Source of the DNA: a bacterium UBP11_UBA4055 | GTDB lineage: Bacteria; UBA4055 | DNA: 64,000 bases | NCBI GenBank assembly: GCA_002382735.1 | Contig: DFZN01000044.1 | Location: 93-64,092, forward strand | Reading direction: 5' to 3' | Shown here: one piece after another, positions 1 to 64,000 of the stretch | How positions within the stretch are numbered: the first letter of the stretch is position 1 | How the letters are laid out: each line of letters begins with the position of its first letter | Made by a program: the position numbers and the translations under genes | The notes under the pieces: generated by a model | What the model was told of the DNA's origin: nothing | Seen by the model: only the letters and a program-made list of their open reading frames with translations | Databases searched by the model: none

Positions 1-196
1 CACCGTCCCAGACAATAGTTCCAAGCTCTTCGGAAACAATAAATTTTTTAAAATATGATAAATCTTTAAATTTTGAGAAGACACCGCCTTTAGCAGAGTA
101 ATGAGAAAAATCCACTATGCCTGAATTTCCGTTTTCAAAGAAAATCCTCAGCTTATAACCCTCAATATATTCAGCTTTTATAATATCACAAAGCAT
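1..196 (-). CDS. DUF2442-family small protein (3' partial at window edge; N-terminus MLCDIIKAEYIEGYKLRIFFENGNSGIVDF...)
   Basis: Manual translation of the minus strand from ATG at 196-194. Sequence closely resembles the 80-aa DUF2442-like ORF at 1267..1509 (KIEFLFSDGTGRVVDF). Not in the ORF track because it runs off the window. Confidence 0.5.
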   Translation of the reverse strand, partial: MLCDIIKAEYIEGYKLRIFFENGNSGIVDFSHYSAKGGVFSKFKDLSYFKKFIVSEELGTIVWDG

Positions 197-206
197 TTCT
201 CAACTC

Positions 207-404
207 CTATTTTAAAGGTTCGATTTTTTCGGGAGGCTGATTTGACTTAGCCAAATCCCAGTTTTTCAACAGCTCTTCTTTATGCAAGGTCGCCCATTCA
301 ATGACAAGCCCAAGTGCCCGGGGAGAAATACTTCCTTCAAGTACCTTCAGAGACTTTTTCTCCATTATATCTGGCATGAAAATGCGGTGGATTATGGTCA
401 TCAT
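207..404 (-). CDS. DUF4160-family small protein (short, possibly N-terminally degraded)
   Basis: C-terminal LEGSISPRALGLVIEWATLHKEELLKNWDLAKSNQPPEKIEPL matches the conserved DUF4160 C-terminus. Sits directly upstream of the DUF2442 ORF, as in canonical DUF4160/DUF2442 pairs. Confidence 0.5.
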   Translation of the reverse strand: MMTIIHRIFMPDIMEKKSLKVLEGSISPRALGLVIEWATLHKEELLKNWDLAKSNQPPEKIEPLK

Positions 405-653
405 AAAATATCGCTATAATTATTCCAAAGAATCTACTTATTTCGGGCATATTGCATCATCTCCTTTCTTAAATAAACCTATACTTTTCTTCTCTGACTG
501 ACATCAGCAACTCCGCATTTAAACTGCAATATACAAAATATTCCCTCTTAAATCAATTAAAATACCAGCTTCAGATTCACAATGATTACAAGTCTTAAAT
601 TTTCCTGCTTTTTTATTTGACAATCCGCACTAATCAGGTTAATTTTCACTACC

Positions 654-788
654 ATGAGAGCCAACAAAATAGATTTTGATATGATCAAAAAAGTGCTCGA
701 CAATCAGGTAACACACGAAGAAAATAACTTCGTAATAAGAAACGATGAATTCGACATTACAGCTTGGGGACAAACCCGTCAGATTTAA
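654..788 (+). pseudogene. Truncated duplicate of the small HicB-like ORF at 8825..9088 (MRANKIDFDMIKKVLDNQVTHEENNFVIRNDEFDITAWGQTRQI*)
   Basis: 620-788 is about 85% identical at DNA level to 8793-8950, including the upstream leader ccgcactaatcaggttaattttca. The ORF stops prematurely after 44 codons. Confidence 0.45.
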
Positions 789-789
789 G

Positions 790-905
790 TTCTTTAACGG
801 TTGCATAACCATTATTCATATCAATTTTAACTATTTTTGTATCGGTTTCAGACAATAACTCCCTTTTCACCATTGCGTTAACATCTGTGTAATCACCGCT
901 TTTAT
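790..905 (-). pseudogene. Fragment homologous to an internal part of the Panacea-domain gene (copy of about 7150-7230)
   Basis: cggtttcagacaataactcccttttcaccattgcgttaacatctg at 842-886 nearly matches 7177-7221 inside CDS 6980..7384. No intact ORF. Confidence 0.35.
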
Positions 906-961
906 TCGTTTGATTTAACTGAATATATTTTGTATATTGCCTTTAATTAAGCGGAGTAAAA

Positions 962-1264
962 ATGCCTAAGCTCTACGAATATTTTGGTCTGGTAATACTG
1001 TTTTATTCTAACGAACATGAGCCTATCCATGTGCATTGTAAATTTCAGGATAAAGAAAACAAAGCTGAGATTGTCTATAAGGACGGAAAGTTCGTTGAAG
1101 TCAGAATCGTAGAAGTGCCCGGAAAGGATCCGTTAGATGTCCAGAATCAGAAAAAATTTAAGAGACTGGTAGAAGCATATCGGGAAGATATTGTAAGAAA
1201 ATGGATTGATTTCTTTGTATATAATATAGCTGTCAGCTGCGAAACAATAACAAAAAAGGTCTGA
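962..1264 (+). CDS. DUF4160-family protein
   Basis: MPKLYEYFGLVILFYSNEHEPIHVHCKF... is the typical DUF4160 N-terminus (FYGIxIxMYxxDHxPPHFH-like). 3-bp spacer to the DUF2442 partner. Confidence 0.7.
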   Translation: MPKLYEYFGLVILFYSNEHEPIHVHCKFQDKENKAEIVYKDGKFVEVRIVEVPGKDPLDVQNQKKFKRLVEAYREDIVRKWIDFFVYNIAVSCETITKKV

Positions 1265-1266
1265 TC

Positions 1267-1509
1267 ATGGTAATATCAATTGAAAAAGCCCAATATCGCG
1301 GAGATTACAAAATTGAATTCCTTTTCTCGGACGGAACAGGAAGAGTAGTTGACTTTGAAAATTTTCTCAGAAATTCCAAAAATCCAATGAGCACCAAGTA
1401 TCTCGATAAGGAACAGTTCGGATCTTTCACGATCGAATACGGTGATATTTCTTGGAACGATTTTGAACTGTGTTTCCCGATCTGGGATCTGTACGAAGGC
1501 AGAATATAA
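1267..1509 (+). CDS. DUF2442-family protein (partner of DUF4160)
   Basis: 80-aa ORF immediately downstream of the DUF4160 gene (likely translationally coupled). Motif KIEFLFSDGTGRVVDF...ISWNDFELCFPIWDLYEG. Confidence 0.7.
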   Translation: MVISIEKAQYRGDYKIEFLFSDGTGRVVDFENFLRNSKNPMSTKYLDKEQFGSFTIEYGDISWNDFELCFPIWDLYEGRI

Positions 1510-1536
1510 ACAATACTACTTAAACCAATCCCTAAC

Positions 1537-1830
1537 TTGACTAATAACAAGCTCCGGATTCTCCCAATGCATCATGAATCCAATATATCTTTGCTTGAGA
1601 TACTCGAAGACAGATATGGCGACAAATCAACTGTAATTGCTTCACAGATACCGCCCGAAAACTGGTATGATCTGTTCCGGAACTCGACCATAGCTGACGC
1701 ATGCCTAGACAGAATCATACACAACGCACATAAATTAAACATGGAAGGAGGTCTTTTGTACCACTTTGAACAAGTGTATAAGAGATCGAACAGTCCCGAA
1801 ATAATCCTTGTGCATAGAAACATTTCATGA
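1537..1830 (+). pseudogene. C-terminal fragment of an IS21-family IstB-like transposition ATPase
   Basis: First ~70 aa (ASQIPPENWYDLFRNSTIADACLDRIIHNAHKLNMEGG) match the conserved IstB C-terminal tail (..SQxPxxxWxxxxGDxTxADAILDRLxHNAHxIxxxGES). No Walker motifs or N-terminal portion. Antisense to the Nudix gene. Confidence 0.4.
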
Positions 1831-2233
1831 CTGTCTGAGCTATCTCTTCGTTCCACTGATCAAGAACCGATAAAAAGAGAGCGTTCTTCCTAACGAACCG
1901 ACCCTTAACAAGCATATCAGCTTTTTTAAGCAGTCTCGGGTGCGATTCGATCTTCTGGTTTTCTCTGTAGAAAAGTTCGACTTCTTTTGTTTTAGGCTTA
2001 TAATACAGCCATTCAGACTGACCCGTTCCTTCTTTAATTTCTCTGAGTAATGCCTGCAGGACAGATTCATTATCTTCTACTTTACCGCAAATGAACGACC
2101 ATTTTTCATCATCTGATCTTCGCTCTTCAAATAAAACTTTATCACCATCATATATGATCCCCACAACACCGATACTCCTCGGCATATTCGGGCTGGGGGC
2201 TTTCTTGCTGTTGTAATAATATCTTGACTTCAT
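1715..2233 (-). CDS. NUDIX hydrolase
   Basis: Nudix box GKVEDNESVLQALLREIKEGTG (Gx5Ex7REUxEExGU) preceded by GVVGIIYDGDKVLFEERR. Confidence 0.6.
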   Translation of the reverse strand: MKSRYYYNSKKAPSPNMPRSIGVVGIIYDGDKVLFEERRSDDEKWSFICGKVEDNESVLQALLREIKEGTGQSEWLYYKPKTKEVELFYRENQKIESHPRLLKKADMLVKGRFVRKNALFLSVLDQWNEEIAQTVMKCFYAQGLFRDCSISYTLVQSGTKDLLPCLIYVRCV

Positions 2234-2343
2234 TAACAGTACCTCACTTGTTCTTTGAAAGTTCGATGGTGTTTCTTATATATGAAGCCTACTTATTTTT
2301 TTAACCTGTTTTGTCACGACTCTGAATTTCCATAATAATTTTT

Positions 2344-2862
2344 TCAATCCTGTTCCGTGTAGCTAACTTGATTTGCTCTAAGTATCTTAATAATAATATC
2401 AAGACTGGAAATATAGCATATTTCAAAATTAAATCGTTCTTGCGCTTCTGACATTGAGAATTCTATTTTTTCAATTGCAGTTTGCGGGGAATACGAAACA
2501 TACTCTCCGCTCTGAACAAGCACGAATCCTTTCTTTGAGAATACAAAAACTGTAGGCGAAAAAAAATCGATCAACTCTTTTTTGTCCCTTTCACAAAAAA
2601 CGATCGACCTTTTATCTGTACTGTGAGAGACTTTGGCATTTTCCAGCTTCAATCTATTGTCTAAGGTTAAAGTAACTGCTACTCTTCGAATTTCCGGAAG
2701 AAGATGTACAATAATCTCATCCTGATCGCCTGCATACAGTACCTCAGTCTCGATCAATCCTGGCTTTGGGTTTGTTGAACTTCTCGACCAATCAGCCGAT
2801 CGCCAGAATTTCTTAGGATAAAAAATAGGACCTTCGCTTGGTTTGCACACCTTATAGAGCAT
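2344..2862 (-). CDS. Hypothetical protein (172 aa)
   Basis: Intact ORF with no recognisable motif. Driven by the duplicated promoter module at 2918-2946. Confidence 0.4.
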   Translation of the reverse strand: MLYKVCKPSEGPIFYPKKFWRSADWSRSSTNPKPGLIETEVLYAGDQDEIIVHLLPEIRRVAVTLTLDNRLKLENAKVSHSTDKRSIVFCERDKKELIDFFSPTVFVFSKKGFVLVQSGEYVSYSPQTAIEKIEFSMSEAQERFNFEICYISSLDIIIKILRANQVSYTEQD

Positions 2863-2917
2863 TTACGCTACCTCTTAGCATTTTCATTCCTTCATCTTCC
2901 CTACTCACAAGCTACTG

Positions 2918-2946
2918 AATCTACCGAATTATATACCTAAAGTCAA
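2918..2946 (-). promoter_or_regulatory. Sigma70-like promoter (TTGACT -17 nt- TAGATT) reading into CDS 2344..2862
   Basis: On the minus strand: TTGACTttaggtatataattcggTAGATT. Same module (2 mismatches in spacer) is present at 8725-8753 upstream of CDS 7438..8715. Confidence 0.4.
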
Positions 2947-2999
2947 TGACTTTGAACTGTGTTTCCCGATCTGGGATCTGTACGAAGGCAGAATATAAG
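2941..2999 (+). repeat. Direct repeat copying the 3' end of the DUF2442 gene (1457-1509)
   Basis: gactttgaactgtgtttcccgatctgggatctgtacgaaggcagaatataa is identical to 1459-1509 except the first bases. Together the two copies bracket the 1510-2940 Nudix/unknown/IstB-fragment segment. Confidence 0.7.
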
Positions 3000-3433
3000 A
3001 CCTCTTTTCTACTCACCCACACAACTAAATCAGCTTAAACAACCCCTCAATAACCAGATCGCGGATGCCGTCATCAGCCAGACCGCCTATATAATCAGAA
3101 AATTTACTCAAAGTACCCTCTTATCGAACTGCTTAACCGTATCGCTGTTATCCGCACCCTTACCTTTCTCGAATTCATAAGCCTTTCTGAAATTAAGCAC
3201 CGCATCTTCGATCCTTACGGCATTATCCTCATAAGACCTGTGATCAAAACTTTCGACCAGCAAAGTCATTTCCGCCTTAAGACCCGTCAGATTAGCATAA
3301 GTGGCAATATCGAAATAGGTGACCGGAACCGTAACACACGCCGACAGACTGAGCAGAAGAAAAACAGCCGCAATACAGAACGAACCGATTTTACCGATTA
3401 AACTATCCAGGAAAAGTCAGATGCCCTTAAATA

Positions 3434-4888
3434 TCAGCCCTTTTTCTGATCACGCAAGGGTTTTAACCGCTTGTAAAAATCCAATATCATTTGGTCTGCT
3501 TTTACATCTCTCATGCTGATTGGCTTATCAAGAGAAATATTATCTATCGAACGACAACGTGAAAGAGCAACATAAGTCTGCCCTGAACAGAATGCACCGT
3601 TTCCTAGATCAATTCTAACAGAATCCAAAGTCATACCCTGCGATTTGTGAATAGTGATTGCCCAGCCGAGCGTTATCGGATACTGCTTGAAACTGCCTAC
3701 GATTTCAGTTTCGATTTTCTGTTTACCAATATCATATTTATATTCAATTTTTTCCCAAACCGCTTTATCTACACTGACTGTATGTCCTTTGCCTTCAATT
3801 TCGACGCGTATCTGGTCGTCTTCAATACTTTTTATCCGACCGAGTGTGCCGTTAACCCATAACGGTTTATTATTCTTAACGAACAATACTTGAGCGCCAA
3901 CCTTTATTTCAAGATTGTAAGGAGCTTGAAATCTATCCTTACTTACATCGAAGCGGCCTGCAACGACAGCTTCAAAAGTAAACAGTTCTTCATCAATTTC
4001 GTCAAGTTTTTGAGTATTGATCGCTCTTGCCGCTGCGTTCGTAGGCACAAGATAAAGTGATGGGAAATCATTAGGTACTCTGTCCCGATAACAGTCACGA
4101 TTGATCTTTGCAACAGAGTCTCGATGATCATTGTTGAGACGGATGCGGTCTAAAATATTTACAAACTCCAGTTCTGTCTGCCGAAATACCTTTGTCAGCT
4201 CGATAGGGATCAATTCAGTTTCATTGAAAACATCAGCGGAAAAGAAATATGGTGTTCTGTAACGATCAGAATAATATCTTGTAGCTTCAGCATCTCTTAC
4301 AATAGGAGGCAACTGCAGAAGATCGCCCACAAAAATTACCGGAATACCACCAAAAGGCCGAAAATCCCTGCGAGCTTTTTTAAGTGAATTATTAATACAG
4401 TCTATAAGATCAGGGGTAACCATTGAGATTTCATCAATGATTAAAGCTCCTAGAACCTCAATAACAGGAAGAATCCGTACGCGCGGTTTAAAAACCTCAT
4501 CGGGATTAAGAATCCTTGGAGGTATGTTGAAAAATGAATGAATAGTAGAACCGCGAACATTTATAGCAGCCAAAGCAGTGGGAGCAACAACAGCGCAATT
4601 TCGAATTTTCTCCATTAAAAACCTGATCAGAGTAGATTTACCTGTACCCGCACGCCCTGTAACGAAAATCGCCGGGTATTCCTCTTTAACCGCCTGTAGA
4701 ACAAATTCATATTCCGGCAGAACCTCTATATCCTCTAAACTCTGCTTAGGATCTTCCAGAACAACTGATTTCCGTTCATTCGCAGGAGTAAGTTCAGCAT
4801 TTATCTTTGCCAAATCGGTAGTTAATGGATCGTCAACACCCAGTAACCTTTTCGCCAAATTCAGTATGTCATTCAGAGGATTCATCAT
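3434..4888 (-). CDS. Pif1/RecD-like SF1 DNA helicase (AAA ATPase)
   Basis: Walker A GRAGTGKST, Walker B-like LIIDEISMV. C-terminal TIHKSQGMTLDSVRIDL...QTYVALSRCRSIDNISL is the Pif1/RecD2 motif V/VI signature. Confidence 0.8.
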   Translation of the reverse strand: MMNPLNDILNLAKRLLGVDDPLTTDLAKINAELTPANERKSVVLEDPKQSLEDIEVLPEYEFVLQAVKEEYPAIFVTGRAGTGKSTLIRFLMEKIRNCAVVAPTALAAINVRGSTIHSFFNIPPRILNPDEVFKPRVRILPVIEVLGALIIDEISMVTPDLIDCINNSLKKARRDFRPFGGIPVIFVGDLLQLPPIVRDAEATRYYSDRYRTPYFFSADVFNETELIPIELTKVFRQTELEFVNILDRIRLNNDHRDSVAKINRDCYRDRVPNDFPSLYLVPTNAAARAINTQKLDEIDEELFTFEAVVAGRFDVSKDRFQAPYNLEIKVGAQVLFVKNNKPLWVNGTLGRIKSIEDDQIRVEIEGKGHTVSVDKAVWEKIEYKYDIGKQKIETEIVGSFKQYPITLGWAITIHKSQGMTLDSVRIDLGNGAFCSGQTYVALSRCRSIDNISLDKPISMRDVKADQMILDFYKRLKPLRDQKKG

Positions 4889-4931
4889 TTATCCTAACAT
4901 CATTCTGAATTGCATCTCTAAGCTAAAAACT

Positions 4932-5396
4932 CTATAAGTAGTCATTAATATCTGTTTCTGATGGATCTTCTTTCAAGCCAAGTAGATTTTCTTTTATCAT
5001 TAAAAGAACCGATTCATATATTTCTTCTTTGAGTGAACCCATCGAAGGTGCTTCCAAATATTCGCTGTTAACAGGCTGATAATGGTTAACTACAAGTAAA
5101 GATTGTGATTTATTTGTTAATTCGTCATCAGAGTTTTTTGAATAGCATTCTTTTTTTAACGGATATCTTAGAAAGTCCGGACTGCCTTTGGTTGATAAAG
5201 GAATAACATTGTAAACCTTATTAGACAGATTACACAAATCTTCATTCATTACAACCAATACATACCTGTAGTCATGTAAATTTCTTTTATCTTCAGGAAT
5301 GAAGCGGATTTTTTTATCGTCGATTTTCCATATTTGCCTTGGCTTAGGCTCAAATAAGTCGCTTGAACCTCTTAAATCCTGACCTATTGAAGTCAT
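4932..5396 (-). CDS. Hypothetical protein, possible PemK/MazF-like toxin fold
   Basis: RQIWKIDDKK..RYVLVVMNED and YNVIPLSTKGSP resemble the MazF GDIVWVDFDP..RPAVVLS and CVPCTTQSKGYP segments. ATGA start/stop overlap with the upstream ORF 5393..5800 suggests coupling. Weak. Confidence 0.35.
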   Translation of the reverse strand: MTSIGQDLRGSSDLFEPKPRQIWKIDDKKIRFIPEDKRNLHDYRYVLVVMNEDLCNLSNKVYNVIPLSTKGSPDFLRYPLKKECYSKNSDDELTNKSQSLLVVNHYQPVNSEYLEAPSMGSLKEEIYESVLLMIKENLLGLKEDPSETDINDYL

Positions 5397-5800
5397 GCTT
5401 CAGGTCTCAAATATACAAAATATGCTAATTCATTTTTGTAGATCTCATCATTTCTGCTTTCAACTTCAGGAAAATATTTTTTTGTCAATTCGAATATGAT
5501 TCGACCTTTCATTTTGGGAGATAACTTCTCGTCTAAAATAATTCTGTTTCTTTTAGAATTAAATTCTGCTAGCTTTCTTTGATGATTAACAGATTCTTGA
5601 TTTAAGCCTTCAATTAACATAGACATCCTGTTTTCCGGTAAAATAGATTCAATTTTTAGAGATTGAGTTCCATCCGCCATGTTCAAAGTTTCTAATGTCA
5701 GAGTATTAGAACTCTGATTGTTAGTGGAATTATAAAAAGAAAAAGATGCAACAGACAATAAAATTGTTGCTGTTTTTGCTTTCGAATCAATGCATTCCAA
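5393..5800 (-). CDS. Hypothetical protein (135 aa, hydrophobic N-terminus)
   Basis: ORF translationally coupled (4-bp overlap) to 4932..5396. No motif recognised. Confidence 0.35.
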   Translation of the reverse strand: MECIDSKAKTATILLSVASFSFYNSTNNQSSNTLTLETLNMADGTQSLKIESILPENRMSMLIEGLNQESVNHQRKLAEFNSKRNRIILDEKLSPKMKGRIIFELTKKYFPEVESRNDEIYKNELAYFVYLRPEA

Positions 5801-5820
5801 GAAACCCGTAAATTCTCCTG

Positions 5821-6528
5821 TTACTCATATTCTGGATTTAATGTATCTATGAATTCTTTTTTTAACAGATTGAAAAATAATTTTTTATTTTTTTTATGCA
5901 GATTGTTAAGAAGATCTTTGACAACCTCCAACCTCACTTCATCGCCCTGTAAAATTGTATCTATATCAATAACAGAACCGTTCATGGAATTATAGTTAGC
6001 TGAGTTCGAGATTTGTATTATGTGTTTACAATTGTCATCTGCAAAAACAGCTTGAAAATTTTTAGATTGTGACTCTAAATCCAAAGCACTATGCTCAATA
6101 GAAAGATTAATCTTTTCAAAAATATCAGCCTCAAAAAAATCAATATATCGTATCCCTATCTTTTTTACAGATTTGACTATCTTAAGCTCAGACATTATGT
6201 TTATTATACGAAGAACTTCATTTTCAAATACTATCCAGCCTACATATTCAATAGGTGAACTCACTGTAACTACTTTTGGGCCGATCTGCACTTTAAACCC
6301 TTTTACAGATGTAATTAAATAATGAGGTTTATATCTCAAAGATTCATCTTTATCCCTTAAAACTTCCGGTAATTGAGTAATAGGCAGCTCCGAGACTGCC
6401 GGATAATCATTTTTTAAAGAATTATATATAACCCCAAAAACAGCAGACGGATGCAGTATTGTGTCAAATCTGAACTCAGTAATAGCATCAATTATCGGTT
6501 GCGGACTTATGCGTATTGGCAATTTCAT
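5821..6528 (-). CDS. Hypothetical protein, TIGR04255-like N-terminus
   Basis: N-terminal PQPIIDAITEFRFD resembles the PLVEVVxExRF start typical of the TIGR04255 family. Function unknown. Confidence 0.35.
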   Translation of the reverse strand: MKLPIRISPQPIIDAITEFRFDTILHPSAVFGVIYNSLKNDYPAVSELPITQLPEVLRDKDESLRYKPHYLITSVKGFKVQIGPKVVTVSSPIEYVGWIVFENEVLRIINIMSELKIVKSVKKIGIRYIDFFEADIFEKINLSIEHSALDLESQSKNFQAVFADDNCKHIIQISNSANYNSMNGSVIDIDTILQGDEVRLEVVKDLLNNLHKKNKKLFFNLLKKEFIDTLNPEYE

Positions 6529-6690
6529 TCGGCACCTTCTTTTTTTGCAAATATAACTTATAAATTTCTTTTTAGCAATTGCAAATCATAAGTTTTTTAT
6601 ACCTAACTTTTTACCCTATCGCTGGTACCCGCACCCTTATCGAAACACACGCCGACAGACTGAGCAGAAGAAGAACCAATCTCTTATTAA

Positions 6691-6936
6691 TTACTGCCTG
6701 AACAGATCGCCTTCAACTGTCTTTGGCGGATAAAATGCTCCGATTATCATAAAGGGATTTCTTGATGTGAAATGATGCAGTTTAGAGGTGCCCAGAAAAA
6801 AATACAGATCACAATCGTTTACAAAATGATCGAAATACTTAAGCCTTACATCGGCGATAGCTTTTACTTCATCTCCGTTATACTTGGCAAGCTGTCTCCA
6901 ATAGAGCTGACCGACTTCCCAGTCCTCTATCATCAT
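6691..6936 (-). CDS. Small hypothetical protein (81 aa), candidate toxin partner of the Panacea-domain protein
   Basis: Directly downstream (43 bp) of the Panacea-domain gene on the same strand. No recognisable motif. Confidence 0.35.
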   Translation of the reverse strand: MMIEDWEVGQLYWRQLAKYNGDEVKAIADVRLKYFDHFVNDCDLYFFLGTSKLHHFTSRNPFMIIGAFYPPKTVEGDLFRQ

Positions 6937-6979
6937 ATTGCTTACATTCCCTTTAGAATCCTCGAATTTGTATTTAAAT

Positions 6980-7384
6980 TTATATGGAAGCTTCTTTACT
7001 ACTTCGAACTTTCCTTTTTATCGCATAGTAAGGAAATTCAATATAAGTATGTTTCATAACCGAACTCACACTCTTATTTCCATATTCGGATTTGATCTGT
7101 CGTAAAATTTCTTCATCTTCCCTATTGAGCTGTCCGATATAATCATTCATATCTTTCTTAATTATTTTCGTATCCGTTTCAGACAAAAACTCCCTTTTCA
7201 CCATTGCGTTAACATCTGCATAAGCGGAATAGGAAAAACATCCGTATTTGTAAGGCACAAAATCATATACCGGTTTTACCTGCTTCCTGGTAAATAAAAA
7301 CAAAAGCTTCTGGAAGTGGATCTTATCCAGTTCATCCTCAAAAACCTGCAGCAGCGCCAATATTACCTTTCTTCTATAAAACAT
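6980..7384 (-). CDS. Panacea (DUF4065, SocA-like) domain protein
   Basis: HFQKLLFLFTRKQVKPVYDFVPYKYGCFSYSAY matches the Panacea core (KLQKLLYxAQ...W.YGPV.). Confidence 0.55.
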   Translation of the reverse strand: MFYRRKVILALLQVFEDELDKIHFQKLLFLFTRKQVKPVYDFVPYKYGCFSYSAYADVNAMVKREFLSETDTKIIKKDMNDYIGQLNREDEEILRQIKSEYGNKSVSSVMKHTYIEFPYYAIKRKVRSSKEASI

Positions 7385-7437
7385 ACATCAAATTTACTCA
7401 TTTAATCGCTCATTTACAAGATAATATGATAATTTAT

Positions 7438-8715
7438 TTACCCGTTCAAATAATCTTCTCTGTGCTTCATAGTGTGGCATTTTCTGCACCAGTGACCCGC
7501 TTTGATCCGTTTTGGCTCAGCTTCCCAGACATGTCCGTTTTCGCATTGAAACACTAATCTTGTATAATTATTTACATACTCTGTTGACAAGCATTTTCCG
7601 CCCCGCTTTGCTACAATTTCTTTTATCTCATCAAAACTCCCCTGCAGTTTCTTTCTTGCGGATTCTTCTCCGCAGGCAGGGCACCATGATCCTCTCACAA
7701 TGTTTCTCGCTTCGGATTCAAAAATATGACCTTTGCCGCATTTATATTTCAAAACTGTTCGGTTGTTTTTATACACGGTGGAAAGGCACTGACCTCCCAT
7801 TTTCTCTGCCATTTTCTTAAAATTCTCGAGCCTGTCGCTTATCTTTTTACCTCTTAATACAGGCGCACATTCCGGGCACCAGTGACCTTGCATAATATAC
7901 CACGGTCTTGTGCTCCATCTGTGTCCTTTGCTGCATATAAAATTCAGCTTTGATCCCGATAAACTCTCCGAAAGACACTCTCCATTCTTTTCTTTCGCAA
8001 TTTCTTTAATTCTTTCAATAGTATATATTGTTCTGGGTTTACTGGCTGTAATTTTACTGTTTCTGATCTTATACCCGCACAACCTGCACCAGTGACCTTG
8101 CTTAATATGCATCGGAGCAGCCCACCATATATGATTTTCTTTGCAGATAAATTTCAATTTTGTATTACTGTTGACATACTTATCTGAAAGACATTTCCCT
8201 CCGTACTCTTCCGCAATTTTGTGATATATATCTATAGAATCGGTAGTTTTTTCTTTAGCTTTCTCAATTCCGCACTTCGGGCACCAACTGCCTTTTTTGA
8301 CTGAGCCGGCAGTTATCTTAAATTTATGACCTTCCCTGCACTCCACATCAAGTTTCTGGAGGCGATTTATATATTCATCAGTAAAACATTTACCGCCTTT
8401 ATCAGTGATTATTTTCTTAATTTCATTAAAATCGTTCTTCTGCGGTTCTACTGTCTTCTTCTTACCGCACACCGGGCACCACTGACCTTTAATAATTCCT
8501 CTCGGAGTCGTAGCCCAGACATGACCTTCCTTACATTGAAATTCCATTTTTGTTGAAACATTCACATATTTCTCAGAAAGACATTTACCGCCCTTATTCT
8601 CAGCGATCCCGCACATGAGCTTATATCTCTCTATGTAATATTCTTTACCGAGAAGGTGGCTCTGCAATAAATTTTTAAGTGGTTTCATTTTTATTCCTTC
8701 ATCTAACCTACTCAC
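7438..8715 (-). CDS. Repeat protein with six tandem ~67-aa treble-clef-like Zn-ribbon modules
   Basis: Six iterations of GGKCLSxxYxNxxTKLxFxCxxGHxWxxxPxxIxxGxWCPxCG. DNA shows a ~200-bp periodicity of ccgggcaccagtgacc-like strings. Confidence 0.6.
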   Translation of the reverse strand: MSRLDEGIKMKPLKNLLQSHLLGKEYYIERYKLMCGIAENKGGKCLSEKYVNVSTKMEFQCKEGHVWATTPRGIIKGQWCPVCGKKKTVEPQKNDFNEIKKIITDKGGKCFTDEYINRLQKLDVECREGHKFKITAGSVKKGSWCPKCGIEKAKEKTTDSIDIYHKIAEEYGGKCLSDKYVNSNTKLKFICKENHIWWAAPMHIKQGHWCRLCGYKIRNSKITASKPRTIYTIERIKEIAKEKNGECLSESLSGSKLNFICSKGHRWSTRPWYIMQGHWCPECAPVLRGKKISDRLENFKKMAEKMGGQCLSTVYKNNRTVLKYKCGKGHIFESEARNIVRGSWCPACGEESARKKLQGSFDEIKEIVAKRGGKCLSTEYVNNYTRLVFQCENGHVWEAEPKRIKAGHWCRKCHTMKHREDYLNG

Positions 8716-8724
8716 AAGCTTCTG

Positions 8725-8753
8725 AATCTACCGAATTATATCCCTAAAGTCAA
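8725..8753 (-). promoter_or_regulatory. Sigma70-like promoter (TTGACT -17 nt- TAGATT) reading into CDS 7438..8715
   Basis: Minus strand TTGACTttagggatataattcggTAGATT. Duplicate of the module at 2918-2946. The ~70 bp surrounding it (8693-8765) are also shared. Confidence 0.4.
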
Positions 8754-8824
8754 CGATTTCTACTCTTGAATTTACTTGCTTTATTATTTGACATTCCGCA
8801 CTAATCAGGTTAATTTTCATTCTC

Positions 8825-9088
8825 ATGAAAACAAAAATAGATTTTGATATGATCAAAAAAATACTCGACAATCAGGTCACCTACGAAGAAAATAATTTCA
8901 TAATAAGAAACGAAGAATTCGACATTACAGCTTGGGGTCAGACCCGCGACAAAGCTCTGGAAGCTTTCGCCTTTACATTTGACGCATTATACAAAAACTA
9001 TGCGTTAGAAAAAGACGAGAACCTTTCGGACAAAGCTATTACATTAAAAAATAAACTCAAGTCTATCATAAAGAAAATCACGCAGTAA
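8825..9088 (+). CDS. Small HicB-like (antitoxin-fold) hypothetical protein
   Basis: 87-aa ORF. NEEFDITAWGQTRDKALEAFAFTFDALY resembles the HicB/UPF0150 alpha-beta core. Truncated second copy at 654..788. Assignment tentative. Confidence 0.35.
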   Translation: MKTKIDFDMIKKILDNQVTYEENNFIIRNEEFDITAWGQTRDKALEAFAFTFDALYKNYALEKDENLSDKAITLKNKLKSIIKKITQ

Positions 9089-9132
9089 TGAGAGTAAGAA
9101 AAGTAAAAGACATCCTTCGGTTATTTCAACTG

Positions 9133-9183
9133 TTTTACAGCCTTGATTACGCACAATTGTGCAAGTGAGACTTGCATAATTAG
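9133..9183 (+). repeat. ~50-bp palindrome-containing element, copy 1 (TTTTACAGCCTTGATTACGCACAATTGTGCAAGTGAGACTTGCAtAATTAG)
   Basis: Shared with 32437-32488 and 33604-33653. Contains a 12-13-bp inverted repeat CAATTGTGCAAGT/ACTTGCACAATTA with a 3-nt loop. Confidence 0.7.
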
Positions 9184-9647
9184 TGTTTTTTCGGCTCATT
9201 ACATGCCTGTAATTTTTCGGAATTATACTCTGCCTTATCTTCAGCTACCCTAAGTTTTGTAACATCATTTTCAAGAATTTTATAATAATCTGTGTCCTTG
9301 ACCAGAACTTCTGCGGGGATATCGAGTTTAGCGTTCAGAGCTTTGATCATATTCAGGCTTAATTTAACCTTGCCGTTCAGAACTTCCGAAACTTTACTTT
9401 TCGATCCGATAATTCCGACAAGATCCTTAGCCTTCAAACCCATCTGCTCCATTCTGAATTTTACAGCCTCAACAGGGTCAGGCAGATCTATTTTATAGTG
9501 TTTTTCTTCATATTCGTTTATCAAAAGAGCCAGAAGATCGAATTTATCTCTTTCCTCGGTACCTTCTTCCGGATCGATCTCCATCAGTTTTTCGATCTCA
9601 GCCAGATACTCTCTGTATTGTTTTTCTGCTTTTATGACTTTGTACAT
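9180..9647 (-). CDS. HigA-family antitoxin-like HTH (XRE) regulator
   Basis: YREYLAEIEKLMEIDPEEGTEERDKFDLLALLINEYEEKHYKIDLPDPVEAVKFRMEQMGLKAKDLVGIIGSKSKVSEVLNGKVKLSLNMIKALNAKLDIPAEVL is the canonical HigA family pattern. Confidence 0.6.
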   Translation of the reverse strand: MYKVIKAEKQYREYLAEIEKLMEIDPEEGTEERDKFDLLALLINEYEEKHYKIDLPDPVEAVKFRMEQMGLKAKDLVGIIGSKSKVSEVLNGKVKLSLNMIKALNAKLDIPAEVLVKDTDYYKILENDVTKLRVAEDKAEYNSEKLQACNEPKKH

Positions 9648-9786
9648 TATCCCTCCCTTTGCCGGCGTTATCCGAACTTCCTTTTATTATACTCTGCATG
9701 AGTTCCGATAAACTGTATGTAAACAGATCCGCAATTATAAGCTATCCGCGTGACCAGCCTGTAACTGTTTCCCTTAATATTAAACA

Positions 9787-10185
9787 CTACAATATTACCG
9801 GGAAGAAATGATGCGGAACTATCAACTGTCGCTTTTTAACATTCTCAAAGTATTTGCTATAATAAAACATTGCGATCTGACCGCCACACGAGTGCGCAAG
9901 TAAATAAAATTCCTTAATATCTAACACAATACAAAGATCATTTACCCATTCGGCAATCCTATCAATCCTATAATCAACATCAGACTCAAACGGAGCTGTT
10001 TTTCCATGAGCCGGCAAATCAATACTGATAAGGTAAAAATCATTTTTCAATGCTTCCGCCACCTCTATAAAACTCAATTGCGTACTACCTAATCCATGCA
10101 GGCATAAAACTACCGGATTGTTTACATTTCGCCATTCGGCTATTCTTGTCCTCGTGCCTGCTACTTCAACAAAACTTTGTTTCAT
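9787..10185 (-). pseudogene. Truncated alpha/beta-hydrolase gene (N-terminal 132 aa only)
   Basis: HGLGST and nucleophile elbow AHSCGG are present, but the ORF ends before the Asp/His part of the catalytic triad. A second degraded copy lies at 11845-12060. Confidence 0.5.
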
Positions 10186-10276
10186 ATTTTAACCTGATTT
10201 AACGATCTCTTTATACTTGGAGTGTACCCGATAATGCAGTACCGTTAATACTCTTAAGCTGTATCTACATGATATA

Positions 10277-11170
10277 CTATTCCCAGACCCATTTTTTAGG
10301 ATTCCAGTTTTCTCCAGCTTCTTTACTTTCAAAGAGGGGTTTAATAAATTTGATAATTTGTGAGGCAATTTCTGAGAAAGATTTATTTACATTTAGTTCA
10401 TTTCTCTTCAAAAAGGCTTTCCATTGAGTTTCAAAATTTTTGCCGTTAATAAACTCATCTGAATAAACAACATTCAATCCATCAAGAGATGTTTTCCTCT
10501 TTGAGAAAGTCGTTTCCAGTGATTTCAGCAATTCGGACCTTGTAAATTTGTGGTTTTCTGCCAGAAAATGTATATCAAAGAAATCCTTCATGCGGCTGGT
10601 GGAGTAATTTAGTTTTACTATAGACTCAAGCTTCTCGGAAATAACCGATTCGAATGGATATATTTTTATATTTGCCTCATCGTAGTCAAGCATTCCCGGA
10701 TATGGTAAAACTATCACATCCTGACTTAAAGCATCACCGAAGCCAACATCTAAAGCGATTTTCTTAAGCACTGAATCAAGATTAACATCAAGTTTGATCC
10801 TGACACCTTCATAATCTGCACCTTCTTTGATAATTTCTGTTGTTATAGAAGTATGCAGAAATTTCAGTCCGTCGTCTTCTACTTTTGTTCCGCAGATATC
10901 TTTGATGATATTTTTAATTGCTTTTTGATCGTTTTCAATTTTTTCACCCAGAAAATCAATATCTTTGGTAGGTCTGAATTCTGAAACACCCAATAAAGTA
11001 AGAACAAGTCCGCCTTTAAGTGTAAAATTATCTTTATAATCTGACTTAGAAAGCCTGTATAAAAATCTTTCCTGCATAAATCTGAGAATAACAAAATCAA
11101 AATTAAGGTCTTTTTCTTTTGCGATATTTTTTAATCTCGCTTTAACTGATGCAGCTACATTTTTTGTCAT
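10277..11170 (-). CDS. AbiEii/AbiGii-family nucleotidyltransferase toxin (type IV TA / abortive infection)
   Basis: N-terminal ASVKARLKNIAKEKDLNFDFVILRFMQERFLYRLSKSDYKDNFTLKGGLVL...RPTKDIDFLG is the DUF1814/AbiEii signature. Confidence 0.8.
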   Translation of the reverse strand: MTKNVAASVKARLKNIAKEKDLNFDFVILRFMQERFLYRLSKSDYKDNFTLKGGLVLTLLGVSEFRPTKDIDFLGEKIENDQKAIKNIIKDICGTKVEDDGLKFLHTSITTEIIKEGADYEGVRIKLDVNLDSVLKKIALDVGFGDALSQDVIVLPYPGMLDYDEANIKIYPFESVISEKLESIVKLNYSTSRMKDFFDIHFLAENHKFTRSELLKSLETTFSKRKTSLDGLNVVYSDEFINGKNFETQWKAFLKRNELNVNKSFSEIASQIIKFIKPLFESKEAGENWNPKKWVWE

Positions 11171-11172
11171 AC

Positions 11173-11796
11173 TTATCCGAGAAGAGTTTTTATTGAGGAA
11201 TTAATTATTTTTGCCACTCTGCAAATTTTCGCATATTCTTTCAGCTTGAAAAAATCAGTATTCTTACTGTTTACATAATTCTTCAAACATTCGTACGCAA
11301 TGTCTTCACCGATCTTGTTTTTATATCTGAAAATATCACATATCGACTTTTCTCTATCATATATTCTCACAATGCCGTATTTTGTTTCAATTTTATTTAT
11401 TCCCAGATTGAAAGTTTTTTCAGAAAAATAATATCCTTTTACTTTAACACTGTAAATCTTCGGTATCTTCTTATCTCTTTCTACTGCTATATGAACCAAT
11501 GGATTGATATAAGTCGTAAGATCATAGTAAGAAAGTGCTGATAGAATGCAGATTACAGAATCAGGAGCAGCTTTTGCGATATCCACAAAATCAAAACTTA
11601 CATTTCCCGGCTCTGTCAGTTCTGCCAACCTGTACAAACCCGGTTTTACCCTGATAATAGTTCCATTATCGACTATTTGTTTGATATGCAAAGAGTGAAA
11701 CCCTTTCTTTTTAAGATCCATATCTCTTACATAACCATTGTTTTTTTCAAAATATTTAATAATCTCAGTCATAAATCTTGTCCTATTCTTCTGCAC
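11173..11796 (-). CDS. AbiEi-family antitoxin (transcriptional regulator)
   Basis: 207-aa ORF 2 bp upstream of the AbiEii gene. N-terminal wHTH-like segment (GYVRDMDLKKKGFHSLHIKQIVDNGTIIRVKPGLYRL) is typical of AbiEi. Confidence 0.7.
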   Translation of the reverse strand: MQKNRTRFMTEIIKYFEKNNGYVRDMDLKKKGFHSLHIKQIVDNGTIIRVKPGLYRLAELTEPGNVSFDFVDIAKAAPDSVICILSALSYYDLTTYINPLVHIAVERDKKIPKIYSVKVKGYYFSEKTFNLGINKIETKYGIVRIYDREKSICDIFRYKNKIGEDIAYECLKNYVNSKNTDFFKLKEYAKICRVAKIINSSIKTLLG

Positions 11797-11844
11797 TTAG
11801 ACTCTACATGCGGAGCTTTCAGACAATATAATAAAATTAATTTG

Positions 11845-12060
11845 TGATGTCAATTCTTTAAATTTTACATTACTAAAGTATTTGCTATAATAGTACATTG
11901 CAATTTGACCACCCCACGAGTGCGCAAGTAAATAAAAATCCTTAATATCTAAAACAATACAAAGATCATTCACCCATTCGGATTGTCTTTATTACCCCAT
12001 TCTGCTATTCTTGTTTTTGCGACTGACACTTCAACAAAACTTTGTTTCATACTTTAACCT
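11845..12060 (-). pseudogene. Degraded second copy of the alpha/beta-hydrolase gene 5' part (internal deletion)
   Basis: 11872-11990 and 12000-12060 align to 9855-9975 and about 10120-10200 (for example tatttgctataataaaacattgcgatctgaccgccacacgagtgcgcaagtaaataaaattccttaatatct). No intact ORF. Confidence 0.5.
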
Positions 12061-12111
12061 GATTTAAAAAAAATTATACTGAATTAAATGTGGTTAATTA
12101 GATCCCGTTTT

Positions 12112-12285
12112 ATTACTCATCATAGTCATCGTAATCGTCCATTTGATTTTCGCTGTCGATCTCTATTTGACACTGTGAACATAGTTGTCCGTTCATTACA
12201 TAGATCCAGTTTTCTCCGGGCTGTAACGCCTCTGCGAACAATGTACAGCCGCAACTTGCACATTGATAATGGTATTTAGGCATAC
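12112..12285 (-). CDS. Small Zn-ribbon protein with acidic tail (57 aa: MPKYHYQCASCGCTLFAEALQPGENWIYVMNGQLCSQCQIEIDSENQMDDYDDYDE)
   Basis: Manually translated, below the ORF-track size cut-off. CxxC...CxxC with a DDYDDYDE tail. 11 bp downstream of the RelE-like ORF with an RBS-like ggagatcag upstream. Confidence 0.4.
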
Positions 12286-12296
12286 TGATCTCCTTT

Positions 12297-12539
12297 TTAT
12301 CTTTTTAGTTTTTTTATCTGATTTTCATAGGCATCGTGATTGCCTACAAAGGCCAGACCCGTTTTAGAAAAAAGCAACCGATATTTATTGTTTAACTTAC
12401 AGGAAAAATAGCCCGGGAGACTGGAAATATTTTTCCACCCGCTCCATTTTGGATTGAAAAGATTATCGCTGCTGACTATAGATTCAGCTTTGAATAATAC
12501 ATTGTCAGGTACATGGCTTATGCAGATTATGCGAAACAT
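12297..12539 (-). CDS. RelE/YoeB-family toxin-like protein
   Basis: GYFSCKLNNKYRLLFSKTGLAFVGNHDAYE fits the RelE/YoeB C-terminal pattern (G[YW]xSxRIxxxxRLxYxxxxxxLxxxxxxxHY). Start overlaps the radical SAM gene end. Confidence 0.45.
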   Translation of the reverse strand: MFRIICISHVPDNVLFKAESIVSSDNLFNPKWSGWKNISSLPGYFSCKLNNKYRLLFSKTGLAFVGNHDAYENQIKKLKR

Positions 12540-13405
12540 GATTCTCTCCTTTCTTCAGTTACACTGTGGTATTTATAAAACTTTACAAGATCAACGAACT
12601 CATTCGCAGTGAAATTTTTAAAATTCATATCCATTACCCTGCCGATCTCAATTTTGATAATTCTTTTATTTTCGATTTTATTGGTATGAATAATCCCGTC
12701 AGGTGTGATATTCATGTACGAGTTATGCATCTGATCGTTATTTTCAATTACAAGCTGAACTTCTGAACCATTTAATTGATCTTCTACATATTTTCTCAAA
12801 TCTTCAAAATCATCGTCAGACACAGTAAGACTGTCATCTTTTTCTGTAAATTCTACAACCGGCATATACTGGTAAATTTTCCAGCGATAGTAACCGTTCT
12901 TTTTCACAAATTCACACATTTCTCTTATGCTAACGAGATTGATCGAAGTTACGACGGTATTTAGCTTTATTTTCATGCCGGATTTTCTTGCATAATGATG
13001 CAATGATAAGGCATGTGACAAATGGCTTACAGGTCTGCCTAAAAGCACCTGTTCTGCATTGTTCAGAGTGTCAATATCAATTGTAAGTATATCAAGGACG
13101 TCTTTGAAATTATCCAGATCGGAAGTAGTAAGATAAGAACCGTTTGTTATCAGTTCTGTCTTTATACCTTTTAATTTCAAATATCTAATAAGATCTATAA
13201 CTTCCGCTTTTGAATGCCAAAGCATCGGCTCGCCGCCTGCAAGACTCAGCTTTCTGCATCCCCAGCTGTAAAGCTTGTCTGTTATTCCTTTTGCTTCTTC
13301 GTAGCTGGACAGCTTACCGCTTGTGTATCTGTAGCAGTATTTACATTTATAATTACATGCTGTGGTGAGTGACCATGATGCCGAGAAGTTGCTTTGCTGA
13401 TTCAT
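12527..13405 (-). CDS. Viperin-like radical SAM enzyme (candidate prokaryotic viperin, pVip)
   Basis: CNYKCKYCY cluster (viperin CNYKCGFCF), LSLAGGEPMLW (viperin INFSGGEPFLQ), ELITNGSYL (SIVSNGSLI), DILTIDIDTLNNAEQVLLGR ([20 protein letters not shown]) and KIKLNTVVTSINL...RWKIYQYMPV (AFKINSVINRFN...RWKVFQCLLI) all align with human viperin. Length 292 aa. Confidence 0.7.
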   Translation of the reverse strand: MNQQSNFSASWSLTTACNYKCKYCYRYTSGKLSSYEEAKGITDKLYSWGCRKLSLAGGEPMLWHSKAEVIDLIRYLKLKGIKTELITNGSYLTTSDLDNFKDVLDILTIDIDTLNNAEQVLLGRPVSHLSHALSLHHYARKSGMKIKLNTVVTSINLVSIREMCEFVKKNGYYRWKIYQYMPVVEFTEKDDSLTVSDDDFEDLRKYVEDQLNGSEVQLVIENNDQMHNSYMNITPDGIIHTNKIENKRIIKIEIGRVMDMNFKNFTANEFVDLVKFYKYHSVTEERRESCFA

Positions 13406-13468
13406 TTTGATACCTCCCTGTTAGGTTGTATCAAAATTACAGAATAAAATCTTTTAATAATATTAACG

Positions 13469-13505
13469 ACACAAAGACTGTAATTTGATTTTTTACAGTC
13501 TTTGT
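13469..13505. promoter_or_regulatory. Perfect 14-bp inverted repeat CACAAAGACTGTAA-(9)-TTACAGTCTTTGTG upstream of the pVip-like gene
   Basis: Seen directly. Lies between the ankyrin gene stop (13553) and the radical SAM start (13405). Not followed by a U-tract in either orientation, so operator-like rather than terminator. Confidence 0.4.
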
Positions 13506-13552
13506 GCTAAATCCAGTTTTATTATTAAGTTATTTAAAAGTAAGACCTATTG

Positions 13553-16168
13553 TTATTCTAAAATCTGAACTAACTTTTTATTGTTTGACATTTTGGCAAT
13601 ATCCAAGATTGTGTACTCACCGGCCTCTTTCATAGTTTTATCAAATCCAAGATCAAAGATCTTTCTTGTCATTCTGATAATTATGTCAGGTATTTCACTT
13701 TGATCTTTAAAAGTCATAAACAATGGGTATAAGACAGTATATTCTTTGTTCGATTCCACATTTTTATATTTAATATTTATTAATTCAGCCATATCTTTCG
13801 GATAATTGTCGAGAAGATATTCTGCGAATTCATAATTACCAAATCCTACAGCTAATCCTATAACAGTCGCTTTATTTACAAGCTGGTGCTTAATGTTTGC
13901 GCCATATTTTAATAACTTTTCGAAAATTTTTATATCTCCGATTTCTGATGAAAGAAGTAATTCTGTAAAATCATAGTCATGAAGCACATCTACTTCAGCT
14001 TTGTTTATAAGAAATGTATCTATAATTTTATAGAATGAATCTTTTTTATGTTCTATTGATTCCAATAAATATTCTGTTATTCTAAACAAATTCTCATTAT
14101 TTAATTTTGCAAATTTGTTGTATTGTTCTTTAAAATCATCATGGAATAAATTTCCAGACATCATTCTACTAATATTATCAAGTTTCATAGCTTTGATAAA
14201 ATCTTCTTTTTTCACAACATATCTTTTGTTGTTATTTATCCATTTGACCAAACTTGCTATTCTATTCACAGTAAAATACAAAGGCGTTAAACCGTCTTTA
14301 CAATTTTCAGAGCATTTTAAATTAATATCAGCTCCCTGCTTTAATACCTGCTCAACAAGTTCTGGAATTCCGCTTTCAATCGCACACATAAGAGCAGTTT
14401 TTCTTTTTCTTTTTGTTCTTGCATTTATGCTTGGATTCAAATCCAGCTCTAAAAGGAGGTTACAGCATTCCAGTTGTTTTTCACTTATAATATCACTAGA
14501 CTGAAGTTGCATTGCTCTTATCAGCGCAGTACTTCCATCATCGGCTACAATATTCGGATCTGCTTTTAATTGTATTAAATCTTTTAATTCATCTACTTTT
14601 TCAAATGAAGCAGCGATCATCATTTGTGTGAGAGGGTAATTTCCGATACCTTTAATTTTACGGTCTGGGTATCTTTTATCTACTTTCCAATTATCAATTA
14701 TTTCTTTACTGAATAAAAAATCGCTATAAGCTTCTTTGTTTAGTTTTTCATATTGTTTAATATCGGTCTTGTAATACGCTTTCGGATTGAATATGCTGTA
14801 ATACTGGCTAGTTAACTGGTCAACAATATATTCTTTTACTTCATCGTAAGGCTCATGGAACAGCTCATAGAAATTTGCCCATTTGTAGAATTTTTTGAAC
14901 ACATTTAATTTACCCAGTTTTGCAGAAAGTACCAGCCCTTCTGTTAAAATCGGTTTCAAATCTATTCCTGCCTGATACTTTCCGTCTTCATAAGCTCTCT
15001 CATAATGCAATAATGCTTCTTTCCATGATTTTTCGTCTGTTTGTAGCGCATAGAACCTTGCCCTCTGCAGTTCTAGTATGTAAGAATCATTCAATTCTTC
15101 CGATTTGGAGAGAGTGCCAAGAACTTCCTGTGCTTTTAACTGATCGTCTTTGTCTTTCTCCTTTATAGGAGATGTATATTTGTTTCCAAGTAAATTACTT
15201 GTTAAAACAATCTTACTTTTCAACTCCATTGGATTATCTTCTTTTAAAACATCGATCCGCTTCCGGAAGTGTTCAAACAATTCGTTAATATCCGTATCTA
15301 AATAATCACTCTTAACATATCTCTTTGTATTCTTTATTACAACAAAGGTGGCTTTAATTCCAAACAATTCTTCTAGATTATTTAAACAGTATTGAATTCC
15401 TCTGGCTATGAATAAGTTAAATTTTAAAGAATTCTCAGGGATTTGATCTTTATCTGTTAATCCAAGGTCAATTCCTGATAGTTCAGCTATGCTGAAAGAA
15501 CTCGGGAGATGATTATTTTTTCTCCATCTGTTGTATTTTTGGTAGAAAAGCAAAATTTTTTCAGATTCATAAAAGCTTTTATCGTTCTCAATCCTGTCTT
15601 TATATTTTTCTTTCATTATCTTCTGACAAAGCTTATAAAGAGAATCACAGTCGGTTTGATCTGCCCACCAGTCCAATACATTTGATATTGGAGATTTTAT
15701 TTTACTTTCTTCAGCTTCTTCCGGTAACCACCAGAATTCTTCTTTCGGGAATATCAGTCCGGTTTGGGAATTTTGTAAGTCTCTAACTAAACCGGAGAAC
15801 TGATAAACAAAGTAATGAGTTATTAGTGTCTTGACAATTCGTTCTCTATTAATATAGCTTACATTAAGATTCAAAGCGATATACTTGTATCCATTCAAAA
15901 TCGATGTAATCTGATTATTCAGTTCTGAGAAAAAAACTTCATTCTGAATAAGCTTGCCGAAACTTTTATTGATCACATTTTCGATAAATTCTTGAGCCCT
16001 GTCCATATCGAAATCTTTTTCCTCTGAGAATCTCTGGATGTCTTTTATAAGACCAGCCCTAGTCTTTTCGTCTGCGACCAATTCATAGAAATCGAAAGCT
16101 TCGATTATGAATTTTGTAACTTCCCCGATCGTTGGGAACCCTTTTGCTTCTTCATTTTTCTTATTCAT
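13553..16168 (-). CDS. Large (871 aa) protein with C-terminal ankyrin repeats and an uncharacterised ~500-aa N-terminal region
   Basis: Repeated GxTALxxAxxxGxxxLVExLLxxGADxN modules from about residue 540 (DDGSTALIRAM..., RKTALMCAIESGIPELVEQVLKQGADINLK, DGLTPLYFTV...). Confidence 0.65.
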   Translation of the reverse strand: MNKKNEEAKGFPTIGEVTKFIIEAFDFYELVADEKTRAGLIKDIQRFSEEKDFDMDRAQEFIENVINKSFGKLIQNEVFFSELNNQITSILNGYKYIALNLNVSYINRERIVKTLITHYFVYQFSGLVRDLQNSQTGLIFPKEEFWWLPEEAEESKIKSPISNVLDWWADQTDCDSLYKLCQKIMKEKYKDRIENDKSFYESEKILLFYQKYNRWRKNNHLPSSFSIAELSGIDLGLTDKDQIPENSLKFNLFIARGIQYCLNNLEELFGIKATFVVIKNTKRYVKSDYLDTDINELFEHFRKRIDVLKEDNPMELKSKIVLTSNLLGNKYTSPIKEKDKDDQLKAQEVLGTLSKSEELNDSYILELQRARFYALQTDEKSWKEALLHYERAYEDGKYQAGIDLKPILTEGLVLSAKLGKLNVFKKFYKWANFYELFHEPYDEVKEYIVDQLTSQYYSIFNPKAYYKTDIKQYEKLNKEAYSDFLFSKEIIDNWKVDKRYPDRKIKGIGNYPLTQMMIAASFEKVDELKDLIQLKADPNIVADDGSTALIRAMQLQSSDIISEKQLECCNLLLELDLNPSINARTKRKRKTALMCAIESGIPELVEQVLKQGADINLKCSENCKDGLTPLYFTVNRIASLVKWINNNKRYVVKKEDFIKAMKLDNISRMMSGNLFHDDFKEQYNKFAKLNNENLFRITEYLLESIEHKKDSFYKIIDTFLINKAEVDVLHDYDFTELLLSSEIGDIKIFEKLLKYGANIKHQLVNKATVIGLAVGFGNYEFAEYLLDNYPKDMAELINIKYKNVESNKEYTVLYPLFMTFKDQSEIPDIIIRMTRKIFDLGFDKTMKEAGEYTILDIAKMSNNKKLVQILE

Positions 16169-16238
16169 TTTATCTCCTCCTTGTTTTGTTAGGCTAGAGA
16201 TAAATTTAACTAAATATTGCTCTGAATATTATTGTCAT

Positions 16239-16664
16239 CTAAAAGACACTCTTTCTATTTTTTTCCCCGAATGGATTAATAAAATCCCAAGTGATGTACC
16301 ATTTTTTGTTTTTCTGATCAAATCCTTCAGTTTTTGTACTCATTATGTTATCAAAATACTTCCGATCGAATTTTTTACTATAATAGCTTGAGTAAACCAT
16401 ATCTGTCTCAACTACAATTTTTTCACCATGGATTTTGAATACTGCATATATTCTTTTCTCCGGATAATCCTCATCCCATACTTTCCACCATGTCTTTTTA
16501 TTAAGTTCTTTGCCTGTATAGAATATTACTGTTCCCTCATACGAATTATTGAATCCGTAAAGTGATGCAACATTATTTATTTTACAATTAACTCTCGCTT
16601 CAGCAAAAAGACTTAGAGCGAAAACAAGCAGTGTTAGTAACACTACTCTAAGATTAGTTTTCAT
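16239..16664 (-). CDS. Hypothetical secreted protein (signal peptide)
   Basis: N-terminal MKTNLRVVLLTLLVFALSLFAEA signal peptide. 141 aa. Confidence 0.4.
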   Translation of the reverse strand: MKTNLRVVLLTLLVFALSLFAEARVNCKINNVASLYGFNNSYEGTVIFYTGKELNKKTWWKVWDEDYPEKRIYAVFKIHGEKIVVETDMVYSSYYSKKFDRKYFDNIMSTKTEGFDQKNKKWYITWDFINPFGEKNRKSVF

Positions 16665-17364
16665 GATTCTCTCCCATATTTTCTTCTTCTTTTTCTTTTC
16701 CCTTGATTATCCCGAAAAATTCAATTCCGCTGTAATTTAAGCAATATTTCATAATATTCTGCGCACCTAAGGCACCGCCGATTTTTTTGACTGATTCAGG
16801 CATAGATTTAGAAAATATCTCGATCAATCCCGAATTCAAAAGAACCATAGCGTCACTGACCGGGCACTCAACAAAGCCGTCCTCATCAACAATTTCCGCC
16901 GATTTGCCGATCCGAACCAGATCATTAAGGTAAGAATTATTAACCACCTGCGAATATCTGCAAAACGAATCATAACCGATCTTACCGTCAATAAAAGCCG
17001 CGAACAGCCTCGCAACGATCTTGGCCTTCTCGACATCATCCATACGAATAAGTAACTCGATCAGCTTGTCCCCAACCTTAGCCTCAAACTTCGCATCAGC
17101 CTTCATCCGCGACTTGAATTCAGCCTTTTCAGCCTCAGAAAAAGAATAAAATTCCTTAAGGAACCTCAACAGCTTCAAAATAAAATAACTGTCATTAATA
17201 CTGTGCCCGATCGAATAACAGCTCCGAAGCCAATTCACGACAGGAATTTTATCTACAATATCACTCTTAGCCACAGCCTCAAGAGTAATTTCCCCCATAT
17301 CCGAAAGAATCTCTTTGCCACCGCTTGAGAGAATTGATTTTATGAGTGGATTAGATTTTTTCAT
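16654..17364 (-). CDS. Hypothetical protein (236 aa)
   Basis: Intact ORF overlapping the downstream gene by 11 bp. No motif recognised. Confidence 0.4.
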   Translation of the reverse strand: MKKSNPLIKSILSSGGKEILSDMGEITLEAVAKSDIVDKIPVVNWLRSCYSIGHSINDSYFILKLLRFLKEFYSFSEAEKAEFKSRMKADAKFEAKVGDKLIELLIRMDDVEKAKIVARLFAAFIDGKIGYDSFCRYSQVVNNSYLNDLVRIGKSAEIVDEDGFVECPVSDAMVLLNSGLIEIFSKSMPESVKKIGGALGAQNIMKYCLNYSGIEFFGIIKGKEKEEENMGENHEN

Positions 17365-17545
17365 TACTCGACCCCCAAGATAAACTTCCGTTTCATATTC
17401 ATCATTTTTCTATCTCAGCTTCACTAAGTGAAAGTTTCGAATCCTCGTTTGTGCCGTTTGTTTAAAGAATCGTACCGTTTTTTATAAGCCGTACGGAAAC
17501 GATCATAGCTGAGTTTAAGAATAAAAGTACATATTTATTTTCTAA

Positions 17546-18085
17546 TCAATTTACTTTGACTTCGATAATTTCCAGCAAGTTATTTCTAGTCCTTACCCAC
17601 CAAACATCTTCATCAATACTAATAAGATCGAGTGCTTTTAATAATACCGGAATAGCACCTTTTTTATCGCCTATTTTCAATAGACACTCGCCCTGCATCG
17701 CAAGCGCAATATTACGCTTTTTCTTGTAGTCGTTAGCAAGAGTTTCCAGTGGTATTAATGGTTTAAGCTTGAGATAAGAAAAGGATTTCTTCTCGTCGTA
17801 ACTTGCGCCGTAATACGGATCAAGATTAGCTGAAATTAAATTAGCTAGCCAGTTTGCTTTTTTCGAATACTCAATTAACACTGGTAACGCTGCTTTATAA
17901 TCACCAGCATTAAAAAGCTCTTTGACTTTCACTTCCATGGCGTCGACTTCAGGCTGAGTTATCAAGCCTAATTCGTTCACTTTGGATGTTGAAGCAGATA
18001 AATCAAAAGGATCGACAATTTTTGATTCCTGTGCAATAATGACTGTCATTAAAAGTAACAAGCCCAACATAAGAAAATTTTTCAT
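17546..18085 (-). CDS. Hypothetical secreted/lipoprotein with TPR-like helical repeats
   Basis: Signal peptide MKNFLMLGLLLLMTVIIAQ. Helical segments resembling TPR (AGDYKAALPVLIEYSKKANW...GECLLKIGDKKGAIPVLLKAL). Confidence 0.4.
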   Translation of the reverse strand: MKNFLMLGLLLLMTVIIAQESKIVDPFDLSASTSKVNELGLITQPEVDAMEVKVKELFNAGDYKAALPVLIEYSKKANWLANLISANLDPYYGASYDEKKSFSYLKLKPLIPLETLANDYKKKRNIALAMQGECLLKIGDKKGAIPVLLKALDLISIDEDVWWVRTRNNLLEIIEVKVN

Positions 18086-18221
18086 AACATCTCCCTCTTT
18101 GTTTTGAATACTGACAGATTTTGTTTTGTTTCTTAATCATGAGTTCTAATTTATCCTAAATATCATTTAAAATCAAGAGTAATTTCAGCAAAAGTCTTTG
18201 GATATGACTAATCCATCCCTT

Positions 18222-18776
18222 TTAAGCAGAGCCTGTTTCTTTAAAAAGTTTTTCAATGTAATCGCAATATAGCTGATTGATTTCATCAATTATTGCATCT
18301 TCGGTCGATTTGTCAATGCCTGACTTTTTGAGTGAAATTATTTTTTTATTATAGATTCTGTTCAGTTCCCTTAAATCGCCGGAGAGATTCTTGTAAGTAT
18401 TTCTAATCTTGATTCTGGTTATCTGCAAACCTGTCGAAACATCTTTAGGCTGATTATTTTCAATTAATTTTTTGTGGGTCTGCCTGATCTCAATTACTTT
18501 TTTCTCGGAATGTTTTTTATATTCTCCCGTCTTGCCTTTACTTTCAATTATTGTTTCAGCGAGTGCAGCCGTAATATTATCCTCAGAGCTTAAACCTTTC
18601 CTTTTAATACTGCTTTTTATTTTGAACTTATCCAGTGCATCTTTTACTGTCAAACCCGCATCATTGAACTCTATTGCAGATTTTTTATTAAGATCAACTC
18701 CCAATACTTTTTTGAAAGCTGTTACATACATCTCATAATATAAGTCTCTTATCTCTTTGTCTGCAATAATTTCCAT
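18222..18776 (-). CDS. Hypothetical protein (184 aa)
   Basis: ORF, last gene of the 21107-18222 same-strand cluster. Confidence 0.35.
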   Translation of the reverse strand: MEIIADKEIRDLYYEMYVTAFKKVLGVDLNKKSAIEFNDAGLTVKDALDKFKIKSSIKRKGLSSEDNITAALAETIIESKGKTGEYKKHSEKKVIEIRQTHKKLIENNQPKDVSTGLQITRIKIRNTYKNLSGDLRELNRIYNKKIISLKKSGIDKSTEDAIIDEINQLYCDYIEKLFKETGSA

Positions 18777-18878
18777 AGCTACTTGATATTCTTTTTAATT
18801 ATCATATCTATCTGATTCTCAAAGTCAGTGAGCAGTGAGTTTTTTCTTTTTCGCTTAAACATTCTTAGTATAAATTCT

Positions 18879-19661
18879 CTAATTGCCCTGAACGCCATAT
18901 AGTCCCCTGTCGATCGTATAAATGAATATTTTGTTCAATTTACTAATTATTTCATTTTTATTGGAAACTGAATTCATGTACTGAAATTGGACCACAAGAT
19001 CAGGAGTCGTTTTGAATTTGTTCTCGATTTCTTTTAATGTTAATGATTGACTGCCGGGGTTATCTGATTTTACAGTAAACCTGTTATTGCCGGTTGCTAA
19101 AATATAGATATCTTTTATTTCTCCCCGGTTTGAAAGATAAAAATCTTTCTCAAGATTTTTAACCGATACTGATAGATCAGAAACACTTAGTAAATTGGAT
19201 AGATAAGGAGTGTAAGAAACATATTGATATGTAGCAGTATGAGCACAACTGTGTTTTTCTGCAAGACTTATATTTTTGCTTAATTTTCGTTTGAGCTCAT
19301 TATAATCATAGACCTTCTTCTCTTCCATGATTAAGTACTGATCTCTTCCGATAATAACACAGTGAAACAAAAAATTATTGTTTATATAATCGCTGATCAA
19401 TTCGGAAATTCCAAGATCTGAACTCAATTGTTTACATGTAGGTTTTTGCCTTGATCTATTTTTTAACTCAGCTAACTTTGAATTTATCTCATTCAGTTGC
19501 TTTTCTTTAGATGCGAGCTCCCCTTGTGTTTTTTCTAATTCACCCTCTAACTGTTCTATATTTGAGTATTCGTAGTAAAAAAATGTCATGAAAATAAATA
19601 AAAGAAGGAATGCTATTTCCCCGAAAGATATCGAAATAATACCGTCTAAATCATTTTTCAT
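18879..19661 (-). CDS. Single-pass membrane protein with coiled-coil segment (260 aa)
   Basis: N-terminal GIISISFGEIAFLLLFIFMTFFYY TM helix (loosely ExbD/MotB-plug-like) followed by EQLEGELEKTQGELASKEKQLNEINSKLAELKN coiled coil. Confidence 0.4.
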   Translation of the reverse strand: MKNDLDGIISISFGEIAFLLLFIFMTFFYYEYSNIEQLEGELEKTQGELASKEKQLNEINSKLAELKNRSRQKPTCKQLSSDLGISELISDYINNNFLFHCVIIGRDQYLIMEEKKVYDYNELKRKLSKNISLAEKHSCAHTATYQYVSYTPYLSNLLSVSDLSVSVKNLEKDFYLSNRGEIKDIYILATGNNRFTVKSDNPGSQSLTLKEIENKFKTTPDLVVQFQYMNSVSNKNEIISKLNKIFIYTIDRGLYGVQGN

Positions 19662-19664
19662 GTA

Positions 19665-20588
19665 TTATCTGAGCTCGATTATTTTGTTTTTTGTCAACTT
19701 GACAAATTCGTTTAGTATTTGATTCAGCTGCTCAATATTTTTCAGCAGAGAATCGCTGGTATTTGTCATTGTATCTTTTATGTCAGTATTTTCTGTTTTA
19801 AACACAGAAATCTGATTAGCAAGGCTGCCGGTCTCATCTATTAAACTGCGTACTGCGGAGTTGTAATCTTTAATCAAAGCCAAGCTGTTAGATGTACTAC
19901 CTGATAGAGATTCGTCGTTAGATTTTATTTTTGTTATAAGGCCTGCTATATCATCAGTAAGTTTTTCGGACTTAGTCTTAAATTCTGTGAATATCGGGGG
20001 CATTTCTTCAAATATTGAATTTATTGAGTTTCTTGTGTCGTATAAAGATTTCAAGTAGCTTTGTGATGCGGCTTCTTCCTCTTCGAACATAGATTTCCTG
20101 CTGGCAGTAAAATCTTCAAGCAATCTCAGTAATTCCTGTTGTTTAATGTGGTATTCGGAAGCATTCATTCTCAGTTCAGTTTGAAGTCTTTTATAAAAAT
20201 CTTCCTCTTGAGCATCTGATAATGAGAGGGCACATAATACATGGCGCAATACAAGACCGGCTATAGTAGTTGTTAAAGCTACGCCTATCTGTACGGTCAT
20301 TTGGGTCAAGTCGAAATTTAGTGGATCAATTTTAAAAAAAACGACAAACAACGAAGACAATGTGAAAAGAAATCCCAGAAAATATGTCGAGTTAATTGTA
20401 GTGGAGCTGTGAATTATCTCATATTTCCATGAACTGATTAAAAGAATTAAACCGTAGAAAAGCACCACTATGATCGGTGTCCACGGTAGGTAAATATCCA
20501 TGTATATAAGTACAAAACCGCCAACAAATGAAATCAGAAAAGCACTTAAAGCTCTTGTTGCTGAAAGATTCAGGAAAAAACTCGACAT
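19665..20588 (-). CDS. Polytopic membrane protein (about 4 TM) with long cytoplasmic coiled-coil tail (307 aa)
   Basis: Four hydrophobic helices in the first ~125 aa, then about 180 aa of heptad-like sequence. 3-bp gap to the downstream gene. Confidence 0.45.
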   Translation of the reverse strand: MSSFFLNLSATRALSAFLISFVGGFVLIYMDIYLPWTPIIVVLFYGLILLISSWKYEIIHSSTTINSTYFLGFLFTLSSLFVVFFKIDPLNFDLTQMTVQIGVALTTTIAGLVLRHVLCALSLSDAQEEDFYKRLQTELRMNASEYHIKQQELLRLLEDFTASRKSMFEEEEAASQSYLKSLYDTRNSINSIFEEMPPIFTEFKTKSEKLTDDIAGLITKIKSNDESLSGSTSNSLALIKDYNSAVRSLIDETGSLANQISVFKTENTDIKDTMTNTSDSLLKNIEQLNQILNEFVKLTKNKIIELR

Positions 20589-20597
20589 TATTATCCC

Positions 20598-21107
20598 TTA
20601 GTTAGATATTTTTGCAAACAATTCCATCCACTTGTCCATCATCATCTCTAAAGTTTTCTTTTTCATAAAGTCAGGCACATCTTGTGACTCAATCTGCTTT
20701 AATAATTTGGCAGTTTCTTCGTTAAGAACCTGCACAGTAATACCTCTCGACTTAAGATTGCTGATACCCATTTCATTTAAGTCTTTTAAGTATTCCTCAG
20801 TCATTTGGTAGATGTACTTGTCTGCAAGCAGATCAATTTTCTTGTTATGAAGCTCGAGTTGCTTGGTAAGTGCATACTTAGTAGCCTCAATATGGGCACC
20901 CATTTTTTCTTTAAGAATCGTCAGAGCAGCATTCTGAGTGACTTTTTTCTCTTTCCATTGAGCGATCATAGATTTTGCGGCTGACCTCAATTCCATGGCA
21001 GTATCATCTGCACGAATAATTGTAGGTACAGTTGAATTCTCTTCACTTTCAGGATTATCGCTCTGTCTTTTGTCAACGAAATTCCAGTTGCCTTTTTCTT
21101 CTGTCAT
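20598..21107 (-). CDS. Hypothetical soluble protein (169 aa), first gene of the membrane cassette
   Basis: ORF 9 bp upstream of 19665..20588. Helical, charged. Confidence 0.4.
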   Translation of the reverse strand: MTEEKGNWNFVDKRQSDNPESEENSTVPTIIRADDTAMELRSAAKSMIAQWKEKKVTQNAALTILKEKMGAHIEATKYALTKQLELHNKKIDLLADKYIYQMTEEYLKDLNEMGISNLKSRGITVQVLNEETAKLLKQIESQDVPDFMKKKTLEMMMDKWMELFAKISN

Positions 21108-21269
21108 AACTCACTCCTGTTTTTAAATAAAATAATAGTTCGGTTTAATAATATATTCACTATCTCAAACCTGCATTTATCCTTTTCTCAATACTAAGAG
21201 TATTCGCAATCTAATTATAATTTATAAAGAATTTAAAATCAAGCTTATAATTATAATTTTTTATCATTT

Positions 21270-21700
21270 TGAAAATGAACAACCCCGAGGCAAGCCTCGA
21301 GGAATCTAAAAGAGTGTCGGTTGGCCTTTGAACACCTGAGCATATTTCTTATTTTCACCCTGACTCTCAACATATTTTTTTATTACCTCTTCATTTGCGT
21401 ATTGACTAACCGTATTTGCATAGTAGCCGCTCGTCCAAAAATTTCCACCCCATAGCTTTGATTTTATCTCAGGGTGCTTTTCGAACAGTTCTCTTGCTGT
21501 GATACTTTTCAAGACTCTCGTTATTTCCGATACATTCATTGATGGTACACTCTGAACCAAAAAATGAACATGATCTTCTTCGTACCCTATTTCAATCACT
21601 CATTCCTGTAATATACGCTTTTTCAAAGCGCTATGAAAACCTCAGGTTTTCAATCTTTCCTCTTGACCCCGAGGCAAGCCTCGAGGTATTCTCTTCGAAT
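21270..21700 (-). mobile_element. IS200/IS605-family insertion sequence remnant (truncated tnpA flanked by two subterminal hairpins)
   Basis: Identical palindromic motifs CCCCGAGGCAAGCCTCGAGG at 21283-21302 and 21667-21686 (stem CGAGGC/GCCTCG). They bracket a tnpA that lacks its N-terminus. Element is only about 430 bp. Confidence 0.6.
21306..21599 (-). pseudogene. tnpA: IS200-type Y1 (HuH) transposase TnpA, N-terminally truncated
   Basis: EEDHVHFLVQSVPSMNVSEITRVLKSITARELFEKHPEIKSKLWGGNFWTSGYYANTVSQY...EVIKKYVESQ matches the IS200 TnpA HuH motif through the C-terminus. About 50 N-terminal aa are missing and the frame opens with GTG right after a TGA. Confidence 0.65.
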
Positions 21701-21809
21701 AAAGTAAAGCAGCTGAAAGAACAAAATACCTTAATAATAGTGTCGTCTTGTTTTTATTCAATATATTATACTCTAAGCAGGTTCGATTTTATAGTACTAA
21801 TACTTGCAT

Positions 21810-22556
21810 TTACACTCCACCGTCACGCTTCCTGATGTGTTCTTTTGTAACCTCGGGAATTGTAGAATTGAATAGTTCTTCTAACTCTCGCGGTTTAGTA
21901 ATCATTTCTTCAGCTATAAAATTCAAAATCTGGAATAATTTTAAAGCTATTTCCTTGTTGTCGTCCAGATTTATTTCACCAGGGTGTACCGCATTATTAC
22001 CAACAACACGAACCAAATCTAAAGCTTGCTGAATCTTTGGACTCAAACCCTCAGATACTAGCTCTTTAATATCTTGATTAATATTCTTTCCACACTTACC
22101 GAGTTGAATAAGAAGCTTCTGAAGTGCGAGTCGTAATAATGCAGCTGCGCCTTTTGGGGAATCCGTAACTATAGATGAAGCTTCATTATACAAAGTGATT
22201 ATATCTACACTAAGATCCGGATTCGGTGTCTGGGTTAATCGACTTTTTGGAAATACAAGCTGTTTATCAAACCAAAGTGATGGTTCACCACAATGAAAGC
22301 ATGTTGAGACTGCAATCTTTTGTGGTATATATCCTTGAAAGGTAGAAATGAATTGAGTGCCAACACTTTCCAAAAAATCATGTATTGGCCTTTGCTCATA
22401 ATCGGCAATACTCGATCTGTAGTCCATGTAAAAATGATTGATTATCCCGAGCGCAATACTTGCGCCTCCGTCATCATCAAACCAATCCTGCTGTGCAGTA
22501 ACACCACAATAAGGGCACTTTAGGCTTTTTGCCTTGAAATTCTTAGAATCCGCCAT
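21810..22556 (-). CDS. DUF4145 domain protein with N-terminal Cys-rich region
   Basis: C-terminal AAALLRLALQKLLIQLG...ALDLVRVVGNNAVHPGE is the DUF4145 signature (ends ...R.xGNxxAH). N-terminal CPYCG...CFHCG. Confidence 0.55.
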   Translation of the reverse strand: MADSKNFKAKSLKCPYCGVTAQQDWFDDDGGASIALGIINHFYMDYRSSIADYEQRPIHDFLESVGTQFISTFQGYIPQKIAVSTCFHCGEPSLWFDKQLVFPKSRLTQTPNPDLSVDIITLYNEASSIVTDSPKGAAALLRLALQKLLIQLGKCGKNINQDIKELVSEGLSPKIQQALDLVRVVGNNAVHPGEINLDDNKEIALKLFQILNFIAEEMITKPRELEELFNSTIPEVTKEHIRKRDGGV

Positions 22557-22746
22557 TCGTTACCTCTTTTTCTGTTTATTTGACATGGGTTTGAATGTAT
22601 ATTAAATAGGAATTCTTCGAATCACGATAATTAAGCAGACGGTTTCTCTTACTCAGGTCAAGCAGTTTACTCTTCCATGCTTCCAGCTTAACATCAATAT
22701 TCACCATTCAAAGATTCCTCTCAATTTAAATAAATCAAGTGATTTG

Positions 22747-24225
22747 TTAGACAACCGCATCAGACGCTCGGGCATTAAACGCTAATTCAAGCTTTTCTTT
22801 AAGATAGGATTTTAAGCAAAATACTTCAATTTTATGAGCTTTTTTCGGATTGTCTAAGAAATAGTGCGTATAATCACCTTCTGAATCAGGCGAAATAATC
22901 TGCATTTTACGCTCTTCGTTGTTAATGTCTTTTAAAACATCATCGTGCTTAATGTCTGTATCCCAACATACAACACTATGCAGATTTTCAAAAGAATGAT
23001 TGAATCCTTTGCTCAGTGTCCTTTTAAATTCTACATAAAAAAGCTTGGCACTTGAGATCGGTGTGTTTTTATCTCCTTTTGCTATTACATCAATTCCGTC
23101 ATGCGTATCGTAATCAATGATATAAAATGGAAAAAGTGTTTCGTGAATTTGTGACAAAATCAAAAAAATTGAAAAGACGCCGCTTTCTCTTTCAGGCTCA
23201 ACTAGTGTAATTCCTTTATATTCTGCAATATTAGCCCTGTTGATTTTGTTTATTCGCCATTCAAAATTTTTCTTTTCCTTTTCTGTTGTTTGGTAAGCGT
23301 ATGCTTCATCTTCGAGCCATTCCATTGCTGTCCATTCATCACTTTTTACTATGTTGTCATAAATTTTTCTGACTTCATCTTTCAAGTCCTGAAGTATTTC
23401 TGAAGGTGTGTTATCAATTGAGCCTCTATTTGCTGTTAGGCGCAAATCTTGACAATTAACAAAAGCGTGAAATTTTGTGTATTCCGAACCTTTAAAGGTG
23501 ATCCACTCATTTTTCCGTTGAATTGGCATATAATCTTTACAGAGCCACAATCCATATCTTTCTTGTATTGTATAGGCCCCTTCAGGTGCGCAGTAACCCG
23601 GCCGTCTTATCATTGTATTATAGTCGTATTTTGCATATCTGCCTTCAAGTCCGAAAATAGCCTGAAATTTTATTTCAGGATAATTTTTTAATGTACCATT
23701 CTTTATGACTTTTTTTGAATAATAATCTGGTGCCTTGACTAAATAATCGTCAAGAAGTTTATTTATGTTTTTGCTGTCTTCAGGGAAGTAGTGGCCTTGT
23801 ATAATTTCCTCGTATTCATTCTGGTCAAGTCCTTGCAAATACAGTTTGGTTCTATTTCTGAATTCTGTAAATTGATTTTCAATGGATCCATGCTTTGTAA
23901 ACCAAATTATATAATCCTTTAAAATCGGATGAGTAAACTTATCACGGCGGTTATTATTGTATCCGAAAATCGTGATTTCTGTACCTTTATCAATGTTGGT
24001 TGCAGGCGTTACCTCAACCTTTGGTATTTCACGATTAAATAATTTTCTGAAAGGTTCTTCCACTATGGCAATTAAACCTTCAGTTCCCGTTGATGTTTTT
24101 ACTTCGATTTTTCTACTATTGAAATAAACTTTAGTGCCATGACCTTTCTCTCCGATGGCACTATCATCGCCTCTTCTAGTTGAATTTCCTAAATCAAAAA
24201 AACTCTGGAGTTGATCAGAATCCAT
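22747..24225 (-). CDS. GHKL (histidine-kinase/HSP90-like) ATPase-domain protein; N-terminal part probably continues to about 24421 through a frameshift
   Basis: DNGDGMD (G1 box) immediately precedes the annotated Met, GEKGHGTK (G2 box) follows. Upstream in the -1 frame LVREAISNAYDA is the N box, with MEPYTITPKVDETQEFIEIANDF in a third frame from ATG 24421. A TAG interrupts at about 24343. Confidence 0.55.
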   Translation of the reverse strand: MDSDQLQSFFDLGNSTRRGDDSAIGEKGHGTKVYFNSRKIEVKTSTGTEGLIAIVEEPFRKLFNREIPKVEVTPATNIDKGTEITIFGYNNNRRDKFTHPILKDYIIWFTKHGSIENQFTEFRNRTKLYLQGLDQNEYEEIIQGHYFPEDSKNINKLLDDYLVKAPDYYSKKVIKNGTLKNYPEIKFQAIFGLEGRYAKYDYNTMIRRPGYCAPEGAYTIQERYGLWLCKDYMPIQRKNEWITFKGSEYTKFHAFVNCQDLRLTANRGSIDNTPSEILQDLKDEVRKIYDNIVKSDEWTAMEWLEDEAYAYQTTEKEKKNFEWRINKINRANIAEYKGITLVEPERESGVFSIFLILSQIHETLFPFYIIDYDTHDGIDVIAKGDKNTPISSAKLFYVEFKRTLSKGFNHSFENLHSVVCWDTDIKHDDVLKDINNEERKMQIISPDSEGDYTHYFLDNPKKAHKIEVFCLKSYLKEKLELAFNARASDAVV

Positions 24226-24525
24226 ACCATCACCATTGTCCTTAAGAACAATTTTCAGAACTGATTCACCATAATGTTTAACAACTTCAAATGAAATATT
24301 AATCTCGCTACATTTTGCATCATAAGCATTACTTATAGCTTCCCTGACAAGGTCTAAAGATTTGAAAAGTCGTTTGCTATCTCAATAAATTCCTGAGTTT
24401 CATCTACCTTTGGTGTAATTGTGTATGGTTCCATTTCTTCCCCTACTGTTTATTTTTTTTCGATTTTCTCATTGGTTTGAATTTACTTGAAATCATCTCC
24501 CAAATCAAGAGTAATTTCGATGAAA

Positions 24526-25578
24526 TCACACATCAAAAGCAAGGCTTCTCCAAAATTCATTAAAGAAATCTTTACAAGTTACAGTTGGAAGACTAAGACT
24601 TACATAGCTATCATGAATATCGAAATATTCAGAAAGCTCATTTTTAATTACGCTTTGGTCTTGTAAAGAAATATTGTATGTCGTGCCATAGCATTCAGGA
24701 TTGATTCCACCACTCGTTGTAATATACGGTTTTATCAATTCCATGTTTATTTTATGATAAGCGAAGCCCAAGAAAACTAGTTTGTTGGCCAATCCGGTCT
24801 TTTCTCTGATTTCTTTTATATCGCTTGACTCAGGATCTACACCCTCGGTGAATGTTTTAATCCTTTTGGATAATTCTAAAAGTTTATCCGGTGCAGGATT
24901 TCCTCCGTAGCCAAGATTTTCTCCAGCTCTGTTTAGCAACAATCCTACATCTCCGTAAGGGTGATAAATTTCTAATTGTTCCAGAATTTCATAAGTCTCC
25001 AAAACATTCACATCGTAGTACTGCTGTAATGCGTAATAAAGAAATTGTTCAACGCATCTATCATAGTTGAAAATCACTAGGGTTACATTTTTAAATCTAT
25101 CTTTCAAATCTTCCTTAGTACAATTTTCGGTCAGTAGTTTAAAAAAAGGTAGATACCATGTATTTTTTAACTTTTTAAAATCAAGCCCATTCCCTCTTGA
25201 ATTGTAATTGGCAAGCAAGCTTTTACCTTCTGATTCTAAAATCGCCTTTACTATTGCCAGTTTACTGCATAATTCGATCTCCTCATTACCTCTTTGAGAA
25301 TCTATATAATTGTCAATTGATATAGCTAAAGTTAATGCTTTTGATATCCTTCTTGATTCTTTAAGGTAATTGTTGTAAGCAGAATTATCACGGCCAATAT
25401 TTTTAGTATGTATCTTCAATGCTTCTGAAATATTGAAATCACCACTTTCTAGTCTGAATCCTCCTTCATATCTTATATCAAGTAATCGAGAAATATTCTC
25501 TTTAAGCTCTTCACCTACAGGCATGTTTACTTCTTTACTTGCACCAGCCCCAATAACGAAAACTATTCTTTTAGTCAT
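24526..25578 (-). CDS. SIR2-family (defence-type NADase-like) protein
   Basis: VFVIGAGASKE Rossmann start, TLVIFNYDRCVEQ (conserved TTNYDxLxE motif of ThsA/DSR-type SIR2), IYHPYGD. 350 aa, no extra C-terminal domain recognisable. Confidence 0.65.
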   Translation of the reverse strand: MTKRIVFVIGAGASKEVNMPVGEELKENISRLLDIRYEGGFRLESGDFNISEALKIHTKNIGRDNSAYNNYLKESRRISKALTLAISIDNYIDSQRGNEEIELCSKLAIVKAILESEGKSLLANYNSRGNGLDFKKLKNTWYLPFFKLLTENCTKEDLKDRFKNVTLVIFNYDRCVEQFLYYALQQYYDVNVLETYEILEQLEIYHPYGDVGLLLNRAGENLGYGGNPAPDKLLELSKRIKTFTEGVDPESSDIKEIREKTGLANKLVFLGFAYHKINMELIKPYITTSGGINPECYGTTYNISLQDQSVIKNELSEYFDIHDSYVSLSLPTVTCKDFFNEFWRSLAFDV

Positions 25579-25582
25579 ACTT

Positions 25583-26530
25583 TTAGTTCTCCTCAGTTAG
25601 AGTAAGTATATCGTGATGTAATTTGGCCAAAGGTCGCATGTGAAAATGTTCAGGATCAAGAATGACTCCAAATATATCTTTTTTTAAATTCTCATCATTT
25701 ACACTCATTATACTTGCCATTTCTTCTATTCGGGTATCCGGATATTTATCTCTTAAATTACATAGTTTCTTTACATAATCATTGTGCGTAGCATATTGTT
25801 CATTTATTTTTAAAGCTTGAATTAAATCTGAATATTCTTCATGTTCTAGCCTTGGTTTGAAACTATCATGGTCTATAATCCAAAATTTAATCTTATGCAA
25901 TTTGAATGATTCATCATAAGGTGATTTACATTTCACTTCGCTTTGATTCTTTAACATTGTATTGCAGGTCATACATACAGGCACTAAATTATAAAATGAA
26001 TAAGTTATTATAGGTGATTTTGCTTTATAATAGAAATGATCCAAAGAGTAAGTTCTACTTCCATTTTCTAACTCATTAATAAAGTTGCGATTACAAAAAT
26101 AACAACTTTCTAATTCAATATGATCATCATACCAATTTTTAATTCTATTTGTGACTCCTCCACTCCATATAAATAATTTTTGATATATTTCAACAGCTTG
26201 CATATTTAAGTAAAGATCAGTAAAATTATCTGAATTAATATATTCATATAGCACATTTGGTTCAGCGCACAAAACTTTTTTGAATAAATTCCGATAATCA
26301 TCTTGGTTAACTAAATTATTATCTCTATCAAAAAAGTCTCTATGATTTTCTATGCTATTTTGGAATTCTGTATTTATAGAGGATATTTCATATGCAATCG
26401 CGTAGATTTTCCCTTTTCTTTTTATATCTCCAAAAACAAAATCCTCACTATTAAAATTGTAATTTAATATGTCATTGGCATAAGAATCAATACTAAAAAC
26501 AGATTCTTCCTTAAAGATTACTTTCAACAT
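25583..26530 (-). CDS. HNH nuclease-domain protein (PtuB-like)
   Basis: CYFCNRNF...LDHFYYKAK...NLVPVCMTCNTMLKNQ is the HNH bba-Me motif. Start overlaps the upstream ATPase gene stop region (26530/26533). Confidence 0.6.
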   Translation of the reverse strand: MLKVIFKEESVFSIDSYANDILNYNFNSEDFVFGDIKRKGKIYAIAYEISSINTEFQNSIENHRDFFDRDNNLVNQDDYRNLFKKVLCAEPNVLYEYINSDNFTDLYLNMQAVEIYQKLFIWSGGVTNRIKNWYDDHIELESCYFCNRNFINELENGSRTYSLDHFYYKAKSPIITYSFYNLVPVCMTCNTMLKNQSEVKCKSPYDESFKLHKIKFWIIDHDSFKPRLEHEEYSDLIQALKINEQYATHNDYVKKLCNLRDKYPDTRIEEMASIMSVNDENLKKDIFGVILDPEHFHMRPLAKLHHDILTLTEEN

Positions 26531-26532
26531 AA

Positions 26533-28434
26533 TTAACTCTTTAACTTTTTATTTATGAATTCAATAGACTTTTCAATTTGGTCTTTTAAATATTTTTCAC
26601 CAATATTTTTACTTATAAGTGAGAAATAGTTAATAAAAGTTATTCCTTTTTTATATTCACCGTAAAATTTTTGCCTTAACTCTTCTATTATTTGTGCATC
26701 ATTTTTAGATAAGTCTACTTCTTTTAAAAAATCAAAAAATTCCTTTAATTGCACACGAGCATATTCTCCGATATAGCTATTAAGAAAAAAACCATTTTTA
26801 TAAAGATCAAAAATATTAGCAGCAAAATAATTTTCAGTTGGATTAATCTGAATAGGCATTTCTTTATCATCCTTTGATAAAAGTATTATATTACTTGAAG
26901 GCATATCAGATGCTATAAATGGAGAGTGTGATGTGAGGATTAAATGTAAATTGCAGTTTTTAAAAAATATTTCAGTATTAAATACATTTGTAATCGTATT
27001 TAAAAATTTCCTTTGCCATTCAGGATGTAAAAGGTAATCGGGTTCATCCATTAAAATATGTATTTCTTTACCTTTGATTGATTTTCTCTTTTCTTCGTTA
27101 TCTAATAAAGTATAAAACATCGAGAAGAAAGTTAACATTGCTTTTTCTCCTGAAGAAAGACCTTTCCAATCAATTAACATGAATCCCGAATCAGGTAGCA
27201 ATCTAATTCCTTCAACTATCGTATTTAATACCTTCTTTTCTTCTTTTAATCTTATAGTAAAATTATTATAAGATTGTATCTTCGGATTATTGGTTTTTAT
27301 TATATCAATAAGTAATTGATAGTATGAACTGTAAAACTTATAACCGTTCGTAAGAATTAGCTTTGATTTAGGATTTTTCTTTATGCGAGAGTTTTCATCA
27401 AGATATAATTTGAAAAATGACATAATTCTTTCTTTTAAACTACGACCATATATTTTGTTACATTCAACCATATCATCGTCATGGTTTGTTCCATCTTTTA
27501 TAAAAACATGATAAAATAACATGCTAAAAAATTGAGTAAGAATTGCATCTTCATAATCATCTTTATAGTCATTTTTTAATGGTGTTATGACTTTATGATA
27601 AATTTCCAAATAATCCTTGCCTCTATGAACTTTTTCAGATTCCAAACGCACTGTCTCGGAATAATCAACATTTATACCGATTTTAATATATTCAGGTATT
27701 TTAAGATCTTCAATCTCTAAACCTAACTTTTCCTTCTCATATATAAAATTAAGACATTTAAGTACTAAGTATTGTTCTAAACTTTGAGTTAAGTTTTCAT
27801 TAGGTTTCAACAACAACCAATCTTTAAAATCTCTACTATTTATAATAGCGTCAATAGAAATGTTATTTTTATACGCACTTTCGTAACCATTAAAATCACT
27901 ACGATTAAGAAATATGTTACTATAAAAAATCATATTATCTTGTGATAGTGCTTGATATTTCATACCGGGTAGTGCTTGCTCAATATTATTGTATAAGTAT
28001 AAATCATCTGTTAAGGTAAGGCTATATTTCTTTAATGATTGTATCTTAGCTAACTCTTTAGACTTTTTACATATATAAAAAGCTTTATTAGACCATAAAT
28101 AAAATTCTTCATTTTCTTTATAAACTAGTATTGCTTTATCTTCAACTGGAAAAGTCCATTTTTCTTCCAATCTGTACAATCCAGAAATTATTGTAGATTT
28201 ACCAACGCCATTTTTTCCAATAATTGCTGTTATATTTTTAACTGCATTTCCTTGTGAATTTGTAAAAAATTCAGGAATGTAATTTTCATTCTTACTGCAT
28301 ATTAGAATATCTTTCCCATCTTTATTTATTACACTAAAAATAAACTCACTTCCAAAATTAAAACATGCAATCTTGTCAGAGTTTTGCAAACATCCAAAAG
28401 CAGGATGATCTTTTGTCCACAAAAATACAATCAT
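26533..28434 (-). CDS. ABC/SMC-type (AAA_15/AAA_21-like) ATPase (PtuA-like)
   Basis: Walker A GKNGVGKST near residue 75, signature-like LSSGEKA, Walker B HILMDEPDYLLH, H-loop LILTSHSPFI near the C-terminus. 633 aa. Extremely AT-rich coding sequence. Confidence 0.65.
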   Translation of the reverse strand: MIVFLWTKDHPAFGCLQNSDKIACFNFGSEFIFSVINKDGKDILICSKNENYIPEFFTNSQGNAVKNITAIIGKNGVGKSTIISGLYRLEEKWTFPVEDKAILVYKENEEFYLWSNKAFYICKKSKELAKIQSLKKYSLTLTDDLYLYNNIEQALPGMKYQALSQDNMIFYSNIFLNRSDFNGYESAYKNNISIDAIINSRDFKDWLLLKPNENLTQSLEQYLVLKCLNFIYEKEKLGLEIEDLKIPEYIKIGINVDYSETVRLESEKVHRGKDYLEIYHKVITPLKNDYKDDYEDAILTQFFSMLFYHVFIKDGTNHDDDMVECNKIYGRSLKERIMSFFKLYLDENSRIKKNPKSKLILTNGYKFYSSYYQLLIDIIKTNNPKIQSYNNFTIRLKEEKKVLNTIVEGIRLLPDSGFMLIDWKGLSSGEKAMLTFFSMFYTLLDNEEKRKSIKGKEIHILMDEPDYLLHPEWQRKFLNTITNVFNTEIFFKNCNLHLILTSHSPFIASDMPSSNIILLSKDDKEMPIQINPTENYFAANIFDLYKNGFFLNSYIGEYARVQLKEFFDFLKEVDLSKNDAQIIEELRQKFYGEYKKGITFINYFSLISKNIGEKYLKDQIEKSIEFINKKLKS

Positions 28435-28455
28435 TTATCACACCTTTTAACAAAT

Positions 28456-29229
28456 TCAATGATCTTTTATCACTTCAGTAATCTCATCTGCAATTTCTTT
28501 AATTGTAAACGTAGCTGTATTTCTGGCTAGTTTATCTGCTAAAGAGGGACTATAATCTATTACTTCCTGTTTTGTGATTTTATGCCATATTGGCAATAGA
28601 ATCTGTTCCCCACTAACAGCTTTAGTTATTATTCCATCCAATTCGTAATTCGTCCACCCTTTATTAATGAAATTTTTAGAGAGAACAACTATTCCGAATC
28701 TACTATTTGCTAACCCTTTATCTATTTTTCTTCTCAAACTATCACCGATTTTTAGCTCAAATTCATCATACCATACTTTTAAATTATTTAATTGAAGCTG
28801 GTTCGCTAAAGGTCTTACAATATCATCTTTATCTTCTGAAGCATGAGAAATAAAGACATCGTACTTTCTTATTATATTGTCATCATTTTGATTAGGTGGA
28901 ACTTCTCTGTCTCGTACTAATGAAGGAACACTTGATAAAGGCGCTTCTTTTGCACTAGGTAACAAACCAGGTAAAACTCTTAAATTGTATTTTATTTGCC
29001 CGCTATGTCCACCTAAATCTAAAACAACATACCATCTACCACTTCTAGGCACATTGAGTTTAAATGGTGAGCTTGTTACATATCCTCCGTAATAATTATG
29101 TCTTTTCCCACTTTTATAATTTGAAAAATTCGAACTATCTACTAATCTTACATTTGCTGCACTTCCTAGAGTAACCTCTACGATTTCTCCTCCATTTAAT
29201 TGCCCTAAATCACTATATAAAAACTGCAT
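28456..29229 (-). CDS. DUF1883-TIR domain protein
   Basis: N-terminal MQFLYSDLGQLNGGEIVEVTLGSAANVRLVDSSNFSNYKSGKRHNYYGGY...PRSGRWYVVLDLGG is the DUF1883 signature. C-terminal DVFISHASEDKDDIVRPLANQL...WYDEFELKIGDSLRRKIDKGLANSRFGIVVLSKNFINKGWTNYELDGI is a TIR domain. Confidence 0.7.
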   Translation of the reverse strand: MQFLYSDLGQLNGGEIVEVTLGSAANVRLVDSSNFSNYKSGKRHNYYGGYVTSSPFKLNVPRSGRWYVVLDLGGHSGQIKYNLRVLPGLLPSAKEAPLSSVPSLVRDREVPPNQNDDNIIRKYDVFISHASEDKDDIVRPLANQLQLNNLKVWYDEFELKIGDSLRRKIDKGLANSRFGIVVLSKNFINKGWTNYELDGIITKAVSGEQILLPIWHKITKQEVIDYSPSLADKLARNTATFTIKEIADEITEVIKDH

Positions 29230-29240
29230 TTTTCACCTCC

Positions 29241-29340
29241 ATTTACACAAACATTCCTTGCAGCAATCCCTTCTTAAATTCTTTTAGCAAAGCGAACGAA
29301 CTTATGGATTGCATGCTCAATTCTTGCCCTTCAATCAATC
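29241..29340 (-). repeat. Orphan fragment homologous to the 3' end of hsdS (copy of about 30247-30340)
   Basis: acaaacattccttgcagcaatcccttcttaaattcttttagc versus acaaacataccttgcaacaatcctttcttaaattcttttagc in hsdS, encoding its C-terminal ...LKEFKKGLLQGMFV. Lies between the FGE-sulfatase gene and the TIR gene. Confidence 0.55.
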
Positions 29341-29385
29341 AGACTTCTTTTTCTTCTAGAAAAAAAACAAAGGGTAACGCTTGCG

Positions 29386-30198
29386 CTATTTAGTCCTTGC
29401 AACACGAAAGCCGAAGGAGTTGAACCTGAGGCCGGGGACGTCGTCGTAGCTGTAGGCGACGAAGCAGTAGTAGTTTAAGGTGTACCACGACCCACCCCGA
29501 AGAACACGGTTTATGCCTTCTGTGTGCCAGTCCCAGCACCATTCCCATACATTCCCGCTCATGTCATGAATTCCAAGTTCGTTCGGCTGCTTAGTACCTA
29601 CAAGATGGGTCTTTGAACCAGAATTAGCCTTGTACCAAGCTACATCGCCAACATTGTCACTGCCGCTGTATTTATAATCTCTGCTCCGATTACCGCCTCT
29701 CGCCGCATATTCCCATTCATCTTCGATCGGCAAACGATAACCGTTCGCTTTAAAATTGCATAGAATATTGTCTCCGCTACCGCTATAACATTTCTGCAAT
29801 CCTTCCATTTCGCTAAGTTTATTACAGAACTCAACCACATCATACCAGCTTACTTGCTCTACAGGAAGATTATCGCCTTTAAAATAGCACGGATTATCAC
29901 CCATGACTGTTTTCCACTGCGCCTGAGTTACCTGATATTTTCCAATGTAAAAATCAGATATAGTTACTTTATTACGAACCTGAAATGCCCCGCCTTCAAC
30001 AAGAACTATTTCTATTCCTTCAGACGATAAAATACTCGTCGGATTTGGTTTGTAATTTTCTCTTGCCTTCAATAGCTCTTCGTTGAATTTTTCCTGACTA
30101 AGTATTCCGGATTCGTAAAGTGGTATCAAGTCTTCAACATCCGAATAGTATGGTAAAGATTTTATAGCATTTAATTGTTCTTCTGTTAGTTTAGGCAT
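29386..30198 (-). CDS. Formylglycine-generating-enzyme (FGE-sulfatase/SUMF1) domain protein
   Basis: C-terminal RVLRGGSWYTLNYYCFVAYSYDDVPGLRFNSFGFRVAR and WEWCWDW are the FGE-sulfatase family signature. About 60-aa unrelated N-terminal segment. Confidence 0.7.
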   Translation of the reverse strand: MPKLTEEQLNAIKSLPYYSDVEDLIPLYESGILSQEKFNEELLKARENYKPNPTSILSSEGIEIVLVEGGAFQVRNKVTISDFYIGKYQVTQAQWKTVMGDNPCYFKGDNLPVEQVSWYDVVEFCNKLSEMEGLQKCYSGSGDNILCNFKANGYRLPIEDEWEYAARGGNRSRDYKYSGSDNVGDVAWYKANSGSKTHLVGTKQPNELGIHDMSGNVWEWCWDWHTEGINRVLRGGSWYTLNYYCFVAYSYDDVPGLRFNSFGFRVARTK

Positions 30199-30246
30199 AT
30201 ATAATCATCCTCCTACTAATTATTCTTCCCTTCTTTATTTCACCTT

Positions 30247-31533
30247 TTAAACAAACATACCTTGCAACAATCCTTTCTTAAATTCTTTTAGCCTAGCTAA
30301 TTCTTTGTTGATATGCTCAATTCTCGTATCTAAATCAATTAGAAAATCAGCTATCTTTTTTTGTTCTTCTAATACAGGTAGCATAATTTCAAGTTCAGAA
30401 ATGGCTTTCTTAGAAATTCCAAAAACAGAGATGCCTTGTGCTAATTTCATAATTTGGTCTTTTACATATGGAGAACTTAAGTAGTGTCCATTGTAACCTA
30501 AAGCCATTTTAGCCTTGAATCTAACATGAATAGTATGCAGTCCGGCTAGTATTTTCTCTTTGCTCATGTTTGTTATTTCTATGCACTTCCCTATATCCTT
30601 CGTATCCTCAGAAGCATCGGCAAATATAATGTCACCATTTTGACAGAAATTAATATTGTTATATTTTTCTATGTTTACATCTTCGTTTATATATGGGATT
30701 AAGGCTGATTTGACATTCAAAATTGAAGGATATCGCATGTGTATATCACCGTAATGTATATTTTGTACCTGTCCAGCCTTATAATTCATACATTCTCTTG
30801 AAAATGAATTTGTTTGTATGAATTCCGCCACATCCCCAAGCCTCTTTTCTTCCCAGTCAGGGTAATTTTTCCCTTTTTCATCTTTGAAGCGGATTTTCTG
30901 CGAGAAGATTTTTTGCATTGCTCCTTTTTTGTACTGTTCGGTGAGTTGTTTTTTGCGGGCGAGTTTTTCGATTTTCGTGTCTATGTCGGAAAGGAATTCT
31001 GCGATCTTGTTTTGCTCTGGCAAAGAAGGAATATAGAAGGAAAAATTACCCATCTGTTGCAAATTCAAATTAGGTTGTGCGCCTACACTAATGCTTTCTA
31101 AAATATATTTTCTCATAACTTCAGATTGCAAAATATGTAAAATGTAATTCAATGAAGAGTAATCTTTGAGTCTTATTATTGATAATGCCTGATTTGTGTT
31201 AGCTGGTAAATTTTCTTTCTTTACAACAGCAACTTTACCGATTGTAGCACCAGCTATAGCAAATAAAATATCATTTTCTTTTAAAACAGACCTGTTTAAA
31301 GCACCAAAATGCACATCGTTATCTATATATAAACATTTTTCATTTACAATATTAGCACCATCTAAGCTCTCAATTTTAATGAATTTTACACCTTCTTTAC
31401 TAAAATAATTTGGAGTAGTGCCTTTTGTAATCAATGCTGAATAATCTTTTAGTCTCTTCTCCTTCCACTCTCCTGTGAAGCCGGGGAAGCGGAGTTTTGG
31501 TTGTTTTGTGTTTTTATCTGAATGGCTTTTCAT
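30247..31533 (-). CDS. hsdS: Type I restriction-modification specificity subunit HsdS (two TRDs)
   Basis: Central and C-terminal conserved coiled regions (LPSLPEQNKIAEFLSDIDTKIEKLARKK... and LPVLEEQKKIADFLIDLDTRIEHINKELARLKEFKKGLLQGMFV), each preceded by a variable target-recognition domain. Confidence 0.85.
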   Translation of the reverse strand: MKSHSDKNTKQPKLRFPGFTGEWKEKRLKDYSALITKGTTPNYFSKEGVKFIKIESLDGANIVNEKCLYIDNDVHFGALNRSVLKENDILFAIAGATIGKVAVVKKENLPANTNQALSIIRLKDYSSLNYILHILQSEVMRKYILESISVGAQPNLNLQQMGNFSFYIPSLPEQNKIAEFLSDIDTKIEKLARKKQLTEQYKKGAMQKIFSQKIRFKDEKGKNYPDWEEKRLGDVAEFIQTNSFSRECMNYKAGQVQNIHYGDIHMRYPSILNVKSALIPYINEDVNIEKYNNINFCQNGDIIFADASEDTKDIGKCIEITNMSKEKILAGLHTIHVRFKAKMALGYNGHYLSSPYVKDQIMKLAQGISVFGISKKAISELEIMLPVLEEQKKIADFLIDLDTRIEHINKELARLKEFKKGLLQGMFV

Positions 31534-31544
31534 TATTCCTGTTC

Positions 31545-32396
31545 TTATTTTATTTTTATTGTAAATATTTCGTTGAACAATTTTGTTTTTCTGACCTGAT
31601 CGGTCTCGGTGTGTTCCTCTTTATTATTGATGACCTCGTATTCGACCGCGCCTATGTATGTCAGGTATGTTCTGAATACTCTGTTACGGTAAGCCCACCA
31701 GTGAGACATTGTCTTATATTTTGGATCGGGATCGAAATCGAACGCGTCCATTGAGGCGGGGAAAGCTTTAAAGAACTTGTTGTAGTAATCTCTTGATTCC
31801 CTGTATTCGTTCCCGTACTTTTCGAGAAGGTATAAAGTGTAGCCGACGGACCTTTGGATGAAACCGTCGTCCTGTCTGACGGATTCAAATCCCCAGTTGA
31901 ATTTGGATATGAGAGCGACCATTAACCCTGCATATAATTCGCGATCGTCTGTGAGAGCCTCTTCGCCTGCTTTTGTTATAGTTATAACATTGTTCCTCAA
32001 TTTTGTATAACCGCATAACTTGGCCAGAAGGCGGGCTACAAATATGATAATGACATCTTTTTCGCCTGAAAGCTTTACTATTCCCCTTTCAACCGCGTCA
32101 TCTTTGAGTTCTGTATTTTCATAAAGTTCCCTGACATACTTTGGAGGCATGTATTCGGCCTGTGTGAGCTTTATCTCTTTTTCTCTTTCCAATATCTGCA
32201 TAAAGTGTTTGACGAGCTTAAAGATCGGAATCTGATTAATTGCTTCTGTCGAGATATCTTTATTAAGCTGAACTATTGCTCCATCGGTAAAGGAGAAATA
32301 CAGAATGTTGTGCATTTCATCCGGCGAAAGGCCGTCGAAGTCGTCTATTCCTCTGCTGTTCTGTTTGTTCAAGTATTTCTGAAAATCTGATTTCAT
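31545..32396 (-). CDS. Hypothetical protein (283 aa) embedded in the Type I R-M operon
   Basis: Intact ORF between DUF1016 and hsdS, 11 bp from the hsdS start. No motif recognised. Confidence 0.4.
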   Translation of the reverse strand: MKSDFQKYLNKQNSRGIDDFDGLSPDEMHNILYFSFTDGAIVQLNKDISTEAINQIPIFKLVKHFMQILEREKEIKLTQAEYMPPKYVRELYENTELKDDAVERGIVKLSGEKDVIIIFVARLLAKLCGYTKLRNNVITITKAGEEALTDDRELYAGLMVALISKFNWGFESVRQDDGFIQRSVGYTLYLLEKYGNEYRESRDYYNKFFKAFPASMDAFDFDPDPKYKTMSHWWAYRNRVFRTYLTYIGAVEYEVINNKEEHTETDQVRKTKLFNEIFTIKIK

Positions 32397-32436
32397 ACTA
32401 ATTGCCCTTTTGATTTTCTTTCTTCATTTCTACCTT

Positions 32437-32488
32437 TTTTACAGCCTTGATTACGCACAATTGTGCAAGTGAGACTTGCACAATTAAG
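32437..32488 (+). repeat. ~50-bp palindrome-containing element, copy 2
   Basis: TTTTACAGCCTTGATTACGCACAATTGTGCAAGTGAGACTTGCACAATTAAG. Overlaps the stop codon of DUF1016 gene 1. Confidence 0.7.
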
Positions 32489-33578
32489 AGCGGTCATTAT
32501 CACTGCCGTAAACTGCCTCTATCTCCCTTACCATGAGTTGTTTCAGCTCCTTTTTCTCGGGCAGACTGTTTTTTATGAGTTCTTCTATTTCATAGGCGGC
32601 AACTCCGAGCGGAATTTTCATTCCTCTCATAGCATATTCCACCTTGATGTTGCTTTTTGACGCACAGAGCAGAAGGCCGATCGTAGGTTTATCATTTCCG
32701 CTTTTTAATATGTCGTCAACCGCGCTTATATAGAAATTCAGCTTGGATATATATTCCGGCATGAATTCCCCTGCTTTAAGTTCAATAACAATGTAGCAGT
32801 GCAGGATCGTGTGGTAAAAAAGCAGATCTATTTTATATTCAGTTCCGTCAACTTCTAATCCGTACTGTCTGCCGACAAAAGCAAAACCCTTACCAAGTTC
32901 GATAAGAAAATCTGACAATTTCTCTGTCAGTTTCTGTTCGATCTCATATTCCTTGACTTTCCTCGTAAGATTCAGGAATCCGAACTTATACGGGTCCTTA
33001 AATATGCTCTGCGCGAGATCCGACTGATAGTCCGGAAGTGATTCCGAAAAATTATTGATAGCCTTTCCGCTTCTCCTATACAGACCGGAAGCAATCTGCA
33101 TAAGCATAACTTCTGTATTCCATCCGTTATTCGAAGATTCTGTTATATAAAATGCCCTTTCCTTAATGTTTTTTACTTTCCCGATTAGAGAGATATGCTG
33201 AAACCATGTAATTTTATCAAGAGGTATTTTAGTATAGTCTCCTTTCTTTCTTGAAAGCGGTATATTAAGGAATGGATAATCAGGATATGCCTCCGCGAAT
33301 GTTCTCATATAATTCAAATTTCTTACAGAGTAGCCGGTCGAATCGGGAAAATCCTTTTTTATGTCTTGTGCAAGATTGGATATAACATGCCCTCCCCAAC
33401 CCAGTCTTTTCTGAACATCGAGAACGGAAAAACCTATTTCCCAGTAAAGCTGAAGCATCTCGCTGTTTACCTTTAAAGCCGTCCTTAATTGAGCTCTTTT
33501 TATCTTGCCTGATATATCCTTTGACCATTTTATATAATCGGACTTGGGAATATTATTGACGATTACTCCGCCTTTCAT
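32484..33578 (-). CDS. DUF1016 (YhcG-like, PD-(D/E)xK nuclease superfamily) protein, copy 1
   Basis: Family-typical layout: N-terminal helical domain, C-terminal GKGFAFVGRQYGLEVDGTEYKIDLLFYHTILHCYIVIELKAGEFMPEY (D...ELK core). Located between hsdM and hsdS, as DUF1016 genes frequently are. Confidence 0.7.
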   Translation of the reverse strand: MKGGVIVNNIPKSDYIKWSKDISGKIKRAQLRTALKVNSEMLQLYWEIGFSVLDVQKRLGWGGHVISNLAQDIKKDFPDSTGYSVRNLNYMRTFAEAYPDYPFLNIPLSRKKGDYTKIPLDKITWFQHISLIGKVKNIKERAFYITESSNNGWNTEVMLMQIASGLYRRSGKAINNFSESLPDYQSDLAQSIFKDPYKFGFLNLTRKVKEYEIEQKLTEKLSDFLIELGKGFAFVGRQYGLEVDGTEYKIDLLFYHTILHCYIVIELKAGEFMPEYISKLNFYISAVDDILKSGNDKPTIGLLLCASKSNIKVEYAMRGMKIPLGVAAYEIEELIKNSLPEKKELKQLMVREIEAVYGSDNDRS

Positions 33579-33603
33579 GCTGATACTCCTGCATTTTTAA
33601 ACT

Positions 33604-33653
33604 TTTTACAGCCTTGATTACGCATAATTGTGCAAGTGTGACTTGCACAATTA
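33604..33653 (+). repeat. ~50-bp palindrome-containing element, copy 3
   Basis: TTTTACAGCCTTGATTACGCAtAATTGTGCAAGTGtGACTTGCACAATTAG between hsdM stop and DUF1016 start. Confidence 0.7.
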
Positions 33654-33692
33654 GGGAAATATAGGCACAGTTCATGCCTGACATAATATAGC

Positions 33693-35243
33693 TTATTCAT
33701 CATTACCTCCGAATACGGGCGGGGTGATTCCGAGTTCTTTGCACTGCGCGATGATCTTTTTGTCTGTGAGTTTTATGTCAGCTTCGATGTTTTTGAGTTC
33801 CTGCGCGATCTTATCGAGGTCAATTTCGTCTTCCTCTTCGAATGTATCGACATATCTTGGAATGTTGAGGTTGTAGTCGTTCTGCCTGATCTGTTCTATT
33901 GAGGCTGAGTGCGAGTATTTTTCTTCCTCTTTTCTGTTCCTGTATGTGCTTATGATCTTTTCGACATCTTCATCGCGTAGATTGCTCTGATTTTTGGCTT
34001 TTTCGTAAGACCGGCTTGCGTCTATGAAGTGTATGCTGTCGGATTCTGTTCTGCATTTTTTGAATACGAGGATGACTGTGGGTATTGATGTTCCGTAAAA
34101 GATGTTCGCGGGCAGTCCGATGACGGCATCGAGCCAGTTCTTTTCCTCAATGATGTATTTTCTGATCTCGCCTTCCGCTGCTCCTCTGAATAGTACTCCG
34201 TGCGGTAAGACTATTGCCATTGTTCCGTTCTCGTCAAGCTGATAGAGCATGTGCTGAACGAATGCGAAGTCCGCCTTTGTTTTCGGCGCGAGTTTTCCGT
34301 ACGGGCTGAATCTTTCGTCCGATAAGAAGGTCTGGTTTGCCGCCCAGTGCGCGGAGAATGGCGGATTGGCTACTACTGCCTCAAAGCGTTTGTCCAGGTC
34401 GTGCGGTTCTTCGAGAGTGTCTCCCTGCGTTATGTGAAAATCGTTGTATTTGACCGAATGGAGTATCATATTCATTCTCGCCAGGTTGAAAGTGGTGGTG
34501 TTTAATTCCTGCCCGTAGAAGTCCGATACTTTACATTCCTTCGATACCCTGAGTAAGAGCGATCCCGAGCCGCAGGTTGGGTCATATACCGATCTGAGTC
34601 TTTCTTTGCCTGTCGTGACGATCTTTGCCAGTATTTTTGATACCTGCTGGGGCGTATAGAACTCACCCGCTTTCTTTCCCGCTCCGCTCGCGAACTGTGA
34701 GATTAAATATTCATAAGCGTCGCCGAGTACATCCGCCTCTGTGTCCTCAAGCCTGAAATCAACTTCCGCTATGTGCTTGATAACTTCCGAAATGAGCTTG
34801 TTCTTCAGCTCGACCGTTCTTCCGAGCTTTGTCGAAGTAAGATCAACATCCTCAAAAAGTCCCGCGAAATCCTCCTCGCTCTTATGGCCGATGGTTGCTT
34901 CCTCCACCGATTTTAATGCCTTGCCGAGATCTTCAATTACAAACTCCCTGTTCCTTGCCCTTTCCGCTATCCTGCTGAATAAGTTTGCTGGTAAAATAAA
35001 AAAGCCCATATCTTCGATACATTCCTCTTTTAAGTCATGCGAAAGCTCTTTATCCTTCATAGCCTCTTCAAAGCTCAATTTGTCCGATTTTAGCTCATCT
35101 GAAACGAATTTCTCGATCTTTTCCGATAAGAATTTATAAAAAATAAAGCCGAGGATATAGTCCCTGAATTCATCCGCACCCATATTTCCGCGTAAAGTGT
35201 TCGCTATGTCCCATAATTTCTGTTCGAGCTTCTGCTTTGTCAT
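33693..35243 (-). CDS. hsdM: Type I restriction-modification DNA methyltransferase subunit HsdM (N6-adenine)
   Basis: N-terminal HsdM_N-like region, SAM-binding DPTCGSGSLL, catalytic motif IV VVANPPFS. Confidence 0.9.
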   Translation of the reverse strand: MTKQKLEQKLWDIANTLRGNMGADEFRDYILGFIFYKFLSEKIEKFVSDELKSDKLSFEEAMKDKELSHDLKEECIEDMGFFILPANLFSRIAERARNREFVIEDLGKALKSVEEATIGHKSEEDFAGLFEDVDLTSTKLGRTVELKNKLISEVIKHIAEVDFRLEDTEADVLGDAYEYLISQFASGAGKKAGEFYTPQQVSKILAKIVTTGKERLRSVYDPTCGSGSLLLRVSKECKVSDFYGQELNTTTFNLARMNMILHSVKYNDFHITQGDTLEEPHDLDKRFEAVVANPPFSAHWAANQTFLSDERFSPYGKLAPKTKADFAFVQHMLYQLDENGTMAIVLPHGVLFRGAAEGEIRKYIIEEKNWLDAVIGLPANIFYGTSIPTVILVFKKCRTESDSIHFIDASRSYEKAKNQSNLRDEDVEKIISTYRNRKEEEKYSHSASIEQIRQNDYNLNIPRYVDTFEEEDEIDLDKIAQELKNIEADIKLTDKKIIAQCKELGITPPVFGGNDE

Positions 35244-35250
35244 TTATTGC

Positions 35251-38076
35251 CTACCATTTATATTTATTCACGATGCTTTCTATGCTGTTTTCGAGTTGTT
35301 CGATCTTTCTTTTCCGTTCCGAAAGTTTAAGATTGCCGACGAGTGCCGATTTGATCTTATCGCGCTGGAATTTGTTTGAAAATTCATATTCCTCGACCAC
35401 TGCGTAAACGAGTGCTTTATCAAGCTTTTCCGATCTTATCATCGCCCCTATCTCTTTTTCCTTTTCCTTTGAGATGAATTTGTCGAATTCTTCCTCCACA
35501 TTCGCGTCTGTGCCCAGTTCAGGCAGGTTTTCCTTAATGAACCTTTCGATCAGTTCGCGCTTGCTTCTGAGTTCGTCCGAGCCTTCCATGGTCTTTAAGA
35601 TAAATTCCACATCTTTACTAAATCCGGAATCGTTCATGTCGAGGTCTTTTAACAGCTTTAAGATATAATCCACATTGATATCGTCCCTGCGCACGAGTTC
35701 GACTTCAAAATCAAGGTCTTTTAAGATAGATTCCTTATCAGGGTCTTTCGTTTCGTCGCGAATGTCTAAATATTTGCTCCTGTAATCCTCAAATTCCTGC
35801 CTTGATATGGAAAGGTCGTCATATTCAAATTCGGTGAAGGTCACAAGTCTGTTCATGATGCGTAAGAGGTTCCTGAAAGCTTTGACGAAAAGTGCTTTCT
35901 GCTCATCGCCTTCGAGCCTGTCAACCGAATCTATTGTCGGCGTAAGGTTTTTTAATTCTTCGAGCGCATTGTTAAAATCTACCGCGTATTCCGTGTAGGC
36001 TTTCATAAGTACGGTTTCAATGGCTTCGGGATTGGAAAATAGTGCTATCGCTTCGTCTGTTCTTTTCTTGAGATTTCTGAAGCAGACGATATTGCCGTAT
36101 TTCTTCTTTTCCCCAAGCACCCTGTTCGTTCTTGAAAATGCCTGAATCAGCCCGTGATAGCGCAGGTTCTTATCCACATACAGAGTATTGGTATAAACGC
36201 TGTCGAATCCCGTTAAGAACATATTGACGACAAGCAGAATGTCTATCTTCTTTTCCTTCACCTTTTTGGAAATATCCACAAAATATGCGTTGAAGCCGTT
36301 GTCCTTGTTCAGGTCGAAGTTGGTCTTGAAAGTTTTGTTATAGTCATCCACGATCAGATCGAGCTTTTCTCTCGGGTGGACCTGCCTGTCGCCGTAAATT
36401 GCCTGATCCTCCGCAACCATGCTCATGTATTCTTTCTGCTTATAGTTCCCGTACTGATCCTCAAGCTCCTCGTTTGCCTGATATGAAAAGATGGTCGCTA
36501 TGTTCAAATTATGCTTCTTATGCCTGAAAAGTTCATAGTATTTCAAAAGCGTGTCTATCGAGCTCACCGCGAAAATCGCATTGTATTCCCTGTTATATGT
36601 CTTTCTGTCGTGATTCTTTATAATAAAATCAGCTATGTTGGACAGCCTTTCATCCGCCGAAAAAACCTCATCCTTATTTATGCCTTTGACCTTATCCATT
36701 TCATCCACATCAATATCATCGCCGTTCTCTTCTTTTAAAAATTTTGACCTGAAAGTGGAATAGTACTCGACGGAAAAACCGAGCACATTATCATCGTCTA
36801 TAGCATCCTTAATGATATATTTGTGCAAACATGAACCGAAAAGATCCTTCGTGGTAGTAAACCCGACGCTGTTCTCCTCGAATATCGGAGTGCCCGTAAA
36901 GCCGAAGAAAAGCCTGTTCTTAAAATAATCTTTTATCCTTTTGTGGGTTTCCCCGAACTGGCTCCTGTGGCATTCGTCAAAAATAAATATTATGCGCTTG
37001 TTGCTTACATCGCCGAGCCTGTTGTTGAATTTGACCCTGCTGACAGCATTGTTGAGCTTCTGTATCGTTGTTATGATAAGCTTCGTCTTTTCGTCGGAAA
37101 GCTGTTTAACGAGCATTTTTGTGTCGTCTGTGGCGTCAACCGAGCCTTTCGAGAATTTGTTGAACTCCTTCATGGTCTGGAAGTCGAGATCTTTCCTGTC
37201 AACGACGAAGACGACCTTGTCAACATCCTTGTCGGCGGTGATGATCTGGCTGGCCTTGAATGAAGTGAGCGTTTTGCCCGAGCCTGTCGTGTGCCAGATG
37301 TAGCCGTTCCGGTCAACTTTGCCCGCCACGCGCTTGATTATCTTTTCAGCTGCGAAATACTGGTAAGGTCTGAGCACCATTAGGAATTTATCCGATTCGT
37401 TGAGGACTATGTATTTTGAGATCACTTTGGCGAGATGGCATTTTTCCAGGAAAATATCCGCGAATTCGTTCAGCCTGTTGAATTTTTCGTTCTTTTCATC
37501 CGTCCAGCAGAAGCTTTGCTTGAAGTTTAGAGTTCTGTTGTTCGCGAAATATCTTGTGTTGACCCCGTTTGAAATGATGAAAAGCTGGAGGTATAAAAAG
37601 AGGCCTCTGAACGAATGATCTTTGTAGCGGCATATCTGGTTAAACGCCTCTTTAAGTTCTATGCCGCGCCTTTTCAGCTCGATCTGGACGAGCGGCAGCC
37701 CGTTGATCAAAATAGTCACATCGTAGCGGTTCTTGTACCTCTCCGCCATATTTATCTGGTTTGATGCCTGGAATTCGTTCTTGCACCATTCTTCGGTGTT
37801 GAAAAATTCAATGTAGGAAAGCGTATCGTCGTCTCTGTACAGCTCGAACTTGTTGCGCAGTTTCTTCGATTTATCGAATATCGTTCCGCCGTCAAGGTGA
37901 TTAAGTATCTTATTAAATTCTGATTTGGAGAAAGTGGTCTTATTGTGCTTTTCGAGCTGAGTTTTAAAGTTCGCCGTCAGATCTTTTTCATCGTGCAGAA
38001 TGATCTTTTCATAGCCCTGAATTTGCAGCTGTTCGATGAGTTTTTTCTCTAAAGTCGCTTCCGATTGAATGCACAT
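35251..38076 (-). CDS. hsdR: Type I restriction endonuclease subunit HsdR (SF2 helicase-nuclease)
   Basis: Walker A HTTGSGKTLTSF, DEAH-like IFDECHRSQ, N-terminal PD-(D/E)xK region. 941 aa. 7-bp gap to hsdM. Confidence 0.9.
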   Translation of the reverse strand: MCIQSEATLEKKLIEQLQIQGYEKIILHDEKDLTANFKTQLEKHNKTTFSKSEFNKILNHLDGGTIFDKSKKLRNKFELYRDDDTLSYIEFFNTEEWCKNEFQASNQINMAERYKNRYDVTILINGLPLVQIELKRRGIELKEAFNQICRYKDHSFRGLFLYLQLFIISNGVNTRYFANNRTLNFKQSFCWTDEKNEKFNRLNEFADIFLEKCHLAKVISKYIVLNESDKFLMVLRPYQYFAAEKIIKRVAGKVDRNGYIWHTTGSGKTLTSFKASQIITADKDVDKVVFVVDRKDLDFQTMKEFNKFSKGSVDATDDTKMLVKQLSDEKTKLIITTIQKLNNAVSRVKFNNRLGDVSNKRIIFIFDECHRSQFGETHKRIKDYFKNRLFFGFTGTPIFEENSVGFTTTKDLFGSCLHKYIIKDAIDDDNVLGFSVEYYSTFRSKFLKEENGDDIDVDEMDKVKGINKDEVFSADERLSNIADFIIKNHDRKTYNREYNAIFAVSSIDTLLKYYELFRHKKHNLNIATIFSYQANEELEDQYGNYKQKEYMSMVAEDQAIYGDRQVHPREKLDLIVDDYNKTFKTNFDLNKDNGFNAYFVDISKKVKEKKIDILLVVNMFLTGFDSVYTNTLYVDKNLRYHGLIQAFSRTNRVLGEKKKYGNIVCFRNLKKRTDEAIALFSNPEAIETVLMKAYTEYAVDFNNALEELKNLTPTIDSVDRLEGDEQKALFVKAFRNLLRIMNRLVTFTEFEYDDLSISRQEFEDYRSKYLDIRDETKDPDKESILKDLDFEVELVRRDDINVDYILKLLKDLDMNDSGFSKDVEFILKTMEGSDELRSKRELIERFIKENLPELGTDANVEEEFDKFISKEKEKEIGAMIRSEKLDKALVYAVVEEYEFSNKFQRDKIKSALVGNLKLSERKRKIEQLENSIESIVNKYKW

Positions 38077-38082
38077 AGGCTT

Positions 38083-39162
38083 TTATTTATCTCCGTATAA
38101 TGCCATTTCTTCTTTGACCATGAGTTTTTCAAGCTGTTCTTCGGTAGGCAGGTAAAGTTTGTACTTTGAGGCAAAGAGCTTCTTTCCGTCCGCAAGGACT
38201 GAGTATTTTGCTATTGTTTCGTTTTTCTCGCTGCAGAGTATCAGACCTATTGTCGGATTGTCGTCCTCTGATCTGAATTTTTCTTCAAAGATCCTGACAT
38301 AAGAGTCCATTTGTCCGACATCCTGATGCGTAAGCTTTCCTCTTTTCAGGTCTATGAGCACAAAACATTTGAGTTTGTAATTGTAGAATACAAGGTCTAT
38401 ATAAAAATGCTCACCGTCCATATCAATATGTTTCTGCCTGGCAACGAAAGAAAATCCGCTTCCGAGTTCAAGCAGGAATTGGGCAAGATTGTCGAGTAAA
38501 GCTGTTTCAAGCTCGGTTTCGGTAAATTCTTTTCTATTTTTCAGTCCGGCGAATTCAAGTACATACGGGTCTTTGAGAATATCATCGGATTCGAGATTTC
38601 TTGTATTCTCTTTAGCTTCTTCTATTACCGGTTTTTTGTTACGGCCGGAAAGCAATCGTTCGTAATAAAAGCTGTTGATCTGTCTTTCGAGAGCTCTGGT
38701 TGACCAATTCTCGCTTATTGCTTCCTTCATGTACCATTGGCGGGCTTTTTCGTCCTCTACTTTGAGCAAATGACGGTAATGAGTCCAGCTTAATTCTGTA
38801 CTGACCGAGTTCGGCAATGGAGATTTGGAACTCACTGCGTTCCGAATTGGAAAGAATATAAAAAACTGCCTCATATACCGCAAATTTCTCTCGTCATATC
38901 CCTCGCCGAATTCCGCGGTAAGTTTCTCAGAAAGATGTCTGAGTGTTTCTTTTCCATACTCAGCTCTTTTTTCTCCTTTGAGCTCATCTTCGACAATAAT
39001 TTTGCCTATGTTCCAGTAAGTAATGACCATTGTGGTGTTGACAGCGGTTCTTACCTGCTTTCTCGATTCAGCTATCAGTTCTGCAATCTGCTTATATATA
39101 TCGTTTTTTGTAAACTTATTCATCATTTCCTCCGAATACGGGGTGATTCCGACTGAATGCAC
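38083..39162 (-). CDS. DUF1016 (YhcG-like) protein, copy 2; true start probably Met-Met at about 39125
   Basis: Paralogue of 32484..33578 (GSGFSFVARQKHIDMDGEHFYIDLVFYNYKLKCFVLIDLKRGKLTHQD). The first ~13 annotated codons (HSVGITPYSEE) derive from a remnant of an hsdM 3' end (compare 33699-33740 with 39115-39152). Confidence 0.65.
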   Translation of the reverse strand: MHSVGITPYSEEMMNKFTKNDIYKQIAELIAESRKQVRTAVNTTMVITYWNIGKIIVEDELKGEKRAEYGKETLRHLSEKLTAEFGEGYDERNLRYMRQFFIFFPIRNAVSSKSPLPNSVSTELSWTHYRHLLKVEDEKARQWYMKEAISENWSTRALERQINSFYYERLLSGRNKKPVIEEAKENTRNLESDDILKDPYVLEFAGLKNRKEFTETELETALLDNLAQFLLELGSGFSFVARQKHIDMDGEHFYIDLVFYNYKLKCFVLIDLKRGKLTHQDVGQMDSYVRIFEEKFRSEDDNPTIGLILCSEKNETIAKYSVLADGKKLFASKYKLYLPTEEQLEKLMVKEEMALYGDK

Positions 39163-39278
39163 ATTTGCGCCAAAACCTCTTAGTTTCCGATATTCACATC
39201 AAAGAATATATTTCAAGTCTTTTATTTAGTCAAAGGAATTAATAATGAAAAAGGGCGGTAAAAAACCGCCCTGAGAGT

Positions 39279-40565
39279 TTAGTACTCCAGAAATCCTTTC
39301 ATGGCTTCTTTCATGTACCAGTGGTCGTCCACTCCGGCCGTTTCGCGCGCCGAGTGCATCGCGAGCATAGCGTTGCCCACATCGACCGTCCTGATGCCGA
39401 TGTTATTGGCTATCATTGAGCCTATAGTCCCGCCGCCGCGAACATCCGACCTGTTCACGAATTTCTGGTAAGGTAATTTTTTTGCGGCGCATATCATTTC
39501 AAAAACCGCTGAAGATTCTATCGTTGTGGCGTAACTTGTGTTCGCGTTGACCTTGATAACAGGTCCCTTGTTCAGATAAACCCTGTTTAAATTGTCGAAC
39601 TTGCCTAAATAATTAGGATGAACGGCGTGCGCTCCGTCCGCGCTCATGAAATAAGATCCGGCTATTGATCTGAGGTAACTTTCCTTATGGAAATCTGTCA
39701 GTCTGGCAAGAATGTCTTCGGTGAAAGACGATTTTCCGCCGTTGGTGGTCGATGAGCCGACCTCTTCATTGTCGTAAAGCGCGATCAGCATCGTAGCGTC
39801 TGTCTCTTCAGCTTCAAGTAGTGCTTCGATCGATGCGTGTACCATGGACTTGTTGTCGATCCCCCTGTTCATAATGAATTCTTCATCATATCCGCAGACT
39901 ATGCCCTTCTGGACTGCATACAGTTCAAGATCGTAATTAACGATATCGAATGTTTTTATCTTAAGTTTTTTCGCTATCATCTCTTTTATGAACTTATCGT
40001 CAAGTTCTTTTTCGCTCAGACCCGCCACCGGAACCATATGCTCCTGAGGATTGAGCTTGATTGCTTCGTTCACTTCCCTGTTGTAATGGATCGCCAGCTG
40101 CGGTATGGAAAGAACAGGTTTTTCAAGGTCTATCAGCTTTATTTCATAGCTATTATTCATCCTGACGACTACTTTTCCCGCAAGAGACAGCTCTCTGTCA
40201 AGCCAGCTTGAATAGATGGGCCCGCCGTAAACTTCGGTTGAAAGCTGTATATACCCTTCCTTTACAAAGACCGATCTGGGTTTAAGCTTGAATGAAGGTG
40301 AATCCGTATGCGATCCTATGATCCTGAAACCTGCTTTTGTAGGGTCTTTTTTTCCAAAAACACCTGCAATGAGAGCGGAATCATGTCTTACGATATAGAA
40401 TTTATCTCCTTTCCTGAACTTCCACGATTCTCTTTCGCACAATTTCTTAAATCCTTCCGCGGTCAATCTTTTTTCACATTCTGCGACACAGTGCGAAGCA
40501 GTGGGTGAAGCATCAATGAACTGATTAAGCTCTTTTGCCAGTTTAAGCATTCCTTTTCTGCTCAT
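39279..40565 (-). CDS. M18-family aminopeptidase
   Basis: N-terminal LNQFIDASPTASHCV, 428 aa, typical of the M18 aspartyl aminopeptidase family. Contains IGSHTDSP and the C-terminal metal-binding region. Confidence 0.75.
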   Translation of the reverse strand: MSRKGMLKLAKELNQFIDASPTASHCVAECEKRLTAEGFKKLCERESWKFRKGDKFYIVRHDSALIAGVFGKKDPTKAGFRIIGSHTDSPSFKLKPRSVFVKEGYIQLSTEVYGGPIYSSWLDRELSLAGKVVVRMNNSYEIKLIDLEKPVLSIPQLAIHYNREVNEAIKLNPQEHMVPVAGLSEKELDDKFIKEMIAKKLKIKTFDIVNYDLELYAVQKGIVCGYDEEFIMNRGIDNKSMVHASIEALLEAEETDATMLIALYDNEEVGSSTTNGGKSSFTEDILARLTDFHKESYLRSIAGSYFMSADGAHAVHPNYLGKFDNLNRVYLNKGPVIKVNANTSYATTIESSAVFEMICAAKKLPYQKFVNRSDVRGGGTIGSMIANNIGIRTVDVGNAMLAMHSARETAGVDDHWYMKEAMKGFLEY

Positions 40566-40580
40566 AACATCTGCCTTATT

Positions 40581-42236
40581 TTATTTTAACATTAACATTT
40601 TTTTTGTTAATTCTCTTCCCTCCGAGTCTCTCAGAACATAGTGGTAAACTCCAGATGACAGTCCTTCTCCGTTGAACTCGAATGTATGCCTTCCCTTTTT
40701 ATACAGTCCTTCTCCGAGAACAGCGATCTGAGCACCGGCGTTATCGTGAACTGCCAGTTTTACAAATTCATCACTTTCAAGTGTGAAATTAATGGTTGTA
40801 ACAGGATTAAAAGGGTTAGGATAATTCTGCTCAAGTGTAATTCCGTACGGCAAATTCGAATCATCTTCTTCTATCCCGACGGTGGCTAGTTCTATATTGA
40901 GAATTGTTGCGAGACTGTCCTTAACTTCTATATTTGTAATGTACATAGGCTCACAACCGTATGCCGTAACATTCAGATTGTATATCCCCGGCTTTAAAAT
41001 TTTAAAATACTCTCCCGTAACAGAATCACTTAAGTAATCTTTATCAATACCGTCAAATCTGAGTGTAGCTTCAACTGGTGCTGTAAATTCCCCCAGCCTG
41101 CTTGTAACGATACCCTTCACTCCTCTGTGAACCGACATCAGATACCAAAACATAGAACTCCTGTTATCTGCCCAATATGAGGGTATAGACGAATATGCCG
41201 GCCACTTTGTGTATGAAATTTCCATCGTGACATCCATAGCGCCGTAGTAGTGATAGTTCCAGTCCTGCATTCCGCCTGTAATCTCATACCACTCGCAACC
41301 GTTCGTTATACCGTTATCGAAATCAACCATAGCCGGATTCCTGTCGGCGTATCCTCTTGAGATAAAAACAAAATGGCTGTCATCGGGACAGGGCGCGTAT
41401 TGACCGCTGTTGTAAACTGGATCGGCGTCCCAAGGATAATTTGCGACTATTGCGCCTCCATGAAAATTCGCCGACATTACAAATTTTCTTTCGTTGTTCC
41501 AGTTTATCATGGCGGCTACTTCAGGTTGTTTTCCCGAAGTAGTGTTTGTCTGGTCGTATATCCTTTCAGGGAATGATCTGTTCAGATCAACTCCGTTTGC
41601 GTTATTCCTGCTGCCGGCTTCGTTCCCGTCCGGATTGTGGAGAGGTAAAACAAACAGTTCAGTTTCGTTCACGATGTAAGTCATAGTATCGTTCTCTGCA
41701 AGATAGCCTTCAATTACATCATAAATCAGCTCCATGCACATTTCCATGCCTACCACTTCGTCTCCGTGTATCGTAGAACTGAATTTGAACTCCGGTTCGT
41801 TTTCGTCATCGTTCACATTATCTGATATCTTTATTGCCCACAAAGGTCTTCCCTGAACCGAAGTGCCGACCTGGATCCTTTTGCAGAGATCAGGATAAGC
41901 TGTCTGAAGCGAATCGAGTTCAGAACCGATCGATACATTTGTGTGGTAACCTTTTGTTTTCTCCTCTTTTGTGCGTTCGTCCGTTATCACTTCAAGTTCA
42001 TAACCCATATCTCGGAGCTCTATTATCTGCATATCAGTGACATAGACCTGAAATGAATATATTTCTCCCAAATTTCTTATGCTTTCCCGGATCACATCGA
42101 AACCTTTCTCTGATAGCTGAGTTATCTGCTCTCTTCCTGCTGAAATTTTTGCATATTTATACTCATCGGCAAATCCGTGAACAGAGAAAGTAACTACAAT
42201 GATGATCAATATGACAGATCTTTCCATTAAATTCAT
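40581..42236 (-). CDS. M14-family zinc carboxypeptidase with T9SS C-terminal sorting domain
   Basis: Signal peptide; HGDEVVGMEM (M14 HxxE zinc site); C-terminal LEQNYPNPFNPVTTINFTL matches the Por/T9SS sorting-domain consensus. Confidence 0.7.
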   Translation of the reverse strand: MNLMERSVILIIIVVTFSVHGFADEYKYAKISAGREQITQLSEKGFDVIRESIRNLGEIYSFQVYVTDMQIIELRDMGYELEVITDERTKEEKTKGYHTNVSIGSELDSLQTAYPDLCKRIQVGTSVQGRPLWAIKISDNVNDDENEPEFKFSSTIHGDEVVGMEMCMELIYDVIEGYLAENDTMTYIVNETELFVLPLHNPDGNEAGSRNNANGVDLNRSFPERIYDQTNTTSGKQPEVAAMINWNNERKFVMSANFHGGAIVANYPWDADPVYNSGQYAPCPDDSHFVFISRGYADRNPAMVDFDNGITNGCEWYEITGGMQDWNYHYYGAMDVTMEISYTKWPAYSSIPSYWADNRSSMFWYLMSVHRGVKGIVTSRLGEFTAPVEATLRFDGIDKDYLSDSVTGEYFKILKPGIYNLNVTAYGCEPMYITNIEVKDSLATILNIELATVGIEEDDSNLPYGITLEQNYPNPFNPVTTINFTLESDEFVKLAVHDNAGAQIAVLGEGLYKKGRHTFEFNGEGLSSGVYHYVLRDSEGRELTKKMLMLK

Positions 42237-42246
42237 TATATGCTCC

Positions 42247-42945
42247 TTAAAGCTGCCTTAACGAATCCACTAAAACAGTTTTTGAATTTGTTTTTTCATC
42301 CCGTTCCTTTATGATCCTTGCGGGCGCACCTGCCGCTACCATATTCGCGGGTACATCCTGCGTCACGACCGCTCCTGCCGCGATCACGGCTCTGTCGCCG
42401 ATCTGCACACCTTCAAGCACGACCGCGTTTGCTCCTATCATGACATCGTCGCCTATGACAACCGGCTTTGCTGAAGGCGGTTCGATCACTCCGGCGAGAA
42501 CGGTGCCGGCACCAATGTGGCAGTGCTTCCCGATGATCACTCTTCCCCCTACGACCGCGTTCATGTCGAGCATTGTGCCTTCTCCCACTACTGCACCGAG
42601 GTTCACAACAGCACCCATCATGATGACGCAGTTATTCCCTATTTCCGCGGTCTCCCTGATGTACGCCCCCGGCTCGATCCTGCAGTTGAGGGCTTTTATA
42701 TCCAGCATGGGAATGGCTGAATTTCTCCTGTCAGACTTGACCATAATATCTTCGATCACGGAGCTGTTTTTTATCAATATCGCCTCAACTTCCGGCCAGT
42801 CGCCGAAAACTGTTCCGAATTTAATTCCGCCGAAAAATTTCGTTCCTGAAAAATCTATATCTTTTAGATCGCCTTTCAGGTAAACTTCTACCGGAGTTTT
42901 CTTTTTTGAATTGGAGATCATATCGATCAAAGTCTGTGTAACCAT
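42247..42945 (-). CDS. dapH: Tetrahydrodipicolinate N-acetyltransferase (DapH-type, left-handed beta-helix hexapeptide acyltransferase)
   Basis: N-terminal [25 protein letters not shown] resembles Bacillus DapH. Hexapeptide repeats ([LIV]GxxxxI) throughout. Confidence 0.7.
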
Positions 42946-43014
42946 CAGTATCCCTGAATTTTCATTATTAAAATATCATAAATTTTTATGTTTTTAGCAA
43001 TCTTTTATTTTAGC

Positions 43015-43629
43015 TCATTTAGTGAAAAATGCCGCTTTCTCAAAAGATGCCGTTATATCCACCTGTTCAACAAACACACCAGGAATAGCCTTAACAGGGA
43101 TACAGGTGAAATTGATTATCGATCTTATTCCTGCAGCCACCATTTTCTCGGCTACTTCTTCCGTTGCGCTCTCATTTGTGCTTATAACACCGATCTTCAC
43201 ATTCCTTTCGCTGATCACCGAGGCCAGTTCGTCGGTATGGAAACATTTGGTGCCTCCTATATCCCTTCCCACCTTTTTCGGGTCGGTATCGAAAGCCGCA
43301 ACGAGACATAACTTAGCCTGCCTGTTCTTGAAAAAAGTTAAAAGAGCGCGACCCAGGTTACCTGCCCCTACGATCACTACATTCTCCCTGAACTCCGGAT
43401 CGAGAAAATCGGAAATATGTTTGATAAGTAGCTTTATGTTATAACCTTTTTTAGTCGATCCTGCATATCCGACGGACATCAGATCCCTTCTGACCTGAGC
43501 TGCGTTTGAATTGGCTATTTTGGCAAGATCGTGCGAAAAAATAAAATCCCTGCTTTTCTGCTCAACATAAAGCCGTCTTCTGTAAAGACTTAACCTCTCT
43601 ATCTTTTTCTCTGACATTTTAAGTATCAT
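43015..43629 (-). CDS. rex: Redox-sensing transcriptional repressor Rex
   Basis: ERLSLYRRRLY, winged-helix N-terminus, Rossmann GxGxxG in VVIVGAGNLGRAL. Confidence 0.85.
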   Translation of the reverse strand: MILKMSEKKIERLSLYRRRLYVEQKSRDFIFSHDLAKIANSNAAQVRRDLMSVGYAGSTKKGYNIKLLIKHISDFLDPEFRENVVIVGAGNLGRALLTFFKNRQAKLCLVAAFDTDPKKVGRDIGGTKCFHTDELASVISERNVKIGVISTNESATEEVAEKMVAAGIRSIINFTCIPVKAIPGVFVEQVDITASFEKAAFFTK

Positions 43630-43642
43630 GAATTAACCGCAG

Positions 43643-46036
43643 TTATTTTATTTCGATTTTATAAGGTACCATCATAAGTACTTTTTCATCGGATGACAGC
43701 AGTTCGTATAAATCACTGCCGCGTAGTTTCTCGATAGTTTCAATGTCGAGCTTGTACACGAACTTCTGAAAAAGATTGTCCGTTATTGAAAATTCACTGT
43801 ATTTTGTAAATATTTTTACCTTATCACCATGCTTAAGATCTACATCCGCCTTCTGCGCCGCATATTTCAGGGCGTCGTTCAGATCACCTATCTCATCTAT
43901 AAGTCCAAGTTCAAGCGCATCCTCTCCTGCCCATACTCTGCCTTCAGCTATCATGTCAATTTCCTCAAAAGACTTCTTTCTTGCATCAGCGACTTTTTCC
44001 ACGAAACCTTTATAGAACCCGTCTATATGCATCTGCATAAAATCGTTTTCATCCTTATTCAGATCCTCATACCATGACTGTGCCGCGAATTTGTTCTTTC
44101 TGATCTTCTGGGTATTAATGCCGACTTTGCCGAGAAGCCCGTCAACAGAAGGAATGAGGCCGAATACACCTATTGATCCCGTCAAAGTAGTTTTATCCGC
44201 AAAGATCCTGTCGCCGTAGCAGGATATCCAGTATCCGCCGGAAGCCGCCATGCTCCCCATTGAAATAATAACAGGTTTTTTATCCTCTTCCTGTGCCAGC
44301 CTGAGCTCTGTCAGGATCAGGTCTGACGCAAGGCCGCTTCCGCCACCCGAATCGACCCTGAATACGATCGCTTTCACATTAGGGTCTTTTCTTGCCTTTC
44401 TGATGAGCTCTACCGTTGTGTCGCTTCCCATCCTATCGCCTGAGAGAAACCCTCCTCCGGAACTTTTGCCGGTCATTATTGAGCCTGTAGCATAGACTAT
44501 CGCGATTTTTCTGTCGAATACAGCTTTCCACTCTTCACTTTCTTCACTGAAGGCAAAATACTGTTTCGAATTTACAATTTTTGGTTTATTCTCAAATTCT
44601 TTTCTGACAGCTTTCTCAAGTTTGTTCTCTATTATCAGCTCGTCAACGAGTTTATTCTCGAGCGCGGACTTTCCTGTATAGAAAGGTATTGTGTTCATAA
44701 GCTTGTTCAACTCCTCTACGGACATATTCCTTCCTGAAGAGATCGAAGCTTTAAAATGATCGTCAAGTCTTGTGAGAAATTTATCCATCTGCTCAAGGTT
44801 CTCCTCGCTGGCCTGCTCCTGCGTAAAAGGCTCAACAGCGCTCTTGAACTTGCCGTGTCTTATCGCCTGCATTTTTACGCCCAGTTTGTCAAGAATTCCC
44901 TTGAAGAATATCAGTTCAGATCCAAGTCCCTGAAGTTCAAGATCTCCTTCAGGATACATATAGATCTTATCCGATACTGAAAGCAGATAATAGTTCGACT
45001 GTGAAGCTGAAACGAAATAAGAATATATCTTTTTGCCGGATGATTTAAAATCTTCTAGAGCGTTCCTCAGCTCTTCCCTGTTTGAAAAAGTCATTGAGTA
45101 ATTTTTACTCTTGATCAGTATCCCTGCGATTTTATTATCATCCTTCATCCTGTTTATCTTTTCAATAAGTTCCCTGGTGCTTTTTCGGCCGCCTCCGAAG
45201 GTTTTTGTAAGAAACCCTTGAGGGACATCTTCTTTATAATCGCCTTCCAGTTCGATCTCGATGATCTTTGAGTTCTTTCTTTTAAACAGAGAAGGCGGAT
45301 TTATATTACCCCCCGAAAAATAATTTATATATCTGTCAGAGTCCTCGTACCTGTAGCCTCTGCTTCCCAGGACAGCGTTGTTCAGCGAAACTGAAAGACC
45401 GAACTCGAAAACCGGGTCGAAATCATCGTTGTTCAACTGAGCTGTATAACCGCCGTTCAGATTTAGACCTTTTATTAACTCCGAGCTTATACCAACTGTA
45501 TAAATAAGATCTTCTATATCATTTTTTTCATAAGAAATGTCAGCCTCGATAGTGAGTTTATTGTCTCCAAAAGGTCTAACAGCTAAACCTGCATTCGTGG
45601 TAATAATATCGTCGTTCGACTGGTTCGCATTCTGAAAATTAATTCCCAATGAAAAATATCTAAGCGGTCTGACCGTCAGAGAAAGATCGAATTCAGGGTC
45701 AAGATCGTCTCCCGAATACCATCTAACTGAACAGCCGAGATAGTATCCGTCAATTACTTTCGAGCCTGATGCAACTGTATAATATTCCATTTCATCAGTT
45801 TTAAAATAAGAAAGTCCGAGCGACCCTAAGTTCATTCCGTAACCGTTTCCTTCTATTTCGTCTCCGTCCGTATCAACGAAATAAAATGCTTTCCCGGACG
45901 GTTCATATCCGAGCAACGAAGGATTCAGGAACATTTTAAGTCCCGAATTTTCCGATGCCATTCCTCTGAAACCCAGAGACTGGCTGAACATGAGCGAGAA
46001 TGAAATCAGAAATGATGTTATCAACAGCTTCTTCAT
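43643..46036 (-). CDS. sppA: Signal peptide peptidase SppA (67K type, two ClpP-like domains) with about 230-aa N-terminal Gly/Tyr/Asn-rich beta-rich extension
   Basis: Two S49 peptidase modules (GSIMTGKSSGGG... and ISMGSMAASGGYWIS with Ser/Lys dyad context). N-terminal signal peptide. Confidence 0.75.
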   Translation of the reverse strand: MKKLLITSFLISFSLMFSQSLGFRGMASENSGLKMFLNPSLLGYEPSGKAFYFVDTDGDEIEGNGYGMNLGSLGLSYFKTDEMEYYTVASGSKVIDGYYLGCSVRWYSGDDLDPEFDLSLTVRPLRYFSLGINFQNANQSNDDIITTNAGLAVRPFGDNKLTIEADISYEKNDIEDLIYTVGISSELIKGLNLNGGYTAQLNNDDFDPVFEFGLSVSLNNAVLGSRGYRYEDSDRYINYFSGGNINPPSLFKRKNSKIIEIELEGDYKEDVPQGFLTKTFGGGRKSTRELIEKINRMKDDNKIAGILIKSKNYSMTFSNREELRNALEDFKSSGKKIYSYFVSASQSNYYLLSVSDKIYMYPEGDLELQGLGSELIFFKGILDKLGVKMQAIRHGKFKSAVEPFTQEQASEENLEQMDKFLTRLDDHFKASISSGRNMSVEELNKLMNTIPFYTGKSALENKLVDELIIENKLEKAVRKEFENKPKIVNSKQYFAFSEESEEWKAVFDRKIAIVYATGSIMTGKSSGGGFLSGDRMGSDTTVELIRKARKDPNVKAIVFRVDSGGGSGLASDLILTELRLAQEEDKKPVIISMGSMAASGGYWISCYGDRIFADKTTLTGSIGVFGLIPSVDGLLGKVGINTQKIRKNKFAAQSWYEDLNKDENDFMQMHIDGFYKGFVEKVADARKKSFEEIDMIAEGRVWAGEDALELGLIDEIGDLNDALKYAAQKADVDLKHGDKVKIFTKYSEFSITDNLFQKFVYKLDIETIEKLRGSDLYELLSSDEKVLMMVPYKIEIK

Positions 46037-46894
46037 CTAAATATCTCCATTAGTAATTATTTTAACAGTTGAACGGTTCTCAAGGGAAATTGTTCGGTTA
46101 TTTCCCGCAATTTCATAAATATCCCCATCGAGTTCTATATCATGATTTTCAGGTAGATTAAACTTAAATCCATTTTTCTCCATAGTCTTGTATTCTTTTA
46201 TACCGGTGAAAGCTTTCAGAGTATCTGTCAGGCCTGTAAGAAGGTTTGCGCCTTCGATATAGAAAAATTTCATCCCTTTGTCAGAATTGTTTTCCTTTAA
46301 AAATTTGAACTTGGACATATATACCTTAGTGTTGATGAAAAATCCTGCGAATATTTCCAGTTTTCTACCTTCCAGTTCGATCCTGCAGGATTTATAAAAC
46401 GGCATCAGTCTCGCGCTGTCATAAAAGTACCCGGCGATAGAATTGGTCTTTCTTTTCTTAAGAACGAATGAACTGAAACCGATGCTGCAGTTGAAAAAAG
46501 CCTTTGAACCGTTAAGCAGCCCGTAACTTAAATACTCTGTTTTTCTGTTCTTTAACACTCTTAATGCACCGCAAAGAGACCTCGGCAGCTTAAGCGAGCC
46601 GACCATATTGTTCCCGGTCCCGAGAGGTATTACTCCCAGTATCGTCCGTTCCTGAAGAGAATTATCGTGAATGAACTGAAGGCAGGCATTAACCGTCCCG
46701 TCTCCGCCGGCGGCCGCTATCATATCGCCTGTCTTAATCTCGCGGGGATCGATATCTGCGGATACACAGCTTTCATAAATAACTGTCTCTCTCAGTGTAT
46801 AATCTGAAAATTCTTTCTGCGCTGCTCTTTCGAGTGAAGATATCCTTTTTGAGGAATACGCACCGGAATATTTATTATAAACTAAATACAGCAT
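46037..46894 (-). CDS. Diacylglycerol-kinase-family (YegS/DagK-like) lipid kinase
   Basis: AAGGDGTVNACLQ (GGDG ATP-binding motif), GTGNNMVGSL. Confidence 0.7.
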   Translation of the reverse strand: MLYLVYNKYSGAYSSKRISSLERAAQKEFSDYTLRETVIYESCVSADIDPREIKTGDMIAAAGGDGTVNACLQFIHDNSLQERTILGVIPLGTGNNMVGSLKLPRSLCGALRVLKNRKTEYLSYGLLNGSKAFFNCSIGFSSFVLKKRKTNSIAGYFYDSARLMPFYKSCRIELEGRKLEIFAGFFINTKVYMSKFKFLKENNSDKGMKFFYIEGANLLTGLTDTLKAFTGIKEYKTMEKNGFKFNLPENHDIELDGDIYEIAGNNRTISLENRSTVKIITNGDI

Positions 46895-46936
46895 AAGGTT
46901 GAAATATAAACATTATTTTGATTTTAAGAAATAAAA

Positions 46937-46962
46937 AAAGGGAAGTCGCCTTCCCTTTTCGA
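46937..46962 (-). terminator. Rho-independent terminator after the small Zn-ribbon gene
   Basis: GGGAAGgcgaCTTCCC hairpin followed by TTTTTTT on the minus strand (plus strand shows aaaaaaagggaagtcgccttccc). Confidence 0.5.
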
Positions 46963-46980
46963 ATCCTGAAGAAACAAGAT

Positions 46981-47144
46981 TATTTCTTTTTAGAAGCCAG
47001 GATCTTGTACATACCGGTTCCGCATTTCATGCAAGTACCTTTAAGAGCAGGCCTTCCGTTTTTCATTTTTACTTGTTTCGGAGCTTTGAACTCTCTTTTC
47101 TCTCTGCATTTTACGCAGTAACCCATTTCTTTTTTTTCTGCCAT
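46981..47144 (-). CDS. Small Zn-ribbon protein (54 aa, DUF5679-like: MAEKKEMGYCVKCREKREFKAPKQVKMKNGRPALKGTCMKCGTGMYKILASKKK)
   Basis: Manually translated, below the ORF-track cut-off. CxxC...CxxC, highly basic. Terminator immediately downstream. Confidence 0.45.
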
Positions 47145-47584
47145 TTTTTCTCTCCTTTTTTTGTTTTCCTTTTCTTTTCCTCACAACTTAGCCTTGATAC
47201 AAGCAATCTAAACACTGTCGTTTCGTTTGTCAAGTAAAAAATTCACTTTTTTTTTATGCTTATTTTATAGCTCAAAACAAAAAAAAAGTCAGGCATAACA
47301 CAATAATTTTCCGTGTTTTAGCTATAAAATACGCCTGTTTTGTCAAAATATCACGGAATAATTAATCACAAAAAATTCACAAATTTCTAGTAAAAAAATT
47401 TCGACCCTTATCTTTTGTTGATAACTTGTCGATAACTTTTTTGTCGCTCTTATTAAAAGATGCCTGAATAATTTTTCTTGAAAAAAAGGTACAGAACCAC
47501 TATATTTACCGTCCGCGTTCAGACAAAGAAAACCGAACATTTCCCGGCGATACGCGTAGAATAAAAATATTTGCCCGGAGCAAC

Positions 47585-48559
47585 ATGAAAAAGAAAATAC
47601 TTATAATCACTACTGGCGGTACAATATCTATGAAAGCAGGATCTGGCGGTGTCGTACCGTCACTTTCAGGCAACGATATAATGAACCTTATCCCTCAGAT
47701 AGATAATTATGCCGATCTTGAATTGCACGAATTCAGCAACATTCCAAGCCCGATGATGACACCGCAGAGAATGTTCGAGCTCTCCAAATTTGTCACATCG
47801 AATATTGATAATTATGACGGAGTAGTAATCACTCACGGCACTGATACGATCGAAGAAACTTCCTATATGCTCTTCTTGACACTTCAGACCAAAAAACCAG
47901 TAGTTTTCACTGCAGCTATGCGTTCGAACGAAGAGACAGGTCTTGACGGTCCGAGAAATCTGTTCAATGCTATAAGGGTGGCCTCGAGCGAAAAAAGCTT
48001 CGACAGAGGAGTAATGCTCGCAGTTAATGACGAAATATTCAGTGTCAGAGAGGTTTATAAATCTTCCACGAGCCAGATCAATGCTTTTGATGCGCCTCAC
48101 TATGGAGTTCTCGGTATGATCGATGTGGACGATATAATATACTACAGAAAGTCTGAATTCAGATATATGTTCAATGTAGATAAAATAGAACCTGATGTGG
48201 ATCTTATAAAACTATGCGCCGGAGTCAGCAGGAAATTCATTGACTACTCGGTTTCGTCAGGGGTCAAAGGTATAGTCATCGAAGCTTTCGGGCGCGGAAA
48301 TGTGAATCCCGAAATGAAGAACGGAATACTCGACGCCATCAGTAAGAACATTCCAGTGGTGATTACTTCCAGAGTGCCTAACGGAAGGGTACTGGGAATA
48401 TACGGATACGAAGGCGGTGCTAAACAGCTTGAAGATAACGGCGCGATCATGGGTTATGACCTCAACAGCGAAAAAGCCAGACTGAAGCTAATGGTTCTGC
48501 TCGGTATGGGAAAATCGACGGCCGAAATAAGACAGATATTCAAAGATGACAGGGGGTAA
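47585..48559 (+). CDS. ansA: L-asparaginase (type I)
   Basis: ILIITTGGTISMK N-terminal threonine motif, HGTDT, 324 aa. Confidence 0.85.
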   Translation: MKKKILIITTGGTISMKAGSGGVVPSLSGNDIMNLIPQIDNYADLELHEFSNIPSPMMTPQRMFELSKFVTSNIDNYDGVVITHGTDTIEETSYMLFLTLQTKKPVVFTAAMRSNEETGLDGPRNLFNAIRVASSEKSFDRGVMLAVNDEIFSVREVYKSSTSQINAFDAPHYGVLGMIDVDDIIYYRKSEFRYMFNVDKIEPDVDLIKLCAGVSRKFIDYSVSSGVKGIVIEAFGRGNVNPEMKNGILDAISKNIPVVITSRVPNGRVLGIYGYEGGAKQLEDNGAIMGYDLNSEKARLKLMVLLGMGKSTAEIRQIFKDDRG

Positions 48560-49005
48560 TGATCAGATCCGTTCTTAAAATACTACGCGGAAAAGTTCCG
48601 GTAACAATATCATTACTTCTGTACTGCACTGTTATAATCACTGTTTCTCACTTACCTCTCAATGATTCAGGATCAGGACTGATGATCCTTAACGACAAAG
48701 TCATGCACACTCTGGAGTATTTTATCTTAGGTATTTTATCATTCAGGTATTTTTACATCGCAAGAAATAAAAAAACAATTCCCTCATATTTTCTTACATT
48801 TGCATTCGGGACTTTATTTGCCCTGTCTGACGAGATCCATCAGGGTTTTGTAGGATATTTGGATTCAGGCTTATTCGGAAGTGTAAGAAACCCGGATATA
48901 TTCGATTTTATGGCAGATGTGTCAGGAATAGCCTTGTCTGTCGTTATCTTTTACCTTTACCGAAATTTTAATAAAGAATATAAATTAGAAACGGATGCAA
49001 AATGA
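48559..49005 (+). CDS. VanZ-family membrane protein
   Basis: 4 TM helices; conserved NDKVMHTLEYFILG (DKxxHxxxY VanZ motif). Confidence 0.55.
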   Translation: MIRSVLKILRGKVPVTISLLLYCTVIITVSHLPLNDSGSGLMILNDKVMHTLEYFILGILSFRYFYIARNKKTIPSYFLTFAFGTLFALSDEIHQGFVGYLDSGLFGSVRNPDIFDFMADVSGIALSVVIFYLYRNFNKEYKLETDAK

Positions 49006-51971
49006 CAGACGAAAGAAGATTTAAGCTAATTACAGGGTCGCTTGTTTTTATTATTTCCACAGTAGTATATATGTTGACGGTAGCCCCTACAACTCTGTTC
49101 TGGGATTGCGGAGAATTCATAACTACCTCTTATATACTTGGGATTCCTCATCCGCCCGGAGCACCTTTTTATCTTATGCTGGGCCGTTTATTCTCAATGA
49201 TACCGTTCGGGGATATTGGACTGAGGGTCAATCTTATATCCGTTTTCTCGAGTTCTTTCACAGTTCTGTTTCTGTACCTGATCTCTGTAAGACTTATACA
49301 GAACTGGAGAGGTAGATCTGAAGATTTTTACGACCACATAATAGTACATTTCAGCTCTGCCGTCGGAGCCCTGACTTTTGCCTTTACTTATACTTTCTGG
49401 TTCAATGCGGTCGAAGCAGAGGTTTATGCTCTAAGCATGTTCTTCACTTCAATAATTCTATGGCTGACACTCGTCTGGACCGAAAAGCACGAACATCCTG
49501 ACTCTTCAAAATACCTTCTACTTATCATGCTTCTTGTCGGTCTGGGTACGGGAGTACACCTTCTAAATATCCTGACCCTCCCCGTAAGTATATTTATAAT
49601 GTGGAATTATAATAAAAGAACGGCGATCATAGCTGGATCAGGGGTGATTATTTCGATAATGGTGCTTTTTGCCTTTCCGCTTGAATGGAAAATTTACTCT
49701 TTGTTTATATTCCTGGCTCTTACAATTTATTTCAATAATCTCAAAGACAAAGAAGACATATCACTTGCTTTCATCATGCCTCTTCTTCTGATCCTGGGAT
49801 ACTCAACATACATTATGATATATATAAGAGCGGGGCTTAACCCGCCGATAAATGAGAACGATCCTTCGAACTGGACAAGGATGCTCTCATACCTGAACAG
49901 AGAGCAGTACGGAGATGAAGAACAGCTGAAGAATGCGGTCACGATGTTCTTCGGGCAGCCGAACAGAAAATACCTTGAATCACTTGAAAAAATAGGTGTA
50001 GCTGCAGGTTCTCCGTCCGATCCGTGGGGCGGACACTGGTCGTTTTTCTGGAAATACCAGATCGTCGAAATGTATATCAGGTACTTCAACTGGCAGTTCG
50101 TAGGTGTAGCAGCAGATAAATTCAGCAACACAGTTACACTTAAGGGACTATATGCGATACCTTTCCTTGCCGGACTATGGGGATCTATTCATCACTTCTT
50201 CAAGGACTGGAAAAAAGCCCTTGCCCTGTTATTTCTTTTTGTCATAATGAGCATCGGGCTTGTCATATATCAGAATCAGGATTACATGCAGCCCAGGGAG
50301 AGAGATTATTTTTATGTCGGTTCTTTCTTCATTTTCGCCATCTGGATCGGAATGGGGCTTGTCTCGATACTTGAATCGCTGAAAGAGAAAAACCTTTCGA
50401 AACTTATAATACCCGTTGCGATACTAGGTCTTATCGTTCCCGCTTTAGAATTGAATGCCAATTATTTTCTCTCGAACAGATCCGGGAATTATGTCGCCTG
50501 GGATTACTCTAAGAATATACTTGAAAGCTGCGATGAAAACGGAATTCTTTTTACCAACGGCGATAACGACACATTCCCTGTCTGGTATCTGCAGGAAGTT
50601 GAAGGAATCAGGACAGATGTTCAGGTAGTCAATCTTTCTCTTTTGAACACCGGATGGTATATCAGACAGCTCAAGCAGAAAATGCCTGAGTATGTAAAGT
50701 ACAATGAAAAGCAGATCGATGAATATTTTGACCAGCATCTCATGACATCTGACGGATTCATGCGCAGATACTGGCCCGAAAAAAAGAAACTTCAGTTACC
50801 TTCGGTCAGCGGGAGCAGTATAGTCGAATGGGAGTTGGGTCCTACGATGCAGGTAGATATCGGCGGATCGAAAGAAGGTTTTATCAAGATACAGGACCAG
50901 ATGGTTCTCGAGATCATTGCATACAATGCACAGATGAACTGGAAAAGACCGGTGTATTTTGCCGTTACTGTCGGAAGCTCGAACTTTATCGGTCTGGATG
51001 AGTGGATGAGAATGGACGGTCTCTGTTTCAGGGTGGTCGATTATAAAGCTGACAAAGGCATCGACCCTGAAGTAGTTTATGAAAGGGTGCTGGGAAGGTA
51101 TCTGACCGCTTACAGAAATCTTAATGACTCAGGCATTTACTACGATGATAATATAATGAGGCTGCTTCAGAATTACAGAAGTGCTTTCATGCAGCTGGCA
51201 ATATACTTCGACGATAATGAGAAAGAAGATACGAGGCCGGTAAGCGCAGACCTTGATCTGAAAAAGAATTATTCATACAATGAATTTAAAGATTTTTCAC
51301 TTAATGACAAAAAAAGATACCTCCTCTATAAGATGGAGGAGATAATGCCGTTTAAAGTGATCCCTTATTCAAACGAGATGGTCGTAGCTGAGATTGCAGG
51401 GATGTACTCCGACACGGGAGATGAAAAAACCGGATTGAAACTTATAAACAGCATCGATCTCAGTTCAATGACCTACAAAAAGCAGACAAGGTTTTTAATG
51501 TATCTGATCTCAAGGGGATACGGAAAATCGGCGTCAGGGTTACTTGAGAAAGTTATTGCGAACATAGGAAAACTTTCAGACAGCAAAAGCAAGTTCGAAC
51601 GCTATTTTGAGATCTACGCCGGATTAGCAAAACTTGAAGAGAAAGAATTGCTGAGTTCGGTTTCTGCCTCGGCACTTGATAAGATCGATAAAATTAAAGA
51701 CAACCAGCTCCAGAATTCACTTTTCAAAGAGTTCGCCGTTCTGGCTTATCAGGGGGGTGATTCGGAATTCGCCGCACAGGTAATGAACAGTTTTATTGAA
51801 AAATATCCGAACGATAAGGAAGGGATAGACCTTCTTTACCAGATTTACTACCTTTCAGGTAATTATCTAAAAGCGCTTGAAACGGCAGACAGATATTTGG
51901 AATTAAATCCTGACGATAAGGATTATATTCAGCAGAAAGCCGAACTTGAAAAACTGCTTAACAGGAACTGA
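49002..51971 (+). CDS. DUF2723 (TMEM260/PMT-like GT-C fold) membrane protein with C-terminal TPR region
   Basis: LTVAPTTLFWDCGEFITTSYILGIPHPPGAPFYLMLGRLF is the hallmark DUF2723 N-terminal motif. About 12 TM helices; C-terminal helical repeats. Confidence 0.75.
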   Translation: MTDERRFKLITGSLVFIISTVVYMLTVAPTTLFWDCGEFITTSYILGIPHPPGAPFYLMLGRLFSMIPFGDIGLRVNLISVFSSSFTVLFLYLISVRLIQNWRGRSEDFYDHIIVHFSSAVGALTFAFTYTFWFNAVEAEVYALSMFFTSIILWLTLVWTEKHEHPDSSKYLLLIMLLVGLGTGVHLLNILTLPVSIFIMWNYNKRTAIIAGSGVIISIMVLFAFPLEWKIYSLFIFLALTIYFNNLKDKEDISLAFIMPLLLILGYSTYIMIYIRAGLNPPINENDPSNWTRMLSYLNREQYGDEEQLKNAVTMFFGQPNRKYLESLEKIGVAAGSPSDPWGGHWSFFWKYQIVEMYIRYFNWQFVGVAADKFSNTVTLKGLYAIPFLAGLWGSIHHFFKDWKKALALLFLFVIMSIGLVIYQNQDYMQPRERDYFYVGSFFIFAIWIGMGLVSILESLKEKNLSKLIIPVAILGLIVPALELNANYFLSNRSGNYVAWDYSKNILESCDENGILFTNGDNDTFPVWYLQEVEGIRTDVQVVNLSLLNTGWYIRQLKQKMPEYVKYNEKQIDEYFDQHLMTSDGFMRRYWPEKKKLQLPSVSGSSIVEWELGPTMQVDIGGSKEGFIKIQDQMVLEIIAYNAQMNWKRPVYFAVTVGSSNFIGLDEWMRMDGLCFRVVDYKADKGIDPEVVYERVLGRYLTAYRNLNDSGIYYDDNIMRLLQNYRSAFMQLAIYFDDNEKEDTRPVSADLDLKKNYSYNEFKDFSLNDKKRYLLYKMEEIMPFKVIPYSNEMVVAEIAGMYSDTGDEKTGLKLINSIDLSSMTYKKQTRFLMYLISRGYGKSASGLLEKVIANIGKLSDSKSKFERYFEIYAGLAKLEEKELLSSVSASALDKIDKIKDNQLQNSLFKEFAVLAYQGGDSEFAAQVMNSFIEKYPNDKEGIDLLYQIYYLSGNYLKALETADRYLELNPDDKDYIQQKAELEKLLNRN

Positions 51972-52924
51972 TGAGAAAGAATATTTCCAAATACCTGAGG
52001 ATCGCTGTATCGTTCGTTCTCCTAATCTACCTGTTCTATTATCTTGTGGATTTTAAAAGCCTGACCGAGATCATTAAAGGATCCAGTCCTAAGTATCTTT
52101 TCATTGCAGTAATTTTCTTTCTCCTGTCGGTATTCGCGGCGGCTTTCAGATGGCAGTATGTAGTATCGCTAAAAAACAGAAAATTAACTTTTAAGACATC
52201 ACTTAGAGAATATTTTATAGGTATGTTCTTCAATAACTTCCTTCCCGGTTCAGTAGGAGGTGATGTGGCAAGAGTGATAGGCGCTGCGGAAGAAATAGGA
52301 TCAAAAGAAATATCGGTTTCGTCAGTAATTGTTGAAAGGCTGATCGGACTGATATCGCTTGTGGCCATAGGATTGACCGGGTTAATATTTCTGAATATCG
52401 ATTCTGGCTCTGATTACACCGGTATAAGCATACTAATTCTTGCCACTCTTTCCGTAATACTTTTCGTGCTCATAAACAGGTCTCTTAACAATATTCTCTG
52501 CGAGATCATCGAAGCATACATCCCTGAAAAATTTTCTTCAAATATAGTTTTATATCTCAAGGATTTTTCAGGTTATTCGGAATCACCCTTCAGGCTGTTC
52601 ATAGTTTTTCTGATATCCTTCGCCTTCAAGATCTTCGACGGATTCTTTCTTTATTTTATATTCAAAAGCCTCTCAATAGGTTTAACTTACCCTCACGCTA
52701 TCGCAATGTTCTCTATAATAAATGTTATTAAAATGATACCTATCTCTCTGAACGGTATAGGACTGAGCGCGATATCATGGGTGATCATTCTGAAAAGCTT
52801 CAGCATAGATGAAAATCTTTCAGCTTCCGTCGATTTCCTCACAATAACCATCTCACTGCTCGTCAGCGGCATAGGCGGATTGTTATATTTCGCGAAGAAC
52901 GCCAAAAACAAGAAATCTTTCTAA
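51971..52924 (+). CDS. UPF0104 / lysylphosphatidylglycerol-synthase-TM-like flippase-domain membrane protein
   Basis: RWQYVVSLKNRKLTFKTSLREYFIGMFFNNFLPGSVGGDVARV matches the UPF0104 family core. 8 TM. Confidence 0.65.
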   Translation: MRKNISKYLRIAVSFVLLIYLFYYLVDFKSLTEIIKGSSPKYLFIAVIFFLLSVFAAAFRWQYVVSLKNRKLTFKTSLREYFIGMFFNNFLPGSVGGDVARVIGAAEEIGSKEISVSSVIVERLIGLISLVAIGLTGLIFLNIDSGSDYTGISILILATLSVILFVLINRSLNNILCEIIEAYIPEKFSSNIVLYLKDFSGYSESPFRLFIVFLISFAFKIFDGFFLYFIFKSLSIGLTYPHAIAMFSIINVIKMIPISLNGIGLSAISWVIILKSFSIDENLSASVDFLTITISLLVSGIGGLLYFAKNAKNKKSF

Positions 52925-54336
52925 TCTATCTGTACTCCGGAAAGCATATTTTTATTCTGAAGGGCGTGGATGAGCTCATTTCTGTCAATAGCCTTGGATA
53001 AAGCTTCTTCTACAGTTATCACCTCTTTTTTGATCAATTCTATAAATGATTCGTTCAACAATCTCTGTCCCTGAGATTTACCGACCTCCATTATTGAAGG
53101 TATCTGGAAATTTTTGCTTTCCCTTATCAGGTTCGATACAGCTGAAGTAACTATCAGTGTTTCATACACAGCAACCCTGCCGCCTTCATGTTTTTTACAA
53201 AGCATCTGCGAGAGTACGCCTACAAGAGAATCTGCGAGCATGGCCCTTATCTGGTTCTGCTGGTTTGAAGGATACTGATCGATAATCCTGTCAACAGTAC
53301 CCACCGCAGTATTCGTGTGGAGCGTACCGAAGACAAGATGTCCTGTTTCCGCCATTTCTATAGCTATAGATATAGTTTCAAGGTCTCGCATCTCTCCAAC
53401 CAGGATCACATCAGGATCTTCCCTCAATGCAGCTCTCAGAGCTCTTTTAAATGACTGGGTATGCAGACCAACCTCTCTCTGATTAACCAGACAAGCTTTG
53501 TTCTGGTGAACGAACTCGACCGGATCCTCGATAGTTATAATATGTTTTTTTGTAGTCCTGTTCACATAGTCCACAAGAGAGGCAAGAGTGGTTGATTTTC
53601 CCGAGCCCGTCGGTCCTGTTACCAGGATCAGTCCTTTTGGAAGTGAGCAGAGCTCAATAATGTGCTTTGGTATGCCTAAGACTTCAGGCGGCAGGATCTT
53701 GAAAGGGATCTGTCTGAATACTCCCCCGATGCCTCTGTGGTCTCTGAATATGTTCGATCTGAAACGGCAGAGGCCTTCTATTTCATAGGCGTAATCAGTG
53801 TCATTTGTGGCTTTGAATTCTTCAATGTTCTTTTGAGGAGTAATATAATTGATTATCGGCCACATGTCGTCTTCTGTCAGTACAGGAAAATCTTCAAGTT
53901 CTACCATCTCTCCGTCAAGCCTCAGCATCGGTCTCGCTCCGCTACTTATGTGAAGGTCGGATGCGCCGTTCTCAATCATGTACCTGAGCATATCATCAAT
54001 AACAACATTTCCGCCTGACTGCTCCGTTTGTGTTCTTGAGGCACCGGCCACTTCATTCTTATTGGACGATCCGGGTACATATATCTCAAAAACTATCGAA
54101 CTTTCCGACCTCGCGACTTTGATCGATTTTCCGCCGAATTTGAAATTTCCGGCTTTACCGAAAAAGTCATCGCACTCATTATTCATGGTTTTCAGTTCGC
54201 CCGGACCGAATACTGTCTGCGAGAATACTTTATTTTGCCCGCCGATCACCATATAAGGCAGCTCTCCGGATTTGATCACAGTGCTGTCAGCCCCTTTGGA
54301 GACCATCATGTTAAGTATTTTCTCTATATTGCTCAT
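52921..54336 (-). CDS. pilT: PilT/GspE-family type IV pilus retraction ATPase with about 110-aa N-terminal extension
   Basis: Walker A GPTGSGKST, Asp box, His box of PilT. Tetracysteine-free. 471 aa. Confidence 0.75.
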   Translation of the reverse strand: MSNIEKILNMMVSKGADSTVIKSGELPYMVIGGQNKVFSQTVFGPGELKTMNNECDDFFGKAGNFKFGGKSIKVARSESSIVFEIYVPGSSNKNEVAGASRTQTEQSGGNVVIDDMLRYMIENGASDLHISSGARPMLRLDGEMVELEDFPVLTEDDMWPIINYITPQKNIEEFKATNDTDYAYEIEGLCRFRSNIFRDHRGIGGVFRQIPFKILPPEVLGIPKHIIELCSLPKGLILVTGPTGSGKSTTLASLVDYVNRTTKKHIITIEDPVEFVHQNKACLVNQREVGLHTQSFKRALRAALREDPDVILVGEMRDLETISIAIEMAETGHLVFGTLHTNTAVGTVDRIIDQYPSNQQNQIRAMLADSLVGVLSQMLCKKHEGGRVAVYETLIVTSAVSNLIRESKNFQIPSIMEVGKSQGQRLLNESFIELIKKEVITVEEALSKAIDRNELIHALQNKNMLSGVQID

Positions 54337-54788
54337 ACAATCTCCACTTTATTGATCTTGTTCTTGTTGATATATACTTTTTTACTGTCCTTCATAAAGG
54401 TCAGAAAATTCCTTTCAGTGTTGAGAAAATCTATAGCTCTGGACCTGTTGCCCGGAAGGTCCTCGTGTATTGTAAAATTTATTTTCTCTCCCGTTATGAA
54501 CTGGATGCAAAGACTTTCTTTATCGGGATTCTCCTCAACCTCCTCAATCTCTGATATGTAGAATATTGAATCTATATTCAGAATAGCGAATTTCTGATCG
54601 CCGTTCATGACCATCGCCGGGATGAACTGGGCTTTGTCGTTCAATACATCAAGAACTGTTTCCTCCCCCGTATGATGAGCTGAAAAAAGGTTCAGGAAAA
54701 GTATCATGTTCGTTTTCTTTATAAATCCTCCGTCCTTGAAGGCGATCTCGACTTCCTTCTTCTGTTTTGGGATGTTAAGGTCTTCCAT
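54333..54788 (-). CDS. Hypothetical protein (151 aa)
   Basis: ORF overlapping pilT start by 4 bp and the upstream M20 gene by 14 bp. No motif recognised. Confidence 0.4.
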   Translation of the reverse strand: MEDLNIPKQKKEVEIAFKDGGFIKKTNMILFLNLFSAHHTGEETVLDVLNDKAQFIPAMVMNGDQKFAILNIDSIFYISEIEEVEENPDKESLCIQFITGEKINFTIHEDLPGNRSRAIDFLNTERNFLTFMKDSKKVYINKNKINKVEIV

Positions 54789-55938
54789 TTATTGACTCCG
54801 TTTTTGAATTGAAGTTCTCAAGTAATTTGCTGAAATATAAAAATCCAACCATCATGGCTTTCTCATCCGGATTGTACGACTGATGATGAAGACCGAAAGA
54901 TGTATTGACATCATTCCCTGCGCCCAGCCACGCGATTGCTCCCGGAATTTTTCGGATCATGAACCCGAAATCTTCTCCTGTCATCTTCTTTTCGCAATCC
55001 GTAACCGTAATCCCTTTTCCGAAATCCGTCCTTTTTACTTTTTCGGCTATACTCTTATGATTTATTGCAGGAATATATTCGCTGTGTATGATCAGTTTTG
55101 CTTTTATCCCGAAAGCGATAGATACTGAATTACCCGCGTCTTTGAGTTTCTCTTTTATTCTTGCCAGATCGTCTTCATAATAAGACCTCGCAGTACCTTT
55201 AATAATTGCAGATGAGGGAAGAATGTTAGCCGCTTCTCCTGCATGGATCATGCCTATTGAAATAACATTTTCTTTTAATGGATCAAGAAATCTCGGTTCG
55301 ATGGTATTGACAAGATTGACAAGAAAAGTGGAGGCTGTCACGAGGTCGTTATTCTGATGAGGTACTGCCGCATGGCCTCCTTTTCCGGAAAGATTGTATT
55401 CGAACTCTATCGTCCCTGCGAACATCTTGCCGTCGTTGAGAGCAACAGTCCCGACCGGGAATTCGACAGTATTATGAACAGCATAGGCTTCAGTTGTTCT
55501 GTATTTTTCGAACAATCCCTCTTTCACCATCATCTCTCCGCCTCCGAAACCTTCTTCAGCAGGCTGGAATATCAGAAGAATATTTTTCTTCGGCTTCGAA
55601 CGCTCAATATACTCGGCGAAGGTAAGCATGATGCTCATGTGAAGGTCGTGACCGCAGGCGTGCATGAATCCTTCATGTACGGAGGCGAAATCCAAGCCTG
55701 TTTCCTCTCTTATTTTCAATCCGTCAATATCAGTTCTGAACGCGATAAAATCATCCTGACCGCCATACTCATATACGGCAATAAGACCCGTTCTTGCCAT
55801 ATTTTCTATTCTGAACGAACTTAAGCCGGAAATAACTTCCCGTAAGTAATCTCCCGTTTTAAATTCGCTGAAGGCTGTTTCAGGTATCTTATGCAGCTCC
55901 CTACGGTGTTGAACAAGTCGCTCAAAAATATCTGTCAT
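54775..55938 (-). CDS. M20D-family amidohydrolase (N-acyl-amino-acid / N-acetyl-diaminopimelate deacetylase-like)
   Basis: HACGHDLH metal-binding motif, PAEEGFGGGEMM, 387 aa. Confidence 0.7.
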   Translation of the reverse strand: MTDIFERLVQHRRELHKIPETAFSEFKTGDYLREVISGLSSFRIENMARTGLIAVYEYGGQDDFIAFRTDIDGLKIREETGLDFASVHEGFMHACGHDLHMSIMLTFAEYIERSKPKKNILLIFQPAEEGFGGGEMMVKEGLFEKYRTTEAYAVHNTVEFPVGTVALNDGKMFAGTIEFEYNLSGKGGHAAVPHQNNDLVTASTFLVNLVNTIEPRFLDPLKENVISIGMIHAGEAANILPSSAIIKGTARSYYEDDLARIKEKLKDAGNSVSIAFGIKAKLIIHSEYIPAINHKSIAEKVKRTDFGKGITVTDCEKKMTGEDFGFMIRKIPGAIAWLGAGNDVNTSFGLHHQSYNPDEKAMMVGFLYFSKLLENFNSKTESINGRP

Positions 55939-56054
55939 AAATCACTTTCCTTTAAAAATTGTGCCTTCAATGAATATAATTTCTACTTCCTGCCAATTCA
56001 AGTTAAATCTATAAAATATTTCTCAGAATTTCTCTCATTTTCTCTGCATGAAAT

Positions 56055-57779
56055 TTAAGATTGAACCGCGCCTTGAGCTCTGATGAGGTCGCGTAGAGTA
56101 ACTATCCCGACGATATTTTCCGGCTGCCTTTCCAGAACCGTAAGGACATAAATGTCGTACTCTATGAACCTGTTGCCGATGTCTTTAAGGCTTTCGTCTG
56201 AATAGCATATACCGGCCTTGTGTACAGGTGGCATTACTTTATCTTTTAAGGAATTCTGCATTTCTATTCTGCCCATGATCCCTTCAAGTCTGCCGTCAAT
56301 AATCAGCGGGAATGCTTTGTAAGGATGCGATTCTAGGCTGTTTTCGACATCTGAAAGACTCAATCCGGGAACATAAGCGACCTTCGGATTCATAATTACC
56401 GATATCGGAAGATTCTGCCAGCCCTGAAGGTCAACAGGAGGTTTAATTTTGTGGAATTCGTGCCCGTCCTGAATAAGCAGAGCTTCATAGAAGTTCATTC
56501 CTGAGAACTTTTTCGCAACCGCCTGACTTATTATTATTCCGATCATTAGAGCGGGAACAAGCTCGAACTGGTGTGTCATTTCGAAAACTATGAGAACGGA
56601 TGTCAGAGGCGCATGAAGCAGGCCCCCGAGATATGCACTCATTCCGACTGCTGCAAGTACAATATGGTCGGCAGTGGTCAACGGCAACCAGATGTCAGCT
56701 ATCCCTGCGATAAAGAATCCGCAGAAAGCTCCGATAAAAAGTGATGGCGCGAATATTCCTCCACAGCCGCCGAAACTGTAGCTTCCCCATGTTGCGAGCA
56801 GTTTTCCCGCAAGAAGGATTCCTGCTACCTGCCAGCCTATCCTGTTGCTCATTGCTTCGGAAAGATCCTGATATCCGAGCCCGAATACACCAATTTTATC
56901 AGTTGCCAGATACACCGTGATCCCTATTATCCATGTGATCAGACCGCCGAACAGCGGAAGCAGCCATCCGGGAATTCTTTTCTGCCTTTTTAATTTGTAG
57001 CGGTATTGAAGGGTGAATTTCTGATACATTGACGCAAGATATGATGATGCGGCGGCAACAAATGGTACGACAGCATAATGGAACCAGCTTATATTCTCGA
57101 TAGAGGGCAGCGAGAATGCCGGCTGCCTTCCCAGCGTGGCATACACGACGAACGCGCCGACGACCGAAGATAGCACTACCCTGCCCAGATATCTGTTGTT
57201 CAGATCACCGACTATCTCCTCAATCACAAAACTTATAGCGGCAAGAGGTGTATTGAAAGCGGCTGCAAGACCTGCTGATGCGCCTATCAGGTTGGCGGCT
57301 CTTTTATTTCTTGGAGAGCCTCCGAGTAATCCATCCAAATTCGTCGCAATACTGCTTCCGATAAAAACTGAAGGTCCCTCCCTTCCAAGACTGTTTCCTC
57401 CGCCTATGCTTAGGGCACCGGCAATGAATTTGATGATCGCTGGTCTGATCTTAATATTTCCCATTTGTTTCCAGTATGAAGACTTGACCTGAGGTATCCC
57501 GCTTCCGGCCGCTTCCGGGCTCAATACGAATAACAAAAAACCCACGATCAGTGAAGTGACCGATATCATTAAAAAACTGGCGACAACAAAATATATCTTA
57601 GATTCCTCCGCGAACCGAAGATAAGTAAGCGCGAATATTTTTTTTACCGTGAACATGAACACTACAGCCGAAAGAGCTGCAGCCATACTGAGAATTAGAG
57701 TAACTATTATTGGTCTGGTATTCTCAGGGATCCGCTGCAGGATCGAAGACATAAAACTCTTAAGTTTTCTAAAAGGCAT
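56055..57779 (-). CDS. ClC-family chloride channel / H+-Cl- antiporter with C-terminal CBS pair
   Basis: GSGIPQ, GREGP, GGLLHAPLTSVLIVFEMT selectivity-filter motifs. Two CBS domains in the last ~130 aa. Confidence 0.85.
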   Translation of the reverse strand: MPFRKLKSFMSSILQRIPENTRPIIVTLILSMAAALSAVVFMFTVKKIFALTYLRFAEESKIYFVVASFLMISVTSLIVGFLLFVLSPEAAGSGIPQVKSSYWKQMGNIKIRPAIIKFIAGALSIGGGNSLGREGPSVFIGSSIATNLDGLLGGSPRNKRAANLIGASAGLAAAFNTPLAAISFVIEEIVGDLNNRYLGRVVLSSVVGAFVVYATLGRQPAFSLPSIENISWFHYAVVPFVAAASSYLASMYQKFTLQYRYKLKRQKRIPGWLLPLFGGLITWIIGITVYLATDKIGVFGLGYQDLSEAMSNRIGWQVAGILLAGKLLATWGSYSFGGCGGIFAPSLFIGAFCGFFIAGIADIWLPLTTADHIVLAAVGMSAYLGGLLHAPLTSVLIVFEMTHQFELVPALMIGIIISQAVAKKFSGMNFYEALLIQDGHEFHKIKPPVDLQGWQNLPISVIMNPKVAYVPGLSLSDVENSLESHPYKAFPLIIDGRLEGIMGRIEMQNSLKDKVMPPVHKAGICYSDESLKDIGNRFIEYDIYVLTVLERQPENIVGIVTLRDLIRAQGAVQS

Positions 57780-58518
57780 CGTCTGCCGCCCCGAATATTA
57801 ACTCAGTAACTTCCTGCCAGTTGTTTGCCGTGAAATCTGCGGTGGTTAACTCCCTGTCATCGTTCCGGAAGCCCGTAAAAAGTATCGAGTGCATTCCTGA
57901 CGATCTTGCTCCGAGAATATCCTTATCCTCCCTGTCCCCTATGTGCACCATCTCGTCAGTCCTGCGGCCGGCTTTCTCAGAAGCGAGCCTGAAAGCCCTC
58001 TCATCAGGTTTTGAATAACCGGTCTCGTCGGAGAACACGCCGTAATGAAAACGATCAAGCAGATCATTCTTATCCAGAGCCTTTCTCAGCTCTCTTCCCG
58101 GCTCGAAACCCGTATCAGATATTATTATTATCTTATATTTTTCCGATAATTTCCTGATCGAATCAGCAATATCTGCACTTAGATCAAAATATTTCTCGGT
58201 AATTAAGCTTTCGTTAAAACTTACAAGTTCGGAAAAATCCCGTTCGTCAAATGCAATACCTGTAAGTTTTTCGATATGCCTGAACATGTCGGGAGTAGTC
58301 GGTGTCTTTCTCTGATTGTGCCATATATCTTCAAAGTGATCGTAGATCGACCTCATCAGTTTTTCAGAAGTATCTAAAGTTAAATCATATTTCCCAAATA
58401 TACGCGATGAATGCTCCACTCTTTCCTGAAATATCTCTTCCGTGAAAGGATAAGGCACTATCGTGTCCCAGAAATCTACAGTTACGGCTTTGATGTTCAA
58501 TGCTGCGATCCTCCTCAT
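57769..58518 (-). CDS. HAD-superfamily hydrolase (subfamily IA-like)
   Basis: VTVDFWDTIV (motif I variant), HIGDREDKDILGARSSG (motif IV). Confidence 0.5.
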   Translation of the reverse strand: MRRIAALNIKAVTVDFWDTIVPYPFTEEIFQERVEHSSRIFGKYDLTLDTSEKLMRSIYDHFEDIWHNQRKTPTTPDMFRHIEKLTGIAFDERDFSELVSFNESLITEKYFDLSADIADSIRKLSEKYKIIIISDTGFEPGRELRKALDKNDLLDRFHYGVFSDETGYSKPDERAFRLASEKAGRRTDEMVHIGDREDKDILGARSSGMHSILFTGFRNDDRELTTADFTANNWQEVTELIFGAADDAF

Positions 58519-58629
58519 TATATACCGACCCTAAATATATGTAATTAATCTTAATCTATCAAGCGCTACAATTAACTTGCAGAAATAATTGTTTTTGGCT
58601 AAATTTATGCAAAAAACGGATGCGGTTAA

Positions 58630-59400
58630 ATGGCTTCAAAAATATTTCATGTCGGTATCGACCTTCACGGAACTCTCATCACCAATAAAGAATTTCTTTC
58701 CGAAGGCTCGGAAAAAGAGCTCAGGGAAGTAATTGAATCAAAACCTGATGACATAAAACTTTATATCTGTACCGGGAATGACCTTCCGTTCGTAAAGCGG
58801 AAACTGGGTGATCTTGCCTCCCTTTTTGACGGGGCAGTACTGGAAACAGGCTGTGTGATCTCTGAAGATATGGAAAAGGAGGAAGTGATCGTTCCCGAGT
58901 CCATCGTTGAGCAGATCAAAGCCCTCGAAAATACTCTGATCGACTGTGATTATCCCGAGATCTATAAGTTCGCAAGAAGACTCTCCACCATAAGTATGTT
59001 CACGAAATATGAATACAGTCTTGAAGAATTTTTTCAGAAGATAAGCATTGAGCTTAAATACATCGATTTCGCAAGAGTTACCCGTTCGAGCGTCGCTGTG
59101 GACATTATACCCGCAAAGAGGGACAAATTCAACGGGATAGAATATTTCGGCAAGGGCAGCGGAGTTTTTGTTTCCGTGGCTGATTCTTTAAACGATCTTG
59201 AATGGCTTAAGAAATCAGATATTTCATACATGCCGGGAAACGCAGACCCTGTGACTATAGGTCTGCTTGAAAAGTCAAAACAGAGAGAATCTCTCAGGGC
59301 TTCATTGAATAATAAAAGCCTGTACATAAGCGAAAGAACTGAAACTTTCGGTGTTATTGATATATTAAGAGATCTTTTTGATAATTACAGATCGTTCTGA
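58630..59400 (+). CDS. HAD-IIB (Cof/SPP-like) hydrolase
   Basis: HVGIDLHGTLI (motif I), 256 aa, C-terminal SVADSLNDLEWLK (motif IV). Confidence 0.5.
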   Translation: MASKIFHVGIDLHGTLITNKEFLSEGSEKELREVIESKPDDIKLYICTGNDLPFVKRKLGDLASLFDGAVLETGCVISEDMEKEEVIVPESIVEQIKALENTLIDCDYPEIYKFARRLSTISMFTKYEYSLEEFFQKISIELKYIDFARVTRSSVAVDIIPAKRDKFNGIEYFGKGSGVFVSVADSLNDLEWLKKSDISYMPGNADPVTIGLLEKSKQRESLRASLNNKSLYISERTETFGVIDILRDLFDNYRSF

Positions 59401-60347
59401 TCCAGCATTGAATTGGCCGCTTCAAGATCGATTCTTTTGTCGCTGATATAAATGTTCATATCGTTAATAAGATCTTTTTTTATCAGGCCAACCAGTTTTT
59501 CCTGTCTGAATACAGAGCCGTGAAGTACTACGAAAGGAGCTTTTCTGCCGATATGTTCCGAACAGTTCCTTACAAGTTCGATAAGCTCGGCGGCTCCCCT
59601 CTCAACTATCCCGCCGGCAACTTTACATCCGTTTTCGGCAGCCGTAAAAACCAGCTCGGATGCGGAAGAAATAACCGATTTCGGATCTCCTTTGTAAATT
59701 ATATCGAAAACATCTTCCGTACTCTGAATACCGAAATGCTCTCTGACCATTTCTTCAAGAACAGATCCGTGTCCGTAATGATAATGCGATCTGAGCGCTG
59801 CTTTAACAGCCTCTTTTCCGAACCAGAATCCCGAGCCGGCGTCATCGATCAGATATCCGAACCCTCCTGTCCTGAAAAGATCTCCGTTCTGATCTTTTCC
59901 ATAGCATATACTTCCCGTTCCCGATACGAGCAGGAGCCCCGGTTTTTCGGCGAAATATACATTGAGGGTCAGAAGTGCATCAGAATTTATGATCAGATAA
60001 TCTATTGAAATATCATATCCCAGCGAGGCTTTTTTAAAAACATTTCTGAACCTTGTCTCATAATCGTCTGAAGAGGTTCCGGCAAAACCTGCAGTGATAT
60101 TAATTACGGTTTTGATCCTTAACCTGTCTTTCAGGTTTAAGAATGCGTCTCTGAACATGAATAGAACATTGTCCTCGAATTCGTCACCATTGAGAAGGTT
60201 TGAAGGTCCGTAGCCGCCTGAAAACACGATTCTGCCCTCTTTATCGAGTATGCTGATATTGGTTTTTGTTCCGCCTCCGTCTATACCCATATAAAGAACT
60301 GAGGGACCGTAAGCCTTATTTTCCTGGCCGGACGGCAGATCAGTCAT
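59385..60347 (-). CDS. BadF/BadG/BcrA/BcrD-type ATPase (N-acetylglucosamine-kinase-like)
   Basis: LYMGIDGGGTKTNISILD (ASKHA phosphate-1), LVSGTGSICYG, GGIVERG. Confidence 0.7.
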   Translation of the reverse strand: MTDLPSGQENKAYGPSVLYMGIDGGGTKTNISILDKEGRIVFSGGYGPSNLLNGDEFEDNVLFMFRDAFLNLKDRLRIKTVINITAGFAGTSSDDYETRFRNVFKKASLGYDISIDYLIINSDALLTLNVYFAEKPGLLLVSGTGSICYGKDQNGDLFRTGGFGYLIDDAGSGFWFGKEAVKAALRSHYHYGHGSVLEEMVREHFGIQSTEDVFDIIYKGDPKSVISSASELVFTAAENGCKVAGGIVERGAAELIELVRNCSEHIGRKAPFVVLHGSVFRQEKLVGLIKKDLINDMNIYISDKRIDLEAANSMLDQNDL

Positions 60348-61155
60348 TCAAATATCCGCTTATAAATTCAATCTTCTGCATTATTATCATTATCCCCCTT
60401 CTTTCAGGCAGTGCTCCCACTATATGATCAAGTTTCCTTATCGTATCGTTAGCTTTTTCGGTCGGCAGAACGACGATCAGGATCTTATGGAACTTCGTGC
60501 TTTTATCCGACCATATTTTCCCGAAGAAAGCACTCTCTTTCATGAACTTCTTTGCGTCTGTTCCCTCTATTATAGAAATATCCCTGTCCTTTAGTTCTGA
60601 AAGTATATCCATTATCTCATGGAATTTCTTTTCGACCTGGCAGAATATCCTCAGCATGGAATATTCTTCTTTCTGCTTTTTATCCTTACCGGCCGGCAGA
60701 GCGTATTTCAGAAATCTCTCCCTTACGGCTATCGAGTTGAGCTGAGAACTTATATCATCCATCGCACCGGGCTGTCTTAAAGTGCCTGAAACCTGCGACA
60801 GGAAACGGATATGCTGGTTCCTCTTTTTTTCAGGAGCAATAATGAAGACCAGAAACTTTACAGGTTTGCTGTCCATAGCCTCGAACTCTGCGCCGTCGGG
60901 ATAAATTATTATACCGATTATGAACTCGTCAATGTTAGAAAGCGCGCAATGCGGTATGGCTATGTTGTTGCCGAACCCTGTGCTGCCCAGCTCTTCCCTG
61001 TCCCTCAGCTTTCTCAATATCTCGGTCTTGGAGTGAACTCCGGGGCCGGTACTTCTCAGCACGAGCTCGGCTATCTGGTTCAAAACTTCATCTTTTGTGT
61101 GATGTCCTGAAATAATTTCAATAAGTTCCGGCTTAATATAATCGGATATGTCCAT
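60340..61155 (-). CDS. PTS EIIA type-2 (PtsN/EIIA-Ntr-like) domain protein with about 120-aa C-terminal extension
   Basis: ELGSTGFGNNIAIPHCAL (active-site His context of EIIA-Ntr), N-terminal 150 aa collinear with PtsN. Confidence 0.6.
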   Translation of the reverse strand: MDISDYIKPELIEIISGHHTKDEVLNQIAELVLRSTGPGVHSKTEILRKLRDREELGSTGFGNNIAIPHCALSNIDEFIIGIIIYPDGAEFEAMDSKPVKFLVFIIAPEKKRNQHIRFLSQVSGTLRQPGAMDDISSQLNSIAVRERFLKYALPAGKDKKQKEEYSMLRIFCQVEKKFHEIMDILSELKDRDISIIEGTDAKKFMKESAFFGKIWSDKSTKFHKILIVVLPTEKANDTIRKLDHIVGALPERRGIMIIMQKIEFISGYLND

Positions 61156-61302
61156 TGGATCTCCATTAATTCTTCTTCATGAAATTTAAACAAATCTGGG
61201 CGGTTCTTCAAGTGGTTTAATCGATATTTTAATAAAAAAACATTAGAGTTTATGAGAATTTATGTTTATTTTTGGCTGTTAATAAAAATGGCGGATCATA
61301 AA

Positions 61303-61959
61303 ATGAAAATTCTTCTCGCTACACATAACAAAAACAAGATCGTAGAGATAACAAAAGCCCTCGAAGGCTGCGGATTTGAAATACTCTCTTTGAACGATAA
61401 TCCTGACCTTCCGGATGTTATCGAGGATGGAGACACTCTCGATCATAATTCACTAAAGAAAGCCAGGGAGATATACGAACATTCCGGAATAATGACCCTT
61501 GCAGACGATACGGGGCTCGAGGTAGAATACCTTAACGGAGAACCCGGCGTTTATTCTGCGAGATGGGCGGGAGAAGGCTGTACTTATGACGACAACAACA
61601 GAAAGATGCTGAAAGAACTCGGGGGAGTACCCGAAGAGAAGAGAAACGCTGAGTTCAGGTGCGTGATCACTCTCTACGGCGACGGTATTCTAAAAACAGC
61701 GGACGGCGTGCTGAAGGGAAGGATCATAAAGGAGCCGAGAGGTGTAAAAGGCTTCGGGTACGACCCTATATTCATGCCTGACGGATACGATATTACACTT
61801 GCCGAGATGTCGATCGAAGACAAAAATAAGATCAGCCACAGGGGAAAAGCGGTCAAACAGATGGTCAAAATAATTAAGGGAATGAAAAAACAAAAGCGCC
61901 GGCATAATGGAAAATACCCGAAAAGCTGGACAAAATGCCGAGACCAACTTAAATTTTAA
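61303..61959 (+). CDS. rdgB: RdgB/HAM1 non-canonical purine NTP pyrophosphatase (start set at MKILLATHN; ORF-track start 61252 is probably too early)
   Basis: KILLATHNKNKIVEI, FGYDPIF, HRGKA motifs. Unusual Lys/Arg-rich C-terminal tail. Confidence 0.75.
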   Translation: MKILLATHNKNKIVEITKALEGCGFEILSLNDNPDLPDVIEDGDTLDHNSLKKAREIYEHSGIMTLADDTGLEVEYLNGEPGVYSARWAGEGCTYDDNNRKMLKELGGVPEEKRNAEFRCVITLYGDGILKTADGVLKGRIIKEPRGVKGFGYDPIFMPDGYDITLAEMSIEDKNKISHRGKAVKQMVKIIKGMKKQKRRHNGKYPKSWTKCRDQLKF

Positions 61960-62030
61960 GATTTATTTATCATTGTTCTTGCTTTCTTCTGCTCAGGGGA
62001 TTATTTTGCCTTCAAATTAAAGGGATGTAA

Positions 62031-63206
62031 ATGAAGACCGCAATACTGAAAAAGGGAAAGGAAAAACAGCCGCTGAACAGGCATTCGTACATTTTTTCGG
62101 GAGCCGTGGAGAAACTTGACAGCTGTATAAGTCCCGGAGAGACAGTAAAAGTATGCGCCCATGACGGAAAGTTCATAGCTTACGGGCATTACAACCCCAC
62201 ATCCGGAATTCTGATCAGGCTGCTCGAATGGGATGAAAATGTAAAAGTCGATCGGGAATGGTACAGGAATAAGATCTCTGATGCTCTGAATTTGAGAGAA
62301 AATATGACCGATGATGAAACGAACGCGGTCAGGCTCATATTCTCCGAAGGGGACTTTCTGCCCGGGCTGATAGTTGACAGATTCGCCGGCACACTTGTGC
62401 TCCAGTCCCACACATCCGGAATGGACAGAGATAAAGGGATAATAGCCGAAGTACTCAAGGGGCTTTTACCGGAAGTGAATTGCATATATGAGAAAAGCGA
62501 CGGGGACGGCAGGCGGATGGAGGGACTGAAGGATTCTGCCGGCGCACTGTTCGGCAGCCTGCCCGAACGGATAGAAGTAGTCGAGAACGGAATAAAATAC
62601 CTTGTTGACATAACATCACAGAAAACGGGATTCTATACGGATCAGAGGACCAACAGGATGATTTTGAGAAAATATGTTAAACCCGGTGATTCCGTTCTCG
62701 ATCTCTTCTGCTTCACGGGCGGTTTCGGGCTGACGGCTGCCGCATCGGGCGCAGAGGTGTGCCTCTGCGATTCATCCGCCGGGTCCTTGCGCGGGGCCGG
62801 AGCGAATTTTGGGCTCAACGGTTTTGCGGCTCCCGAGACGGTCGAGAAAGACTGCTTCGAATATATCCGCGAACTGTACAGAGCCGGTAAACAGTACGAT
62901 ATCATCATTCTTGACCCTCCCAAGCTCATGCCCCGCAAAAAGGACGAGATAAGGGCGTTAAGAGCTTATAAAGACTTAAATTTCAACACGATGAAACTTC
63001 TTAAGCCCGGCGGATACCTTTTCACATTCTCCTGCTCGGGAAATTTCACAATGGATATGTTCAAGGAAATGACAGCCTACTCAGCCAAAGACGCAAAAAG
63101 AACTGTCCGTATAATTGAACAGATGCATCAGGCTCCCGATCACCCCGTAAGCGTGTCCGTACCCGAGACCGAATATCTCAAAGGCCTTGTTCTGAGAGTC
63201 CTTTAA
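62031..63206 (+). CDS. rlmI: 23S rRNA (cytosine-C5) methyltransferase RlmI-like (PUA + class I SAM MTase)
   Basis: N-terminal LKKGKEKQPLNRHSYIFSGAV (RlmI-type PUA start), LDLFCFTGGFGL SAM motif I, DPP motif IV. Confidence 0.75.
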   Translation: MKTAILKKGKEKQPLNRHSYIFSGAVEKLDSCISPGETVKVCAHDGKFIAYGHYNPTSGILIRLLEWDENVKVDREWYRNKISDALNLRENMTDDETNAVRLIFSEGDFLPGLIVDRFAGTLVLQSHTSGMDRDKGIIAEVLKGLLPEVNCIYEKSDGDGRRMEGLKDSAGALFGSLPERIEVVENGIKYLVDITSQKTGFYTDQRTNRMILRKYVKPGDSVLDLFCFTGGFGLTAAASGAEVCLCDSSAGSLRGAGANFGLNGFAAPETVEKDCFEYIRELYRAGKQYDIIILDPPKLMPRKKDEIRALRAYKDLNFNTMKLLKPGGYLFTFSCSGNFTMDMFKEMTAYSAKDAKRTVRIIEQMHQAPDHPVSVSVPETEYLKGLVLRVL

Positions 63207-63281
63207 ATTTTAAAAAATAATACTTGCGTTTTGAACATTTGTTCATTATATTGCCTGTTGAACGGTTAAAAGGAGTACATT

Positions 63282-63722
63282 ATGCCGAGACCTCAAAAGA
63301 ACAGACTTATAAAAGAACCGCCCGTGTTCACGCAGTTCAAAGCTGTAGGAATACCCGGAAGGGTCATGGATAAAGTTGTTCTGTCTCTTGATGAGTACGA
63401 GGCCCTCAGACTTTCGGATTTTGAGGGAATGAGCCAGGAGGAAGCGGCAGACGAAATGGAGATATCAAGGCCTACATTTACAAGACTGATCGAAACCGCG
63501 AGAAAAAAGATATGCGAGATGCTGGTGAACGGAAAAATGCTCGTGATCGACGGAGGTAACATACATTTCAGACAGAATCTTATCAAATGCAGAAATTGCG
63601 GACATATGTTCAATATTAATATAGAAGATGACATCAGACGATGCCCTTCCTGCGGTTCGGGCGAACTGATGAACCTCGCGGGTGGATTCGGGCACGGAAG
63701 ATGTTGCGGAAAAAGGAGGTAA
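63282..63722 (+). CDS. DUF134 (UPF0251) putative DNA-binding protein with C-terminal Zn ribbon
   Basis: MPRPQKNRLIKEPPVFTQFKAVGIP...LSLDEYEALRLSDFEGMSQEEAADEMEISRPTFTRLIETARKK is the DUF134 signature. CRNCGH...CPSCG ribbon. Confidence 0.7.
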   Translation: MPRPQKNRLIKEPPVFTQFKAVGIPGRVMDKVVLSLDEYEALRLSDFEGMSQEEAADEMEISRPTFTRLIETARKKICEMLVNGKMLVIDGGNIHFRQNLIKCRNCGHMFNINIEDDIRRCPSCGSGELMNLAGGFGHGRCCGKRR

Positions 63723-63724
63723 AC

Positions 63725-64000
63725 ATGCCTAGAGGAGACAGAACCGGACCTAACGGAGCCGGACCAATGACCGGAAGAGCACTTGGATATTGCGGGGGCT
63801 ATGACGAACCCGGTTTTACTGCAGGCGGCGGACGAGGAAGAGGAAACGGACGCGGCTACGGCAGAGGTTTTGGCGGAGGTTACGGCCGCGGATATGGAAG
63901 GGGTTTTTCACCCGCATATCCCGATGTGTCCGAAAAAACACTTCTCGAGAACGAGATCAGGGTTCTAAAGGATCAGATGTCGGCTCTTGAAAAAAGACTT
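63725..64000 (+). CDS. DUF5320-family protein (5' partial at window end)
   Basis: Manual translation MPRGDRTGPNGAGPMTGRALGYCGGY...GRGYGRGFGGGYGRGYGRGF...LENEIRVLKDQMSALEKRL, the typical DUF5320 Gly/Arg-rich start and C-terminal coiled coil. The ORF-track entry 63783..63968 is in the wrong frame. Confidence 0.55.
   Translation, partial: MPRGDRTGPNGAGPMTGRALGYCGGYDEPGFTAGGGRGRGNGRGYGRGFGGGYGRGYGRGFSPAYPDVSEKTLLENEIRVLKDQMSALEKRL

Follow-up and report, generated by a model that had tools for sequence, protein, structure and literature searches.

The 64,000-nucleotide stretch of DNA analysed here ('the window'), from the bacterium UBP11_UBA4055 (GCA_002382735.1 DFZN01000044.1:93-64092), carries an operon that we interpret, with a probability of roughly 0.55, as an anti-phage system centred on a divergent viperin-type radical SAM enzyme. 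On a neighbour-joining (NJ) tree the enzyme falls in a rare monophyletic clade that appears to be sister to, and not nested in, the canonical viperins, and a RelE/ParE-type protein is the habitual partner of this clade.

Organization of the locus

Four genes, given here as ORF calls, and three further features define the locus, all on the minus strand:

13553-16168 (-): gene for an 871-aa ankyrin-repeat protein
12527-13405 (-): gene for the 292-aa radical SAM enzyme
12297-12539 (-): gene for an 80-aa protein of probable RelE/ParE fold (small80)
12113-12283 (-): gene for a 56-aa Zn-ribbon protein (Zn56)
13470-13483 / 13493-13506 (-): arms of a perfect 14-bp inverted repeat, with a 9-nt loop and a 15-bp stem as RNA
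13404-13413 / 13428-13437 (-): second perfect stem, 10 bp, present in the MFE and centroid structures of the intergenic gap
12297..12578 (-): recombined cassette made up of the 80-aa gene and about 40 nt upstream of it, with 88% DNA identity to a Spirochaetota MAG

The four reading frames and the overlapping stop and start described in a previous, sequence-only reading of this DNA were confirmed: the radical SAM gene and the 80-aa gene share 13 nt at stop and start, another 13 nt separate the 80-aa stop from the start of the Zn-ribbon gene, and GGAG-type Shine-Dalgarno sequences lie upstream of all three genes that follow the 871-aa gene. The radical SAM enzyme is translationally coupled to the RelE/ParE-like protein. 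The operon is set in a defence island containing AbiE, a type I R-M system, a PtuA-like ATPase and PD-T7-4, and all contexts of the clade that we examined were defence islands.

The 871-aa and radical SAM genes are 147 bp apart (13406-13552), in agreement with the gap of about 150 bp, holding a perfect 14-bp inverted repeat, that had been reported. This gap folds as RNA with -35.1 kcal/mol, compared with -18.2 +/- 3.1 for shuffled sequences (z = -5.4). The 14-bp inverted repeat, for which a consensus terminator scan gave no match, is a candidate terminator, attenuator or operator. The 10-bp stem (13404..13437) surrounds the radical SAM gene's GGGAGG Shine-Dalgarno and touches the ATG of that gene; its position makes translational control by the stem possible. 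Copies of the 147-bp gap elsewhere were identical ones only.

A viperin-type enzyme from a probable sister clade

The 292-aa enzyme matched Pfam Radical_SAM (2.8e-19) and, at near-full model coverage, the PADLOC pVip models PDLC02904 (1.1e-50) and PDLC02903 (8.6e-50). Its resemblance to viperin, noted beforehand motif by motif over the whole length, was upheld by HMMER alignments to solved viperins, C-terminal extension included, and a phmmer search of the PDB gave 72-79 bits for viperins and 28 for MoaA. Comparison of HMMs, a check that had been proposed, yielded 169.7 bits for NCBIfam NF038283 (viperin_w_prok) vs 73.5 for MoaA. In the AF2 model of the enzyme (pLDDT 93.8), a viperin fold is shown that includes the C-terminal extension closing the partial (beta-alpha)6 barrel; all of its top 30 Foldseek matches in the PDB (30/30) were viperins, and it superposed on mouse viperin with CTP (6q2p) with a TM of 0.83/0.83 (2.4 A, 286 columns), against a TM of 0.58 for MoaA. 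The enzyme has no SPASM or twitch domain.

Scores on NF038283 nevertheless stayed below the curated cutoff of 180 bits for the window enzyme and the five other clade members tested (157.8-171.1 bits), whereas a canonical pVip from a Sumerlaeota locus (L023) reached 287.6 bits. The NJ tree (89 sequences, 200 bootstraps), with uncharacterised radical SAM proteins rather than curated MoaA as outgroups and with canonical viperins sampled from matches to the query, supported monophyly of the clade (88%), of the canonical viperins (80%) and of a group uniting the two to the exclusion of other radical SAM proteins (84%). In this NJ tree, phylogenetic placement being a check that the sequence-only reading had asked for, the clade appears as a sister group of the canonical viperins instead of a nested one. 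Judged by these comparisons of sequence, the 292-aa enzyme is not a canonical pVip.

The enzyme carries the cluster motif CxxxCxxC (C17/C21/C24), GGEP (57-60) and TNG (87-89), and keeps R124, K147, N149, W175-K176, E221, S229-Y230 and N242; among these, R124, K147, N149, K176, S229-Y230 and N242 align with columns showing little or no variation among canonical viperins. R124, K147 and K176 presumably contact the triphosphate, as the equivalents of mouse viperin R194, K220 and K247, and Y230 is taken from the alignment to be the catalytic Tyr. A PCET role has been assigned to the conserved active-site Tyr of viperin (PMC8124187), and a role of the beta-8-loop Asn has also been described (10.1101/2023.09.13.557418). 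The N-x-H signature just before the cluster motif (mouse N77/H79) is gone and reads S10-W-S12 in the window enzyme; across the clade its first position is Ser in 100% of members and its third is A, F or S, never the His found in 63/63 canonical sequences sampled. In addition, viperin ISCDS has become IDID in the clade, where Tyr also mostly takes the place of the invariant C-terminal Arg. With these three elements replaced, substrate or chemistry may therefore differ. Of the previous assignment to a pVip architecture that makes ddh-nucleotides, the viperin likeness stands; because the sister clade lies under the viperin cutoff and has lost N-x-H, ddhNTP synthesis is something we infer and do not regard as assured.

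A RelE/ParE-type partner

The 80-aa protein is basic (pI 9.75). Its match to Pfam PF24732 (ParE_like; 16.2 bits, E 0.011) lies under the gathering threshold of 24.4 bits; its homologs beside other clade enzymes exceed that threshold (53.6 bits, 2.2e-14 for the L004 protein). An HMM made from five partners outside the window matched small80 over residues 9-79 (22.9 bits, E 4.8e-6, Z=1000), and small80 and the partner homologs have the motif YR[LFI]L...V[GS]xHDxY[ED] in common. Profile matches in the PDB were weak (RelE3 0.12, YoeB 0.24, HigB 0.96), and hhalign against an approximate E. coli RelE sequence aligned the YRL strand only. The RelE-like character proposed earlier is thereby supported through ParE_like homology in an HMM that lacked the window sequence, and on this homology small80 is a protein of the ParE_like type, probably with a RelE/ParE fold, and a putative toxin.

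A ParE_like gene adjoins the enzyme gene in six of the eight core-clade loci (the window, L004, L008, L010, L017 and L018) vs none of ten canonical pVip loci, with spacings that run from an 8-13-nt overlap up to a 31-nt gap and with 21-34% identity to the window copy. The small slot is filled by a DUF4258-like protein in L001 and by a NYN protein in L012, both RNase-toxin-like. The DNA similarity of the small80 cassette to the Spirochaetota MAG ends at window position 12578. Loci L094/L095 have the operon order UPRTase-like, small80, 700-aa metallo-beta-lactamase/beta-CASP and NUDIX; the cassette is also teamed with a different enzyme set.

Optional genes at the locus

Zn56 (pI 4.05) has four Cys arranged in two CxxC pairs and, as previously described, ends in an acidic tail, although it is 56 aa long and not 57; Pfam Zn_ribbon_8 and NCBIfam FmdB-type matches span only its first 13-14 residues. 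A homolog with 58% identity overlaps and directly follows the canonical pVip of L023, where it is accompanied by a DUF4258-like protein, and homolog searches found none beyond this locus. Zn56 is a candidate antitoxin or regulator and a candidate facultative partner of viperin-type genes. Its charge is complementary to that of small80, and the two resemble toxin-first type II toxin-antitoxin systems (higBA, mqsRA) in that the gene for a basic protein of about 80 aa with a probable RelE/ParE fold precedes, by 13 nt, one for a short acidic protein carrying a zinc motif. They differ from such systems in that Zn56, as putative antitoxin, lacks a DNA-binding domain, and in that the pair does not co-occur elsewhere, six loci having the ParE-like gene without a Zn-ribbon gene: neither a Zn56 homolog nor any small acidic ORF was found near the ParE-like genes of L004, L008, L010, L017, L018 and L094. 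Contrary to the attached pair suggested before, small80 and Zn56 are not a fixed pair, and each recurs without the other. Since most ParE-like loci lack a candidate antitoxin, an interpretation of small80 and Zn56 as toxin and antitoxin does not carry over to these loci in general.

The ankyrin repeats of the 871-aa protein are indeed C-terminal, at residues ~516-860 (Pfam Ank_2, 1.2e-20). They follow a novel, all-helical N-terminal region (~1-510), for which an exhaustive HMMER search retrieved 70 representatives at E<=1e-3 and 19 at <=1e-10; ankyrin repeats were also present in 28 of the 30 top homologs. The AF2 model of this protein was unusable (pLDDT 47). A full-length homolog (38% identity) adjoins the clade radical SAM gene in L001, where gene order differs from that of the window and the ankyrin/radical SAM adjacency is kept, and a homolog of ~30% identity stands alone in L096, beside type III-B Cmr genes. 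In other clade loci the large slot is taken by unrelated proteins, including an MpAgo-type Argonaute, so that the idea of the ankyrin gene as a conserved partner, recurring in this one other clade locus, did not hold. The large partners lie close to the enzyme gene (2 nt in L001, 1 nt in L004 and L018, 9 nt in L017 and L012); compared among themselves they gave no detectable homology, and PADLOC models gave no match to them. The 871-aa protein represents a small yet genuine family and is a facultative partner or neighbour; the ankyrin and Zn-ribbon genes are optional add-ons to the pair of enzyme and RelE-type protein.

Comparison with known systems

The window enzyme is similar to pVip/RSAD2 in its fold with the C-terminal extension, its cluster and SAM motifs, its R/K/K/N/Y residues, its defence-island location and an advantage of about 100 bits for the viperin model over that of MoaA. 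Its clade is nonetheless separate (158-171 bits against the cutoff of 180, and 288 for a canonical pVip), has S-x-S/A/F for N-x-H and IDID for ISCDS, has mostly lost the C-terminal Arg, and usually comes with partner genes, while pVip is a single gene or has a kinase partner.

A toxin-like gene beside a pVip had been considered non-standard. However, relE and hicA are known to adjoin pVip genes, and a second block at the RNA or translation level has been proposed for their products (Gerdes, 2024, mBio, PMC10865869). The linkage of RelE and pVip is as a concept already published. Those pairs and ours share a small RelE-superfamily, RNase-toxin-like gene beside a viperin-type gene, with no obvious antitoxin. 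Relative to the part of that study considered here, ours differ in three respects: the pVips there are labelled 'viperin family' by NCBI and the window enzyme is of a sub-cutoff sister clade; the partner in our clade is a PF24732 ParE_like protein and the pairing nearly a rule (6/8), where theirs is occasional; and a third gene, large and variable, is usually present in our clade.

The multi-gene defence system Ophion combines the radical SAM protein OpnA with a PHP protein (OpnB) and a PRTase (OpnC) (bioRxiv 10.1101/2025.09.30.679545). OpnA, too, is related to yet distinct from pVips and requires partner genes for defence, and the small80 cassette occurs elsewhere with a PRTase and a phosphoesterase-type nuclease. 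The partner set of the window operon is a different one, with PHP and PRTase absent, and the window enzyme is only 21% identical to OpnA, whose score against the clade HMM is 11 bits; orthology to OpnA is not supported by these results.

Proposed function

In the reading that we favour, the enzyme would take a hydrogen from the ribose of an NTP to give a ddhNTP-like chain terminator, on which phage transcription would stall. The RelE/ParE-like protein might impose a second block at the level of RNA or translation, comparable to that proposed by Gerdes, and the acidic Zn-ribbon protein could hold back the basic small80 or regulate the operon in some other way. The 871-aa protein may be a facultative third module, for instance an adaptor that binds proteins or a sensor; alternatively, its gene may just be a defence gene that lies nearby.

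Chance could have brought together a stand-alone pVip-type enzyme, a small80 and Zn56 module and an autonomous ankyrin gene, functionally uncoupled in one island. Canonical pVips are said to function alone (as reported for Bernheim's work of 2021), the ankyrin homolog of L096 is stand-alone, the small80 cassette is mobile between operons, the large partners are unrelated to one another, and the ankyrin and radical SAM genes are set apart by a 147-bp gap that contains a strong hairpin. We consider this unlikely in view of the adjacency, often with overlap, of ParE-like genes in 6/8 core-clade against 0/10 canonical loci despite deep divergence, the 13-nt overlap in the window, the 1-9 nt between large genes and the enzyme gene in five loci, and an ankyrin/radical SAM adjacency that is preserved although the window and L001 differ in the order of their genes. 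Near-obligate partner genes, unlike the situation in canonical pVips, would also suit a diverged enzyme that makes another modified nucleotide instead of ddhNTP, which the partners would use, sense or deliver in the manner of Ophion. In such a system the RelE/ParE-like protein would be an effector, and the variable large protein either an effector as well or the sensor. The loss of N-x-H and other viperin-invariant positions, the consistently sub-cutoff HMM scores, the sister-clade position, the occurrence of small80 with a PRTase and a nuclease, and the Ophion precedent itself point the same way. Against it, the enzyme keeps the beta-8-loop Asn, the Tyr and residues aligned with the invariant basic positions of viperin, the fold superposes over its full length on CTP-bound viperin, OpnA is not closely related, and the partners are unannotated, with no evidence of a sensing domain; we hold this alternative, too, to be rather improbable.

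It seems very improbable that the enzyme acts outside defence, for example by maturing a cofactor or a natural product (RiPP), in which case the small ORFs would encode substrates or chaperones. A radical SAM gene with small ORFs is the typical make-up of a RiPP cluster, and JGI labels the relatives only as 'MoaA/NifB/PqqE/SkfB family'; yet SPASM/twitch is absent, viperins are by far the best matches, the small ORFs encode a RelE/ParE-like protein and a Zn-ribbon protein rather than leader peptides, and each context examined was a defence island. Under the anti-phage reading, the operon is modular, joining the known antiviral theme of viperin to a sister-clade enzyme with a RelE/ParE-type partner.

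Results

The four ORFs that the sequence-only reading had located on the minus strand were recovered at the same coordinates, and its Zn-ribbon protein is present, although it measures 56 rather than 57 aa (hereafter Zn56). As had been noted, the radical SAM stop overlaps the start of the 80-aa gene (small80), by 13 nt; the Zn-ribbon gene begins 13 nt past small80, and strong Shine-Dalgarno sequences were found at all three downstream genes (radical SAM, small80 and Zn-ribbon). The perfect 14-bp inverted repeat reported from a ~150-bp gap was also found, in a gap of 147 bp whose RNA fold reaches -35.1 kcal/mol, compared with -18.2 +/- 3.1 in shuffles (z = -5.4). Part of this fold is a second stem, around the Shine-Dalgarno sequence of the radical SAM gene, which may gate its translation. 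Scanned for known RNAs, the window yielded no Rfam family and no tRNA.

Features of the four-gene locus and of the defence island, in window coordinates
13553-16168, minus strand: 871-aa ankyrin protein
13470-13483 / 13493-13506: perfect 14-bp inverted repeat, in the 147-bp gap that precedes the radical SAM gene
13404-13437: second perfect stem, 10 bp, surrounding the GGGAGG Shine-Dalgarno sequence of the radical SAM gene and reaching its ATG
12527-13405, minus strand: radical SAM enzyme, 292 aa
12297-12539, minus strand: small80, 80-aa protein
12113-12283, minus strand: Zn56, 56-aa Zn-ribbon protein
10277-11796: AbiEi/AbiEii pair, defence island
21810-22556: PD-T7-4, defence island
26533-28434: PtuA-like AAA ATPase, defence island
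33693-38076: type I R-M hsdM and hsdR, defence island

The window opens with the defence island, which spans ~39 kb. Within it, the AbiEi/AbiEii pair is bracketed by alpha/beta-hydrolase gene fragments (9787-10185 and 11797-11973) that have DNA segments in common at 84-89% identity, an arrangement that looks like insertion into, or recombination between, duplicated hydrolase genes. The island also encodes a 425-aa protein of about six treble-clef zinc-finger repeat units (7438-8715; DUF4379/CapR-like matches), which matched nothing in PADLOC. None of the window genes flanking the four-gene operon recurs in related loci, and an extension of the system into them was rejected on this ground. Metagenomes from enrichment cultures that degrade hydrocarbons contain the locus in identical copies. 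In an older metagenome assembly of the locus (L014, JGI 3300000032 Draft_c0041232) the radical SAM gene is broken (190 + 112 aa, 5764-6643), as is AbiEii (97 + 164 aa, 8000-8616); since two broken genes lie on one contig, we attribute them to assembly or sequencing errors and not to pseudogenisation.

All comparisons of the radical SAM enzyme rank viperins first. It matches the PADLOC models of prokaryotic viperins (pVips) at 1e-50, scores 169.7 bits with NCBIfam viperin_w_prok against 73.5 with the MoaA model, and in sequence comparison with the PDB gives 72-79 bits for viperins and 28 for MoaA. Its AF2 model (pLDDT 93.8) retrieved only viperins among the top 30 Foldseek hits and superimposes on mouse viperin with CTP at a TM of 0.83 (2.4 A over 286 columns, including the C-terminal extension), compared with 0.58 for MoaA. 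The proposed pVip identity thus holds as viperin kinship by HMM, PDB and fold comparison, but the enzyme and five relatives (157.8-171.1 bits) miss the NCBIfam cutoff of 180 bits; the same model gives 287.6 bits for a canonical pVip and 80-94 for other radical SAM proteins. Only about 10 close cluster relatives (37-57% identity) were present among 5.8 billion proteins, canonical viperins following at ~30%, and none was found on plasmids. In a neighbour-joining tree, the sole phylogenetic method applied, these relatives form a monophyletic clade with the window enzyme (88% bootstrap). Its sister group holds every canonical viperin in the sample (80%), and both groups jointly split (84%) from an outgroup of uncharacterised radical SAM proteins.

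Compared with canonical viperins at single alignment columns, this clade has retained R124, K147, N149, W175-K176, E221, S229-Y230 and N242. Y230 corresponds to the tyrosine proposed for the PCET step (PMC8124187) and N242 to the beta-8-loop asparagine of 'promiscuous' pockets (10.1101/2023.09.13.557418). The N-x-H signature that directly precedes the cluster motif in viperins is replaced, its asparagine and 100%-conserved histidine being S10 and S12 in the window enzyme and A, F or S across the clade; likewise, ISCDS has become IDID, and the viperin-invariant C-terminal arginine is mostly tyrosine. The window enzyme is therefore not a canonical pVip. A nucleotide substrate is well supported, and we infer ddh-synthase chemistry. 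Natural viperin-like enzymes with a changed signature residue may already be under study: PDB entries 9dfn and 9dfu are crystal structures of a viperin-like enzyme, the 'second' one from Trichoderma virens, with 9dfu being its F40H variant.

One clade member (287 aa; 36% identity with the window enzyme; viperin model score 167.6 bits) lies in a CRISPR-associated operon of Fervidobacterium thailandense (L021:5937-11842, NZ_CP140110.1) and of a Thermotogota MAG (L022:4329-10197). The order is AEP-TOTE/CAPP-like primase-polymerase, radical SAM enzyme, MpAgo-type Argonaute and Cas1, with a Cas2-like 111-aa gene between the first two in L022 only. The CAPP-Cas1-Cas2-MpAgo operon has been published (PMC8211822); the term 'radical SAM' is absent from the text of that paper and from the other Argonaute papers in our literature search.

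The small80 protein is basic (pI 9.75), and its match to Pfam ParE_like is marginal (0.011). Five other clade loci (L004, L008, L010/L011, L017 and L018) encode, directly beside the enzyme gene, a protein above the ParE_like cutoff that is 82-92 aa long; the two genes overlap by up to 8 nt or lie up to 31 nt apart. An HMM built from these five partners alone recognized small80 (22.9 bits, E 4.8e-6, residues 9-79), and the family profile gave weak matches to RelE3, YoeB and HigB in the PDB. Clade loci lacking a ParE-like partner carry another RNase-toxin-like protein in its slot: in L001 an 89-aa DUF4258-like protein, 30% identical to the DUF4258 match of L023, a Sumerlaeota locus with a canonical pVip, and in L012 an NYN protein. 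The latter locus (L012:455-3705, Nitrospirota MAG JADFXO010000063.1) has an outer clade member with this NYN/PIN-type RNase of 185 aa on one side, 20 nt away, and a 599-aa protein without annotation on the other, at a distance of 9 nt, and is another case of an RNase, a viperin-like enzyme and a large unknown protein together. Downstream of the clade enzyme, L008:5122-6537 encodes two tandem basic low-complexity ORFs (54/55 aa, 76% identical to each other) and a 283-aa Thg1-like protein of the tRNA-His guanylyltransferase family.

The RelE/YoeB-like assignment of the 80-aa ORF thus gained HMM support, although a toxin-type partner is not new for pVips. Gerdes 2024 (PMC10865869) describes hicA and 15 relE genes adjoining pVips that are apparently NCBI-annotated, and the study asked how such antitoxin-less RNases are controlled. 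The general idea of an RNase-toxin gene beside a viperin-type gene is therefore already published; the present clade, annotated only as 'radical SAM protein', probably fell outside that survey.

Copies of small80 at >=90% identity (at least) also occur in a Spirochaetota MAG (L094:1-3695, GCA_016937815.1, and L095), in the order 145-aa protein, 191-aa UPRTase-like PRTase, small80 homologue, 700-aa metallo-beta-lactamase/beta-CASP/RMMBL nuclease and NUDIX. The small80 cassette thus moves between operons, and its protein is a module common to two nucleotide-centred ones. The Spirochaetota operon, whose tested proteins had no match in PADLOC, is a candidate uncharacterised defence operon. DNA identity with the window is 88% over 12297-12578, limited to the small80 cassette, and 89% between the L094 NUDIX gene and window 2018-2088; these matches suggest a related host, and the NUDIX match would suggest one island site with different cargo in a related strain. 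There is a likeness here to Ophion, a validated system of a viperin-related radical SAM enzyme, PHP and PRTase (10.1101/2025.09.30.679545): Ophion unites a radical SAM enzyme with a PRTase, and small80 is common to a viperin-type operon and a PRTase operon. The window enzyme was rejected as an OpnA orthologue, OpnA not being a close relative.

Searches for Zn56 homologues by word index and in viral contigs and plasmids returned none besides the window itself. The sole homologue found, in the genome locus L023, is 58% identical, shares the Cys pattern and acidic tail, and overlaps the stop codon of the canonical pVip (287.6 bits), which is preceded by the DUF4258-like protein. The other ParE-like loci have neither a Zn56 homologue nor any small acidic ORF, and Zn56 therefore tracks viperin-type genes and not the ParE-like gene. 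With pI values of 4.05 for Zn56 and 9.75 for small80, an antitoxin role is plausible in the window, without generality to other loci. A rubredoxin-like electron donor was set aside, there being no rubredoxin Pfam match; the redox potential of such a donor is also unsuitable.

The N-terminal region of the ankyrin protein (510 residues), which had been called novel, seemed near-unique by word-index search, but exhaustive HMMER retrieved 70 representative homologues, 19 at E<=1e-10. Ankyrin repeats accompany the domain in 28 of the best 30 of these 70, and homologues with source names are called 'ankyrin repeat protein' only. The AF2 model of the 871-aa protein, from a two-sequence alignment, was unusable (pLDDT 47); the domain is predicted, from this unreliable model, to be all-helical. 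The pairing with the enzyme recurs elsewhere, in L001, where the order is radical SAM enzyme, DUF4258-like protein and, after a 2-nt gap, an ankyrin homologue (38% identical); as the gene order is altered, the pairing survives rearrangement. It is not general, however: in a Halanaerobiales metagenome contig (L096:1-18595) a homologue is solitary; on one side of it is a type III-B Cmr cluster that includes a CorA-family gene, and on the other are two AAA-ATPase_like/PDDEXK_9 genes, a hint that members of the family may be defence-island genes independently of the enzyme. Other clade loci carry unrelated large proteins, several 1-9 nt from the enzyme gene.

Large proteins beside the clade enzyme
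L004: 1213 aa, with a relative in L018
L010: 1059 aa
L007: 769 aa
L017: >=590 aa (at least)
L012: 599 aa
L021 and L022 (Thermotogota): MpAgo-type Argonaute

BLASTP and hhalign comparisons of these partners with each other and with the ankyrin-family profile revealed no homology, and PADLOC models gave no match. Pfam matches were sub-threshold only, CwfJ_C_1 (0.002) and CHAT (0.05), both in the 1213-aa protein.

Discussion

The observation made from the sequence is confirmed and its interpretation only partly supported. What these loci conserve as a core is the enzyme, a probable sister of the viperins, together with a small protein resembling RNase toxins. The Zn-ribbon and ankyrin proteins are facultative and come from a pool of modules shuffling among viperin-type loci.

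Modules of the shared pool and where they occur
Zn-ribbon protein: window and L023
DUF4258-like protein: L001 and L023
ParE-like protein: window, five other clade loci and the PRTase operon
N-terminal domain plus ankyrin protein: window and L001; alone in L096

The mechanism we consider most likely, with a probability of about 0.55, is that the viperin-like enzyme would make a chain-terminating nucleotide, whose effect a RelE/ParE-type block would reinforce. That independent modules were instead juxtaposed by chance is unlikely: a ParE-like partner accompanies the enzyme at six of eight distinct core-clade loci and at none of ten canonical pVip loci sampled (one-sided Fisher p = 0.0015, the loci not being phylogenetically independent). 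A true multi-component system whose enzyme has diverged in its chemistry is improbable to a similar degree, the replaced signature residues speaking for it and the viperin-like fold and retained residues against it, and for a locus within a defence island a non-defence role is very improbable indeed.

A joint reading, which we hold still more doubtful than chance juxtaposition or diverged chemistry, would make the clade a distinct multi-component system: the product of the N-x-H-less enzyme would not be a plain chain terminator and would arm, or be sensed by, the RelE/ParE-like protein, and the interchangeable large proteins (the novel-domain ankyrin protein, the 1059-1213-aa unknowns and the MpAgo-type Argonaute) would be phage sensors or effectors. 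Were it true, nucleotide-modifying defence enzymes, including the PRTase/beta-CASP system, would share a shuffling accessory tool-kit made up of the Zn-ribbon, DUF4258-like and ParE-like genes.

Of the antiviral mechanisms that bacteria and humans have in common, viperins are the best known, and each is seen as a system of one enzyme. Our analyses point to a rare and probably sister lineage, missed by curated annotation and named 'radical SAM protein' by NCBI, whose enzyme is nearly always in an operon with a RelE/ParE-type protein and usually also with a large variable protein. The ~500-aa domain of the ankyrin protein, predicted to be helical, and the acidic Zn-ribbon represent uncharacterised defence-island families. 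The natural replacement of N-x-H is useful for learning what residues ddh-synthase chemistry depends on, and the natural operon combinations provide a tractable set for the question raised by Gerdes, namely what controls the RNase toxins linked to pVips and whether they cooperate with the nucleotide product.

Follow-up and report, generated by a model that had tools for sequence, protein, structure and literature searches.

Four tightly packed minus-strand genes, encoding a DUF1883-TIR protein, an ATPase, an HNH protein and a SIR2-fold protein, raise the question whether they form one anti-phage system or several systems side by side. They are located in the window, a stretch of 64,000 nucleotides from contig DFZN01000044.1 of the bacterium UBP11_UBA4055 (GCA_002382735.1). 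In the initial annotation, the block was interpreted as a possible hybrid system, or as a Septu system nested in a Thoeris-like pair. With fairly high confidence, the block can instead be described as three anti-phage modules that are autonomous and arranged head to tail within a larger AT-rich defence island, because each of the families (TIR; ATPase together with HNH; SIR2) has a separate genomic life.

The open reading frames were confirmed exactly, with the DUF1883-TIR gene at 29229-28456 (257 aa), the ATPase gene at 28434-26533 (633 aa), the HNH gene at 26530-25583 (315 aa) and the SIR2 gene at 25578-24526 (350 aa), all on the minus strand. All four domain assignments and the tight packing were borne out as well, whereas the spacers, given initially as 22, -1 and 5 bp, had to be corrected to 21, 2 and 4 nt. 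No terminator-like sites were found in these gaps, so that the proposed single transcript is plausible and the four genes are probably co-transcribed in the source organism. A scan for sigma-70 promoters resulted in 48 sites compared to 47.6 expected from shuffled sequences, its consensus being unsuited to this Bacteroidota-like genome; a TAnnTTTG box 98 nt upstream of the SIR2 start codon has a chance occurrence of about 8% and was not relied on. The shared strand, the short gaps and the lack of terminator-like sites give the appearance expected of a single operon and count against a division into three modules.

The ATPase/HNH pair had been described as far more AT-rich than its surroundings. 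This holds for the total GC content (0.26-0.27 for the pair, 0.33 for the TIR and SIR2 genes) but not for GC3, which is 0.19 for both the TIR and the ATPase gene, 0.21 for the HNH gene and 0.27 for the SIR2 gene. Given their near-identical GC3, the first three genes may have arrived jointly. The whole island is AT-rich compared to the core genes (GC3 0.42-0.58).

For the ATPase, Pfam revealed AAA_21 (6.4e-13) and AAA_15 (6.7e-10), and Walker A (GKNGVGKST, residues 73-81), the signature (LSSGE, residues 426-430), Walker B (ILMDEPD, D463/E464) and the H-loop are invariant in 21 relatives. A profile search against the PDB resulted in PtuA of retron Ec78/I-A (1e-19), Septu PtuA (1e-15) and AriA (6e-15). 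The HNH protein has no match in Pfam. In its motif CxxC...DH...N...CxxCN, the residues C143, C146, D164, H165, N181, C186, C189 and N190 are invariant in 18 relatives, and its sole PDB profile match is a TIGR02646 (PtuB-type) chain, 9n69_F. The closest solved relatives thus agree with the initial classification of the pair as Septu-like (PtuA/PtuB). The ATPase was also considered as an OLD/Gabija-type protein, a possibility raised at the outset, and as PARIS AriA, and both were rejected: it is not of the OLD/Gabija type since it carries no Toprim domain, its partner is an HNH and not a Toprim protein, and AriA and OLD score below PtuA.

Using PADLOC, the pair was detected as PDC-M62, which is modelled as a two-gene system, with adjacent A and B matches 2 nt apart. 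PDC-M62A aligns to residues 3-577 of the ATPase (1.9e-68; model positions 4-570 of 633) and PDC-M62B to residues 125-310 of the HNH protein (2.1e-30; model positions 107-321 of 328). In a published survey, PDC-M62 calls mostly coincide with Septu calls (PMC11811056). The pair shares with Septu, including PtuAB of retron Ec78/Eco7, the order of ATPase and HNH gene, their overlapping or near-abutting arrangement, an ATPase with all four motifs and a long insert, and the HNH motif. It differs in that the PADLOC PtuA models (~1e-20) match only the C-terminal ~170 residues of the ATPase (~421-592), and in scores below the curated thresholds (51.7 bits for NCBIfam PtuA NF041760 with a cut-off of 500; 14.5 bits for TIGR02646 with a cut-off of 52); the PADLOC PtuB match is at 6e-5. 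Furthermore, the HNH protein is longer (~315 aa, including an extended N-terminal region) than the PtuB-type PDB chain of 227 aa. No close relative of the ATPase was found by an exhaustive HMMER search of 1.84 billion representatives, in which the nearest non-self relative shares 30% identity; a word-indexed homologue search missed even the ATPase itself, whose cluster is represented by a 331-aa piece taken from an assembly that carries two indels. Judged by these profile and motif comparisons, the ATPase and HNH genes form a Septu-type (PtuA/PtuB-like) module that has diverged very strongly.

The TIR gene product consists of an Atu1913-like, N-terminal DUF1883 (Pfam E 9e-29), which matches PDB 2b1y, and a TIR_2 domain (Pfam E 8.4e-21) of the AbTIR type at residues ~121-255. 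This domain shares 61% identity over 135 aa with AbTIR (PDB 8g83/7uwg; E 1.5e-54) and contains a putative catalytic Glu (E196) within the conserved WTNYELDG. In this close similarity and in the catalytic-Glu motif it corresponds to the AbTIR/PdTIR/TcpB(BtpA)-type NADases. PADLOC matched the TIR half only, with ThsB (PDLC00417, 4.5e-47) and with the single-gene candidate PDC-S66 (3.7e-74), to whose model positions 1-137 the DUF1883 of the window protein has no match; Pfam ThsB_TIR reached 17.8 bits, below its cut-off of 21.2 bits. NAD+ hydrolase/cyclase activity is described for AbTIR (10.1101/2022.05.07.491051, PMC10641520), and AbTIR-type domains produce 2'cADPR (10.1101/2022.05.07.491051). 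The DUF1883-TIR protein is accordingly a predicted NAD+ hydrolase/cyclase, possibly making cADPR isomers.

DUF1883-TIR is a known and common bacterial architecture (PMC9153377), for which no experimental defence data were found in the literature search. More than 8000 homologues share 67-78% identity with the window protein. Metagenomic copies are located in unrelated genomic contexts, and DUF1883-TIR was found on 148 plasmids, among them IncF plasmids of E. coli, without ATPase, HNH or SIR2 partners. Proteins of this architecture with an AbTIR-like domain are also spread on enterobacterial conjugative plasmids. A 637-aa gene beside a close TIR homologue (L083) was considered as a counterpart of the ATPase gene and proved to be unrelated.

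The SIR2 protein carries the motifs GAGAS (residues 10-14), FNYD (N171) and HPYG (H206) and hence, on a Rossmann fold, the GAGxS, N(Y)D and catalytic His motifs of the SIR2 superfamily. The SIR2 fold was confirmed by fold comparison, with the SIR2 of SIR2-HerA, KomC, ThsA and DSR2 as top matches. Only this approach was successful: sequence and profile searches against the PDB gave chance matches only, and in Pfam no match was obtained even at E <= 5, so that the SIR2 and SIR2_2 thresholds were not reached by the window protein, while among 34 relatives SIR2_2 was detected in 10, with a best E of 3e-4. In the predicted model, one SIR2 domain with a helical insert makes up the protein. Neither SLOG nor Macro nor any further sensor domain was found in it, and the earlier remark that SLOG is lacking stands. 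ThsA models of PADLOC gave no match, and ThsA aligns over the SIR2 domain only.

The corresponding family of ~350-aa, stand-alone proteins is widespread and without annotation. It shares 46-57% identity across phyla and has its own invariant motifs SID, FNYDRC.E (including the invariant FNYD), HPYG and GFAxH. Its distribution is patchy: scanning 185,579 species genomes yielded 204 confirmed relatives. AbiH, a lactococcal single-gene abortive infection protein, has been reported to be sirtuin-like by HHpred and AlphaFold (PMC13064643) and resembles the window protein in the stand-alone gene of ~350 aa and the SIR2-like fold. However, Pfam AbiH (PF14253) has no match in 34 members of the SIR2 family, and an AbiH-family protein (L133) showed no similarity to the SIR2 protein (BLASTP E 0.47). 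From SIR2-HerA, DSR1 and DSR2 the window SIR2 differs by having neither a HerA partner nor a large C-terminal sensor domain. By analogy with AbiH, we infer that the SIR2 protein acts as an NAD+-depleting abortive-infection effector. A 492-aa gene beside AbiH and a PtuAB-like pair in L133 equals the length of a 492-aa ORF of the window; the two are unrelated.

The profile HMMs of the four families were run over 148 fetched loci. The sample behind the three-module reading comprises 144 of these, namely 80 anchored on SIR2, 14 on TIR and 50 on the ATPase, the latter being too divergent for a comparison of close relatives. In total, the families number ~2400 (SIR2), more than 8000 (DUF1883-TIR) and ~7000 (ATPase) relatives. 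All four genes were found together only in L095-L098, which represent the same organism re-assembled (99.98-100% identical DNA). Recurrence of the block in other genomes was not seen in any of the 144 sampled loci outside the source organism. Absence of such co-occurrence had been named in the initial annotation as an argument against its own reading, and on the genomic side this is what was found. Around the SIR2 family (80 genomic loci), neither HNH nor TIR genes of the window family were detected, and only one weak, distant ATPase match at 5 kb. The 14 TIR loci contain no ATPase, HNH or SIR2 gene. In contrast, an HNH gene directly downstream, usually overlapping, was found in 29 of the 50 ATPase loci, and this adjacency is kept across very divergent pairs, as is characteristic of a Septu pair. 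A TIR gene of the window family occurs in one of these 50 loci, a SEFIR/TIR gene in one more and a SIR2 gene in none. Scans of viral contigs added only one TIR locus and 13 distant ATPases.

The neighbours of the SIR2 family are mutually unrelated: a given neighbour family is present in at most 5 of the 80 loci, and a given Pfam family in at most 2 of the 143 immediate neighbours. The gaps mostly measure 100-700 nt, orientations are mixed, and many immediate neighbours are housekeeping genes (AdoHcyase, GlnE, RNR). PADLOC matches among the neighbours are scattered. The neighbours include a retron RT, a type IV DinG, PDC-S05/S15 and two TIR genes. A ThsB-type TIR gene (ThsB_TIR) adjoins the SIR2-family gene in 2 of the 80 loci (L040, L062), a SEFIR/TIR gene lies 47 nt upstream of a PtuAB-like pair in L112, and a TIR gene 1.9 kb upstream of such a pair in L115. 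A TIR gene may therefore occasionally be paired functionally with a SIR2-family gene or a PtuAB-like pair.

The four genes belong to a defence island of uniform gene direction, which is located downstream of the hsdS gene of a type I R-M system. Using Pfam and PADLOC, a co-directional R-M operon was identified on the minus strand (30247-38076), comprising hsdR (35251-38076), hsdM (33693-35243), a YhcG/PDC-S02 nuclease gene (32484-33578), a 283-aa gene without assigned function and an intact hsdS (30247-31533), after which an FGE-sulfatase-like gene (29386-30198) follows. A remnant of an hsdS 3' end (29239-29343, minus strand), whose product terminates in KEFKKGLLQGMFV before a stop codon, stops ~10 nt short of the TIR start codon. 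This remnant is a second copy of the 3' end of the intact gene (30243-30343; direct repeats D2 and D3, 77-86% identity, ~1000-nt spacing) and marks the block as sitting at an hsdS-3' insertion point. In three further loci (L099, L111, L122), a PtuAB-like pair immediately follows hsdS, which fits the remnant upstream of the TIR gene, and in this embedding the pair resembles the 'restriction system-associated AAA ATPase' TIGR04435. The island, which holds two PDC-S02 genes, furthermore contains a frameshifted GHKL ATPase gene (22747-24433, minus strand; HATPase_c_3 2.2e-11 for the reconstructed protein) and a PD-T7-4 (DUF4145) gene (21810-22556, minus strand; PADLOC 9.9e-75). These two genes are further island cargo and not partners of the four genes; no GHKL homologue was found near the SIR2 family in the 80 loci.

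Functional coupling of the four genes is not supported by these data. In the nested reading, a Thoeris-like pair would have been split by an inserted Septu, and the TIR protein would activate the SIR2 NADase through a cADPR-type signal of its own making, in analogy to the activation of ThsA by ThsB. TIR and SIR2 do represent both Thoeris enzyme classes, the TIR domain matches the ThsB models of PADLOC and Pfam TIR_2, AbTIR-type domains make 2'cADPR, and ThsB_TIR neighbours occur in L040 and L062. Nevertheless, the reading is highly improbable: the SIR2 protein has neither the SIR2-SLOG architecture of a type I nor the TM/Macro architecture of a type II effector, carries no ligand-sensor domain and matches no ThsA model. 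While thsA and thsB are adjacent and co-inherited, the TIR and SIR2 genes of the window are 2.9 kb apart with the ATPase and HNH genes in between, and their GC3 differs. TIR neighbours are missing in 78 of the 80 SIR2-family loci and SIR2 in all 14 DUF1883-TIR loci, so that each family overwhelmingly occurs alone and neither a Thoeris pair nor a hybrid system could be upheld. A three-gene, TIR-equipped Septu variant with SIR2 as a separate neighbour, in which TIR would serve as sensor or second effector of the ATPase-nuclease, is unlikely. The co-option of PtuAB by an added sensor module, as in retron Ec78/Eco7, is a published precedent (PMC12819146, PMC12673091), and the 21-nt gap between TIR and ATPase gene, the similar GC3 and the arrangements in L112 and L115 agree with it. 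However, a TIR gene is absent from 48 of the 50 ATPase loci, the TIR proteins encoded in L112 and L115 are of other architectures, neither locus holding the closest relative of the window pair, and DUF1883-TIR, despite its many homologues and plasmid copies, accompanies a PtuAB pair in none of the 14 sampled loci.

It is very unlikely that some or all of the genes have no role in defence and are present incidentally, for example if the AbTIR-like protein were a host-interaction factor and SIR2 a deacylase or ADP-ribosyltransferase with housekeeping function. The frequent housekeeping neighbours of the SIR2 family and the scattered PADLOC matches speak for this, as does the history of the TcpB/BtpA-type TIR proteins, which initially became known as virulence factors; in the literature searched, experiments demonstrating an anti-phage role were found for neither the TIR nor the SIR2 family. 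Against it stand the patchy distribution of the SIR2 family, its defence-related neighbours elsewhere, the closest folds, all of which are defence SIR2 proteins, and the flanking type I R-M, PDC-S02, PD-T7-4 and Septu-like genes. A broader proposal, that the four genes or at least TIR and the PtuAB-like pair form one integrated system in the source organism, is given a very low probability. In such a system, the AbTIR-type enzyme would sense infection and switch on the ATPase-nuclease and the SLOG-less SIR2 NADase by a cADPR-type product or by direct contact. If true, this would be a new wiring of TIR signalling to Septu and SIR2 effectors. More modestly, the ~350-aa SIR2 family may be a new and widespread single-gene defence that depletes NAD+.

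For the preferred array of three modules, the island would be attached at the 3' end of the type I R-M operon. The DUF1883-TIR protein would consume NAD+, and possibly make cADPR isomers, once its DUF1883 domain or oligomeric state is triggered. Septu is described as an anti-phage nuclease that cleaves tRNA-Tyr or DNA (PMC12673091, PMC13096335). By analogy with Septu and retron-Eco7 PtuAB, the PtuA-like ATPase would assemble with the PtuB-like HNH nuclease to an ATP-gated complex, with tRNA-Tyr or DNA as the nucleic acid cleaved upon infection. As a third module, the compact SIR2-fold protein may deplete NAD+ as an abortive-infection effector in the manner of AbiH. The predicted modules would probably share a transcript, which may arise by read-through from the R-M operon, and would not need each other.

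Tight packing on the same strand is thus insufficient for calling a new multi-gene defence system. As by-products, the analysis revealed a very divergent Septu-type pair with at most 30% identity to anything known, which recurs directly after a type I R-M hsdS, and a DUF1883-TIR protein with an AbTIR-like domain that is spread on enterobacterial conjugative plasmids. In addition, a widespread, highly conserved family of stand-alone SIR2-fold proteins without annotation was found, which is a reasonable candidate for single-gene NAD+-depleting defence.

The block on the minus strand (29229-24526) comprises genes for a DUF1883-TIR protein (gene 1, 29229-28456, 257 aa), an ABC-type ATPase (gene 2, 28434-26533, 633 aa), an HNH protein (gene 3, 26530-25583, 315 aa) and a SIR2-fold protein (gene 4, 25578-24526, 350 aa). 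These positions, taken from the initial annotation, agree exactly with the ORF calls in the window. The tight packing described there was confirmed as well, but the spacers had to be corrected from 22, -1 and 5 nt to 21, 2 and 4 nt. No terminator-like hairpins were found between the four genes on the coding strand. The GC3 amounts to 0.19 (TIR), 0.19 (ATPase), 0.21 (HNH) and 0.27 (SIR2), versus 0.42-0.58 in core genes. The initial remark that the ATPase/HNH pair is far more AT-rich than its surroundings thus holds only in part, because the entire island is AT-rich and the TIR gene has the same GC3 as the ATPase gene. Strong Shine-Dalgarno-like sequences precede the TIR (GGAGGTG, 29230-29250), ATPase (AAGGTG, 28435-28455) and SIR2 (GAGGAG, 25579-25600) genes. 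In other respects the genome has a Bacteroidota-like appearance, with a Bacteroidota-type T9SS sorting domain encoded at 40581-42236. In such a genome, strong Shine-Dalgarno-like sequences together with a GC3 of about 0.2 hint at a foreign donor.

The fusion in gene 1 was verified by Pfam (DUF1883, E = 9e-29; TIR_2, E = 8e-21) and represents a known, common bacterial architecture (PMC9153377). Its N-terminal domain matches Atu1913 (PDB 2b1y). The TIR domain shares 61% identity with the NADase AbTIR across 135 residues, is likewise close to PdTIR and TcpB/BtpA, and contains the catalytic-Glu motif WTNYELDG. More than 8000 relatives have 67-78% identity, and homologues are present on 148 plasmids. 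The E. coli IncF plasmid NZ_CP141738.1 (79943-81493) encodes a DUF1883-TIR protein that shares 65% identity with the window protein, and proteins of this type occur on many enterobacterial conjugative plasmids. Next to it on the IncF plasmid, in divergent orientation and within a Tn3-like ISEc63 element, lies a further TIR gene, this one of the ThsB_TIR type.

The ABC-ATPase motifs reported for gene 2 (AAA_21/AAA_15) could be recovered, with Walker A, LSSGE, Walker B and HPEWQ/H-loop being invariant in 21 relatives. Gene 3 gives no match in a Pfam search; its HNH motif is nevertheless clear from an alignment with 17 relatives, in which C143-x2-C146, D164-H165, N181 and C186-x2-C189-N190 are invariant. 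Together, the pair matches the PADLOC candidate system PDC-M62 (A, 1.9e-68 over the full length; B, 2.1e-30). Only partial matches to the PtuA and PtuB models were obtained, and both proteins fall far short of the curated NCBIfam thresholds. The best finds of the ATPase family profile are the retron Ec78/I-A PtuA (1e-19) and Septu PtuA (1e-15), followed by AriA and OLD, while the single match of the HNH family profile is a PtuB-type TIGR02646 protein. Since, in addition, PDC-M62 calls mostly coincide with Septu calls in a published survey (PMC11811056), the proposed Septu-like core is upheld as a Septu-type module. Among 1.84 billion representative proteins, the closest non-self ATPase relative is 30% identical; judged by its sequence, the pair is an extreme member of this type. 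PtuAB of Septu and retron-Eco7 form an ATPase-nuclease complex cutting tRNA-Tyr (PMC12673091, PMC13096335), and by analogy we infer that the window pair may be a similar ATP-gated nuclease.

The block is placed in a 17-kb co-directional gene array with the order YhcG/PDC-S02, hsdR, hsdM, YhcG/PDC-S02, an unknown gene, hsdS, an FGE-sulfatase-like gene (29386-30198), TIR, ATPase, HNH, SIR2, a frameshifted GHKL ATPase gene and PD-T7-4. The hsdS 3' end (encoding ...KEFKKGLLQGMFV and the stop) is duplicated at 29239-29343 and 30243-30343. The two copies, 77-86% identical and about 1000 nt apart, flank the FGE-sulfatase-like gene, which suggests cassette exchange or insertion via recombination at conserved hsdS ends. 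The downstream copy, a 105-nt remnant, ends about 10 nt ahead of the TIR start codon. PtuAB-like pairs immediately follow a type I R-M hsdS in three unrelated loci from metagenomes (L099, L111, L122); these pairs and that of the window resemble the setting of the 'restriction system-associated AAA ATPase' NCBIfam TIGR04435. Because of the remnant and these three loci, the hsdS 3' end appears to be a site where such cargo docks repeatedly.

Further repeats were observed in the island. One YhcG/DUF1016 (PDC-S02) gene, which as an insertion separates hsdM from the remainder of the type I R-M operon, is flanked by 65-nt direct repeats (32422-32486 and 33589-33653, 89% identical), each with a 28-nt palindrome (AATTGTGCAAGTGAGACTTGCACAATTA). 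Another YhcG gene is located at 38083-39162. At the island edge, nearly identical 24-nt hairpin-forming repeats (ACCCCGAGGCAAGCCTCGAGG; 21282-21305 and 21666-21689) surround a 97-aa ORF (21306-21599), for which the annotation in the matching contig L095 is Y1_Tnp (IS200-like transposase), and probably constitute a small IS200/IS605-type element. The GHKL (HATPase_c_3) gene (22747-24433, minus strand) is frameshifted about 26 codons after its start, at a short run of T, so that the N-box (EAISNAYDA) and the DNGDGM motif are cut off from the start codon. As it recurs in each of the four independent assemblies covering this locus, the frameshift represents a genuine pseudogene or a slippery site.

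Co-occurrence was analyzed by collecting loci around members of each family and searching all of them with the four family profile HMMs. In 80 SIR2-anchored loci (one per species), neither the HNH nor this TIR family was found and the ATPase once (weak, 5 kb off), in concordance with tblastn using the window's own proteins. None of the other three families turned up in the 14 TIR-anchored loci, which represent about five distinct contexts, among them an integrative element, a chromosomal position flanked by TPR and Abi_C genes, an IncF plasmid of E. coli and a viral contig. Among 50 ATPase-anchored loci, 29 have the HNH gene, mostly overlapping the ATPase gene, one has this TIR family and none the SIR2 family. 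The full quartet was found only in L095-L098, whose DNA is 99.98-100% identical and stems from the same organism re-assembled from tailings-pond-type metagenomes; at 90% identity clustering, all four proteins are singletons. The initial annotation had itself regarded co-occurrence restricted to this genome as speaking against a conserved block, and the block is therefore rejected as such. In L095 (JGI 3300000032; 8394-10297), two indels, probably sequencing errors, in an otherwise identical 9.6 kb split the ATPase gene into ORFs of 331 and 222 aa. The 331-aa fragment is the cluster representative in the database, and the self hit of the ATPase was missing from the results of the word-indexed homologue search.

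With the quartet confined to one organism, the suggested Septu-in-Thoeris hybrid or nested system is not retained; the block most likely consists of three autonomous defence modules arranged head to tail and probably co-transcribed. A single unit of TIR and PtuAB-like pair would agree with the equal GC3 of the three genes and with the retron precedent for PtuAB co-option. Adjacency is also seen in the ATPase-anchored locus L112 (314-5044), where a SEFIR/TIR gene of another family lies 47 nt upstream of a PtuAB-like pair, and in L115 (3699-9987), with a TIR and an AAA_15 gene upstream; such a trio is nevertheless unlikely. A third pair with an NADase-type neighbour comes from a Bacteroidales MAG (L133, 2101-7963), in which an AbiH (sirtuin-like) gene is located two genes upstream. 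That some of the four genes have a role outside defence is quite improbable. A Thoeris-like link from TIR to SIR2 is very improbable; it draws on a ThsB_TIR/TIR_2 gene as immediate neighbour in two of the 80 SIR2-family loci (L040, 11082-11540; L062, 1226-2248), with the neighbour convergent in one case and, in the other, co-oriented and 97 nt upstream, which may reflect an island effect or occasional SLOG-less Thoeris-like pairing.

Under the preferred reading of three modules, gene 4 stands alone. It had been called SIR2 from motifs alone and has no match in Pfam, NCBIfam or PDB sequence searches, so that its identity was tested separately. A word-indexed search gave 2379 matches, and 204 relatives were confirmed among 185,579 species genomes. 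The family (about 350 aa) is unusually conserved, with 46-57% identity across phyla (Proteobacteria, Nitrospirota, Planctomycetota, CPR bacteria and one thaumarchaeon). The SIR2 fold call proved correct because GAGAS (10-14), SID (87-89), FNYDRC.E (170-177), HPYG (206-209) and GFAxH (271-275) are invariant throughout the family. N171 and H206 are likely the catalytic pair, by the correspondence of these motifs with known sirtuin catalytic residues. The protein is one domain plus a helical insert, and, as stated initially, it has no SLOG domain; a Macro domain was not found either. In organisation, it comes closest to AbiH (PMC13064643), an abortive-infection protein of similar size that is encoded by a single gene and predicted to be sirtuin-like; tested against that family, gene 4 was rejected as a member. 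No neighbour family, clustered from all ORFs within 5 kb, occurs in more than five of the 80 loci, and among 143 immediate neighbours, many of them housekeeping genes, each Pfam family appears at most twice. The gene is always stand-alone, in the window (24526-25578) as in L001-L080. The most interesting by-product of the analysis is this stand-alone SIR2 family, for which neither a Pfam annotation nor a PADLOC model exists, and which offers an inexpensive candidate for a novel NADase defence encoded by one gene.

Follow-up and report, generated by a model that had tools for sequence, protein, structure and literature searches.

A low-copy palindromic repeat at gene junctions of a defence island lies on both sides of a replaced DUF1016 allele in a Type I restriction-modification operon

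Several described repeats and sites offer comparisons for a short palindrome-bearing element located between genes. REP/BIME sequences occur in tens to hundreds of copies per genome, carry a GTAG-type 5' tetranucleotide and are accompanied by a RAYT (Y1) gene flanked by REPs; they stabilise upstream mRNA and serve as recombination substrates. Correia elements (CREE) in Neisseria, ERIC/IRU in enterobacteria and the Rickettsia palindromic elements are MITE-type repeats that settle at or within the ends of genes; they have clear terminal inverted repeats and many copies, and Correia elements show TA duplications. The pdif (XerC/D) sites of Acinetobacter plasmids have an 11-6-11 structure and are inverted around each module. 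Integron attC sites combine R''/L''-L'/R' boxes (RYYYAAC...GTTRRRY), extrahelical bases and an imperfect stem of 57-141 nt, and are found after every cassette beside intI. The PeSLs (promoter-early stem-loops) of T4-type phages, which are mobile regulatory cassettes, are short conserved intergenic stem-loop repeats placed around non-essential genes of hyperplastic regions (Arbiol et al. 2010, PMC2839356). They include a strong sigma-70-like promoter and a stem-loop that is an effective terminator, they mark the limits of segments that are inserted, deleted or replaced among close relatives, and recombination between neighbouring PeSLs can yield a circle with one gene and one repeat (PMC2839356).

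We analysed a repeat in a 64,000-nt stretch of bacterial DNA (the window, 64 kb). Matching of a 51-mer located three copies on the + strand, copy 1 at 9133-9183 (1 mismatch), copy 2 at 32437-32487 (1) and copy 3 at 33604-33654 (2), while 100 shuffles gave 0 matches; this bears out the sequence-only reading, which had proposed three copies in the same orientation at the correct positions, with end coordinates 1 base off. The rest of the window contains no additional copy, whether whole, half or tail-only. The full element measures ~100 nt and is made of a left part, the 51-nt core and a right part of ~13 nt. It is full length in copy 3 (33591-33692, minus strand; left part 33655-33692, core 33604-33654, right part 33591-33603) and in copy 1 (9120-9218, minus strand; left part 9184-9218, core 9133-9183, right part 9120-9132); copy 2 (32424-32501, minus strand) has a short left part (32488-32501) before its core (32437-32487) and right part (32424-32436). 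Copies 1 and 3, which form repeat family D1 (81% over 86 nt), have a further 27 nt in common, in register, on the gene-sense upstream side (CAGGCATG..GCC); on the downstream side, ~10-13 nt are weakly similar in all copies. Each copy is located where a minus-strand gene ends. The left part of copy 3 is non-coding and starts directly after the hsdM stop, and the ATG of the following gene, DUF1016-B, comes 25 nt after the core. The left part of copy 2 codes for the final residues of DUF1016-B (DNDRS) and its core contains the TAA stop of that gene (32484-32486), as had been read from the sequence. In copy 1, the left part (9184-9218) adds a 12-aa extension to a higA-like protein (EKLQACNEPKKH), and the core carries the higA-like TAA at the same element position as the stop in copy 2; copy 1 had been described as abutting this stop, which is right as to its place at the gene's 3' end, the TAA itself lying inside the core. 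Independent assemblies from ENA, JGI and Logan also contain the element, which rules out an artefact of assembly.

The three copies all lie within a 39-kb island, where they occupy only 3 of more than 30 junctions, and 0 were found in 25 kb of core genes. The island also has many other junction repeats of 50-120 nt. Database searches showed an element of low copy number, limited to one Delongbacteria-like lineage. Its invariant 19-mer gave five matches in 185,579 GTDB species genomes, all due to chance and with no adjacent hairpin, and the exact 19-mer gave five matches in 241 M JGI metagenome records, four by chance and one true (L010). Neither the tail-hairpin pattern nor the hairpin alone had a match in IMG/VR, blastn of the 86-nt element against plasmid and phage collections returned nothing, and no diverged copies were detected in 42 fetched loci by blastn-short and Hamming scans. 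The randomly scattered high-copy REP that would have refuted the earlier proposal is thus not what was found, the element being low-copy and island-confined across the window and the databases. It does resemble REP/BIME in being a short extragenic palindrome placed just after stops inside transcription units, with highly identical copies; it differs in its very low copy number and in having no GTAG tetranucleotide adjoining the stem, and just one Y1 gene is present, the truncated remnant of an IS200-type tnpA (21306-21599) with two flanking hairpins (CCTCGAGGCTTGCCTCGGGG). This remnant was considered as the cognate enzyme and rejected, since its hairpins are unrelated to the element.

Copies 2 and 3 are embedded in a Type I R-M operon on the minus strand, the strand of the genes that neighbour the copies. 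The operon starts with DUF1016-A (38083-39162), a local-type gene (42% identical to the DUF1016 of L033/L029) that lacks the element, and continues with hsdR (35251-38076), hsdM (33693-35243, stop at 33693), copy 3, DUF1016-B (32484-33578; a YhcG-type PD-(D/E)XK nuclease, PADLOC PDC-S02), copy 2, a 283-aa gene of no Pfam family (31545-32396, start at 32396) and hsdS (30247-31533). Both the position of copies 3 and 2 in the gaps flanking this DUF1016 gene and the lack of an element at the second one agree with the sequence-only reading. In relatives L029-L033, the junctions between hsdM, DUF1016 and the 283-aa gene carry no element and the stop and start codons overlap; this element-free hsdM-DUF1016-X-hsdS layout with overlapping codons, in which the 283-aa gene is a conserved partner, was observed in every relative found. 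Because the four genes are so tightly coupled in relatives, DUF1016 in this operon slot is, judging from these layouts, ancestral, which runs against the proposal that the element brings DUF1016 into R-M operons. The empty site with a single copy that such a proposal predicts was found in none of the relatives.

The allele in the slot is another matter. Comparison of the window with L033 gave protein identities of 95% for hsdR and 98% for hsdM, and of only 30% for DUF1016, and a DNA identity of 89% for the 283-aa gene. The hsdM DNA is identical to that of L033 up to ...TTCGGAGG, ~10 nt short of the stop, and homology picks up again at 32349, inside the 283-aa gene; the intervening segment (33705-32350), which holds copy 3, DUF1016-B and copy 2, is non-homologous. 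By this alignment, the DUF1016 allele has been replaced in the window, with repeats at both its junctions, and the overlapping coupled junctions of the relatives have become spacers of 87-114 nt. The placement part of the earlier cassette-boundary proposal therefore holds, in that the copies are at junctions where strains differ in gene content and copies 3 and 2 bracket an allele non-homologous to that of a relative with a 98%-identical hsdM. We found no close homologue of DUF1016-B in another context outside the lineage, the best match being 66% (Bacteroidota). However, the boundary does not coincide with copy 2. The replaced allele is chimeric: ahead of copy 2, DUF1016-B retains a 24-aa tail of local type, which places the edge of the foreign segment elsewhere than at copy 2. 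In the DUF1016 tail an exchange endpoint lies ~70 nt upstream of copy 2, and in strain L034 the block common with the window ends ~90 nt past copy 2, within the 283-aa gene. Neither of these two mapped endpoints falls within the element, which counts against recombination through the repeats. Moreover, in an operon packed this tightly, gene junctions are the only places where any insertion can land, so the coincidence of copies with gene edges is partly forced by geometry.

Copy 1 provides a second site at which strains with and without the element can be compared. The higA-like orphan antitoxin gene (9180-9647, minus strand) has its native stop replaced by the element. In L041 and L042, higA is followed directly by a DUF4379 gene, with no element at the junction, and element-free higA homologues end in ...AEDKxxYxS*, whereas the element-bearing ones have the 12-aa tail read from the element. 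Going by these alignments, the native stop codons of both higA and DUF1016-B have been replaced by the element and two ORFs extended. At the site of copy 1, the gene that follows higA differs between strains, again in line with the cassette-boundary proposal. Its left border, as defined by comparison with L041, follows AATTCC; an apparent preference for ATAA at the target site was dropped when this comparison moved the border. The right border is inseparable from a co-inserted 87-aa gene. A deletion product joining DUF1016-B, the element and the 87-aa gene was searched for and not found.

Presence/absence polymorphism at orthologous sites, as found here, the overwriting of native stops with extension of ORFs, as in MITE or RPE insertions, and the near identity of copies at unrelated loci would all be accounted for by a non-autonomous MITE-/PATE-like element mobilised by a transposase acting in trans, the copies beside DUF1016-B then being independent insertions, at the sole sites in the operon that tolerate them, and unrelated to the allele swap. 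A Y1 (IS200-type) transposase remnant does lie in the island, and copy 1 has an 11-nt candidate terminal inverted repeat (TTACAGGCATG...CAAGGCTGTAA, that is, TTACAGGCATG / TTACAGCCTTG; 9/11 match). However, the match falls to 7/11 in copy 3 and in L010, and copy 2 has no canonical left part; no target-site duplication is common to the borders defined against element-free L041, L021, L033 and L029; and the hairpins of the IS200 remnant are of another kind. The copy number is very low for such an element, with three in 64 kb, none of them outside the island, and one more in the JGI scan (L010), and by a rough estimate the chance that 2 of 3 copies would flank one gene in the same orientation under random junction insertion is ~0.05. 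The likeness to Correia, ERIC and Rickettsia elements extends to a length of ~100 nt, an internal dyad, presence or absence among strains, co-transcription with neighbours and the extension or alteration of ORFs, and it stops at the ends, which are poorly defined here, at the absence of any duplication and at the number of copies, three. We consider this explanation unlikely.

The variation among copies would fit exchange between them. Seven sequences, drawn from three loci in at least 4 strains, agree at 46/51 core positions, the data set comprising only 3 copies and 7 sequence variants. The core shows 0/51 and 1/51 changes where the adjoining higA has diverged by 14% and 18% (P ~5e-4 each), and the window and L022 have 2 differences across the whole 99 nt. 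In the explanation that we prefer, the element would be younger or more homogenised than its flanks, and the flanks of the L022 core, as conserved as the core itself, point to recent spread and not to selection on the core alone. Copy 2 of L034 differs from that of the window at positions 1, 7 and 16 only, with the base of copy 1 or copy 3 at each of them, a pattern that fits gene conversion between copies. Lastly, L019 links the left side of copy 1 to the right side of copy 2 and has SNPs to the left and to the right; this 990-nt contig, which may be chimeric, is possibly a recombinant junction between copies 1 and 2. The reciprocal junction was searched for and not seen.

On balance we tentatively favour, at slightly less than even confidence, a dispersed REP/MITE-like junction repeat of ~100 nt that gives portable homology for recombination, as PeSLs do. 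The likeness to PeSLs is that both are short, conserved stem-loop repeats between genes and that copies bound insertion, deletion and replacement differences between relatives, with the reservation that junction positions are partly forced by tight packing. The element differs from PeSLs in having neither a promoter nor a gene-sense terminator at any copy, and in being cellular, not phage-borne, with three copies; to the circles described for PeSLs, L019 is a suggestive counterpart only.

Another reading is a selected cis-regulatory unit: the element could be an operator bound by a sequence-specific protein, or its transcript could fold into a 3' stem-loop or be processed, so that parts of the operon mRNA are uncoupled or stabilised. 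The palindrome of the element is AATTGTGCAAGT-NNN-ACTTGCACAATT. The inverted repeat of 12-13 bp with a 3-nt loop that had been noted by eye was recovered in all copies: its 12-bp arms are perfect in copy 2 (32459-32485) and in copy 3 (33626-33652), where they are extendable to 13 bp, and contain one mismatch in copy 1 (9155-9181; A.C in gene sense, G.T/G.U on the + strand). Copies 2 and 3 have different loops. The hairpin is stable (z ~ -3), all copies are in gene sense, directly after an ORF and 25-60 nt upstream of the next start, and coupled junctions of relatives have given way to spacers, features that favour regulation and have a functional parallel in REP or ERIC inside operons. On the + strand, the copy 1 hairpin is followed by TGTTTTTT, making a canonical terminator for the convergent 87-aa gene. 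The invariance of the core would equally fit recognition by a specific protein. However, no gene-sense terminator (G+C-rich stem and U-tract) was called at any of the three copies, although canonical terminators do occur in the genome (for example at 39252-39272), and no sigma-70-like promoter overlaps any of them. Rfam 15 gave no match at gathering thresholds across the window, and the scan of 32300-33800 only a chance snoRNA match (E=0.42) elsewhere in that region. RNAalifold on five variants returned the central hairpin only, with no covariation; there are no compensatory stem changes, and the sole stem variant disrupts a pair in the gene-sense RNA (A.C). A structural RNA hairpin alone needs neither an invariant loop-proximal sequence nor a 22-nt tail, the same operon does without the element in relatives, and the L022 flanks are conserved like the core. 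We regard selected regulation as improbable, on a par with a MITE-like element. Resemblances to a C-box, a sigma-54 site and dif were dropped on reading the sequence.

The flanking of a swapped gene by direct repeats also brings to mind a dedicated att- or attC-like site used by an in-trans recombinase to move defence-gene cassettes; its products could be a 1167-bp circle made of DUF1016-B plus a single site, or a segment of 23.3 kb reaching from copy 2 to copy 1. The stops within the site, as in integron attC, and the almost invariant core would suit it, the L019 junction is the expected circle product of copy 1 x copy 2, and the full left part of copy 3 and cassette-derived left side of copy 2 are the hybrid sites expected after integration. 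Like attC, the element stands 3' of a promoterless gene, within which the stop may lie, its direct copies bracket a cassette and its function could depend on a hairpin. Yet it has none of the defining attC features: the perfect 12-3-12 palindrome lacks a 6-8-bp spacer and extrahelical bases, and RYYYAAC/GTTRRRY boxes are absent from either end of any copy. No tyrosine recombinase (intI) was detected among the window ORFs, nor any other recombinase or integrase in the 64 kb apart from the IS200 remnant, which goes against the earlier suggestion of a recombination site that moves DUF1016 genes. Against such a site we can also set the differing loops of copies 2 and 3, the other island cassettes that lack it, the failure to find a single-copy empty site, the mapped exchange endpoints outside it and the ancestry of DUF1016 in the slot. 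The comparison with pdif meets a similar limit: there, too, accessory genes, among them higBA-type toxin-antitoxin modules, are enclosed by small sites and shuffled into mosaics, but the element has a 12-3-12 palindrome with a 22-nt asymmetric tail and its copies are direct repeats. A tRNA-type att site was rejected because the tRNA scan found no tRNA nearby. We therefore consider an att-like site very unlikely, and give as little credence to the variant in which the 51-nt core would be the site of a putative in-trans recombinase or HUH-type enzyme that releases single defence genes and the 23-kb block as circles.

Returning to the junction repeat that we favour, the following course of events can be proposed. 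The element is not native to its sites and would have arrived by insertion or recombination at gene 3' ends in a defence/toxin-antitoxin island, where it overwrote native stops. In the R-M operon, the DUF1016 allele was replaced within the ancestral layout, and the repeat now lies at both junctions. No dedicated recombinase would act on the copies, which would be passive; as directly oriented, near-identical repeats of 44-51 bp, they could serve as portable homology for RecA-type recombination or gene conversion between unrelated cassettes. Within the polycistronic transcript, hsdM and DUF1016-B are each very probably followed by a 3' stem-loop formed by the 12-bp hairpin, which is no intrinsic terminator at these places. 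We infer that recombination proceeds through the repeats, and the same applies to any effect at the RNA level. The repeat looks like one that marks gene swapping and may aid it, not like a new cassette system.

The locus carries a warning, namely that a gene flanked by direct repeats resembles a mobile cassette even where, as the relatives show here, the slot is an ancestral one and change is confined to the allele and its junctions. As the element is known from three copies in one uncultured lineage, only the discovery of a dedicated enzyme would give it more than limited general importance. Were the enzyme-site reading true, it would reveal integron-independent cassette exchange inside the defence operons of an uncultured phylum, with L019 as a circle or duplication junction. 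If instead the repeats act as portable homology, they would give a fine-detail view of a defence island swapping single operon genes without an integrase, and could help to explain why differing accessory nucleases (DUF1016) are frequently embedded in Type I R-M operons.

We recovered the 51-nt core of the element on the plus strand at 9133-9183, 32437-32487 and 33604-33654 (copies 1, 2 and 3, with one, one and two mismatches) and found no match in 100 dinucleotide-preserving shuffles, so the three same-orientation copies reported by the sequence-only reading are real. Searching the window for either the 22-nt tail or the palindrome by itself (up to three mismatches each) returned these same sites and no fourth. 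All genes neighbouring the copies lie on the minus strand, and in gene sense the core reads C/T-TAATTGTGCAAGT-CNC-ACTTGCACAATT-GTGCGTAATCAAGGCTGTAAAA. The inverted repeat described earlier for each copy is a 12-bp palindrome, perfect in copies 2 and 3 and with one mismatch in copy 1 (A.C in gene sense, G.U on the opposite strand). As had also been noticed, copy 2 carries the stop codon of the adjoining DUF1016 gene (DUF1016-B), as the TAA at the start of the core; in copy 1 the TAA at the same position terminates a higA-like gene (9647..9180, minus strand). The whole element spans about 100 nt: upstream, copies 1 and 3 have 27 more nucleotides in common and in register, including CAGGCATG and GCC, and downstream of the core all copies have a weakly similar AGTTnAAAnA stretch. 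Independent assemblies from ENA, JGI and Logan carry the same sequences; three of the Logan contigs break off within the element, as a repeat would lead one to expect. The core varies only at positions 1, 7, 16, 30 and 40 in the seven sequences compared, which come from three loci and at least four strains.

We then compared the higA junction with related loci. Homologues of higA without the element (81-96% identity) end in ...AEDKxxYxS/K, while the protein of the window and of two loci from elsewhere, L010 and L022 (P0003), ends in a C-terminal extension, EKLQACNEPKKH, encoded by the left part of the element. In two NCBI Delongbacteria MAGs (L041/L042), higA and a DUF4379 gene are separated by 47 nt; in the window about 460 nt separate higA from the DUF4379 gene (8715..7438), the additional DNA being the element and a convergent 87-aa gene. 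In L010 and L022 the higA-element unit precedes different genes (relB-like and DUF2442), and homology with the window ends 13 nt past ...TGTAAAA. The element is an insertion at its sites. It might be an ordinary MITE that moved in trans, the two copies flanking DUF1016-B being independent, which we consider unlikely. Upstream of the higA-like gene (9648-9790, minus strand), the HigB toxin is reduced to a C-terminal remnant, fused in one JGI gene call into a 202-aa protein with PF09907, which leaves the antitoxin apparently orphaned.

The restriction-modification operon begins with a second DUF1016 gene, DUF1016-A (39162..38083), followed by hsdR, hsdM (35243..33693), copy 3 (38 nt past the hsdM stop), DUF1016-B (33578..32484), copy 2, a 283-aa protein gene (32396..31545) and, directly after it, hsdS, then FGE-sulfatase-like, DUF1883-TIR and AAA_15 genes; all have Pfam assignments except the 283-aa protein, which belongs to no Pfam family. 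At 39205-39272 (minus strand), a canonical terminator of an M18 peptidase gene (AGGGCGG-loop-CCGCCCT and a T-run) and then a TTGACT-17-TATATT promoter before DUF1016-A mark the operon start and the border between core genome and island. Homologues of the 283-aa protein are rare: there are only eight in 5.8 billion clusters. In every relative recovered (L029-L033) its gene, X, stands in the order hsdM-DUF1016-X-hsdS; at the hsdM/DUF1016 and DUF1016/X junctions the stop codon of one gene overlaps or adjoins the start codon of the next, and the element is absent from both. A DUF1016 gene in that slot is therefore the ancestral arrangement; it is also established that Type I systems commonly carry such genes between their core genes (PMC9881135). 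On JGI contig Ga0116244_10003164 (L029 and L023), from a related genome, hsdM-DUF1016-289aa-hsdS and hsdR lie about 13 kb apart, with defence and toxin-antitoxin genes between them (RadC, UvrD-like, Fic, higA, abiE), whereas in the window hsdR is directly upstream of hsdM.

The most informative relative is L033, whose hsdR and hsdM products are 95% and 98% identical to those of the window and whose 283-aa gene is 89% identical in DNA. Its DUF1016 protein shares only 30% identity with DUF1016-B and 42% with DUF1016-A. The two DNAs are identical up to ...TTCGGAGG, the last codons of hsdM; the alignment breaks just upstream of the copy 3 spacer and restarts 47 nt inside the 283-aa gene, at window position 32349. 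Since a non-homologous DUF1016 stretch sits among such close neighbours, the window carries a replaced allele, with one repeat at each of its junctions. The cassette boundary proposed for copies 2 and 3 is to this extent borne out, but the slot itself is ancestral and is occupied without the element in relatives. Moreover, the coincidence is partly forced, because a 100-nt insert in a tightly packed operon can survive only at gene junctions, which is also where a non-homologous gene has its edges. The best matches of DUF1016-B are Bacteroidota proteins (at most 66% identity, about 345 aa) that end about 20 residues sooner, and its last 24 or so residues (LPEKKELKQLMVREIEAVYGS) match the C-terminal ends of DUF1016-A, L033 and L029, which are all of the local type. 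DUF1016-B (32484-33578, minus strand) is thus a hybrid of Bacteroidota-type body and local-type tail, and the foreign segment has its right-hand limit within the gene and upstream of copy 2. L034 comes from the study that also gave L033. It is window-like (95-100%) from the DUF1016-B tail through copy 2 and the spacer to about 50 nt into the 283-aa gene, and L033-like over the remainder of that gene, the switch point lying about 90 nt past the element. The suggestion that the element mobilises DUF1016 genes into such operons is not supported, given the ancestral slot, this displaced edge and the lack of any recombinase gene in the 64-kb window.

Copy 2 of L034 differs from that of the window at exactly three positions, each carrying the base of copy 1 or copy 3, a pattern expected of gene conversion between copies. 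In L019, a 990-nt contig from another tailings-pond sample (JGI 3300002220 MLSBCLC_10084327), the higA side of copy 1 is joined to the 283-aa-gene side of copy 2, with SNPs on both sides (99.6% and 98.2% identity to the window). Copies 1 and 2 are direct repeats 23.3 kb apart, and L019 could be the junction expected of a 23.3-kb circle or tandem duplication formed by their exchange, or a chimeric short contig; its reciprocal was not seen in 13 contigs. The same junction would suit a dedicated site-specific recombination site, which we nevertheless hold to be quite improbable: besides the missing recombinase, no single-copy empty site turned up, and the copies lack attC boxes and the 11-6-11 dif-type architecture. 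They also lack the GTAG motif of REPs. A remnant IS200-type element (21284-21690, minus strand) holds the window's one Y1 transposase ORF (97 aa, 21306-21599, PF01797, lacking its N-terminus) between two identical hairpins, CCTCGAGGCTTGCCTCGGGG (about 21671-21690 and 21284-21303); the different hairpin sequence led us to reject it as the cognate enzyme.

The copy 1 core shows 0/51 changes from the window in L010 and 1/51 in L022, against 14% and 18% divergence in the adjoining native higA (binomial P ~5e-4 each). A selected operator or RNA element would account for this, yet seems doubtful. In L022 only two positions differ across the whole 99-nt element and, because the core flanks are as similar as the core, recent spread or homogenisation explains the pattern at least as well. 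No sigma-70-like promoter and no gene-sense terminator was called at any copy, though canonical terminators are used elsewhere in the genome; Rfam gave no match, and there was no covariation beyond the invariant hairpin. On the plus strand, copy 1 reads as hairpin plus TGTTTTTT and could act as a terminator for the convergent 87-aa gene.

The invariant 19-mer gave only chance matches in 185,579 species genomes (one per species) and a single true match, L010, in 241 M JGI records. IMG/VR held neither the tail-hairpin junction pattern nor the hairpin alone, and blastn of the 86-nt element against plasmids and phages returned nothing. Among named organisms, the neighbouring proteins have their closest relatives in Candidatus Delongbacteria MAGs. 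The three copies are confined to a 39-kb defence/toxin-antitoxin island, the 25 kb of housekeeping genes having none; many other junction repeats of 50-120 nt occur in this island, a mosaic of recombined modules. The leftmost 12 kb has several repeats of 50-200 nt (82-96% identity) that connect further cassette junctions (580-940/8751-9088, 811-892/7142-7223, 2879-2952/8686-8759 and 1456-1509/2945-2998), among them a paralogous piece of the 87-aa gene together with its promoter. An abiEi/abiEii cassette (10277-11796, minus strand) sits between two copies of an alpha/beta-hydrolase 5' end (9835-10202 and 11863-12067, 84-89% identical), either a long duplication from insertion or a recombination scar; L010 has the same hydrolase start beside another AbiE pair. 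Defence genes at 12527-13405, 24526-28434 and 28456-29229 include a prokaryotic viperin (pVip), a PDC-M62 A/B pair (AAA_15 ATPase and partner), a DUF1883-TIR (ThsB-like) protein and a 350-aa protein whose N-terminus is weakly SIR2-like.

Our tentative preference is for a low-copy, lineage-specific REP/MITE-like junction repeat that can now support homologous exchange and is probably also an mRNA stem-loop. The element would have entered gene 3' ends within a highly mosaic island, where its near-identical direct repeats of 44-51 bp would allow homologous exchange and gene conversion between cassettes, and it would probably form a 3' stem-loop in the operon mRNA. Its functional likeness is to the PeSLs of T4-type phages, as repeats supporting exchange between cassettes (PMC2839356). 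The sequence family is undescribed, but small palindromic repeats dispersed at the ends of genes are, as a kind, familiar. Its importance is modest, unless precise circles or a cognate enzyme exist; the locus is a neat case of allele replacement within a conserved hsdM-DUF1016-X-hsdS operon.
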